Assembly: GCF_024267675.1 (NCBI RefSeq)
Contig: NZ_JALDYX010000007.1
Location: forward strand, 142,555 to 182,554
Direction: 5' to 3'
DNA: 40,000 nt
Source: Marinobacterium sedimentorum
Lineage (GTDB): Bacteria > Pseudomonadota > Gammaproteobacteria > Pseudomonadales > Balneatricaceae
Positions within the stretch are counted from its first letter, which is position 1; each line of letters starts with the position of its first letter. Below are positions 1 through 40,000 of this stretch, piece by piece. The position numbers were made by a program, and so were the translations under genes. The notes beneath the pieces were generated by a model. It was not told where the DNA came from, did no database searches, and saw nothing but the letters and a program-made list of their open reading frames with translations.

Positions 1-1
1 G

Positions 2-844
2 AAGCGCTTGAACAGTGGCGGTATTCCAGGGTTCAGCTCACCCGAAAGCTGCAGTGCGGTACTCGAAGCGCTGTACTTTACCGGACAGCCGTTACTCTCC
101 AGCGCATCTGCGGCGCCCGGCGTTCAGCTTCCCAACCTGGACAATCTGCCAGGCGGCTCCCTGGATGAGGCAGCAGCCAAGGCTCTGTTCCGTCAGGCGG
201 GTATTAATGTACCGCAGAGCAAGGTTGTCACCACCCGTGAAGAGGCCGTACAGGCAGCGCGTGAGTTGGGTGAGCCGGTCGTTCTGAAAATTATGGATGC
301 CAAGCTGCTGCACAAAAGCGATATCGGTGGCGTAGCGCTGTTCCTGAACGCGGACAGCATTGGTGAGCGATTCGATAAAATGATCGCCGATGTTGAATCC
401 CATATCGGTCGCTGCCCTGATCAGTTCCTTGTCGAAGCAATGATCGCCGGCGGTCATGAGCTCATTCTTGGCGCCAACCGCGATGCCCTGGGCACGGCAC
501 TCCTTCTGGGTGCCGGCGGTGTCACCGCTGAGCTGTTCAAGGACACCGCGCTTTGCATGTTGCCTGAAACGGGTGCGCTGACGCTTGATCAGGCCAGGGC
601 GATGATGCAGAAACTCACCACCTGGCCTCTGCTTGATGGTTACCGTGGCTCCGTTCACCGCGATACCGAAGCACTCGCTCAAGCAATCGTGAACTTCTCT
701 GCGCTGATCGTTGCGCTGGGCGATCGTGTTGTCACGTCGGAAATCAACCCGCTGTTCGTTCTGCCTGAAGGTCAGGGCGTAGTTGCTGCCGATGCCGTGC
801 TCGTGCTGGATGAGAAGAACGCAGGAGACAGAACTGATGGATGA
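2..844 (+). CDS. ADP-forming acyl-CoA synthetase (acetate--CoA ligase family), C-terminal ATP-grasp portion; 5' end lies outside the window
   Basis: The frame is open from the window edge, so the TTG at 8 in the ORF track is not a real start. ATP-grasp-like stretch LDEAAAKALFRQAGINVPQSKVV..ELGEPVVLKIMDAKLLHKSDIGGVAL. The stop at 842-844 overlaps the next gene's ATG (ATGGATGA). Confidence 0.75.
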   Translation, partial: KRLNSGGIPGFSSPESCSAVLEALYFTGQPLLSSASAAPGVQLPNLDNLPGGSLDEAAAKALFRQAGINVPQSKVVTTREEAVQAARELGEPVVLKIMDAKLLHKSDIGGVALFLNADSIGERFDKMIADVESHIGRCPDQFLVEAMIAGGHELILGANRDALGTALLLGAGGVTAELFKDTALCMLPETGALTLDQARAMMQKLTTWPLLDGYRGSVHRDTEALAQAIVNFSALIVALGDRVVTSEINPLFVLPEGQGVVAADAVLVLDEKNAGDRTDG

Positions 845-2915
845 ACCACAAACCAGCGGCCAGGTTCATCTTCAGCACGAAGGGGATATTGCGGTAATTA
901 TCCTCGACAATCCCCCTGTTAACAGCAGTACGGACGCAGTACGAAGGGGCATTCTGGCGGCACTGGCACAGATCGATGTCGATCGAACACACGCGGTCGT
1001 ACTGACCGGTGCAGGACACAACCTGATGGCCGGTGCCGACCTGCGCGAGCTGGAAAATGAACCGACGGAACCGACACTGCCGCACGTAACGGCGGCACTG
1101 GAATCCTTTCCCGTACCGGTGATTGCCATCGTCAAGGGCCATACCCTTGGCGGTGGCCTGGAGCTGGCGCTGGCCTGTGACCTGCGCCTGGCCACTGCCA
1201 ATGCCACTCTCGGTCTGCCGGAAGTCACCGTCGGTGTCATTCCAGGCGCTGGCGGCACCCAGCGTCTGCCGCGTGCGATTGGCCTGCCAAAGGCATTGGA
1301 GATGATCGTGACGGGCAAGCCTGTCAAAGCCGACACGGCGAAGGCGCTCGGGCTTGTCAACCACCTGCTGACCGAAACAGCGACCGATGCCCAGTACGCT
1401 GAAATTCTCGCATTCGCACGCGACTACGCCGGCGGTAAACAACCGCTGAGCGCACGCGATGTTGCAGCGAGCGACGACGACGCCTTAACGGCTCAAGCCA
1501 AACAGCTGGTATCCCGTGCACGCGGCCTGCCCAGCGCGGCAGCCGCTGCCGAGGTAGTGCTCAGTGCCGGCAAGCTCAACTTTGCCGATGCGCTAGCCAC
1601 AGAGCGCGCCAGGTTCCTCGCCCTGCGCGGCAGCGAAGCGGCAAAGGCGTTGCGCTACCTGTTCTTCGCCGAGCGTGCCGAACCCTTGGTACCGCAGCAA
1701 CCGGTGCAGGGACGCGCACTCGAGCGCATTGCGGTGATCGGTGCCGGCACCATGGGCAGCGGTATCGCGCTCTGTGTATTGAATGCCGGTTACCGCGTCG
1801 ATCTGGTCGAGCTCAACCCTCAGGCTCTCGAGGCCGGGATCAACCGGATCAAGAGCGAGCTGGAAGGCGACATTAAACGCCAGCGTCTGAGCGCTGCAAA
1901 ACGCGACGATATTCTGGCGCGACTGAACGCAACACAGGATATCAGTGATATTTCAGGGGCAGGCCTGGTGATTGAAGCCATCATCGAAGACCTGGAAGTC
2001 AAGCGCTCGCTGTTCAAAACCCTTGCAGAGGTTGTCGACAAGGACGCGCTGCTGGCGACCAATACCTCCTACCTCGATATCGACCAGATCATGGCTGATG
2101 TGCCCAACCCCGAGCGTACACTTGGATTGCACTTCTTTAGCCCGGCCCACCGCATGTCGTTGCTGGAGGTTGTGCGCAGCAACTCGACCAGCGATCAGAC
2201 ACTCTGCACGGCACTGACATTCGCCAAGCGCCTTAAGAAAAAAGCGATTGTCGTCGCCAACGCCTGGGGCTTTGTCGGCAACCGGCTCTACGCCGCCTAC
2301 CGCCGCCAGTGCGAGTTCCTGCTCGAAGAGGGGGCCAGCCCTGAGCAGATCGACGCCGCGATCGAAGCCTATGGCTTTGCCATGGGCCCGTTCAAGGTTG
2401 CCGATATGTCCGGCCTAGATATCGCCTGGAGGATGCGCCAGCAGACAGCCGACAGCCGACATCTGCGCCGTTATGTCGGCATTCCGGACCTGCTGTGCGA
2501 AGCCAACCGGCTGGGCCGCAAGACGGCTAAGGGCTACTACCGCTATGACGACAACCGCCCGGTAACCGATCCCGAGGTAGCCGCGATTATCGCTGATTAC
2601 CGTGCTCTGAATAACATTGAGCCAAAAACCTTTAGCGCCCAGGAGATACAGCAGCGAGCCGTGCTTGCACTGATCAACGAAGCACTGCTACTGATCGCTG
2701 AGGGCGTCTGCCAGCGCCTCGAGGATATCGATATCGCACTTGCCCATGGCTACGGCTTCCCCCGCTGGAAAGGCGGTCCAATCTTCATTGCCCGCCAAAT
2801 GGGCACAAAAGCATTAAGTGCGGCCCTCTCCCAGCTTGCCGCGGCCAGTGGCAAAGGCCACGAGCACGGCGATGTGACTCTGGTAACCCTTGATGCTGAT
2901 TCAGCGAAGGAGTGA
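837..2915 (+). CDS. Bifunctional enoyl-CoA hydratase / 3-hydroxyacyl-CoA dehydrogenase (FadB/FadJ-like)
   Basis: N-terminal crotonase fold (GADLRELE, GGGLELALACDLRLA). Central NAD-binding Rossmann motif IAVIGAGTMGSGIA. I chose the ATG at 837, which is coupled to the upstream stop, rather than the ORF-track start at 783. Confidence 0.9.
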   Translation: MDEPQTSGQVHLQHEGDIAVIILDNPPVNSSTDAVRRGILAALAQIDVDRTHAVVLTGAGHNLMAGADLRELENEPTEPTLPHVTAALESFPVPVIAIVKGHTLGGGLELALACDLRLATANATLGLPEVTVGVIPGAGGTQRLPRAIGLPKALEMIVTGKPVKADTAKALGLVNHLLTETATDAQYAEILAFARDYAGGKQPLSARDVAASDDDALTAQAKQLVSRARGLPSAAAAAEVVLSAGKLNFADALATERARFLALRGSEAAKALRYLFFAERAEPLVPQQPVQGRALERIAVIGAGTMGSGIALCVLNAGYRVDLVELNPQALEAGINRIKSELEGDIKRQRLSAAKRDDILARLNATQDISDISGAGLVIEAIIEDLEVKRSLFKTLAEVVDKDALLATNTSYLDIDQIMADVPNPERTLGLHFFSPAHRMSLLEVVRSNSTSDQTLCTALTFAKRLKKKAIVVANAWGFVGNRLYAAYRRQCEFLLEEGASPEQIDAAIEAYGFAMGPFKVADMSGLDIAWRMRQQTADSRHLRRYVGIPDLLCEANRLGRKTAKGYYRYDDNRPVTDPEVAAIIADYRALNNIEPKTFSAQEIQQRAVLALINEALLLIAEGVCQRLEDIDIALAHGYGFPRWKGGPIFIARQMGTKALSAALSQLAAASGKGHEHGDVTLVTLDADSAKE

Positions 2916-2920
2916 TAGCG

Positions 2921-4126
2921 ATGTCAGAAGCTTTGATTTGCGATGCAATTCGCACCCCCTTTGGCCGTTTCACCGGCGGTCTGTCGTCGATCCGCACCGA
3001 TGACCTGGCAGCGCTGCCGATTCAGGAACTCGTTAAGCGTAACCCGCACCTGGACTGGAGCCTGGTCGACGATGTGATCTACGGCTGCGCCAACCAGGCC
3101 GGTGAGGATAACCGCAACGTCGCCCGCATGGCCGCATTGCTGGCCGGTCTGCCGATCTCGGTACCAGGCGCCACGCTGAATCGCCTCTGCGGCTCGGGGC
3201 TCGATGCGGTGGGAAGTGCAGCTCGCACGCTGCGCTGTAGCGAAGCACAGCTGCTGATTGCCGGCGGCGTTGAGAGCATGAGTCGCTCGCCCTATGTCCT
3301 GCCCAAAGCCGACAAGGCGTTCGGTCGTGCTCAGCAACTGGAAGATACCACCATCGGCTGGCGCCTGGTGAACCCCAAAATGAAGTCGATGCACGGGGTC
3401 GATGCACTCACTCTGACGGCTGAAAACGTTGCAGACGAGGAAGCTGTATCCCGGGAAGATCAGGACGCCTTTGCCCTGCGCAGCCAGCAGCGCTGGAAGC
3501 GGGCACAGGATGCCGGCTTCTTCGCCGGCGAAATCATGGAAGTCACAGTCAAACAGCCGCGCAAACCGGAACAGGTGATAACAATGGACGAACATCCGCG
3601 GCCTGATACCTCACCCGAGGTGCTCGCAGGCTTGCGGGGTGTTGTCAGAGAAGGCGGCTCCGTCACGGCCGGCAACTCGTCTGGTATTAACGATGGTGCC
3701 TGCGCGCTACTGATGGCCACCCCTGCCGCCGCGAAGCTGCACGGGCTCACTCCGCGCGCCCGGGTCGTCGCCATGGCCACCGCCGGTGTCGCCCCACGCG
3801 TCATGGGCATGGGTCCGGTACCGGCGGTGGAAAAGGTGATGCGGCTGGCCGGCCTGAGCATCGATGCGATGGACGTCATCGAGTTCAACGAAGCCTTTGC
3901 CTCGCAGGCCATTGCCGTCTGCCGACGCCTGGGACTGCAGGACGACGACCCCAGGGTCAATCCCAACGGCGGCGCCATCGCCATTGGCCATCCGCTGGGC
4001 GCCTCAGGCGCACGCCTGGTTACAACCGCACTGAACCAACTGGAACACCAGAAAGGACGATTCGCCCTCTGCAGCATGTGCGTCGGCGTGGGCCAGGGCG
4101 TAGCCCTCATTATCGAACGCCTCTAA
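2921..4126 (+). CDS. Acetyl-CoA C-acyltransferase (thiolase; beta-ketoadipyl-CoA/PaaJ-like)
   Basis: Thiolase signatures NRLCGSGLDA (nucleophilic Cys), NPNGGAIAIGHPLGASGARL and CSMCVGVGQGVA. The N-terminus MSEALICDAIRTPFGRF is typical of the family. Confidence 0.92.
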   Translation: MSEALICDAIRTPFGRFTGGLSSIRTDDLAALPIQELVKRNPHLDWSLVDDVIYGCANQAGEDNRNVARMAALLAGLPISVPGATLNRLCGSGLDAVGSAARTLRCSEAQLLIAGGVESMSRSPYVLPKADKAFGRAQQLEDTTIGWRLVNPKMKSMHGVDALTLTAENVADEEAVSREDQDAFALRSQQRWKRAQDAGFFAGEIMEVTVKQPRKPEQVITMDEHPRPDTSPEVLAGLRGVVREGGSVTAGNSSGINDGACALLMATPAAAKLHGLTPRARVVAMATAGVAPRVMGMGPVPAVEKVMRLAGLSIDAMDVIEFNEAFASQAIAVCRRLGLQDDDPRVNPNGGAIAIGHPLGASGARLVTTALNQLEHQKGRFALCSMCVGVGQGVALIIERL

Positions 4127-4249
4127 CCTGGCTCCGGCATCGTTGCGCATGGACTGGCAGAACCCAGGGGCATGGACGCCTCCGTTAACCCGACTGATAA
4201 CCTGCTATCCCGTCGGGTTGATAGATTTACCCCTGATGAGGACAGGAAA

Positions 4250-4648
4250 ATGTTCCCCTATTTCGAAGCATCGATCAAACCGCGCTTCAGCGAAACCGAT
4301 ATGCGCGGACATATAAACAACACCGTGATCCCCGTCTGGCTGGCGGATGGGCGGGCGGCGCTGTTTCGTGAGGAACTCGGAGTACGGATTCCGACCATGG
4401 TGGTGAACCTGAACATTAATTTCAGCCGGGAACTCCACTGGGGATCGCTGGTGACTGCGCGCACGGCCGTTGAAAAAATAGGCAACAGCTCCATCTGCTT
4501 CGTACAGGAGCTCTGGCAGAATGAACAGCGGTGCGTGCAGGCACACACGACCATCGTGGCACTGGATATGGAGACCCGCAAACCGATGCGCGTACCTGAC
4601 CTCGAAAGGTCCCTGTTGACTCCGTATTGGATAACCCATGCAAGCTAG
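4250..4648 (+). CDS. Hotdog-fold acyl-CoA thioesterase (4HBT/YbgC-like)
   Basis: KPRFSETDMRGHINNTV resembles the 4HBT catalytic-Asp motif. Size is about 130 aa. GAGGA lies upstream of the ATG at 4250. The longer ORF-track start at 4172 has no RBS. Confidence 0.72.
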   Translation: MFPYFEASIKPRFSETDMRGHINNTVIPVWLADGRAALFREELGVRIPTMVVNLNINFSRELHWGSLVTARTAVEKIGNSSICFVQELWQNEQRCVQAHTTIVALDMETRKPMRVPDLERSLLTPYWITHAS

Positions 4649-4778
4649 TGCACTGGTGCATGCTTGACAGTGCTTTAGCGCGCTCATTTTTTCACCCGCC
4701 AAGGCGTAAGCAGAGTCATAGCGGGCCTATACCCATGATACCGGGCGGCACAACCGCTACCGCTGTCGCAACGACTTG

Positions 4779-5465
4779 TTAGGAGTCGCTTGCAGAATTT
4801 CCAGCACCCCTCATGCTCTGATGGCGTTCGCGCAGCGCTTGCAGATCCTCGGGCCGGTCGGCGTCCATCAGCACGCCGGGGTCATCGACCCTGATACGCA
4901 TGCAGGCCTCCGGGTGACGCTGGATCACCGACCGCGCGCCCTCTTCATCCTGCAACTGTGCCAGCTCATCCCAGAAGTTGCGCCCGAATATCACCGGATG
5001 CCCAGGCTTGCCCTGATACTCAGGGCGGACGATGCGATCCGCTGCCGCCTGCTCGACCAGCATGGCAAAGGTTTCGGGTTCGATACAGGGCATATCCCCC
5101 AGCAGCACGGCCGCCGCCGTTGCCTGCGATCCGTACAGCGCCCTGAATCCGTCCGCGATACTGAAACCCAGGCCCTGATCGGCACGGGGGGAACAGACGA
5201 CTTGTGTTGCCGACGCCAGCCCCAGTTCTGCAGGGTCGTCATCGCTTCGAATCACCACCCGGACACTATTGAATGCCGCCGCCATGGACTGCACCGTAGC
5301 GGCCAGCAGCGTGCAATCTTGCAGCAGCTTTTCCTGCCGTTTGTCGGTGCCGAAACGCCGCGCCCGGCCCGCCGCCATCACCAGCGCCAGCACCCTGTCG
5401 CCTGTTTCTGCAACGTTCCGGCCAAGTCGCCCAGCCTGTATCTCGGTATTTTCCGGCATCGTCAT
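4779..5465 (-). CDS. MobA/MocA-like nucleotidyltransferase (molybdenum cofactor cytidylyl/guanylyl-transferase family)
   Basis: LALVMAAGRARRFGTDK N-terminal NTP-binding loop and the LLGDMP motif typical of the NTP_transf_3/MocA family. Confidence 0.7.
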   Translation of the reverse strand: MTMPENTEIQAGRLGRNVAETGDRVLALVMAAGRARRFGTDKRQEKLLQDCTLLAATVQSMAAAFNSVRVVIRSDDDPAELGLASATQVVCSPRADQGLGFSIADGFRALYGSQATAAAVLLGDMPCIEPETFAMLVEQAAADRIVRPEYQGKPGHPVIFGRNFWDELAQLQDEEGARSVIQRHPEACMRIRVDDPGVLMDADRPEDLQALRERHQSMRGAGNSASDS

Positions 5466-5552
5466 TATCTGATCTGAGTTCAGCTGGCCACTATACTCTT
5501 ATCCTTTTAAATCCCGTGCACTGCGCAAACAATTTCAGGCCGGCAACTTTGA

Positions 5553-5595
5553 CGCACACAAAAATGCCGACCCCGGGGTAGCCCGGGGCCGGCAT
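5553..5595 (-). terminator. Rho-independent terminator downstream of aspA
   Basis: 14-bp stem (5564-5577 / 5582-5595; ATGCCGACCCCGGG..CCCGGGGCCGGCAT, one mismatch). On the minus strand it is followed by TTTTGTGTG. It sits 30 nt after the aspA stop. Confidence 0.75.
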
Positions 5596-5625
5596 GGAAT
5601 CAGTGTGCGACTATTCATCAGGCAG

Positions 5626-7038
5626 CTAGACGCTGGCGATCATGCGCTCGGGCCGCAGCACCTCGCGAAGCTGCTCCGGCGCCATCAGGCCTTCTTCCTC
5701 GACCAGTTCGATCACGCTGCGGCTTTCCTGCAGTGCCCGTTTGGCGATGCGGGTGGCGTTCTCATACCCAAGGTAGGGGTTGAGCGCCGTAACTATACCG
5801 ATGCTGTTATGCACCATCGAGGCACAGTGGGCTTCATTAGCGCTGATGCCGACAATACATTTTTCCTCGAACATCTGCATGGCGCGCTTGAGCAGGCGCA
5901 TCTGTTCAAGAATGTTGTAGGCGATCAGCGGCTCCATGGCGTTGAGCTGCAGCTGGCCTGCTTCCGCCGCCATGCAGATGGCGAGATCATGCCCCATGAT
6001 CTGGTAGGCCACCTGGTTCACGGCCTCCGGAATCACCGGGTTGACCTTGCCTGGCATGATAGAGCTGCCAGGCTGCTGCGCCGGCAGGTTGATCTCGTTG
6101 ATGCCGGCGCGCGGCCCCATGCTCAGCAGGCGCAGGTCGTTGGCGATCTTGGACAGCTTGAGTGCCAGGCGCTTGAGCATGCTGGAGAACAGCACGAAGG
6201 CGCCCATGTCGGAGGATGCCTCGATCAGATCCTCGGACTGGCGCAGAGAAATACCGCTGATGCGCGACAGCTGGGCGATGGCCAGGGTGCCGTAACGCGG
6301 ATCGGCGTTGATGCCGGTGCCGATGGCGGTCCCGCCCAGATTGACCTCTGTCAGCAGCTCCGACAGCGCGGCGATACGGCTGATATCCTCACCCAGGGTG
6401 CTGGCCCAGGCCTTGAATTCCTGCCCCAGGGTCATGGGCACCGCATCCTGCAGCTGGGTGCGGCCCATCTTGATAACGCCTTTGAATTCCTCGGCCTTGG
6501 CGCTGAAGGCGCCGCGCAGGGAAACCAGGGAGCCCACCAGGTCACTGTGACTGAGCAGAATCCCCAGGCGCACCGCGGTCGGGTAGGCATCGTTGGTGGA
6601 CTGGGACAGGTTGACGTCGTTATTGGGGTGCAGTGCCTTGTAGTCGCCCTTTTCCAGCCCCATGAACTCGAGCCCGACATTGGCGATCACCTCGTTGGCA
6701 TTCATGTTGGTGGAGGTGCCGGCGCCGCCCTGGATCATGTCGACGACGAACTGGTCATGGTATTCGCCGGCAATGATCGCCTGGGTCGCGCTCTGGATGG
6801 CGCGGGCCTTGTCCGCATCCAGCGAGCCCAGCTCGGCGTTGGCCTGGGCCGCCGCCTGCTTGACCATGGCCAGCGCCACGATCAGACGCGGAAAATGCTG
6901 CAGCGTCACGCCGCTGAGGGCAAAATTGTTGCAGGCACGCAGGGTCTGAATGCCGTAATAGGCCTGCGCCGGCACGGGCAGCTCGCCCAGCAGGTCCTTT
7001 TCCAGCCGCACCGCGGCTACGTTCGGGTCCGACATCAT
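5626..7038 (-). CDS. aspA: Aspartate ammonia-lyase
   Basis: Fumarate-lyase signature GSSIMPGKVNPV. The N-terminus RLEKDLLGELPVPAQAYYGIQTLRA closely parallels enterobacterial AspA. Length is 470 aa. Confidence 0.93.
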   Translation of the reverse strand: MMSDPNVAAVRLEKDLLGELPVPAQAYYGIQTLRACNNFALSGVTLQHFPRLIVALAMVKQAAAQANAELGSLDADKARAIQSATQAIIAGEYHDQFVVDMIQGGAGTSTNMNANEVIANVGLEFMGLEKGDYKALHPNNDVNLSQSTNDAYPTAVRLGILLSHSDLVGSLVSLRGAFSAKAEEFKGVIKMGRTQLQDAVPMTLGQEFKAWASTLGEDISRIAALSELLTEVNLGGTAIGTGINADPRYGTLAIAQLSRISGISLRQSEDLIEASSDMGAFVLFSSMLKRLALKLSKIANDLRLLSMGPRAGINEINLPAQQPGSSIMPGKVNPVIPEAVNQVAYQIMGHDLAICMAAEAGQLQLNAMEPLIAYNILEQMRLLKRAMQMFEEKCIVGISANEAHCASMVHNSIGIVTALNPYLGYENATRIAKRALQESRSVIELVEEEGLMAPEQLREVLRPERMIASV

Positions 7039-7061
7039 TGGGTTCTCGCAAGATTGTGTGA

Positions 7062-7115
7062 ATATAAAGAAAAGACCCGTCCGGAATCTGTATCAGTGCG
7101 GCGATTCCGGACGGG
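7062..7115 (-). terminator. Rho-independent terminator ending the 13-gene operon
   Basis: 13-bp perfect stem CCCGTCCGGAATC / GATTCCGGACGGG (7076-7088 / 7103-7115). On the minus strand it is followed by TCTTTTCTTTAT. Confidence 0.8.
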
Positions 7116-7130
7116 TGGCTTGAAAATGGT

Positions 7131-7158
7131 TAGGCATTAGGCATTAGGCATTAGGCGT
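7131..7158. repeat. Tandem heptamer repeat (TAGGCAT x3 + TAGGCGT)
   Basis: Direct reading: taggcat taggcat taggcat taggcgt. Confidence 0.9.
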
Positions 7159-7164
7159 GACGAT

Positions 7165-7237
7165 TGTAGGAGCCCGGTCCTCCGGGCGAGCCGGCAGAGG
7201 CCGGCAGAATCATTCGCTCGCAGAGCGAGCTCCTACA
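7165..7237. repeat. REP-like composite palindromic element
   Basis: 9-bp terminal inverted repeat TGTAGGAGC...GCTCCTACA encloses three sub-hairpins (CCCGGtcctCCGGG, GCCGGCagagGCCGGC, GCTCGCagaGCGAGC). The TGTAGGAGC ends resemble Pseudomonas REP families (recollection). Confidence 0.7.
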
Positions 7238-7264
7238 GGACATATCCTCACGCCCTCACGCCAA

Positions 7265-8908
7265 TCAATACAGCTTTTTCTGTGGGGGACCTGCGAAGTT
7301 GAGCGGGCCAACCCGGTGCATGTCCACTTCGATCACGGCGGGGCCGTCGATGGCGATGGCGTCCCTGATGGCAGTGGCGAACTCCTCGACCGAACCCACC
7401 TGCCAGCTTGGCATGCCCATGGCGGTGCCGACATCGCGATAGCAGGGCGTATGCAGTTCGTTGTAGTACTGCCGACCGCCGAAGTAGCTGTTCTGGATGC
7501 CGCGCATCACGCCGTAGCCACCGTCGTTCATGACGATCAGCACCAGGTCGGTGTTTTCCTGCACCATGGTGGCCATCTCGCCGATGCCGAGCATCAGGCC
7601 GCCGTCGCCGACAATGGCCGCAACCTTTTTCCGCGGATTGGCGACGGCGCTGCCGATGGCATGGGCCAGGCCCAGGCCGATGGCGCCGGCCAGTGAGTGG
7701 ATATTGCGGTTCGCCCCGTTGATCTCGAACAGGCGGCTGCCCCAGGTGCTGCCGGAGATGGTGATGTCACGCACCAGGATGCCATCCTCGGGCAGGGCTT
7801 CACGCAGTGCGTTGCAGATGCCGGCATAGTTGCCCACCTGATCGCTCAGCGCTGCCACTGACTGCTCCACCGCCAGGGCGATAGCGCGATCATAGTCCGC
7901 ATCAACCTTTTCACCGTCGCTCAGGGCATCGGCCAGATACGCCAGCGCGACCCTGGCATCAGCGCAGATAAAACGATCGGCACGGTAGTTACGATTCTGT
8001 GCCGCGGCATGTGCATCGATCTGTACCAGCGTCTGGCCCAGCTCCAGCGAGTAGGTCAGGGTTTCGTTGCTGCGCAGACGCGAGCCTGCCACGATAACCA
8101 GATCGCTGTCCCTGCACAGATCCTTGAACGACGCGCTGTTGTGAAAAGCCCGCAGGCTGCGCGGATGGCTGTCCGGCAGTATGCCGCGGCCGTGGGTGCT
8201 GGACACCACCGGCACACCCTTGTCGGCCAGCGCCTTTACTTGCGCCTCGCAGCCGGCGGCACCGCCACCGATCCACAACAGCGGGCGTTTGGCGGCCTTG
8301 AGCTGCACCACCAGGCTTTCCAGCTCGGCGGACGCGGGCACCGGCAGCGCCGCGGGCTCAATCGGGCCCAGGTCCGCCGGCAGTTCGATTTGCGCCGCCT
8401 GGACATCAATCGGAATCTCGATGCTCACCGGCCCCATCGGCACGCTGCGGGCGATGCGGATGGCTTCACGCACGATGCCGGCGGCGCTTTCCGGATGGCT
8501 GATGCGAAACGCCGCCTTGCTGCTGGCCTTGAGGAAGGTCAGCTGGTCCTTGGCTTCATGGATGAAGCTGGCATCGCGATCCAGATATTCGCGTTCCACC
8601 TGGCCGGTGATATGCAGTACGGGGCTGGCGGCATTGCAGGCCTCAATCAGCGAGCCGATGGCGTTGCCGGCACCGGCGCCGGTGCTGGTCAGGGCCACGC
8701 CCAGACCTGCGAAACGCGCATGGGCATCGGCCATGGTAACGCAGCCGGCTTCACCGCGGGCCGGCACGAAGGCGATCTGGCCGCGACGGCCGATAGCATC
8801 GGCTACCGGCAGGTTGTGGATGGAAATCACGCCATAGACGTTGGCAACGCCGTGGGCTTCGAGGATGCGGGCGACCACTTCGCCGACGGTAATTTTTTCT
8901 GCAGACAT
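7265..8908 (-). CDS. Thiamine-diphosphate-dependent enzyme (acetolactate synthase / decarboxylase-like)
   Basis: ThDP-binding motif GDGGLMLGIGEMATMVQENTDLVLIVMNDGGYG. The N-terminal Pyr domain (GVANVYGV..ARGEAGCVTMADAHAR) is typical of the family. Length is 547 aa. Confidence 0.85.
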   Translation of the reverse strand: MSAEKITVGEVVARILEAHGVANVYGVISIHNLPVADAIGRRGQIAFVPARGEAGCVTMADAHARFAGLGVALTSTGAGAGNAIGSLIEACNAASPVLHITGQVEREYLDRDASFIHEAKDQLTFLKASSKAAFRISHPESAAGIVREAIRIARSVPMGPVSIEIPIDVQAAQIELPADLGPIEPAALPVPASAELESLVVQLKAAKRPLLWIGGGAAGCEAQVKALADKGVPVVSSTHGRGILPDSHPRSLRAFHNSASFKDLCRDSDLVIVAGSRLRSNETLTYSLELGQTLVQIDAHAAAQNRNYRADRFICADARVALAYLADALSDGEKVDADYDRAIALAVEQSVAALSDQVGNYAGICNALREALPEDGILVRDITISGSTWGSRLFEINGANRNIHSLAGAIGLGLAHAIGSAVANPRKKVAAIVGDGGLMLGIGEMATMVQENTDLVLIVMNDGGYGVMRGIQNSYFGGRQYYNELHTPCYRDVGTAMGMPSWQVGSVEEFATAIRDAIAIDGPAVIEVDMHRVGPLNFAGPPQKKLY

Positions 8909-8944
8909 GGCTGTTTACCTGTTCTTGTAGAGGGGGCGAAGGTG

Positions 8945-10411
8945 TCAGTTGCACCAGGGATTGGGGTTATCACTGAGGCCAACGTACAAACTCTTCTGTT
9001 GCATGTACTCGAGCACGCCGAGTCGTCCCTTTTCGCGGCCCAGACCGCTCTCCTTGAAGCCGCCAAAAGGCGCCGAAATGGAGAACTTCTTGTAAGTGTT
9101 GATCCAGATGGTGCCGGCTTCCAGCAAGCGGCCAAAACGCCAGGCGCGGCGGAAATCCTCGCTCCAGATGCCGGCGGCCAGGCCGAATACGCTGTCGTTG
9201 GCCTGGGCCAGCAGATCCGCCTCATCGTCGAACTTCAGCACCACCAGTACAGGGCCGAAAATCTCGTCCTGGCAGACGCTGGCTCTATTGCTCAGGCCAC
9301 TGATGATGGTCGGCGGGTAGTAGCTGCCGCGGGCCAGATCGCCCTCGGTCAGGCGCGCGCCACCGCAGAGGATCTCGCCGCCCTGCGCCTTCGCCTGCTC
9401 GACGAAAGCGGCCACGGATTCCAGATGCGCCTCGCTGATCAGCGGGCCCATATGGGTGCCTGGCGCTTCCGGATGTCCGACCCGCAGGTTGCGTGTCAGC
9501 TCCAGCAGCCGATCCAGAAAGCGGCCATAAACGCTCGCATGGACAAACAGCCTTGAGCCCGCGATACAGGCCTGGCCGGAGGAGCTGAAGATGCCGTAGG
9601 CCACGCCCTTGGCGGCCAGCTCAAGATCCGCATCGTCGAAGACGATGGTCGGCGACTTGCCGCCCAGCTCCAGCGAGGTCGGAATCAGTTTCTCGGCGGC
9701 GACATGGGCCAGATGACGCCCGGTGCCGGTGCCGCCGGTAAAGGAGATCTTGCGCACCAGCGGATGGGCCGCCAGGGCTTCACCCACCACCGAGCCGCGA
9801 CCCGGCAATACACTCAGCAACCCCTTGGGCAGGCCGGCTTCCTCGAACAGCTCGGCCAGCGCCAGCGCCGCCAGCGGTGTGGCATCGGCGGGCTTGAGCA
9901 CTACCGCATTGCCGCCGGCCAGCGCCGGGGCTATCTTCTGCATCTCGCTGGCAATGGGCGAATTCCAGGGCGTGATGGCGGCAATCACGCCCAGCGGCTC
10001 ATGCACGCTCAGGGTCATGAACTCGCTCGAGCGCTGGGCCGGCAGCTGTTCATCCAGCGTCTCGCAGGCGGCGGCAAAATAGCGTGCCGTGGCGGCGGCG
10101 CTCATGACCAGGCCACGGGTTTCCGCCAGCGGCTTGCCGTTGTCACGGGTCTGCATGGCTGCCAGTTCGTCAACGCGCTGGGTGATCAGATCCGCCACGC
10201 GATACAGTACCGCGGCGCGCTCATGGGGCATGCTGTTGCGCCACTGGGGCGCCCGCCAGGCGCGCTCTGCTGCCTGCACGGCCTCTTCCACATCCTCGGC
10301 GCTGGCGGTGGCAATCTCGGCATTCAGGCTGCCATCGGCCGGGAAATAGGTCGCACGCACGGGGCCGCGTCCCAGTTTCCACTCACCTGCAATAAAAATA
10401 GGCTTGGTCAT
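8945..10411 (-). CDS. NAD(P)+-dependent aldehyde dehydrogenase
   Basis: ALDH catalytic motifs ELGGKSP (Glu) and GQACIAGSR (Cys). Length is 488 aa. Confidence 0.92.
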   Translation of the reverse strand: MTKPIFIAGEWKLGRGPVRATYFPADGSLNAEIATASAEDVEEAVQAAERAWRAPQWRNSMPHERAAVLYRVADLITQRVDELAAMQTRDNGKPLAETRGLVMSAAATARYFAAACETLDEQLPAQRSSEFMTLSVHEPLGVIAAITPWNSPIASEMQKIAPALAGGNAVVLKPADATPLAALALAELFEEAGLPKGLLSVLPGRGSVVGEALAAHPLVRKISFTGGTGTGRHLAHVAAEKLIPTSLELGGKSPTIVFDDADLELAAKGVAYGIFSSSGQACIAGSRLFVHASVYGRFLDRLLELTRNLRVGHPEAPGTHMGPLISEAHLESVAAFVEQAKAQGGEILCGGARLTEGDLARGSYYPPTIISGLSNRASVCQDEIFGPVLVVLKFDDEADLLAQANDSVFGLAAGIWSEDFRRAWRFGRLLEAGTIWINTYKKFSISAPFGGFKESGLGREKGRLGVLEYMQQKSLYVGLSDNPNPWCN

Positions 10412-10422
10412 GTCGATGCTCC

Positions 10423-11214
10423 TCAGATCAGCAGGGCCGAAGTACTGTGACGACAGGCGCGCACAACACTCAGCGCTGCCAGGGTCGAGGTTTTCGGGTT
10501 GCTCTCCAGCGGCAGGCCAGACAGCTCGATTTTCATTTCACCGAAACGGCCACGGGCGCGGATCAGATGCTGGTTGCGCTCGATGCCGGGGTCGGCCATC
10601 AGCTCGACCCGGGTGTCGTCCATGCCGACACCGGCCAGGGCGATGGTGGCCGCCACATTGGCATTGGCCGGAAACAGCAGTGCCGCTTCCCGGGCCGTGC
10701 CGCGGTAAAACACCCTGGGCTCGGTAATGCTGTCCAGATCGACCAGGGTTTCGGCCGGGCTGCCTTTCCAGCTTTTCGGGCTCTTGCGCGCGCAGTAGAC
10801 CACCTCGTCCAGGCCACCCTCTTTCGCCGCCGCCAGGCCATCGATACCGGCGATGGCGCCGGCCAGGGCATGGATGTGGGCCTTGCCCGCCACGGCAGCG
10901 CTTTGCAGCCGGTCCAGCAACGCGCTGTCGGCAAAGGCGCCGACCGAGATCACGCCCAGGTCCCAGCCCCGGCTCAGCACGGCTTCGGCATGTTCACGGA
11001 TCGCGCCCTGGCCGGCGCATTCAACCACCAGGTCCGGCGTGCCGTTGCAGGCGTCGATCTCGCTGATCACCTGTACGCCGGCTGCGACCTGCGGGCGGAC
11101 CTGTTCAACGCTGTCAGCCGGTACCACCAGCCAGTGCAACTTCAGCTCTTCCGGCAGCAGCGCGACCACTTCGCGGGCCATGGCGCCAAAACCGATCATC
11201 ATCAACTGTTTCAT
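10423..11214 (-). CDS. Aspartate dehydrogenase-domain protein (NadX-like NAD(P) amino-acid dehydrogenase)
   Basis: N-terminal Rossmann motif MMIGFGAMA. C-terminal NPKTSTLAALSVV segment is typical of the AspDH/DUF108 fold. GAGGAAA RBS lies before the ATG at 11214. Confidence 0.68.
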   Translation of the reverse strand: MKQLMMIGFGAMAREVVALLPEELKLHWLVVPADSVEQVRPQVAAGVQVISEIDACNGTPDLVVECAGQGAIREHAEAVLSRGWDLGVISVGAFADSALLDRLQSAAVAGKAHIHALAGAIAGIDGLAAAKEGGLDEVVYCARKSPKSWKGSPAETLVDLDSITEPRVFYRGTAREAALLFPANANVAATIALAGVGMDDTRVELMADPGIERNQHLIRARGRFGEMKIELSGLPLESNPKTSTLAALSVVRACRHSTSALLI

Positions 11215-11225
11215 GCAGGCTTTCC

Positions 11226-12020
11226 TCAAAGATGCCGGTTAAAGCCGCCGGACACATCCAGTGCCGCGCCTGTGGTGAAAGACGCCAGGGGCGATGCCAG
11301 GAACACCAGCGCACGGGCCGGCTCCTCGGGCTTGCCCAGGCGTCCCATGGGGATTCCACGCTTGGCCGCGATGGCGGCAATCCAGCTGTCCCAGTCCATC
11401 GACTTATCGCCGCGATCTTCAAAGCGACGGCGCCACTGACCCGATTCCACCATGCCCAGCAGAATGGAATTGACGCGAACGCCCTTGCCGGCGAATTCGT
11501 GGGCCAGCGAGTGACTCAGGTTCAGCAGCGCGGCCCGCGCCGCCGAGGTGGCGATCATGTGGGGCTCGGGCTGCAGCGCCAGCAGCGAGTTGACATTGGT
11601 GATGGAGGCGCAGTCGGAGGCTTCCAGCAGCGGCTGAAAGGCCCGCACCGGATTAATCACGCTGAACAGTTTCAGTTCGGCCTCGGCCAGCCAGTCGGCG
11701 TCGGCCGTTTGCGCAAAGGAGCTGACGCGTCCCTGGCCGGCATTGTTGATCAGAAGATCGGCGCCGCCGAAGGCTTCCCGCACCTGGGCCGCGAAGGCAT
11801 CGACCTGACGACGGTCGAGCACATCGCAGGCGAAGGTCAGTATCTCGCCCTGCTCGAACAGGTCCCGCATCCGGCGCTCGGATTCCGCCAGGCGCTCCGG
11901 GTTGCGGCCACACCAGGCGACTTTGGCACCTTCCTCAAGCAGAAGCCGGACGGTTTCCAGTCCGATGCCGGAGGATCCACCGGTCACCACAGCGACCTTG
12001 CCGGTTAGATTAAAGCTCAT
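11226..12020 (-). CDS. Short-chain dehydrogenase/reductase family protein with atypical active site
   Basis: TGGSSGIG and NNAG motifs are present. The expected S..Y-x3-K reads NVNS(x12)T-SAA-R, that is T-x3-R. GGAGG RBS lies before the ATG at 12020. Confidence 0.85.
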   Translation of the reverse strand: MSFNLTGKVAVVTGGSSGIGLETVRLLLEEGAKVAWCGRNPERLAESERRMRDLFEQGEILTFACDVLDRRQVDAFAAQVREAFGGADLLINNAGQGRVSSFAQTADADWLAEAELKLFSVINPVRAFQPLLEASDCASITNVNSLLALQPEPHMIATSAARAALLNLSHSLAHEFAGKGVRVNSILLGMVESGQWRRRFEDRGDKSMDWDSWIAAIAAKRGIPMGRLGKPEEPARALVFLASPLASFTTGAALDVSGGFNRHL

Positions 12021-12898
12021 TGTTCGCCTCCAGAAAAAGCGCTCTGGCCCAGACCCTGGGCGCAAGCCAGGCCCTGTGCGTAATCAGCGATGGCCGCGGC
12101 GAATGCCTCGGGCGCATCGATATAGCTGGCGTGACCGGCCTGGGGCAGTGCTACATAGCCTGCCTTGTTGCAGCCTACGGCCAGTGCCACCGCCGACGCC
12201 GGCGGGGTAATACTGTCTTCGTCGCCGCACAGCACCAGCAGCGGGCGCTGATAGTCCGGCAGGTAGCGCCAGATATCATCGTGCGCCAGCAGCCAGGACG
12301 CGGCGCTAAAGCCGGCCATATTCAGCCGTTGCATACCATCGGCCACCAGTGCCACCTTTTCAGCGCTCGCCTTGGGCGACAGCAGCGCCGGTGCGCGCTC
12401 CCGCGCCAGGCCCTCGGCCCCCAGGGCTTCGAGCATGGCCGGGCGCTTGCGAAAGATATCCTGCTGCGTGGCGGGGTCCGCCTGACCGTAGCCCTGCGCC
12501 GGATCGGCCAGCACCAGGCCCGACAGCCGGTCGCCATGCATACCGGCGAAGGCCGAGGCCTGGAGCGCACCCAGCGAGTGCCCGACCAGCAGCGGCTGCG
12601 CCAGCGCCAGCGCATCCACCAGCGCCAGCAGGGCCGCGGCATAGTCCATCGCCGTCGGGGTATCGGTGGCCAGCGCATCGCTGCCGCCGTAGCCCGGTGC
12701 ATCCCAGGCAATCACCCGGTACTGGGCGCTGAGGGATTCGAGCTGCTGGACCCAGGAGCCGGAACCCGAACTGATACCGTGCAACAGCAGCAGCACAGGC
12801 CCGGACCCTGCCTCGCGATACGCCAGGCGACGGCCGTTCACCGTCACCTGTTGCAGCGGGAAGCGATTCAGCTTGTCGATCAGTGCGGACCCGTTCAT
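12017..12898 (-). CDS. Alpha/beta-fold hydrolase (meta-cleavage-product hydrolase-like)
   Basis: HGISSGSGSW oxyanion region, nucleophile elbow GHSLGA, and a C-terminal CGDEDSITP / GHASYID Asp-His pair. The ATG at 12898 abuts the cupin stop. Confidence 0.85.
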   Translation of the reverse strand: MNGSALIDKLNRFPLQQVTVNGRRLAYREAGSGPVLLLLHGISSGSGSWVQQLESLSAQYRVIAWDAPGYGGSDALATDTPTAMDYAAALLALVDALALAQPLLVGHSLGALQASAFAGMHGDRLSGLVLADPAQGYGQADPATQQDIFRKRPAMLEALGAEGLARERAPALLSPKASAEKVALVADGMQRLNMAGFSAASWLLAHDDIWRYLPDYQRPLLVLCGDEDSITPPASAVALAVGCNKAGYVALPQAGHASYIDAPEAFAAAIADYAQGLACAQGLGQSAFSGGEQ

Positions 12899-12900
12899 GC

Positions 12901-13422
12901 TCAGCCCCGCTTGATCTGGGACAGTGGGTGATCCTGCGGGTAGGTCGGGATCTGCGGTTTGGACGTACCCAGCATCACGCACATCAGGGCGTCTTCCTGG
13001 CCCGGGTTGAACAGGCCGCGGTAGATGCCGGGCGGAATCGAGATCAGGTCGCGCTCACGCAACGTGGTCTCGAACCGCTCGCCATTGTGTTCAACGAACA
13101 GATTGATGGTGCCGCGCAGCATGAAGAACACTTCCTCGACATCATCATGCACGTGCAGCGGGCCTTCACACTGGGCAGGCAGCATCATGGTCGAAAAGGT
13201 GAAATTCTCGGCCTGCACGGCGTTGCTGTCCGCACTGACACCGGTGGCACCGGTGCCCATGTAGCGCATCTGGGCGCGGCGATACTTGGGATCGTAATCG
13301 GCCTGAAATTTCAGGGCGTCGAAATCGTAGGTGCGATCGCTAAAGCGGGCAATGCGGCCGCTGAGCCAGTCCCCCAGGGATGTGTCTTGCGGCTTTACCC
13401 AACCTTCGAATTTAAGCGTCAT
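12901..13422 (-). CDS. Cupin-domain protein (metal-binding, function unknown)
   Basis: Cupin motif 1 GPLHVHDDVEEVFFMLRG. Motif 2 is IPPGIYRGLFN, with Arg in place of the usual third His. Confidence 0.75.
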   Translation of the reverse strand: MTLKFEGWVKPQDTSLGDWLSGRIARFSDRTYDFDALKFQADYDPKYRRAQMRYMGTGATGVSADSNAVQAENFTFSTMMLPAQCEGPLHVHDDVEEVFFMLRGTINLFVEHNGERFETTLRERDLISIPPGIYRGLFNPGQEDALMCVMLGTSKPQIPTYPQDHPLSQIKRG

Positions 13423-13500
13423 GCCCGTATCCTCTCGCTATTTAACGGCAACAGTTACCCCTGCCCGCCCGGTTCAGGGCTGGCGGGACGGAAGTAAAAC

Positions 13501-14757
13501 TCAGTATTTTTTGATGAGTGGCAGCAGTACCAGGGAGCCGACAATGGCAATGACCACCAGGAACATGATGCCGTTATCGAAATCCCCGGTCTGGGTCACG
13601 ATATAGCCCATAAGCACCGGAGCCGCGGCACCGGCAAAATTGCCAAAGCCGTTGAAGACGCCACCGGCCGTGGCACTGACATTGTCCGGGCTGACCCGGG
13701 CCAGCAGGGCAAAGACTGATGCCACACCAAAACCCCAGCTCATGGCACTGATGGACATGGCCAGAATAGTCAGCATCGGACTTTCAACCAGAGGCACCGC
13801 GGCCATGGCGATGCCGGCCAGCAGCAGGCCGCCAAAGACCTGGGCGGCACGCTTGCCGGTTTTGTCCGACAGGAAGGCGCCGGCAATTTCACCGAACAGC
13901 ATGGCGATGAATGGCAGCGACGAGATGGAACCGAACTCTTTCAGGTTGATGCCCTTGGCTTCGATCAGGTAGCTCGGCAGCCAGCCATTAAGGCCCCAGA
14001 GGTAGGTTAGCAACGCCGTATTGAACAGGCAGACGGCCCAGAAAGCCCGCGCGCCAAACAGCACCTTGCAGTTGTCGACATGCTGCTGCCAGTCCATCTT
14101 CTTCTTGCCGGCGTTGAGCTCGGCGCCGGTTTTAAGTTGCACATCCCGCAGGCCCAGCACCACGACAACCACAACCAGCACCGTCAGCACAGCCATCACG
14201 AAGAAGGTCATCTGCCAGCCGTAGTTGGCCAGAACATAGGCGGTAATTGGAAAACCCAGGGCCGCGCCAATCGGCGTACCCAGCAGGAACATGGTCGATG
14301 CACGGGCAATCTGATGCGGGCTGTAGCACTGTTTGACGATGGTATAGGCCAGCGCGAACAGCGGACCTTCGGCGACACCCAGCAGCACCCGCAGCACCAG
14401 CAACTGCTCATAGCTCTTGACCATTCCCATCAGCGCCATCAGCAGGCCCCAGAGAACAACACAGGCAGTGAGGCATTTTTTGGGATTGACCAGATCGCCG
14501 GCCATGCTGAGGAAGATCGACGAGAATCCGTAGGCCAGCAGAAAACTGGTCATCAGCCAGCCCAGCTTGGTCTTGTCATCACCGATGCCCATCACCGCCT
14601 GGAAGGTCGGATCGGAAAAGAGCACTGCGATGCTGATCTTGTCGAAAAAGGCCAACACGACGCAAATCATCAGCACGCCGGATATCGACCAGTGTTTCAG
14701 ATTGGAGCCGGTTGTTGGCATGCTCGCAACGGCCATATCACCTTTCAAAGTTTGCAT
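13501..14757 (-). CDS. MFS transporter (anion:cation symporter/ACS-like)
   Basis: About 12 predicted hydrophobic helices. The loop 2-3 motif region MAGDLVNPKK is ACS-like. The start is uncertain: the ATG at 14736 has the better RBS (AAAGGTG). Confidence 0.88.
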   Translation of the reverse strand: MQTLKGDMAVASMPTTGSNLKHWSISGVLMICVVLAFFDKISIAVLFSDPTFQAVMGIGDDKTKLGWLMTSFLLAYGFSSIFLSMAGDLVNPKKCLTACVVLWGLLMALMGMVKSYEQLLVLRVLLGVAEGPLFALAYTIVKQCYSPHQIARASTMFLLGTPIGAALGFPITAYVLANYGWQMTFFVMAVLTVLVVVVVVLGLRDVQLKTGAELNAGKKKMDWQQHVDNCKVLFGARAFWAVCLFNTALLTYLWGLNGWLPSYLIEAKGINLKEFGSISSLPFIAMLFGEIAGAFLSDKTGKRAAQVFGGLLLAGIAMAAVPLVESPMLTILAMSISAMSWGFGVASVFALLARVSPDNVSATAGGVFNGFGNFAGAAAPVLMGYIVTQTGDFDNGIMFLVVIAIVGSLVLLPLIKKY

Positions 14758-14805
14758 ACTAGTACCTGTTTATTCTTATCGCGTTGTCATGCACAGCCCG
14801 GGGGC

Positions 14806-16047
14806 CTATCTGCGCGCTATCAGCCCATAAGGTTTTAGCGTCATGAGGTTCTGCGCAGGGTCCGCCAGTATCTCGGCCGGCAGCTTCATGCCCGCCTTGA
14901 TCCAGCGCTTGCCCAGCTTGATCAGTTTCGGGTCATTCACCGCAATCAGCGACTCCAGACGATCCTCGGCATCCAGGCGGATAAAGGACTGCTGATTGTC
15001 GCCGCAGACCCGGCGGATATCGGTGCCTTCACCGCTGCCGGCGGCTCCCAGGATCTGGATATTGCACTGATACTGATCTGACCAGAGCCAGGGCACATCC
15101 GCATAGGGCCTGTCCTGTCCCAGCAGGGAGAGCGCCGCCGAGATCGCCTGATTCTGAGCGTTGGCCCAGGACTGGATGCAGTACCCCAGCTCCGGATGAA
15201 TGGCGACATCGCCGGCAGCATAGATATCGGCATCGGACGTCTTGCCGCAGGCATCCACCACCAGCCCGGAGGTGGTATCAAGACCGGCTTCACGCCCCAG
15301 CTCAGAGGCGATCTCCGCACCAGCGCCGACCACCACGGCATCAAACAGACCGGCCACTGCGCCAGCGGCGGACACCCGCACAGCGCCATCAGCGGCGCCT
15401 GCCAGATCGATGGCGCCGCAACTGAGGCGCACATCGACACCCTGATCGCTGTGCAGCTGATACAGGAAGTCGGACACCTGCGGCGCCACGCTGCGGGCGC
15501 ACAGCCGCTCGCCGAGCTCAAACACCACCACATCCAGCCCTTGCTTGCGCGCCGTGGCAGCCACTTCCAGGCCGATCCAGCCGCCACCGATAATGGCCAG
15601 TCTGCGGCCCGGCAGCAGCTTTGCGCCCAGACGCGCTGCATCAGCGATGGTGCGCACCGTATGGACGCCGTCGATCTCGGCCCAGGCCTTGACCGGCACC
15701 CGGGCACGGCTGCCGGTGGTCAGCATCAGCTTGTCGTAGCTCAGCAGTTTGCCGCTGGCCAGGCGCACTTCCTTGCGCGTCCGATCAATCGCCACCGCCG
15801 TATCCGGCTTGTGCCACTCGATGTTCATCGCCTCGATGGCCTCGGTGGAAAACAGCTGGGTCGCTGCGGCATCCATCTGCCCGGCCAGCACCTGCTTGGA
15901 CAGCGGCGGGCGCTCGTAGAACACCGACTCTTCGTTGGAGACCAGTGCCAGCTCACCATCGAATCCGTTCTGGCGCAGTGTATGGGCAGCCCAGGCGCCG
16001 GCCTGGCCGGCACCGATGATCAGAATGCGGGAAATGCTGTTGGTCAT
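14806..16047 (-). CDS. FAD-dependent ferredoxin--NAD(P)+ reductase component of Rieske oxygenase
   Basis: Two dinucleotide folds, IIGAGQAGAWAA (FAD) and IIGGGWIGLEVAA (NAD). YAAGDVA motif. Length is 413 aa, typical of the glutathione-reductase-type reductases of class IIB/III oxygenases. Confidence 0.88.
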   Translation of the reverse strand: MTNSISRILIIGAGQAGAWAAHTLRQNGFDGELALVSNEESVFYERPPLSKQVLAGQMDAAATQLFSTEAIEAMNIEWHKPDTAVAIDRTRKEVRLASGKLLSYDKLMLTTGSRARVPVKAWAEIDGVHTVRTIADAARLGAKLLPGRRLAIIGGGWIGLEVAATARKQGLDVVVFELGERLCARSVAPQVSDFLYQLHSDQGVDVRLSCGAIDLAGAADGAVRVSAAGAVAGLFDAVVVGAGAEIASELGREAGLDTTSGLVVDACGKTSDADIYAAGDVAIHPELGYCIQSWANAQNQAISAALSLLGQDRPYADVPWLWSDQYQCNIQILGAAGSGEGTDIRRVCGDNQQSFIRLDAEDRLESLIAVNDPKLIKLGKRWIKAGMKLPAEILADPAQNLMTLKPYGLIARR

Positions 16048-16051
16048 GGGG

Positions 16052-16990
16052 TTAACCTCCGGTTACGACCTGGCGACGGGTATTGCCGTCGAGACCACCC
16101 TCCACGGCCCACTCGGTGAAGAGTTCCAGGCTGTGTTCGAGGGTACGGGGCTGCCACGCAGCGGTCAGGTAGTCGTCGTTGGTGTAGTACTCAAACGCCC
16201 CGCCGAGCGGGCTGTTCACGTACCAGAAATAGGCCGAGGAAATCGGGTGACGCCCGGGGCCTATGAAGGTGGACCACTGCTTGCGGTTCATCGCCATGCC
16301 GCCGCCGATCACCTCGTGGATATCACGCACGGTGAAGGCCACATGGTTGAGGCCGGCCGGCTTGTTTGGCACCCGCAGCAGGAAGAGATCGTGGTGATGC
16401 CCTTCCACGCTGGCACGCATGAAAACGCCCTTGCCGATATAGCGGTCTGACACCTGGAAGCCCAGTTTCTCGCGGTAGAAAGCCTCTACACCGTCGAGGT
16501 CTTCAACAAAGAACACCACATGGCCGATGCCGATCGGCCGAGCCCGGTCGTAGACGGGGCTGGGTGCATCGACGCGGCGGATATCGCCGTGCTGGTTGAT
16601 GCCAGGCACAATCAGTTCCACCGCTACCTGGGTCGACAACTGAAAACGCAGGCACATGCCGTTGGGGTCCAGACAGCTGACCGAATCCGCATCGCGGGCA
16701 AAGCCGGGGACATCGGCCAGGCGCTCGGCCAGGGCATCGAGATCGGATGCCTGCTCGACCGCCCAGACCAGAGTACGCAGCGTCGAACCGTCTTCAAAGG
16801 CGGGCGGCAGGCGCGAGTCGTGCTTGTCGTACAGGTAGAGGCGGCTCTGGTTCTGGGTGTGAAACAGAACCGCATCCTGCACATCGCTGATGCCGGGGGC
16901 GAGGCCAAAGTCGCTCAGAAACTGGCGGGCCTGTTCGATATCCTCGACGCCGAACCTTAACTCTTCGATACCCTTGATCTTCATAGTCAT
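16052..16990 (-). CDS. Two-domain VOC-family extradiol ring-cleavage dioxygenase
   Basis: Duplicated glyoxalase/VOC modules (ELRFGVEDIEQARQF..; IGHVVFFVEDLDGVEAFY..; LNHVAFTVRD). About 310 aa. The start is either of two adjacent ATGs (16990 or 16984). Confidence 0.8.
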   Translation of the reverse strand: MTMKIKGIEELRFGVEDIEQARQFLSDFGLAPGISDVQDAVLFHTQNQSRLYLYDKHDSRLPPAFEDGSTLRTLVWAVEQASDLDALAERLADVPGFARDADSVSCLDPNGMCLRFQLSTQVAVELIVPGINQHGDIRRVDAPSPVYDRARPIGIGHVVFFVEDLDGVEAFYREKLGFQVSDRYIGKGVFMRASVEGHHHDLFLLRVPNKPAGLNHVAFTVRDIHEVIGGGMAMNRKQWSTFIGPGRHPISSAYFWYVNSPLGGAFEYYTNDDYLTAAWQPRTLEHSLELFTEWAVEGGLDGNTRRQVVTGG

Positions 16991-17021
16991 CTCTCTATTA
17001 AGCTGCGTTCGTTGAGGGCGA

Positions 17022-17780
17022 TCAGTTGCAGACAAAGCCGCCATTGACCGGCAACGTCTGACCGGTCACAAAGCCCGCCAGATCCGACAGCAGGTAGAGC
17101 ACGCTGCCGGTAACATCCTCGGGCACCTGCTCGCGCGCGATGGCACGGCCGTTGATATAGTGTTCGTGACGTTCCCTGGGCACATAGGCCGTCGCCTCCA
17201 CCAGTGTCAGACCCGGACAGATGGTGTTGACGCAGATGTTCTGCTCGCCCAGCTCCCGCGCCATCGACCGGCTCATGGAAATAACGGCACCCTTGCTGGC
17301 GACATAGGCCATCAGCCGCGGTGCGCCCCAGAGCGCGGTATCGGAGGCGATATTGACGATCTTGCCGGCGCCGGACGCCGCCAGGTGCGGCACCATCGCC
17401 CGGCTCATCAGCCAGGTACCACGCACATTCACCGTCATCACGCGATCCCAGGTATCGATTTCCAGCTCACACATATCGGGGCCGCCGATACCGGTGGCGA
17501 TAGCGCCACAATTGACCAGACCATCAACCGCGCCCAGCCGCTGGGCGCAGAACTGCGCCACCGACTCGATGGACGCAGGGTCCGCCAGGTCCAGCCGCAC
17601 GGCAACCGCATCGAAGCCCTGCTCGGCCAGCGCGCCGGCTTCCTTCTCGACCAGCTCGTCGAGGATATCGGCCATCACCACCCGGGCACCGGCGGCACAG
17701 GCCGCCTGGGCGAAATCAAGCCCCAGCCCGCGCGCGGCACCGGTAATCAGCAGACGCTTGCCCTGCAGCAGGTTATGCAT
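17022..17780 (-). CDS. Classical SDR, cis-dihydrodiol dehydrogenase-like
   Basis: TGAARGLG cofactor motif, a catalytic Ser, and YVASK (Y-x3-K). It overlaps the oxygenase gene end by 8 nt. Confidence 0.9.
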   Translation of the reverse strand: MHNLLQGKRLLITGAARGLGLDFAQAACAAGARVVMADILDELVEKEAGALAEQGFDAVAVRLDLADPASIESVAQFCAQRLGAVDGLVNCGAIATGIGGPDMCELEIDTWDRVMTVNVRGTWLMSRAMVPHLAASGAGKIVNIASDTALWGAPRLMAYVASKGAVISMSRSMARELGEQNICVNTICPGLTLVEATAYVPRERHEHYINGRAIAREQVPEDVTGSVLYLLSDLAGFVTGQTLPVNGGFVCN

Positions 17781-18816
17781 CGGCTCCGGCCTCTTTGCAG
17801 GGCGCAGCCGCTTCGATCTGCGCCAGCTGCTGCTGGGCCATCTTTTTCATCAGGCGGCGCAGCCGTGACAGGCCCACATCGTGCTGATAAAGGAATTCAT
17901 GGTTGCGGGCATCCGGTGCCATCTGCTCGAGGATGATCTGATCCTGCACCAGCACATCCCAGTGCAGTTTTTCCAGCCGGTTGCGATACAGGAAACGCCA
18001 GGTGTCGCGCTGCCAGCCCTGCACCTGGCGGGCACGCCAGAAGAAGACGCGGGTGTTGTTTGCATCGATCGGAGTCGCCTGACCGACGATCCAGAATTCG
18101 CCACCGGGACCGAACTTCTGCTGATAGGGGATCGACAGACGCAGCCAGAAAGTACCGCTGTCGCCGAACTCGACCCAGTCGAAGTTGACGCCGCTCTGGC
18201 CGACCTTTTCGAACCTGAAGCCGTGCTCGGTATCAACCACGCGCATATCGGCGCTGCGCTCGCCCTCGGCCATGGAGTGGGAGCTGCCGTGCAGGTAGCT
18301 GCCGTGCATCGGGTCCATCACATTGTCGACGGCATAGCGATGGTTGCAGGCCCAGTCGGCGGTGCAGAGGAAGCTGCTCCAGTTGTCGCTTTCGAGCTGT
18401 TCGGGCAATACCAGGTCATCCGGCACACTGCTGGCATCGAGACCGAACCAGACAAAGACAGCGCCATGCTTTTCAATCACCGGGTAGGAGCGCACGCATT
18501 TGGTGCCGCTCATGGGGCAGTTACTGATGGCCGGCACATCGGCCACTTCGCCATCACCCCTGACCTCAACACCGTGGTACCAGCAGGCCACACGATCGCC
18601 CAGGTTCCAGCCCAGGGACAGGCGCGCGCCGCGGTGCGGGCAGCGGTCTTCCAGTGCATGCACCTGACCATCGCGGTCACGCCACAGCACTATATTGTCA
18701 CCCAGGCGGGTAATGCCCACCGGGCTGGTGGCCACTTCCCAGCTGGCCACCACGGGATACCAGCGGTTGCGCAGCCCAAGGTCCAGATAGCTTTCGATCG
18801 ATTGCTTGTCGTTCAT
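17773..18816 (-). CDS. Rieske non-haem-iron oxygenase, catalytic alpha subunit (alpha-only, phthalate/KshA/carbazole-type)
   Basis: Rieske cluster ligands CPHRGARLS..CWYHG. Mononuclear iron motif NVMDPMHGSYLH. No beta-subunit gene is present in the operon. Confidence 0.88.
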   Translation of the reverse strand: MNDKQSIESYLDLGLRNRWYPVVASWEVATSPVGITRLGDNIVLWRDRDGQVHALEDRCPHRGARLSLGWNLGDRVACWYHGVEVRGDGEVADVPAISNCPMSGTKCVRSYPVIEKHGAVFVWFGLDASSVPDDLVLPEQLESDNWSSFLCTADWACNHRYAVDNVMDPMHGSYLHGSSHSMAEGERSADMRVVDTEHGFRFEKVGQSGVNFDWVEFGDSGTFWLRLSIPYQQKFGPGGEFWIVGQATPIDANNTRVFFWRARQVQGWQRDTWRFLYRNRLEKLHWDVLVQDQIILEQMAPDARNHEFLYQHDVGLSRLRRLMKKMAQQQLAQIEAAAPCKEAGADA

Positions 18817-18839
18817 GGTAATCCCCTGTCCTGTTCTGC

Positions 18840-19139
18840 TCAGTAACCCAGTCGCGCCATCTCGGCCTGGAAGCTGTCCGCGCTCCAGAGGGCCGAGGCT
18901 TCGGTGCGCGAACCGCGCGCGTTCAGCGCCCCAACCAGCTCATCAAGCCCCACCACGCCGGTGGCGAAAACTGCTTCAAGGTGGGCTACCAGCGCGTCTT
19001 CGTAGCGGCTCGGTTCGCGGTGGCGGGTCTGCCAGACAATATTCTCGGCCCGGCCCGGCACCTGAATGTTGTTGATGCCGGCTTCGGTGTTGGGCTCATT
19101 CCGGAACCAGGTAGCTAGCTTGGGGTTGTACTCGGTCAT
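18840..19139 (-). CDS. Small (99 aa) protein with a recombinase-domain-like helix-turn-helix C-terminus; function unknown
   Basis: GAGGAGA RBS lies 6 nt before the ATG at 19139. It is wedged between the ferredoxin and oxygenase genes with 11- and 23-nt gaps. The C-terminus LVGALNARGSRTEASALWSADSFQAEMARLGY resembles the LN..G..T..G..W motif of serine-recombinase 'Recombinase' domains. Confidence 0.55.
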   Translation of the reverse strand: MTEYNPKLATWFRNEPNTEAGINNIQVPGRAENIVWQTRHREPSRYEDALVAHLEAVFATGVVGLDELVGALNARGSRTEASALWSADSFQAEMARLGY

Positions 19140-19150
19140 GCTGTGTCTCC

Positions 19151-19459
19151 TCATGCCAGTTGCAGCTGAATGTCGTCGCCGTCGACCCGCACCGGGTAAA
19201 TGTTCAGGTTGCGACAGCCCGGGCCGCTTTCCAGCTTGCCGGTGGGGATATCGAAAATCGCTTCGTGCAGCGGACATTCGACGGTGCGGCCTTCAACGAA
19301 TCCCTGGGTCAGCAAGGCATAGGCGTGGGGGCAGATATCTTCGATGGCATAGAAGCCATCCTCCACCTTGAACACACCCAGCGCCCTGTCCTGGACCTTG
19401 ACTGAAAACGGGCTGTCTTCCGATACCTGCCCCACTTTGCAAACTGACACCCAGTTCAT
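19151..19459 (-). CDS. Rieske-type [2Fe-2S] ferredoxin component
   Basis: CPH..(17 aa)..CPLH ligand pairs. About 100 aa. The ATG at 19459 is preceded by AAGGTGG, and the GTG at 19468 in the ORF track overlaps that RBS. Confidence 0.85.
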   Translation of the reverse strand: MNWVSVCKVGQVSEDSPFSVKVQDRALGVFKVEDGFYAIEDICPHAYALLTQGFVEGRTVECPLHEAIFDIPTGKLESGPGCRNLNIYPVRVDGDDIQLQLA

Positions 19460-19508
19460 CTCGACCACCTTTTGTTTTATATATAAACACTCGTCTTATA
19501 TGCGAACA

Positions 19509-19537
19509 AGATTACCGCCACTCAAAATCCAAGTCAA
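19509..19537 (-). promoter_or_regulatory. Candidate sigma70 promoter for the Rieske operon
   Basis: The minus strand reads TTGACT - 17 nt - TAATCT, about 50 nt upstream of the ferredoxin ATG. This is a sequence match only. Confidence 0.4.
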
Positions 19538-20025
19538 CCCCAGGAGGAAGACAGGACCATAGCTCCCGATCACAGCATCAAAAATGCCCAAGAATAAAAA
19601 TAAATACATATAAAACAAATATTTAACGACTATAAAAACATCTTCCAGGCGCAACTCCTCCGCACCGGATGACGAGATAGGTCAGCAGAAAGAGCGAGCG
19701 ACGGAGGCTAACAAGCGGAAAAACAAGACTTTTTCATTAAAACTTGAATTTTCTGTTCAAACACAAAAATTCAGTGTATCGCCTGCGACTCAGTTCGAAA
19801 GCATGACAGGGAATGAACAGGAGATGGCGCTGATAACACCAAACCCGAAACGGGGATGAGAAACCAGGCATGATCGCCGGCGCCCCGGCCGGATACCGGT
19901 GTGCGCCAGGGTCGGGGGCCTCAGCTTAAGAGGTACGGCAGCACCCTCGAGTTAATAAGGAAGGAAGATGCAGGCCAATGGACGGCTCGCGACTCACGGA
20001 AAGAGTCGCCACCGGTGCTGGAATC

Positions 20026-20814
20026 TTAAAATTGCGACGAATGCAGGCTCAGCGTACGCGACAGATCCTGCGCCGCCTTGACGACCTCATCCCGGATACG
20101 ACCATCAAACTCGTCACGGGACAGGCTACCCAGCGGACAACTGACGGAGACCGCGGCAACGATACGCCGGTCTTCCACACTGAAAACCGGAGCAACGCAG
20201 GCCGCCATGCCGGGATTAAAATGCCCCCAGGCGATCGCTGCATCCTTCCCGCGATAACTGCGCACCCGCTCCAGCAGTGCCTCGGGGCTGGCGGGAGTGC
20301 TTTCGGTAAAACGATCGAAGCTGAAATCCTGGTACAGCGCTACAACCGCCTCGTCCGACAGGGTCGAAAGCATCAGCTGCCCGGTAACTGTGGCGTGGGC
20401 AGGCCAGCGTGTGCCCACCGATACGGTACTGGTGAAAGGCCCGGTGGCCTGGAAGCAATCGACAATCACGGTATTGCGGCCGTCGCGAATCAGCAGCTGG
20501 CTCGCCAGGGTTGTCTGGTTGCGCAGATGCTCCAGAATCGGCCGCGACGGCTCCAGCAGCTCCAGGCTGGAGAGGTATTGAAACCCCAGATCCAGAATAC
20601 GCGAACTCAGGGTATAGCGATTACTGTCGCCGATGCGCCTTATAAATCCACAGTGTTCCAGGGTATAAACGAGCCTGAAGGTACTGGAGCGATTGACGCC
20701 AATCGCCTCCGCCAGTTCGGATATAGACACTTCCCTGTTGGTTTTGCTGAACTGCTGCAGCACAGCCAGCCCCCTGACCAGACCCGGGACTATATAACGG
20801 TCATCTGTTTCCAT
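20026..20814 (-). CDS. IclR-family transcriptional regulator
   Basis: N-terminal winged HTH (VSISELAEAIGVNRSSTFRLVYTLEHCGFI) and a C-terminal IclR effector domain. I chose METDD at 20814 because the upstream extension in the ORF track is non-homologous. Confidence 0.9.
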   Translation of the reverse strand: METDDRYIVPGLVRGLAVLQQFSKTNREVSISELAEAIGVNRSSTFRLVYTLEHCGFIRRIGDSNRYTLSSRILDLGFQYLSSLELLEPSRPILEHLRNQTTLASQLLIRDGRNTVIVDCFQATGPFTSTVSVGTRWPAHATVTGQLMLSTLSDEAVVALYQDFSFDRFTESTPASPEALLERVRSYRGKDAAIAWGHFNPGMAACVAPVFSVEDRRIVAAVSVSCPLGSLSRDEFDGRIRDEVVKAAQDLSRTLSLHSSQF

Positions 20815-20938
20815 GATCTGCCTGTACCCACTGCGAACACTGCCAAAACGACCTGCGATTGGATCACGCGCCCCTGAAGCTGTCAATTGAAGCCCACGCC
20901 CTGGAAGACTCTGCGCCAATAAGCGGCAGATCAATTTT

Positions 20939-20954
20939 TTGACCTTTTGGAAAA
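20939..20954. promoter_or_regulatory. RutR-like (TetR-family pyrimidine regulator) operator candidate, site 1
   Basis: TTGACCTTTTGGAAAA compared with the remembered E. coli RutR consensus TTGACCAnnTGGTCAA (11/14 specified positions). Confidence 0.3.
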
Positions 20955-20987
20955 ATTACCTTGCCCGGTCAGTTTTCAGGTTATATA

Positions 20988-21003
20988 TTGACCAAAAGGT
21001 AAA
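20988..21003. promoter_or_regulatory. RutR-like operator candidate, site 2
   Basis: TTGACCAAAAGGTAAA matches 12/14 specified positions. It lies 49 bp from site 1 in the iclR/NCS1 divergent region. Confidence 0.35.
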
Positions 21004-21359
21004 ACAACAATAACAAACAACAGCCAGGGCCTCTTGTCCGATTCACCGGCGATTAACGGTAACGGATAAACACCCAGGCTCGCCAAGACGGAGACAGGAT
21101 CGTGTTCAGAACCTTATACCGCACCGCAAATCTGCAGCCGGCACATTACCTCCCCGGCAGCGCCCATAGCCCCACCCGTCCGCGAAGCCCGGCACCGCCC
21201 GGCGCTGTAACCTGATGTCTGCAGCTGGCGATTGCCGGATGATGACCAGCAGCGCGCACTGAGCAACACCCGCAAGCCCCGATCTCCGACCGATACCCGG
21301 CTGCCTGGCTGCGTCCAGACGGCACCGGGAGCATTTATAACAAAAAAAGAGGATGCATC

Positions 21360-22862
21360 ATGAGCACCGAGTCTCCCCGTACCTCAACCGCCGTCCAGGT
21401 GGGTGAGTTCTATGAACTCAATACAGGCCCGGACGTGCGCAACAGCGCCCACTATAACGAGGATATAGCCCCCACCCGGATCAGCGAGCGTACCTGGTCG
21501 ACCTGGAACGTCGCCGCCCTCTGGGTCGGCATGGCCATTTGCGTACCCACCTATACCCTGGGCGGCGTGCTCACCGCCTATTTCGGTCTGTCGGTGAGTG
21601 AGGCCCTGATCACCATCCTGCTGGCCAACCTGGTGGTGCTGATTCCGCTGACGCTCAACGCCTATGCCGGCACCAAGTTCGGCATCCCCTTTCCGGTATT
21701 GCTGCGCTCGTCCTTCGGTATTCTGGGCTCCAACATCCCCTGCCTGATTCGCGCCCTGGTGGCCTGTGGCTGGTTCGGCATCCAGACACTGTTCGGCGGC
21801 GTGGCCATCCATATACTCTTCTCGACCCTGATTCCCGGCTGGGAGAGCCTGGGCGGTACCGGCGAGGTCATCGGCTTCTTCATGTTCCTGGTGATGAACC
21901 TCTTTATCGTCATCAAGGGATCGGAATCCATCAAGATCCTGGAGACCCTGTCCGCTCCGCTGCTGCTGGGTGTGAGTATCGGCCTGATGATGTGGGCCAT
22001 GCCCCAGGTATCCATCACCGAGCTGCTGGAGATTCCCGCCAAACGTCCGGAAGGTGCCTCTTTCTGGGGTTACTTCTTCGGTGGACTGACCGCCATGGTC
22101 GGCTTCTGGGCCACCCTGTCCCTGAATATTCCGGACTTCAGCCGTTACGTTAAATCACAGAAGGACCAGATCACCGGCCAGATTATCGGCCTGCCCCTGA
22201 CCATGCTGTTCTTCGCGTCCCTGGGCGTTGTACTCACCGCCGCCTCCGCCAGCCTGGTGGGCGAAACCATTTCGGACCCGGTCAACCTGATCGGCAAGAT
22301 CGACAGCCCCGTCTGGGTCGTGATCGCCATGATCATGATCATCATCGCCACCCTGTCCACCAACACCGCCGCCAATATCGTCTCGCCGACCAATGATTTC
22401 CAGAACATAGCCCCCAAGAAAATCAACCAGACCCGCGGCGTGCTGCTGACCGGCGCCCTGGGCATAGTACTGATGGGCTGGGAGCTGCTGAAAAAGCTCG
22501 GCATCATCGAGTCCGATGTCAGTGTCGAGGCCATGTATACCGGCTGGCTGCTGGGCTACTCCAGCCTGCTGGGGCCGATTGCCGGCATCATGATCGTCGA
22601 CTATTTCGTCATCAAGCGTCAGTTCCTGAACCTGCCTGAACTGTACAAGACCCACGGCATCTATCGCGGCTTCAATCCCGCGGGCCTGACCGCCTTTGGC
22701 ATACCGGTGGCCCTGACGCTGTTTTCCATCAGCACCGGCTACCTGAACTGGTTCTATCAGTACGGCTGGTTTACCGGCTCCATTCTCGGCGGCCTGGTGT
22801 ACTGGGTTGCCGCCAGCAAGCAGCCTGCGCCCGTCACCCAGGGCCTGGCCCAGGGTAACTGA
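21360..22862 (+). CDS. NCS1-family nucleobase:cation symporter (uracil/hydantoin/allantoin permease-like)
   Basis: 500 aa with about 12 TM helices. The N-terminal NEDIAPT..ERTWSTWN motif is typical of NCS1 (Mhp1/PucI/FUR-like). AGAGGA RBS. Confidence 0.9.
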   Translation: MSTESPRTSTAVQVGEFYELNTGPDVRNSAHYNEDIAPTRISERTWSTWNVAALWVGMAICVPTYTLGGVLTAYFGLSVSEALITILLANLVVLIPLTLNAYAGTKFGIPFPVLLRSSFGILGSNIPCLIRALVACGWFGIQTLFGGVAIHILFSTLIPGWESLGGTGEVIGFFMFLVMNLFIVIKGSESIKILETLSAPLLLGVSIGLMMWAMPQVSITELLEIPAKRPEGASFWGYFFGGLTAMVGFWATLSLNIPDFSRYVKSQKDQITGQIIGLPLTMLFFASLGVVLTAASASLVGETISDPVNLIGKIDSPVWVVIAMIMIIIATLSTNTAANIVSPTNDFQNIAPKKINQTRGVLLTGALGIVLMGWELLKKLGIIESDVSVEAMYTGWLLGYSSLLGPIAGIMIVDYFVIKRQFLNLPELYKTHGIYRGFNPAGLTAFGIPVALTLFSISTGYLNWFYQYGWFTGSILGGLVYWVAASKQPAPVTQGLAQGN

Positions 22863-22942
22863 AGCCCGATGACGGCCGGAGCCCGCAAAGGGCCCCGACC
22901 GTCACAGGCCGACTGACTGTTTCAGGCTCTTGATTGTTTTAA

Positions 22943-24409
<1,467 letters not shown>

Positions 24410-24432
24410 ACACGACCCCAAGGAAAGAAGTC

Positions 24433-24876
24433 ATGAACTGGATTGGAATTCCGTTGACACTGCTGGCCGGCGGCATGCTGGCGCTGCAGATCGGCGTCAA
24501 CTCCACCCTGGCCCGTAACGCCGGTTTCGCCCTCTGGGCGTCCGGCGCCTCCTTCATCGTCGGCAGCCTTGCCCTTATGCTCTGCTGCATAGGTCTGCGG
24601 CTGCCCTGGCCGGGCTTAGAGGCATTGCGTGCGGCACCCGCCTGGTCCTGGACCGGAGGGCTGCTGGGTGCCTTTTATGTGACTACCCTGATCATTTTTG
24701 CGCCGCGCATAGGTGCAACCCTTGCGCTGGCGCTGGTCATCGCCGGCCAGCTGACCGGTGCCCTCTTGCTGGATCGCTTCGGCCTGTTCGGCTTTACGCC
24801 CCAGGCCATTACACCCGGACGCCTGGCAGGCGTTGCACTGATACTCACAGGTGCTCTGCTGATCCGCCGTTTTTGA
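24433..24876 (+). CDS. DMT-superfamily small membrane protein (DUF606/YdcZ-like)
   Basis: 147 aa with about 5 hydrophobic helices. The N-terminus LAGGMLALQIGVNSTLA is typical of the YdcZ family. It starts 24 nt after the dht stop. Confidence 0.68.
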   Translation: MNWIGIPLTLLAGGMLALQIGVNSTLARNAGFALWASGASFIVGSLALMLCCIGLRLPWPGLEALRAAPAWSWTGGLLGAFYVTTLIIFAPRIGATLALALVIAGQLTGALLLDRFGLFGFTPQAITPGRLAGVALILTGALLIRRF

Positions 24877-25067
24877 TCCCGGCATAGGTCACCATAAAGG
24901 ACAGGTGCGCCTGAACTGCGCGCCCGTTCATCCTGCTGCCCAAGCGGGTGCACACTTAAAACTCCATATTAAAAATCTATTTTTATCAAAAGGTTACAAA
25001 AAAACCCACCCTTAAGGCCCATTATCCTCCGGCAAGCCGACACTAAAGCCACTGCTATACTTAAAGC

Positions 25068-25082
25068 TGGCAAGCGCATTGC
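25068..25082 (+). promoter_or_regulatory. Candidate sigma54 (-24/-12) promoter
   Basis: cTGGCAagcgcaTTGCc has exact GG-N10-GC spacing. It lies 84 nt upstream of the ATG at 25166. No enhancer-binding protein gene is in the window. Confidence 0.35.
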
Positions 25083-25165
25083 CTACTTGGCTCAGCCCGC
25101 GCCCTGCCAAAGACGCTATACGAATCGAGAACAGGAGATCTCAGCCAACCCGCTGGAGGTGTGTC

Positions 25166-25720
25166 ATGAACCGGCACTATTACATCAGTGACAATCTCGA
25201 CGAACTTGAAACCGTCGAGCACGAGCTGGAAGCCAAGGGTATCAACACGGAACAGATCCATGTGCTGAGCGAAAATGAAGCCGCAGTCGAACAGCACCAC
25301 CTGCCGAAGGTGGTCTCGTTCATGAAACAGGATGTTGTACACTCCGGCGAAATTGGTGCCGCCATCGGTGTCGTGCTGGCCGCACTGCTGCTGGGCATCG
25401 CCTACGGCATGGGCTGGACTGAAACCGCCGCCGGCTGGATCCCCTTCGTCTTCCTCGCGGTCGTTATCCTGGGATTCTGCACCTGGGAAGGCGGTTTCTT
25501 CGGCCTCCAGGAACCCAATTCGCGTTTTCGCCGCTTCAAACGCCTGCTAAAGCACGGCAAGCATGTTTTTTTCGTCGATGTCGAACCGGACCAGGAGGAT
25601 ATTCTGGATCATGTGGTGAAACAGCATCCGCGCCTTAAACTCGCCGGCACCAGCGATGGAACACCACACTGGGTGGTTAGCTGGCAGCAGAAATGGCATC
25701 AGTTCAAACGCACCATCTAG
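25166..25720 (+). CDS. Hypothetical membrane protein (soluble N- and C-terminal domains flanking two TM helices)
   Basis: GGAGG RBS lies 7 nt before the ATG. Two hydrophobic segments (IGAAIGVVLAALLLGIAYG, WIPFVFLAVVILGFCTW). I recognised no motif. Confidence 0.6.
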   Translation: MNRHYYISDNLDELETVEHELEAKGINTEQIHVLSENEAAVEQHHLPKVVSFMKQDVVHSGEIGAAIGVVLAALLLGIAYGMGWTETAAGWIPFVFLAVVILGFCTWEGGFFGLQEPNSRFRRFKRLLKHGKHVFFVDVEPDQEDILDHVVKQHPRLKLAGTSDGTPHWVVSWQQKWHQFKRTI

Positions 25721-25961
25721 TACCATCTAGAATCTCGCAAGAAAACGGCGGGCGGCGCGACCAGCCGCTACGCCCTACAATGCTGCTGTGGAAAAGCCCT
25801 GCACAAGTTTTCACAGCGCCATTATCGGCCTCTTCTGCGGCTCATTTTTCCAAGGCACAGTGCAGATACTGTGCACCGGGCCAGATCCTTTTAAATGCGG
25901 GCCTTTCCATCAAGTGAACGGAGCTTACCCCCAGGCTATCAACAGCCTTGCCCAGTGCTTT

Positions 25962-26031
25962 TGTGGGTAAAATCCACAGGCATTACGCATCAATTTATAC
26001 ATAAACAGTTATCCACACCCCTTTTCCCACA
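25962..26031. promoter_or_regulatory. Cluster of DnaA-box-like 9-mers
   Basis: Perfect TTATCCACA at 26009-26017. TGTGGGTAA (8/9, inverted) at 25962-25970. AAATCCACA (7/9) at 25970-25978. TTTCCCACA (7/9) at 26023-26031. A further 8/9 box, TGTGGAAAA, lies at 25787-25795. Confidence 0.5.
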
Positions 26032-26118
26032 GAGCCTGCAGAGCCCCGTGCGGCTCCCCCTCCCCTATACTTGAAACGACGACCTGCAGCCAGGCAGCCC
26101 GAAGCTGCGGGCGATTTC

Positions 26119-26210
26119 TTTCAAGCTAGGGGAATCAAGCTCAGTGCTCCAAGCTCAGGGCATCAAGCTCGGGGTATCAGGCACCGGCTATCAAACATCA
26201 GCTCAGGAGG
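26119..26210 (+). repeat. Degenerate tandem repeat of about 14 bp (core TCAAGCTCRGGG), 5-6 units, ending in the kynA Shine-Dalgarno
   Basis: Units: tttcaagctagggga / atcaagctcagtgct / ccaagctcagggc / atcaagctcggggt / atcaggcaccggct / atcaaacatcagctcaggagg. Confidence 0.8.
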
Positions 26211-26214
26211 CAGC

Positions 26215-27327
26215 ATGACGACAGAGGCACAGCCGTCGGATCTCTATTACGGGGACTACCTGCAGCTCGGGCAACTGCTCGGCGCCCAGGCACCGCTGAG
26301 TCGCCGGCAGGGCAGCGAAGCCCATGACGAGATGCTGTTTATCATAGTGCACCAGGCCTATGAGCTCTGGTTTAGACAGATTCTGCATGAGCTTGATGCC
26401 GTGCTGCGGGCTTTCGGGGAGGCCAGGCTCGATGAACGCCGACTGGCAGGCATCTGCGCCAAGCTGGAACGGATCAGCGTTATTCAGCACCTGCTGGTCG
26501 AGCAGATCGGCGTGATCGAAACCATGACGCCGCAGGATTTTCTGGAATTTCGCGACCTGCTGGTGCCGGCCTCCGGCTTTCAAAGCCTGCAGTTTCGCGC
26601 CATCGAGATAAAGCTCGGGCTGCGCGAGCAGGACCGTACCGCCTTCAGCGCCTGCGCCTTCTATCAGCGTTTCAAGCCCGCCGACGCCCATTACCTGCGC
26701 AGGCTGCAAACTGAGCCCAGCCTGTTCGACCGGGTCGATGCCTGGCTGGCACGCATGCCGTTCTTGCAGGACAAGCACTACGACTTCTGGTCCAGCTATC
26801 GCGACAGTATCGAAGCCAGCCTTGCATCCGACCGGCAGCTGATCGAAACGCACCCGCTGCTCTCTGCCGACGACAAACAGCTACAGCTGGCGCAGCTGAC
26901 ACAAACCCGGCAGCAGTTCGACAGTCTGTTTCTGCCCGAAGCCTACGAGTCACAACGGACACAGGGTCTGGTGCGGCTGTCACACCGCGCCATTCAGGCC
27001 GCGCTCTTTATCTACCTGTACCGTGACGAGCCACTGCTGCAGCAGCCCTTTGGCTTGCTGAAACGTCTGGTGGAAGTGGATGAACAGCTGACCGCCTGGC
27101 GTTATCGCCATGCCCTTATGGTGCAGCGGATGCTCGGCCGCCGTATCGGTACCGGCGGCTCATCGGGGCACGACTACCTGCGCACCAGCGCCGAACGAAC
27201 GCAGATATTTGGCGACTTTTTCAACCTCGCCTCTTACCTGCTGCCCCGCTCCAAACTGGCACCGCTGCCAGCGGAGCTGACCCAGCTGCTGGATTTTCAT
27301 TTCAGCACCCTGCACCGCGATGCCTGA
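26215..27327 (+). CDS. kynA: Tryptophan 2,3-dioxygenase, long (metazoan-like) form
   Basis: [70 protein letters not shown] RBS lies before the ATG at 26215. Length is 370 aa. Confidence 0.9.
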   Translation: [370 protein letters not shown]

Positions 27328-28519
27328 CTCAGGTGCTCGTTATAAAAAATACTACCGTCGCTTCCTGCAGGCCCATCCGGGTCAGCTGCATTTTACCGCC
27401 CACAGTCACCACTACTGGCCGGACGTGACGCGCGAGGCGATGCTGCAATACTGGGACCATGCCGCACTGCAGGTCGATGACAAATGGGCCTCGCTGCACA
27501 GCGACCTGATCCCCCGGCTGCAGCAGCGCATCGGCACACTGCTGGGGTCAAACAGCCCGCGGCAGCTCTGTTTCGCCCCCAGCACACACGAGCTGCTGGT
27601 GCGGCTGCTCTCCTGCCTGGCTCTGAACCGCAAGGTGCAGATTTTGACCTCGACCGCGGAATTTCACAGCTTTTCACGTCAGATTCGCCGACTGGAGGAA
27701 ACCGGCTGGTGCCAGGTCACCCGCATTGCGAGCGAACCCATAGGCGAATTCGCGCCCCGCATGCTGGCCGCGCTGCGCCAGCAACCCTGGGATCTGCTGT
27801 TTTTCAGTCAGGTCTTTTTCGACTCAGGCCTGGTGGTTACCGACCTGGCCGAGATCGCGGCGGCTGCCCCGCGCAGCTGCCTCGTTGCAATCGATGCCTA
27901 CCACGGCTTTGCCGCGCTGCCGTTTGCACCGGGACCGCTGCTGGAGCGCGTGTTTTACCTGGCCGGCGGCTACAAATATGCCCAGGGAGGCGAGGGCTGC
28001 TGTTTCATGCATGTACCGCCCGACTGCAGATTGCGCCCCGCGATCACCGGCTGGTTCGCCGATTTTGAACACCTCGACCAGCCCGGCAGCCGGGTTGACT
28101 ACGCCGCGGACGGCCGCCGCTTCGCCGGTGCCACCTTCGACCCAACCGGCCTTTACCGGCTGGATGCAGTGCTGGGACTCTATGAACGTGAAAGGATTGG
28201 CATCAGTGAACTGCACGCGCATGTCAGCGCCTTGCAGCAACGCTTCCTGGCGGGCCTGGATCAGCCGGTTGCTTGCTTTCAGGGCGGGCGCTGGGTCCAT
28301 GAGGCAGGACGGCCCCACGGCCACTTTCTGACCATTGAACTGCCCGCAGCGGGCGCCGCCGCACTGGTGCAGCAACTGAAACAGCAGGGCATCCACAGCG
28401 ACAGTCGCGGCCAGCGGCTGCGCTTCGGCTTTGGCGCCTATCACGATTACAAGGATATAGACCGGCTTCTAAACTGCCTGCGTACGCTTCCCACAGCGCC
28501 TGTCCCCAAGCCGCGGTGA
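27320..28519 (+). CDS. Kynureninase-like class-V-fold PLP-dependent enzyme (divergent)
   Basis: GGYKYAQGGEG parallels the kynureninase PLP-lysine motif (C)TYKYLNGGPG. ITGWFA and LRFGFG parallel LSGWFGH and MRFGF. It overlaps the kynA stop by 8 nt. Confidence 0.6.
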   Translation: MPDSGARYKKYYRRFLQAHPGQLHFTAHSHHYWPDVTREAMLQYWDHAALQVDDKWASLHSDLIPRLQQRIGTLLGSNSPRQLCFAPSTHELLVRLLSCLALNRKVQILTSTAEFHSFSRQIRRLEETGWCQVTRIASEPIGEFAPRMLAALRQQPWDLLFFSQVFFDSGLVVTDLAEIAAAAPRSCLVAIDAYHGFAALPFAPGPLLERVFYLAGGYKYAQGGEGCCFMHVPPDCRLRPAITGWFADFEHLDQPGSRVDYAADGRRFAGATFDPTGLYRLDAVLGLYERERIGISELHAHVSALQQRFLAGLDQPVACFQGGRWVHEAGRPHGHFLTIELPAAGAAALVQQLKQQGIHSDSRGQRLRFGFGAYHDYKDIDRLLNCLRTLPTAPVPKPR

Positions 28520-28564
28520 CGGGCAGTGGACGCTTAATCCAGGCACCGCTGGCGCACATGGACG

Positions 28565-28599
28565 AAAAAAGGGGGGCTGCCCCTGCGGCCAGCCCCCCC
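28565..28599 (-). terminator. Rho-independent terminator downstream of pntB
   Basis: GGGGGGCTG / CAGCCCCCC stem. On the minus strand it is followed by TTTTTT. It sits 20 nt after the pntB stop, and also 50 nt after the convergent kynureninase-like gene. Confidence 0.8.
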
Positions 28600-28618
28600 T
28601 GCGTTAACAGCACCGACT

Positions 28619-30013
28619 TCAGATCGACTCGTTCACCGCCGCCGTCAGTTCCATGATGGCTTTCTTGCCATCCCCAAACAGCATCAGACAGTTGTCCCGG
28701 GCAAATAAAGGATTGGGCAGGCCTGCGAAGCCCGGGCTCAGGCTGCGCTTGACCACCACCACGGTGCGCGCCTTGTCAACGTTGAGGATCGGCATGCCGT
28801 AAATCGGGCTGCCCTTGTCCTCCCGTGCCATGGGATTGGTGACGTCATTGGCACCTATCACTATGGCCACATCCGTCTGCTCGAACAGCGCATTGACCTC
28901 TTCCATGGGCTGCATCTTGTCGTAGGCCACCTCGGCTTCGGCCAGCAGTACATTCATGTGTCCCGGCATGCGCCCCGCCACCGGATGCAGGCCGTAGATC
29001 ACCTCTATGCCACGACGTTCCAGCGAGTCGGCCAGATCCCGCACCGCGTGCTGGGCCTGGGCCATGGCCAGACCAAAGCCTGGCACTATCACCACCCGGC
29101 GGGCGCTCTCTAACAGCATGCCCACTTCCTCGGGCGAGGACGACTTCACCTTGCCGGCATAGACTTCATCCGCATCCATCACAGGCCCGCCGGCCTCCCC
29201 CATGGAGCCGAACAGCACACCGGCCAGCGACCGGTTCATGGCCACGCACATGATACGGGTCAGGATAATGCCCGACGCCCCCACCAGGGCGCCGGACACC
29301 ACCAGCACGCTGTTGCCCATGATAAAGCCCGCTGCCGCTGCCGCCAGCCCCGAATAGGAGTTAAGCAGCGCTATCACCACCGGCATGTCGGCACCGCCAA
29401 TGGGCATGACCAGGGTTACCCCCAGCACCAGCGCCAGCACGCTGAGCAGTATCAGGATGCCGCTGTCGCCGCTGCCGCTGATGAGTGAGCCCGCCAGTGC
29501 CAGCACCGCCACAAAGAGCAGCAGATTAAAGCCACGGATACCCCGAAAGCCCAGCGGCCGGCCCGGCAGCAGTTCCTGCAGCTTGGCAAAGGCCACGGCA
29601 CTGCCGGTCAGGGTCACGGCGCCGATCAGCAGCGTCACGCAGATGGCCACCAGCGCCACCAGCCCCTGCAGGCCTTCTGTTTCCGCCAGGCCCAGAAAGC
29701 TCGCCGCCGCCACACAGAGGGAGGCTCCGCCACCAAAGCCGTTGAGCAGCGCCACCATCTGCGGCATCGCCGTCATCTGGATACGGGTCGCCAGCACAGT
29801 ACCGATCAGCGAGCCCAGCACCACGCCGCCCAGTATCCACTCATAGGACAGGATCGACTTGTCCAGCAGGGTGACCACCACCGCCACCAGCATGCCGATG
29901 GCGGCCATCTGGTTACCGCGCACCGCGGTGCGCGGCCGGGTCAGTCCCTTGATACCCCCGACGAACAGCATCGCCGCCAGCAGGTAGAAACCATCAACCA
30001 GGAACAGATTCAT
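28619..30013 (-). CDS. pntB: NAD(P) transhydrogenase subunit beta
   Basis: 464 aa. The N-terminal membrane domain and C-terminal NADP(H)-binding dIII (GANDVTNP, YGMPIL) are typical of PntB. Confidence 0.93.
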   Translation of the reverse strand: MNLFLVDGFYLLAAMLFVGGIKGLTRPRTAVRGNQMAAIGMLVAVVVTLLDKSILSYEWILGGVVLGSLIGTVLATRIQMTAMPQMVALLNGFGGGASLCVAAASFLGLAETEGLQGLVALVAICVTLLIGAVTLTGSAVAFAKLQELLPGRPLGFRGIRGFNLLLFVAVLALAGSLISGSGDSGILILLSVLALVLGVTLVMPIGGADMPVVIALLNSYSGLAAAAAGFIMGNSVLVVSGALVGASGIILTRIMCVAMNRSLAGVLFGSMGEAGGPVMDADEVYAGKVKSSSPEEVGMLLESARRVVIVPGFGLAMAQAQHAVRDLADSLERRGIEVIYGLHPVAGRMPGHMNVLLAEAEVAYDKMQPMEEVNALFEQTDVAIVIGANDVTNPMAREDKGSPIYGMPILNVDKARTVVVVKRSLSPGFAGLPNPLFARDNCLMLFGDGKKAIMELTAAVNESI

Positions 30014-30335
30014 GACTCACACCTCCCTTGGCGGCAGTTGGGGTAGAGACTTTGCGGGGCCTGAACATGCGCAACATGCGGTTCGTCACCAGGAATCCCC
30101 CCACGACATTGATTGTCGCCAGGGTCACGGCGATCATCCCGAGCACCGGCACCCAGAGGCCGGCACCATCGCCTGCGCCCGCTGCCAGCAACGCGCCCAC
30201 CAGGGTGATGCCGGAAATGGCATTGCTGCCGGACATCAAGGGCGTGTGCAGGGTCGCCGGCACCTTGGTGATGAGCTCGACGCCCAGAAACACCGCCAGC
30301 ACGAAGAGTGAAATTTGCAGTATCAGGATTTCCAT
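29994..30335 (-). CDS. pntAB: NAD(P) transhydrogenase subunit alpha, part 2 (membrane)
   Basis: About 110 aa with 3 TM helices. LHTPLMSGSNAISGI motif. Its start shares a TGATG junction with the pntAA stop. Confidence 0.85.
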   Translation of the reverse strand: MEILILQISLFVLAVFLGVELITKVPATLHTPLMSGSNAISGITLVGALLAAGAGDGAGLWVPVLGMIAVTLATINVVGGFLVTNRMLRMFRPRKVSTPTAAKGGVSHESVPG

Positions 30336-31498
30336 CAGGCCACCTCCTCCAGCGCCCGTACACCCAGGCCCAGGCGCTCACGAATGCGCCCGGCACAGAT
30401 CTCGCCCTGGTGAGTCACCAGGGTGTCGGCGACGATTTCATCGTCAAAATCCAGCTGCAGCCGGGCCTCGTCATCCAGCAGGTGCAGCAGCAGATTTTCG
30501 ATATTGCGGCCGTGCATCTGGCTGGCATGCAGGGGCACGCTGGCCGCCAGGTTCAGCGGCCCCATGATGGTCACGCCATGCTCCTGCCGTGTTTCACCTG
30601 CCCGTGTCAGCTCGCAGTTGCCACCGCGCTCCGCCGCCAGATCCACGATCACGGCCCCTGGCTTCATCGCCACCACCATCTCGGCGCTGATCAGCACAGG
30701 TGCGCGGCTGCCGGGAATGGCGGCCGTGGTAATGACGATATCCTGCTGCGCCAGTACGGCGGTCATCTGCTCGCGCTGGCGCGCCAGGAAATCCGCCCCC
30801 TGTTCGGCGGCATAACCGCCCTGGCCTTCGGCCGCCTCGGTGGGCAGATCCAGCTCGATGGGCCTCGCCCCCACAGAGATGATCTGCTCCCGTGCCGCCG
30901 GGCGCACATCGTAGGCTTCCACCACGGCGCCCAGGCGCTTGGCGGTGGCCGCCGCCTGCAACCCGGCAACACCGGCCCCCATAATAAAGACGCGGGCCGG
31001 ATTCAGGGTGCCGGCGGCGGTCATCATCATCGGGAAGATACGCGGCGCTGCCTCGGCCGCCATCAGCACCGCCTTGTAACCGGCGATGGTGGCGATGGAC
31101 GACAGCACATCCATGCTCTGGGCACGGCTGATGCGCGGCACCAGCTCCAGCGCCAGCAACGACAGCCCGCGCTCGGCCAGGCCTTCGAAACGCGCCGTAT
31201 CGCTCAGCGGATCCATCAGCGCAATGCACAGCTGGCCGGCACTGAGCCCCTCGAGATCCTCGTTGCGACTGGCATTGACGCACAGCAGCAGCTCGCTGCC
31301 GGTGATGGCCTCGCCCCGTGACGCCGCTATGGCGGCGCCGGCATCAACATAGAGCCCATCGGCAAAGCCTGCCAGCAGGCCTGCGCCAGACTCGACCCGA
31401 ATCTCACAGCCGCGGGCACAGAGCGCCGCAACATTGGCCGGCGTCAGCGCAACGCGCCGCTCGCCGGGGTACAGATCCCTGAGTACAGATAATTTCAT
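30335..31498 (-). CDS. pntAA: NAD(P) transhydrogenase subunit alpha, part 1 (NAD(H)-binding dI)
   Basis: Alanine-dehydrogenase-like fold with the Rossmann motif VFIMGAGVAGLQA. GGAG RBS. Confidence 0.92.
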   Translation of the reverse strand: MKLSVLRDLYPGERRVALTPANVAALCARGCEIRVESGAGLLAGFADGLYVDAGAAIAASRGEAITGSELLLCVNASRNEDLEGLSAGQLCIALMDPLSDTARFEGLAERGLSLLALELVPRISRAQSMDVLSSIATIAGYKAVLMAAEAAPRIFPMMMTAAGTLNPARVFIMGAGVAGLQAAATAKRLGAVVEAYDVRPAAREQIISVGARPIELDLPTEAAEGQGGYAAEQGADFLARQREQMTAVLAQQDIVITTAAIPGSRAPVLISAEMVVAMKPGAVIVDLAAERGGNCELTRAGETRQEHGVTIMGPLNLAASVPLHASQMHGRNIENLLLHLLDDEARLQLDFDDEIVADTLVTHQGEICAGRIRERLGLGVRALEEVA

Positions 31499-31635
31499 TA
31501 TTTTTCTCCTGTACGATTGAATAAATCAACAATTAAACAGCGGACGCCATTTTATTTAATGGCGATTTTAAACTCACCGACGGTCAAACCCGGGATATTA
31601 AGCTTCAGCATTAAGAAACAATAAACTGCAGACCC

Positions 31636-31714
31636 TAGGCTGGGTAAATCGCGCAGCGATGTACCCAACATTCATGGCTGATGCGTAGGCTGCGCTTTAC
31701 CCATCCAACATTCC
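31636..31714. repeat. Two direct copies of a REP-like element (second copy internally deleted)
   Basis: TAGGCTGGGTAAATCGCGCAGCGATGTACCCAACATTC (hairpin TGGGTA..TACCCA with an inner ATCGC/GCGAT pair), then GTAGGCTGCGCTTTACCCATCCAACATTC. Confidence 0.6.
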
Positions 31715-31874
31715 AACACCTTTGAACCAGAATCGAGTAGCGTTAATATCGAGCAGCCATATCAGACCTGCGCGATAATAAAAACTTTTCTGAGGCTGGT
31801 TATTTTAACGCTTTAGTTTTAGAGCTTGATTTAAATAGCGACTTTATCTTCAAAAGAAAGATTTTCAAATTTCA

Positions 31875-31910
31875 CTTTAAAAGAACAACCCGGCACTTTC
31901 ATGCCGGGTT
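31875..31910 (-). terminator. Rho-independent terminator downstream of the carbamoylase gene
   Basis: 9-bp stem AACCCGGCA / TGCCGGGTT. On the minus strand it is followed by GTTCTTTTAAA. It sits 16 nt after the stop. Confidence 0.65.
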
Positions 31911-31925
31911 ATTCAAGGACCCGGT

Positions 31926-33158
31926 TCAGTCGTTGGCGCGTTCCAGTACCGCCTGCAGCAGCACATTGCATCCCGCCGCCAGATCTTCTGCCTTGGCGTT
32001 TTCCGCCTCGTTGTGGCTGATGCCGTTTTCGCAGGGCACGAAGACCATCGATGTCGGCGCCACACGGGAGATATAGCAGGCATCGTGGCCGGCGCCACTG
32101 ACGATATCGCGGTGACTGTAGCCGAAGGCTTCGGCCGCCTGGCGTACCGAGTTTACACAGGCGGTATCAAAGGGCACCGGTGGCGAATACCAGATCTGCT
32201 CGAACTTCATTTCGAGCCCCAGTTCGCCCGACACCCGATCCGCAATTTCGCGCAGCTCCTGGTCCATTCTGGCCAGTACCTTGGCATCCGGGTGACGGAA
32301 GTCCACCGTAAAGAACACCTGGCCCGGAATCACGTTACGCGAGTTCGGGAACACCTGCACCAGACCGACGGTGGCACAGGCGTTGGGCTGGTGATCCATG
32401 CCAATACGGTTCACCGTATCGATCAGGCGAGCAGCCCCCACCAGGGCATCGCGGCGCCGTGTCATGGGGGTTGGGCCGGCGTGGGACTCCTGCCCGGTAA
32501 GGGTGATTTCGTACCAGCGCTGCCCCTGGGCATCGGTCACCACGCCGATCTGCTTGTCTTCATCCTCCAGAATCGGGCCCTGTTCGATATGAGCCTCGAA
32601 GAAGGCCTTGAAGGGGCGGCCACCCACTTCGTCGGGGCCGGCATAGCCAATGCGCTCCAGCTCCTGGCCCATGGTCTTGCCATCCAGGTCCGCCCGGCTG
32701 AGGCCATACTCCAGATCGAAGACGCCGGCAAAGACACCCGATGCCACCATGGCCGGCGGAAAGCGCGAGCCTTCCTCGTTGGTCCAGACCGAGGCCTCGA
32801 TGGGCGCGCGGGTTTCAATACCCTGGTCATTCAGGCTGCGAATCACCTCCAGCCCCGACAGCACGCCGTAGATACCGTCGAACTTGCCACCCGTGGGCTG
32901 GGTATCCAGATGGCTGCCCATGACCACCGGCGGCAGGGAATCGTCCTGGCCTGCGCGACGGGCGAAGATATTGCCCATTTTGTCGATGCGAATGCTGCAG
33001 CCGGCGTCCTTGCACCAGCTTACAAAAAGATCACGCCCCTGCTTGTCCAGATCTGTCAGCGCCAGGCGGCAGACGCCGCCTTTTTCGGTGCCGCCGATCT
33101 CGCCCATCTGCATCAGGCTGTCCCACAGGCGCTGCTGATTAACGGTAATCTTCTGCAT
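31926..33158 (-). CDS. M20-family Zn amidohydrolase: N-carbamoyl-amino-acid / beta-ureidopropionase (allantoate amidohydrolase family)
   Basis: VVMGSHLDTQPTGGKFDGIYGVLSGLE metal-binding motif and WTNEEGSRF. Length is 410 aa, typical of the AmaB/HyuC/PydC (M20) type. Confidence 0.88.
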   Translation of the reverse strand: MQKITVNQQRLWDSLMQMGEIGGTEKGGVCRLALTDLDKQGRDLFVSWCKDAGCSIRIDKMGNIFARRAGQDDSLPPVVMGSHLDTQPTGGKFDGIYGVLSGLEVIRSLNDQGIETRAPIEASVWTNEEGSRFPPAMVASGVFAGVFDLEYGLSRADLDGKTMGQELERIGYAGPDEVGGRPFKAFFEAHIEQGPILEDEDKQIGVVTDAQGQRWYEITLTGQESHAGPTPMTRRRDALVGAARLIDTVNRIGMDHQPNACATVGLVQVFPNSRNVIPGQVFFTVDFRHPDAKVLARMDQELREIADRVSGELGLEMKFEQIWYSPPVPFDTACVNSVRQAAEAFGYSHRDIVSGAGHDACYISRVAPTSMVFVPCENGISHNEAENAKAEDLAAGCNVLLQAVLERAND

Positions 33159-33227
33159 GATTAGACTCTCTCACTCAGACTTTTCAATTCCAAACTATCC
33201 GCACCCGCAAGGCTCAGCGAATGCAGT

Positions 33228-33251
33228 AAAAAAGGGGCAGCGCACTGCCCC
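33228..33251 (-). terminator. Rho-independent terminator downstream of the LLM oxidoreductase gene
   Basis: GGGGCAG / CTGCCCC stem. On the minus strand it is followed by TTTTTT. A second hairpin (TATTAACC/GGTTAATA, 33254-33275) precedes it. Confidence 0.75.
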
Positions 33252-33299
33252 GCTATTATTAACCCGACTGGTTAATAGCGACCTTTTAAAAGCCAGTTT

Positions 33300-34310
33300 T
33301 TAACCCTTGAAATGCGGGATAATATGCTCGCCGTACTGGGCGATAATATTTTCCTCGTCACCGTTATCCAGGTAGATATTGAACTGGGTCGTGCCTGCTT
33401 CCTTCAAATGGTTCAGTTTGGCGATATGCTGTTCGGCCTCACCCAGCACGCAGAAACTTTCAACGATTTCCGGCGTGATGAAATCCAGGTAGGGGTTATC
33501 GCTCTGGCCATGCTTGGAATAGTCGTAGCCTTTGCGCTTCTCGATATAATCGGTCAGGCTCTTGGGCACCAGGCCACTGTCGGTACCGTACTTCTCGACG
33601 ATATCGGCCACATGGTTACCCACCATGGCCGGGAACCACTTGGTGGACTCAACACAGCTGGCCCTGTCGCCGAAATAGGCCGGTGCTGCGGCAATGACCT
33701 TGAAGTTGGACATGTCACGGCCGGCTTCCACGCCGGCAGCGATGGCCTGATCCGCCAGCCACTTGACCAGGGCAGGCTCACCGATCTGCAGAATCACGCC
33801 ATCACCCACCTCCCCTGCGGTTTTCAGCGCCATCGGGCCGTATGCACCTATGTGTACGGGCAGTTCGTAGCCCTCAGCCCAGGGGAACTGCACCGGTTCC
33901 GGGCATTCGCCGTACATCACTTCCTCACCACGCACCATGGCTTTCACCTTGGTGGTGAACTCGGCCACACGGGCCAGGGTGGCGGGCTTCTTGCCCATGA
34001 CACGTACCGAGCTGTCGCCGCGCCCCAGACCCACTTCAAAGCGGCCACCGCTCTGCTTGGCCAGGCTGCCAAAGAGGCTGGCTGCCAGCGACCAGTCACG
34101 GGCATTGGGGTTGGTCACGCAGGGGGCGAACTTGATGCGCGAGGTATGTTCCATGCACATGGCGATGGCCGGGTAGCATTCGCGCCACAGGATATGGGAG
34201 TCGTAGAACCAGCAGTAGTCAAAGCCGGCGTCCTCGGCCTGTTTCACCAGTTTACGGGCACGGTCGTGGCTGACAAAACCTTTAAAGCAGATACCAAATT
34301 CCATAGTCAC
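33300..34310 (-). CDS. Luciferase-like (LLM) oxidoreductase, predicted F420-dependent
   Basis: TIM-barrel LLM features (FGICF.., FDYCWFYDSH, FEVGLGRGDS). It has Mer/Fgd-like length (about 335 aa) and lies immediately downstream of npdG and the cof genes. I recall similarity to the TIGRFAMs CPS_4043 family, but this is unverified. Confidence 0.78.
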   Translation of the reverse strand: MTMEFGICFKGFVSHDRARKLVKQAEDAGFDYCWFYDSHILWRECYPAIAMCMEHTSRIKFAPCVTNPNARDWSLAASLFGSLAKQSGGRFEVGLGRGDSSVRVMGKKPATLARVAEFTTKVKAMVRGEEVMYGECPEPVQFPWAEGYELPVHIGAYGPMALKTAGEVGDGVILQIGEPALVKWLADQAIAAGVEAGRDMSNFKVIAAAPAYFGDRASCVESTKWFPAMVGNHVADIVEKYGTDSGLVPKSLTDYIEKRKGYDYSKHGQSDNPYLDFITPEIVESFCVLGEAEQHIAKLNHLKEAGTTQFNIYLDNGDEENIIAQYGEHIIPHFKG

Positions 34311-34344
34311 TCTCCTGAGTCTTTGTTTTTATTGCAGAAAAAAA

Positions 34345-35016
34345 TTAATGCGCGTCGGGTGGGCAGATGCGAATACCGGCGTGGCTAAAGGGCACTTTCT
34401 TGGAAATATTCAGGCGGATCAGAATGGGCGTGATGGCCTCGATGCAGCGGGCGCTTTCGGCCGGGCCGCAGTTGTAGGCAGCGACATCCAGCTTGCGAAT
34501 CAGCTCGATGACCTTTTCCTTGGCTGCCAGATCATTGCCACACACCAGCACATCGCAGTTGATGCTGTGGTCCAGATCATTCAGTACCGTGGCCGAAACG
34601 TTATGCAGCGCGCCCACCACCGGGATGCTGTCCCCCAGCAGCGCCTGGGCCGCTTCAGTGGCAGAACCCGCCGCCGGCATGTCCACGCGCTTGGGGTCTC
34701 CCTGGGCCAGGGGCACGGCAATGTCGATCAGCACCTTGGCCACCAGCAAATCCCTGATGGACTCAAGCGTGGCGTCATGGGCACTGTAAGGCACCGCCAG
34801 AATCACCAGCTCATCGGCCTGCGCCACCGCTGTGCGGATATCATGGCCGCTGATCCTGGCCGCGGCAGGGCTCAGCAGGGCGCCAAGTTCTGCCGCCGCA
34901 TCCGCCGCACGGGCCGCGTCACGCGAGCCAATCGCCACCTCGATACCGGCACGGGCAAAGCGCAGTGCCAGACCCCGGCCCTGGGGACCGGTACCACCCA
35001 GAATGGATATTTTCAT
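34345..35016 (-). CDS. npdG: NADPH-dependent F420 reductase (F420H2:NADP+ oxidoreductase)
   Basis: The N-terminus [33 protein letters not shown] is the hallmark NpdG/Fno Rossmann segment. Length is 223 aa. Confidence 0.85.
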
Positions 35017-35117
35017 CGAAACCCTTCCTCTTGTTCTTTTTGGTTCAAGTTGCTATCGGTTGAGCTTTTTTCGTTTCAAGCAGCAGTCGCTGCGGCCCAC
35101 CAGGCCCACAGCGGGGT

Positions 35118-36011
35118 CTATCGAAACAGGTCTTCCTGTTGCGGGCGCACCAGGTCCCGCGCCGAGCTGTTGTCCGGCGTCCAGTCAATACCGCGGAACA
35201 GAATCGCCGGGGTCTTGCCGTCCTTGCTCATCAAGAGGCCCGAGGCCGCCGCCAGCTCATCGGCCAGGGCTGGTACCGTGACCGAAAGCTCGCGGCCGAA
35301 GGCATCACGCTCGCCCACCAGATCGATCTGGCTTGGCACCTTGGCAAGGCCCACCGCCACATTCACCAGCCCCATGCGCCAGGGCCGGCCGAAGGTATCG
35401 GTAATCACCACGCCCAGGCGCACACCGCTGGCACGTTCCAGCAGCGCGCAGATTTCCCGTGCGCTGCGATCCGGATCTTCCGGCAGCAGGATCACGGTTT
35501 CCTCGGCGCCGACATTGGATTCATCCACCGCGGCATTGGCGCAGATAAAGCCCAGCCGGTGCTCGGCAATCAGGGTGCCCTCGACCTGGCCGGGTCTTTT
35601 GATGGCCCGCACCACGCGGCTGGATTCCCCCAGAATCACCTCCACCTTGCGCGGGTCCTTGTTCAGTTCCTCGCCGAGCTGGCGCGCCTTCTCGCCCGGT
35701 ACCACATCGGCCAGGCGCCTGATCCGGCCTTCGGCCTTGGACACCACCTTGTGGGCAATCACCAGGATGTCGCCGTCCTGCAGACTGAGGGCCGCCCGCT
35801 CTATGGATTCGAGCAGCAGCGCGCCCAGATCATCCCCCGGCGCTATATCCGGAATACCCGGCAGCACCTGCATGGCAATGCGGGGACTCGCCGCGGTGCG
35901 CGCCGCCCTGGCGGCACGGTTCAGGATGGAGGGGTTGAGGATGGCGGGGTCGGTCGGGGCACCGCCGAACGCCATACTCTGTACTGCGCTGTTCTGTGTT
36001 ACAGATTCCAT
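35118..36011 (-). CDS. cofE: Coenzyme F420-0:L-glutamate ligase
   Basis: PGDDLGALL, ILVIAHKVVSKAEGR, GFICANAAVDESNVG, GRPWRMGLVNVAVG, and a C-terminal DLFR. The start is uncertain: the ATG at 36011 overlaps the cofC end and gives a 46-aa N-terminal extension, and the alternative is the ATG at 35873. Confidence 0.85.
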   Translation of the reverse strand: MESVTQNSAVQSMAFGGAPTDPAILNPSILNRAARAARTAASPRIAMQVLPGIPDIAPGDDLGALLLESIERAALSLQDGDILVIAHKVVSKAEGRIRRLADVVPGEKARQLGEELNKDPRKVEVILGESSRVVRAIKRPGQVEGTLIAEHRLGFICANAAVDESNVGAEETVILLPEDPDRSAREICALLERASGVRLGVVITDTFGRPWRMGLVNVAVGLAKVPSQIDLVGERDAFGRELSVTVPALADELAAASGLLMSKDGKTPAILFRGIDWTPDNSSARDLVRPQQEDLFR

Positions 36012-36640
36012 AGGGTCACCAGTTCCCGCGGCAGATCGCCGCTGTGTGGATGCATCAGGCTGTGAAGGTCTTCCGGGGTATCCAGATCGAAACGCATGTG
36101 GTCAAAGTGCAGCAGCTCACAGGGCAGCGACCGCTTGAGCGCCGCCGCCTGGTGCGCTTCGCTGGAGCGCGGGCCAAAGCAAAAGGGCAGGATATCCGGC
36201 GGCGTGGTCAGCAGTGCATTGGTACCGGCATCGCTCGCCGGGCAGATCAGCACCGAGGGCGCCGGTCTTGGCCGGCACAGCAGGCTGCGAAACTCGTCGG
36301 CATCAAGCCGTGCTATATCCGCCGGTACCAGCAGCTGGGAATCAAAACCCTGCTTTTTGCTCCAGTGCGCCGCCAGTGCCGCCGCCCCCGACAGCCCCGC
36401 CGGGCGCAGCTCGCGCAGCACCGCAGCACCATAGCCGCGGGCCAGTTCGCCGATGGCGGCAGAAGCCGTGACCACCAGCAACGGATAATCCGGAAAGTGG
36501 GTGCCAAAAAAGCTCAGGGTGCGTTCGCACAGGCGCCGGGCCAGCTGGCTGCGGTCTGTATCGCCGAGCACCGGGCGCAGGCGCGACTTGGCACTGGCGA
36601 AATCCTTCACCGGGATTACGATCAGGGTTTTCAGGCTCAT
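35999..36640 (-). CDS. cofC: Phospho-acid guanylyltransferase of F420 biosynthesis (CofC/FbiD)
   Basis: IVIPVKDFASAKSRL N-terminal motif. About 210 aa. ATGA overlap with cofD. Its position between cofD and cofE fits the family. Confidence 0.8.
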   Translation of the reverse strand: MSLKTLIVIPVKDFASAKSRLRPVLGDTDRSQLARRLCERTLSFFGTHFPDYPLLVVTASAAIGELARGYGAAVLRELRPAGLSGAAALAAHWSKKQGFDSQLLVPADIARLDADEFRSLLCRPRPAPSVLICPASDAGTNALLTTPPDILPFCFGPRSSEAHQAAALKRSLPCELLHFDHMRFDLDTPEDLHSLMHPHSGDLPRELVTLWNL

Positions 36641-37617
36641 GCCAATACCCTGTCAGGCTGATTCAGTTGCGGCGCCAAGCCAGCCACGGCCAGCAGTTCC
36701 CGGGCCAGGCACGCCTTGTCGGCATCGCTGCTCATCAGTGTCTGGGTCACCAGCGTATTGAGCCCGCGGGCCTGCAGGGCCGCCACATCAGCGCTGTCAC
36801 TGACATCAATCACCAGGCTATCGATCAGGCCACGGTAACAGTCGGCCACGCCCAGATTGCTGCAGCTGTACCCCGCCGCCTTGAGCATGCGGTTCGCAGG
36901 CCCCTTCACCGTCTGGCCACCGATCAGTGGCGACACAGCGACCCGGGGGCACCTGGCCGCTTCAACCGCACTGCGAATACCCGGCAGCGCCAGAATCGGG
37001 CCTATGCTCACCAGTGGATTGCTGGGCGCAAGAATGAGCAGATCCGCCTCACGGATGGCCGCCAGCGCCTCTTCGGTGGGGCGCGCCTCCTCCAGCCCCT
37101 GAATTCGCAGCTCCAGCACCTCGGGGCGGCACTGTTCGCGCACAAAGTATTCCTGGAACGACAGCCAGCCACGGGCGGTTTTGACTTCGGTCTGCATGCG
37201 GTCATCACTGGGCAGCAGTATATTGGCCGTTACCCCGAGCGCACGGGCGATGGTCTGGGCAATGGCGCTCGGACGCACACCCTGGCGACGCAGCTCGGTG
37301 CGATAGATATGGGTGGCGAAGTCCTGATCCCCCAGGTACATCCAGTCATCCGCGCCCAGTCGTGCCAGGCCTTCCAGGGTACGGCTGGTTTCATTGGCCA
37401 GCCCCCAGCCCTTGCTGCGATCAATCAGCCCGGCCAGGCTGTAGGTAATGGTATCTATATCCGGCGAGACCCAGAGGCCGTGAAATTCCTGATCATCCGC
37501 CACGTTGCCGATGATCGAGAGCTGACCGGGCTGCAGTATCGCGGCAAGCCCAATGGCCAGCTTGGCGCCACCGCCACCGCCGGCCAGCAGGGTGATTTTC
37601 GGCGCCTGGGCACTCAT
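36637..37617 (-). CDS. cofD: 2-phospho-L-lactate (or analogue) transferase
   Basis: LAGGGGGAKLAIGL P-loop-like N-terminus, VSPDIDTITYSLAG, GDQDFATHIYRT. Length is 326 aa. Confidence 0.9.
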   Translation of the reverse strand: MSAQAPKITLLAGGGGGAKLAIGLAAILQPGQLSIIGNVADDQEFHGLWVSPDIDTITYSLAGLIDRSKGWGLANETSRTLEGLARLGADDWMYLGDQDFATHIYRTELRRQGVRPSAIAQTIARALGVTANILLPSDDRMQTEVKTARGWLSFQEYFVREQCRPEVLELRIQGLEEARPTEEALAAIREADLLILAPSNPLVSIGPILALPGIRSAVEAARCPRVAVSPLIGGQTVKGPANRMLKAAGYSCSNLGVADCYRGLIDSLVIDVSDSADVAALQARGLNTLVTQTLMSSDADKACLARELLAVAGLAPQLNQPDRVLA

Positions 37618-38855
37618 GCAATGCCTCCGGCCAGCAGCGACTGGGGCAGCGGTTCGAACGCAGCGTCAGACGCCGCTGTGCGGTCAAAAACCTCCAGCGG
37701 GCGATAAAGCGTATTGCGGCGCACCGGCTCACGCCCCATGGCGCGCATCATGCCAATCAGCTCCGCGGGCTGCATTTCCTGGCCATGCTCGCCACCGGCG
37801 GCCCGGGAGATGCTTTCGTTCATCAGGGTGCCACCCAGATCATTGACCCCGGCGGCCAGCATCTGCTGCGCAAGGTCAGTGCCGAGCTTGACCCAGGAGG
37901 CCTGGATATTGTCGATCCAGCCATTGAGCATCAGGCGCGCCACCGCATGCATGCGGATATGCTCGTGCCGCGTGGGGCCGGGGCGCACGCCCGCCACTTC
38001 CAGATAAAGCGGCGTCTTGTAATGGATAAAGCCCAGCGGCACGAACTCGGTAAAGCCGCCGGTTTTCTGCTGAATGGTGCGCAGCAGCGCCAGGTGCGCC
38101 GCCCAGTGCTCGGGCCCATCGATATGGCCGTACATGATGGTGGCGGTGGTCGGCAGGCCCAGGCGGTGGGCGGTCTGGATAATCTCGACCCACTGGTCGG
38201 TGGTGAGTTTGTCTTTCGTCAGTTGCTGGCGTATCTCGGTATCCAGAATCTCGGCGGCGGTGCCCGGCATCGAGCCCAGACCGTGATCCATCAGATCCTG
38301 AATGAAATCGGCGTAGGACATCTTGCTCTTGCGGGCGCCAAACCAGATTTCAAACGGCGAAAAGGCGTGTATGTGCATGCCCGGCAGCACACTCTTGATG
38401 GCCTTGAGCATGTCGCGATAGAAATGCACCGGCAGGTCCGGGTGCAGCCCACCCTGAATGCACACCTCGGTGGCGCCCCTGTCCCAGGCTTCCTGGGCAC
38501 GGCGCACGATTTCATCCAGATCGAAGAACTCGGCCTCGGGGTCATCCTTGCGCTTGGCAAAGTTGCAGAACTTGCAGCCCATGTAGCAGACATTGGTGTA
38601 ATTGATATTGCGGGTGATCACGAAGGTAGCGCGATCGCCAACGCGCTGCTGGCGCACGGCATCGGCGGTGGCGGTGAGCGCATCCAGCTCGGCGCCTTCG
38701 GTGCCAAAAAGCACCACGCCTTCGGCTTCGCTCAGCTCCTCACCATCCAGGGCCCGCTGCAGAATGGCACGAACCGCCGTGCTCACAGCCGGGTTGAAAA
38801 GCTCCTGCGGCACCCTCGGTGCCAGCGCAATCTTGTGGGGGACAGCGGCATTCAT
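37614..38855 (-). CDS. cofH: FO synthase subunit 2 (radical SAM)
   Basis: TFVITRNINYTNVCYMGCKFCNFA radical-SAM cluster motif, identical in style to the FbiC C-terminal half. The ATG at 38855 has a GGAG RBS. The alternative ATG at 38879 lies inside the cofG end. Confidence 0.9.
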   Translation of the reverse strand: MNAAVPHKIALAPRVPQELFNPAVSTAVRAILQRALDGEELSEAEGVVLFGTEGAELDALTATADAVRQQRVGDRATFVITRNINYTNVCYMGCKFCNFAKRKDDPEAEFFDLDEIVRRAQEAWDRGATEVCIQGGLHPDLPVHFYRDMLKAIKSVLPGMHIHAFSPFEIWFGARKSKMSYADFIQDLMDHGLGSMPGTAAEILDTEIRQQLTKDKLTTDQWVEIIQTAHRLGLPTTATIMYGHIDGPEHWAAHLALLRTIQQKTGGFTEFVPLGFIHYKTPLYLEVAGVRPGPTRHEHIRMHAVARLMLNGWIDNIQASWVKLGTDLAQQMLAAGVNDLGGTLMNESISRAAGGEHGQEMQPAELIGMMRAMGREPVRRNTLYRPLEVFDRTAASDAAFEPLPQSLLAGGIA

Positions 38856-38869
38856 GGCTTTTCTCCTGT

Positions 38870-40000
38870 TCAGTGACATTGCGCCAGCGCCAGACCGTCG
38901 CCACGGGCGATACCGGCCAGGCGGGCGGCGATGGGGGCGGCGAAGAAGCGATGCGGGTATTGCTGATAGTGCGGGTACACCGCCAGACGCTCCTGCAGGC
39001 CGTAACCGCAGTCGGCGGTGGCGCTGCGCAGGGATTCAATCTGCGGCCAGGCGCGTTCCGGATTGATGTGATCCAGGGTGAGCGGTGAAATGCCGCCCCA
39101 GTCATTGATGCCCGCGGCTATATAGGCGCCGAAGCGCTGCTGCAGATTGGGCGGCGCCTGCACGCTGATGCTCGGGTCCAGCAGCAGCCGGGTCAGCACC
39201 AGGGTGCGCACCATGTCGTCCAGATCCGGTTCCGGATGGTTCGCCATGGCGGTACCGGGCTTGGCGCGGAAGTTCTGTACTATGACTTCCTGAATATGGC
39301 CGTAGCGGCGGTGCAGATTATTGATGGTGATAAGGCTGTCGACCCGCTCGGCCCAGTTCTCGCCGATACCGATCAGAATGCCGGTGGTGAAGGGCACGCC
39401 CTGCTCGCCGGCCCGCTCCAGAGTACGGATACGCTGAACCGGCACCTTGTCGGGGCAGGCATAGTGGGCCTGACCGCGCTGAATCAGCCGCCGGCTGACG
39501 TTTTCCAACATCATGCCCATGCTGGCGCTGACCGGCTTGAGCTTGTGGATATCTTCGTCCGACAGGGTGCCGGCATTCACATGGGGCAGCAGGCTGGATT
39601 CGGCCAGCACGCGCTCACACATCTGCGCCAGGTAATCCACCATGCTGCTGTGCCCCAGCTGCGCCAGCGCTTCCCGAGCCTGTGGATAACGCAACTCCGG
39701 CTTCTCGCCAAGACTGAACAGCACTTCCTTGCACCCCAGCCGCTCGCCTTCGTGCACCACGGCCATGACTTCATCGGGCGTCATCACGCGGGCATTGGGG
39801 GAGCCGGGTTTCTGTACAAAGGTGCAGTAGCCGCAGTCGTCGCGGCACATGTTTGTAAGCGGTACGAAGACCTTGCGCGAGTAAGTCAGAGTCTTGCCCC
39901 AGTGCGTATCACGCACGGCGGCTGCCTGCAGACCTAAGGTCTTGAATTCTGCGTCGCTCGCCTGTTCCAGCGCCAGCGCCTGGGTGCGGGTCAGCATCAT
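38870..40000 (-). CDS. cofG: FO synthase subunit 1 (radical SAM); the start is at or just beyond the window edge
   Basis: TYSRKVFVPLTNMCRDDCGYCTF motif matches the CofG / FbiC N-terminal half. The ORF reaches the last base of the window (ATGATG at 39995-40000). Confidence 0.9.
   Translation of the reverse strand: MMLTRTQALALEQASDAEFKTLGLQAAAVRDTHWGKTLTYSRKVFVPLTNMCRDDCGYCTFVQKPGSPNARVMTPDEVMAVVHEGERLGCKEVLFSLGEKPELRYPQAREALAQLGHSSMVDYLAQMCERVLAESSLLPHVNAGTLSDEDIHKLKPVSASMGMMLENVSRRLIQRGQAHYACPDKVPVQRIRTLERAGEQGVPFTTGILIGIGENWAERVDSLITINNLHRRYGHIQEVIVQNFRAKPGTAMANHPEPDLDDMVRTLVLTRLLLDPSISVQAPPNLQQRFGAYIAAGINDWGGISPLTLDHINPERAWPQIESLRSATADCGYGLQERLAVYPHYQQYPHRFFAAPIAARLAGIARGDGLALAQCH

Follow-up and report, generated by a model that had tools for sequence, protein, structure and literature searches.

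The cofGHDCE-npdG-LLM operon of Marinobacterium sedimentorum probably (at roughly 70%) supplies both the cofactor and the reductase for a form of the reductive pyrimidine (Pyd) pathway that depends on F420. Context association and elimination suggest that the LLM-class oxidoreductase encoded there is an F420H2-dependent uracil/thymine reductase in place of PydA; we found no paper stating this function for it. The reduction of uracil and thymine is normally carried out by the Fe-S flavoenzyme PydA/PreTA. In the proposed scheme, an NCS1 permease would import the base, in the uracil or thymine ring the C5=C6 bond would be saturated by the LLM with F420H2, giving the 5,6-dihydropyrimidine, dihydropyrimidinase (PydB, DHPase) would then open the ring, and an M20 (or nitrilase-type) carbamoylase would yield beta-alanine, CO2 and NH3. 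NpdG would recharge F420 from NADPH, which PntAB would regenerate, and in the presence of pyrimidines a RutR/PydR-like TetR repressor would turn on the Pyd genes as well as the cofactor operon.

The operon lies at the end of the window, the 40,000-nucleotide stretch of DNA that was analysed. The window host is a Marinobacterium, the LLM being 99% identical to that of Marinobacterium profundum and 98% to that of M. aestuarii. This bears out the initial annotation, which had described a gammaproteobacterial-looking genome; the host does not belong to a taxon where F420 is routine, such as Actinobacteria. The seven consecutive minus-strand genes described there are all present as ORFs at their coordinates, and every assignment made from the raw sequence holds under profile searches, with all seven above the NCBIfam curated cut-offs and in agreement with Pfam. 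The CPS_4043-type family named there for the LLM is likewise borne out by TIGR03842. The radical-SAM motifs CRDDCGYCTF (CofG) and CYMGCKFCNF (CofH) are both read in the translations, and the ATGA junctions cofH/cofD (37614-37617) and cofD/cofC (36637-36640) are found in the sequence. As also described earlier, the cofC stop lies within the cofE start region (overlap ATGGAATCTGTAA); in addition, cofG and cofH share 10 nt at their stop and start, respectively (ATGTCACTGA). The overlapping ATG is the true cofE start: M. aestuariivivens has CTG in place of the in-frame internal Met, and the overlapping ATG is kept in two other Marinobacterium species. The LLM start is most likely the ATG at 34304; a GTG at 34310 was set aside, as the AGGAGA spacing fits the ATG and the homologues begin MEFGI. 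The start codon of cofG coincides with the window end, which places the promoter and operator of this gene beyond the analysed stretch.

Table 1. Features of the window, with the profile or motif evidence for each (bit scores against model cut-offs where given).
Feature	Coordinates	Strand	Evidence
cofG, FO synthase subunit (radical SAM)	38870..40000	-	TIGR03550 470 bits vs cut-off 213; PF04055
cofH, FO synthase subunit (radical SAM)	37614..38879	-	TIGR03551 514 bits vs cut-off 374
cofD, 2-phospho-L-lactate transferase	36637..37617	-	TIGR01819 293 bits vs cut-off 257
cofC, guanylyltransferase, 2-PL/PEP type (predicted)	35999..36640	-	TIGR03552 134 bits vs cut-off 105
cofE, F420-0:gamma-glutamyl ligase, single domain	35118..36011	-	TIGR01916 256 bits vs cut-off 181
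npdG (Fno), NADPH:F420 oxidoreductase	34345..35016	-	TIGR01915 200 bits vs cut-off 150
LLM, LLM-class F420-dependent oxidoreductase	33300..34304	-	TIGR03842 'F420_CPS_4043' 498 bits vs 295
Terminator-like hairpin and T-run, end of cof-npdG-LLM operon, 3' of LLM	33234..33251	-	GGGGCAGTGCGCTGCCCC then TTTTTT; called by consensus scan only
M20 N-carbamoyl-amidohydrolase, PydC-like beta-ureidopropionase candidate	31926..33158	-	NF006769 695 bits, TIGR01879 440 bits
pntAA-pntAB-pntB, proton-translocating transhydrogenase	28619..31498	-	best NF006942, NF006974; all below equivalog cut-offs
Dihydropyrimidinase (PydB, DHPase)	22964..24409	+	TIGR02033 614 bits vs cut-off 393
NCS1 nucleobase:cation symporter	21360..22862	+	TIGR00800 324 bits, just under cut-off 353
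Two RutR/PydR-type operator-like boxes, upstream of NCS1-DHPase	20939..21003	.	TTGACCTTTTGGAAAA at 20939, TTGACCAAAAGGTAAA at 20988

CofG and CofH are assigned to the formation of the deazaflavin FO, CofC, CofD and CofE to its conversion into F420, and NpdG is assigned as the NADPH:F420 oxidoreductase. The five core enzyme families are those of the archaeal and actinobacterial F420 systems and of the 3PG-F420 system of Mycetohabitans. Here CofG and CofH are separate proteins, whereas a review describes a fused FbiC in Proteobacteria (PMC8498797); Fno/NpdG is the sole reducing enzyme, a situation that the same review also gives for Betaproteobacteria. In a residue alignment, FGPRSS of CofC aligns to FGPDSS of Mtb FbiD, while the 3-PG type has FSGPS; in contrast with the Mycetohabitans system, CofC thus has Gly and not Ser at the 3-PG diagnostic site, and by this glycine it appears to be of the classical 2-PL/PEP type. 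A profile search of CofE found no FbiB-type reductase domain, unlike known systems that carry the FbiB C-terminal domain, and profile searches of the cof-npdG-LLM module found neither a 2-PL source nor a DF420 reductase. Because CofC is of the 2-PL/PEP type and CofE is without an FbiB-type domain, a 2-phospholactate source, or a dehydro-F420 reductase, is unaccounted for, and this gap in the route to saturated F420 counts against the pyrimidine reading. The operon, previously called complete, is so for the core enzymes only.

The flanking genes were earlier taken only as taxonomic hints. NCS1, pnt, dihydropyrimidinase and the M20 amidase together form the functional context of the operon, from which a specific substrate can be predicted for the LLM. 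The DHPase has orthologues (67-82% identity) in canonical PreTA clusters, and M20 homologues (54-75% identity) occur in PreTA-type Pyd clusters. In the window, 9 kb separate the operon from the DHPase gene, and this interval holds pnt as well as genes that look unrelated (TDO-like, aminotransferase-like). This distance counts against the pyrimidine reading.

Relatives of the LLM were found in 336 species genomes, so that the earlier description of F420 genes as sporadic in gammaproteobacteria understates their spread. The best 80 of the 336 all belong to marine Gammaproteobacteria and share the operon; in these 80 genomes the seven-gene module lies within a Pyd cluster containing an NCS1 permease, dihydropyrimidinase, M20 carbamoyl-amidase and RutR/PydR-like repressor. 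Counted as ORF clusters over the 80 loci retrieved with the LLM, the M20 amidase is present in 67, adjoining the LLM in most, and a RutR-like TetR gene in 70 (best family TIGR03613, with scores of 175-200 bits that fall short of the RutR equivalog cut-off of 368 and so count against the regulatory reading). NCS1 is found in 49/80, beside DHPase or M20, and DHPase itself in 24/80; pnt follows M20 in 18-19/80, with a gap of only 33 nt in Halomonas. Some loci also encode CodB/CodA, the beta-alanine aminotransferase AptA, a CoA-acylating MMSDH or a nitrilase-type carbamoylase.

The canonical first enzyme was not found in this setting: a tblastn search with the E. coli proteins PreT and PreA (E<=1e-3) gave no match in the window and the 80 loci (1.54 Mb), and this local absence refers to about 20-40 kb per genome. 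In four loci (L025, L036, L047, L161) the LLM gene directly follows DHPase, where canonical clusters have preT-preA. Among 80 DHPase-anchored metagenome loci, 53 carry PreTA, one the LLM and none both. In loci with at least 4 kb on each side of DHPase, 28 have PreTA only, 10 the LLM only and none both (Fisher p = 7e-7, on loci that are not phylogenetically independent). In these loci PreTA and the LLM are never together in a cluster, a signature of replacement and not of addition. The same exclusion, and the position of the LLM in the preT-preA slot, argue against the LLM serving another step, such as that of a malonic-semialdehyde reductase or 3-hydroxypropionate dehydrogenase working with F420 (PydE-like), with a conventional PydA elsewhere. 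Alcohol and sugar dehydrogenases (Adf, FGD, FGD2) are indeed among the characterised F420-dependent LLMs, and the absence of PydA was tested locally only; however, many clusters already encode a CoA-acylating MMSDH, which would make a semialdehyde reductase redundant, and we consider this assignment unlikely.

The AF2 model of the LLM (pLDDT 86) has Mer-F420 structures as its top structural matches, and the protein is predicted to be an F420-class, Mer-like TIM barrel. Mer (PDB 1z69, 8qpl, 1f07) is its closest solved relative, with 26-28% identity, a TM of 0.80 and a phmmer E of 2e-28; the LLM fold and the VTNP..R and G.GD motifs are common to both. Identification as Mer was rejected, since the window protein reaches only 127-129 bits where the Mer models require 276 and 349, and no H4MPT pathway genes were found near the LLM. 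The substrate of Mer is a methylene-pterin, while that proposed for the LLM is a pyrimidine C=C bond. The F420-dependent LLMs with solved structures (Mer, Adf, FGD) have C=N+ or C-OH/C=O centres as their targets, not an enone C=C, and this substrate range counts against the LLM as a C=C reductase.

More distant relatives (33-43% identity), in Acidimicrobiia and two further lineages, lie between genes for cyclic amidohydrolases, carbamoylases and aminotransferases. The Acidimicrobiia LLM (43% identity) is in an operon of CN-hydrolase, dihydropyrimidinase (538 bits), MMSDH (700 bits) and LLM, with an aminotransferase gene nearby; a relative with 38% identity is translationally coupled to a CN-hydrolase. 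Around three distant TIGR03842-scoring proteins (P0121, P0128, P0137) no Pyd-like context was found, which counts against the proposed role. The relative with 33% identity (L172) is flanked by a deaminase and a CN-hydrolase, with a DHPase-like gene and an aminotransferase further on; the extra deaminase, FAA hydrolase and CoA transferases of this cluster suggest a substrate other than uracil or thymine. The gammaproteobacterial cluster might then be a reductive route for another cyclic amide (5-substituted hydantoins, dihydroorotate-like compounds, modified or halogenated pyrimidines) that the LLM reduces or oxidises. Hydantoin utilisation, too, classically relies on the trio of DHPase (D-hydantoinase), M20 carbamoylase and NCS1, whose NCBIfam models bear hydantoinase, allantoin and carbamoyl-amino-acid names. 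Such a route is nevertheless rather doubtful: the RutR-like regulators and RutR-type boxes, the cytosine permease and deaminase, and the beta-alanine-type aminotransferase and (methyl)malonate-semialdehyde dehydrogenase of the clusters all indicate specifically a conversion of cytosine, uracil or thymine into beta-alanine or beta-aminoisobutyrate, and the DHPase is orthologous to that of PreTA clusters.

TTKACC-N4-GGTMAA boxes upstream of cofG are enriched 44-fold in the related loci and are often paired 33-34 bp apart. They match TTGACCAnnTGGTCAA, the RutR box of E. coli. In M. profundum they precede the cofG ORF by about 250-285 bp, from which we infer that the window copy of cofG may be under RutR control. 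In the closest genome, a RutR/PydR-like TetR repressor gene is located just past the position of the window end. The same box type precedes NCS1-DHPase in the window (Table 1) and a preT, M20 or nitrilase-type hydrolase gene in three canonical clusters, and in P. putida the RutR-like repressor PydR controls pydA (reference 19 of PMC7332683, as cited there). RutR-type operators on the operon set it apart from known F420 biosynthesis systems. Their presence on the cofG promoter also argues against an incidental linkage, in which an F420 island with an unrelated role (FO for photolyase, xenobiotic reduction, stress) was inserted near Pyd genes. The window operon does end in a terminator of its own, unrelated genes stand between it and DHPase, and the role of F420 in Proteobacteria is unknown in the published view (PMC8498797). 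However, the module-Pyd association survives many rearrangements in about 20 genera and recurs in Actinomycetota with another gene order and other PydC isoforms; CofC, CofD, CofE and NpdG imply F420 as the product and not FO alone, and no GC anomaly points to recent insertion. A chance association is therefore very improbable.

As a uracil/thymine reductase, the LLM would share with the NAD(P)H-dependent PydA/PreT-PreA the predicted reaction to the 5,6-dihydro form, the place beside dihydropyrimidinase and the RutR/PydR-type regulatory setting. It is not homologous to them (no tblastn match), as a TIM barrel without Fe-S clusters or flavins, and would use a diffusible deazaflavin hydride carrier whose synthesis and recharging take six additional genes. 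Like PydAc of Clostridia, a ferredoxin-dependent dihydropyrimidine dehydrogenase (PMC7332683), it would be a version of the first step with a different electron donor. The chemistry has a precedent in the mureidomycins, where an F420/FMN-type oxidoreductase reduces the uracil C5=C6 bond (PMC10714638); these enzymes, NpsU (napsamycin) and SSGG-03002 (mureidomycin), belong to Streptomyces secondary metabolism and act on a uridyl-peptide substrate, and in vitro activity was not obtained in that work. For Chloroflexota uric-acid clusters, gene neighbourhoods alone have led to the proposal of an F420-dependent luciferase-family 'yanthine reductase' (PMC12507026). It follows the same logic, in that a ring reductase dependent on NADH or ferredoxin gives way to an F420 LLM in a reductive pathway for an N-heterocycle, although the pathway is that of a purine (xanthine) and the phylum differs from that of the window host. 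In Marinobacterium, F420 most likely exists to drive the missing first step of pyrimidine breakdown.

The seven consecutive minus-strand open reading frames at 33300-40000 each score above the curated NCBIfam cut-off of the family named in the initial annotation, so that all seven of its gene calls are borne out by profile searches; the Pfam assignments of the proteins are consistent with NCBIfam. The genes are arranged as cofG-cofH-cofD-cofC-cofE-npdG-LLM, where LLM denotes a luciferase-like oxidoreductase. The radical-SAM motif CxxxCxxC is present as CRDDCGYC in CofG and as CYMGCKFC in CofH, and both proteins match PF04055. The translational coupling that had been described is found as well: the ATGA junctions at 37614-37617 and 36637-36640 are present in the sequence, and the cofC stop lies within the cofE start region, in an overlap that reads ATGGAATCTGTAA; cofG and cofH overlap by 10 nt. 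A later cofE start, at Met47, was rejected, as this methionine is not conserved and the codon is CTG in M. aestuariivivens, which supports the overlapping start. For the LLM, the ATG at 34304 is the probable start codon. The start of cofG falls on the window's last bases, so that the cofG promoter lies outside the window. That the operon comprises F420 biosynthesis, npdG and LLM is, on these scores, very nearly certain.

Profile scores and positions of the main features in the window, and positions of ribA in related loci (L-numbers, individual loci)
Feature	Position	Model	Score	Cut-off	Context
CofG		TIGR03550	470	213	
CofH		TIGR03551	514	374	
CofD		TIGR01819	293	257	
CofC		TIGR03552	134	105	
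CofE		TIGR01916	256	181	
NpdG (Fno, NADPH:F420 oxidoreductase)		TIGR01915	200	150	
LLM		TIGR03842 'F420_CPS_4043'	498	295	
Dihydropyrimidinase (PydB)	22964-24409	TIGR02033	614	393	
Terminator-like hairpin	33234-33251				after LLM
ribA, L024	7116-7733				after LLM
ribA, L026	11154-11804				after LLM
ribA, L050	11116-11751				after LLM
ribA, L077	11124-11732				after LLM

The split CofG and CofH differ from the arrangement given in an F420 review (PMC8498797), where a fused FbiC is stated for Actinobacteria and Proteobacteria. Fusion is rejected here, as there are two reading frames, which score 501 and 539 vs 1018 for NF006687, each about half the cut-off. An FbiB-type ligase/dehydro-F420 reductase is likewise rejected: the CofE protein, of 297 aa, carries PF01996 only, without the C-terminal nitroreductase-like FMN domain, and its alignment to NF009810 is limited to profile positions 6-243 of 449. 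A further alternative concerns the product of the operon. A serine at the position of S162 in Mrhiz-CofC is diagnostic for the use of 3-phosphoglycerate (PMC8764529); the window CofC has a glycine at this position (FGPRSS, aligned to FGPDSS in FbiD, 6bwg, and to FSGPSF in the Mycetohabitans protein, 7p97), and a 3PG-F420-type CofC as in Mycetohabitans was rejected. Given this glycine, the product should be the classical, 2-PL/PEP-derived F420. Upon clustering of all ORFs of 80 related loci (the best 80 of 336 species genomes with LLM relatives), no eighth conserved gene, for a dehydro-F420 reductase or a lactate kinase, was found. In some of these loci (L026, L040, L043, L050, L059 and L077) the operon begins with cofH and has no adjacent cofG; Vibrio sp. 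S9_S30 (L043) has its cofG at a distance of about 10 kb, on the far side of the Pyd genes. The gene directly after LLM is ribA (GTP cyclohydrolase II) in part of the Neptunomonas, Amphritea, Oleiphilus and related loci, where it may boost the supply of 5-amino-6-ribitylaminouracil, the precursor of FO.

From the family model, the fold and the co-operonic F420 synthesis genes, we infer that the LLM binds and uses F420. Its AlphaFold model (pLDDT 86, pTM 0.86) is an LLM TIM barrel, and the 14 best fold matches of this model in the PDB are all F420-dependent LLMs. The top match is Mer with bound F420 (TM 0.80, 26-28% identity), and a sequence search ranks the matches alike; TIGR03842 has no member among the solved structures. 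The identity of Mer itself (methylene-H4MPT reductase) was rejected, with scores of 129 vs 276 and 127 vs 349. The residues that are invariant throughout the family (D35, R69/D70, R95, D97, N230/H231, R257 and D261/Y262) are candidates for substrate binding; confidence in the model is low at the lid, formed by residues 230-275. TIGR03842 emerged as a narrow family from an all-against-all profile search, which gave 161 representatives at E<=1e-30. Among more distant LLM-related proteins, P0121, P0128 and P0137 barely pass the TIGR03842 model and have contexts that are not Pyd-like, while P0124 and P0135 lie on contigs of less than 2.2 kb, with uninformative contexts. The functional interpretation should be confined to the TIGR03842 core.

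The module is almost always found among the same neighbour genes. When the window proteins were mapped onto the 80 related loci and all ORFs of the loci were clustered, the recurrent clusters were TetR regulators (70), M20 amidases (67), NCS1 permeases (49), dihydropyrimidinase (24) and pnt (18-19); many of the loci are cut off at the 10-kb flank. Some loci add a cytosine permease and deaminase, an AptA-type omega-aminotransferase, a CoA-acylating (methyl)malonate-semialdehyde dehydrogenase (MMSDH) or a nitrilase-type carbamoylase. In the window, a gene of the M20 hydantoinase/carbamoylase amidase family lies directly downstream of LLM; the protein, a candidate PydC (beta-ureidopropionase or carbamoylase), passes its subfamily cut-offs and has homologues in canonical clusters with PreT-PreA (dihydropyrimidine dehydrogenase, PydA). 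The window also encodes pntAA/AB/B and an NCS1 nucleobase permease, and in Halomonas pntAB is operonic with M20, separated by a 33-nt gap. Jointly, the neighbour genes cover the reductive pyrimidine (Pyd) pathway from cytosine/uracil to acetyl-CoA at every step but the first. No homologue of PreT or PreA was detected at E<=1e-3 by tblastn with the E. coli queries in the window and the 80 loci (1.54 Mb). Since the defining PydA/PreTA enzyme is absent at the locus, the cluster is classed as a Pyd variant and not as a canonical member.

Other parts of the window hold genes of a different character. A tryptophan-2,3-dioxygenase-family gene (PF03301, 333 bits) followed by a class-V aminotransferase/kynureninase-like gene (26071-28519, plus strand) sits between dihydropyrimidinase and pntB; M. 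aestuariivivens (L002) has this gene pair too, and the pair has no apparent connection to the Pyd/F420 module. A long minus-strand run at 7265-19495 encodes a TPP enzyme, an aldehyde dehydrogenase, an aspartate dehydrogenase, two SDRs, an alpha/beta hydrolase, a cupin, an MFS transporter, a ferredoxin reductase, an extradiol dioxygenase-like protein, a Rieske-type oxygenase-like protein and a Rieske ferredoxin, and looks like an aromatic or other catabolic island. The REP-like sequence mentioned in the initial annotation, TGTAGGAGC, occurs as an inverted pair at 7165-7173 (plus) and 7229-7237 (minus), that is, 2 matches vs 0.14 expected by chance.

The missing first step was analyzed from the opposite side in a control set of 80 metagenome loci anchored on dihydropyrimidinase, the enzyme being 67-82% identical to that of the window. 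preT-preA is present in 53 of these loci, mostly immediately beside dihydropyrimidinase, and such loci share the accessory genes: NCS1, an M20 or nitrilase-type amidase, a RutR-like gene, AptA and MMSDH. In one of the 80 (L161) the LLM occupies the preT-preA slot, and in none do both occur. Among loci with at least 4 kb on each side of dihydropyrimidinase, 28 have PreTA only, 10 have the LLM only, 4 have neither and none has both (Fisher p = 7e-7; the loci are mutually related, so this value summarizes the pattern and should not be read as a true probability). Three genomes of Halieaceae/Pseudomonadales without nearby cof genes have the LLM directly after dihydropyrimidinase. Such a pattern is that of an LLM displacing PydA in situ, as a non-orthologous substitute. 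One metagenome contig (L091, WPCG01178273.1) carries the closest dihydropyrimidinase (82%) and, along with it, RutR-like (67%), AptA (94%) and MMSDH genes, and has neither LLM nor PreTA within 10 kb; its reductase module may lie just past the flank, as in the window.

The RutR box of E. coli is TTGACCAnnTGGTCAA. A box search showed that nearly every locus has one or two RutR-type palindromes upstream of cofG, often paired, 33-34 bp apart and about 50-140 bp before the start, with perfect matches in L022 and L076; in M. profundum their distance to the start of the cofG ORF is about 250-285 bp. The motif TTKACC-N4-GGTMAA is 44-fold denser at -400 to +60 of cofG than elsewhere in the loci, and Marinomonas has close variants of the box that this strict pattern does not count. 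The window itself has RutR-type boxes at 20939 and 20988, upstream of NCS1-dihydropyrimidinase. For the TetR proteins of the loci the best family is RutR, the regulator of pyrimidine utilisation, with a score below the equivalog cut-off, and in three canonical clusters with an adjacent RutR-like gene the same box precedes preT, an M20 gene or a nitrilase-type hydrolase gene. As cited in PMC7332683, the RutR-like PydR of P. putida represses the dihydropyrimidine dehydrogenase gene. With this precedent, the enrichment of boxes at cofG makes the cofactor operon appear to be part of a pyrimidine-responsive regulon. F420 and the cof genes are unmentioned in the text of a RutR regulon paper (PMC5343134). 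A gene for an IclR regulator (20026-20934) abuts the RutR-type boxes of the window, and a 17-nt palindrome, TTAACCAGTCGGGTTAA, one base longer than the 16-nt RutR-type box, lies at 33259-33275, between the LLM stop and the terminator hairpin and upstream of the M20 gene.

When one genome per species was scanned with the LLM, 336 relatives were recovered. The best matches of the scan are in Marinobacterium (M. profundum 99%, M. aestuariivivens 92%), followed at 77-89% by Halomonas and its relatives, Halopseudomonas, Marinobacter, Marinomonas, Colwellia, Vibrio, Oceanospirillum, Amphritea and others. The LLM of M. aestuarii is 98% identical, and exact-sequence look-ups of the window LLM, with either start codon, matched no recorded contig. 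The gammaproteobacterial host that had been guessed from the flanking genes is thus correct; the view that F420 genes are sporadic in this group is too narrow, the trait being widespread among its marine members. Neither the GC content of the operon (0.56-0.65, like the rest of the window) nor the distribution of the module, which roughly follows taxonomy, gives any sign of a recent horizontal island.

A second lineage has a similar arrangement. In an Acidimicrobiia branch (Aquihabitans, Ilumatobacteraceae; 43%) the LLM is in an operon of the order CN-hydrolase, dihydropyrimidinase (538 vs 393), MMSDH (700 vs 448) and LLM, with an omega-aminotransferase nearby; no PydA-type gene was called in these 21-kb loci. 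Just upstream of this operon lies a PNPOx-like gene (L083-L085, 5217-5684), for which the best family is the F420-dependent TIGR03618 (57 bits vs a cut-off of 79). A 38% LLM relative overlaps the start of a CN-hydrolase gene, and a 33% relative is found in the order deaminase, LLM, CN-hydrolase, with a dihydropyrimidinase-like gene and an aminotransferase further on. This TIGR03842-scoring LLM of 33% identity belongs to L172 (6611-16022), where a long operon combines it with an NMT1-type ABC transporter, a TRZ/ATZ-like deaminase, a CN-hydrolase, an FAA hydrolase, a second, Mer-like LLM, two CoA-transferase subunits, a dihydropyrimidinase-like amidohydrolase and an aminotransferase; it may represent an F420-dependent pathway for another N-heterocycle.

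The profile-based identities of the seven proteins and of the Pyd enzymes, the local absence of PydA and the operator-like boxes argue that the locus encodes the reductive pyrimidine pathway in an F420-dependent variant, with the orphan LLM in place of dihydropyrimidine dehydrogenase; we give this reading a probability of about 0.7. Upon exposure to pyrimidine, repression by a RutR/PydR-like protein would be lifted; F420 would be made by CofGHDCE and charged from NADPH by NpdG, with the NADPH replenished by PntAB. The LLM would then pass the hydride to C6 of uracil or thymine, and dihydropyrimidinase and carbamoylase would complete the conversion to beta-alanine or beta-aminoisobutyrate. PydA contains four [4Fe-4S] clusters plus FAD and FMN. 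Avoiding these clusters and flavins could, speculatively, be an advantage in iron-poor, oxic seawater, and the displacement may serve to spare iron or to make the step robust to oxygen. A wider generalization is held with somewhat less confidence, and still seems more probable than not: F420 would be private to this pathway both in marine Gammaproteobacteria and, independently of them, in Acidimicrobiia of freshwater and soil, made on demand under a uracil-sensing RutR/PydR repressor for essentially one enzyme, a metal-free LLM uracil/thymine reductase that has displaced the Fe-S-rich dihydropyrimidine dehydrogenase.

In the open-access literature, we found no paper that ties F420 to pyrimidine catabolism or gives a substrate for TIGR03842. 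The nearest published ideas are a ferredoxin-dependent variant of PydA (PMC7332683), a suggestion, based entirely on bioinformatics, that uric-acid clusters of Chloroflexota have an F420 LLM as ring reductase (PMC12507026) and genetic evidence, from the mureidomycins, for reduction of a uracil ring by a putative F420/FMN oxidoreductase (PMC10714638). A 2021 review (PMC8498797) lists as an open question why Proteobacteria synthesize F420 and states that no F420-dependent enzyme has been studied in bacteria outside Actinobacteria. The locus reduces the question of what F420 is for to one enzyme and one substrate. If the proposal is true, it would define the first physiological role of F420 in Proteobacteria and the first F420H2-dependent reductase there, and would give the orphan family TIGR03842 a substrate; F420H2 would join NAD(P)H and ferredoxin as electron donors for the first Pyd step, in a third variant with an unrelated fold. 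The predicted inducing condition is growth on uracil or thymine, with little F420 expected in constitutive-medium cultures, which may, as a speculation, partly explain why mere traces of F420 are seen in some Proteobacteria. A self-contained seven-gene cassette to make, charge and use F420, from an aerobic gammaproteobacterium, is also attractive for F420 biocatalysis and possibly for the biotransformation of fluoropyrimidines. As abundant heterotrophs of the sea, such as Alteromonas, Marinomonas, Halomonas, Colwellia and Vibrio, commonly carry the module, and so do Acidimicrobiia, the proposed pathway would bear on the turnover of marine dissolved organic nitrogen and nucleobases.
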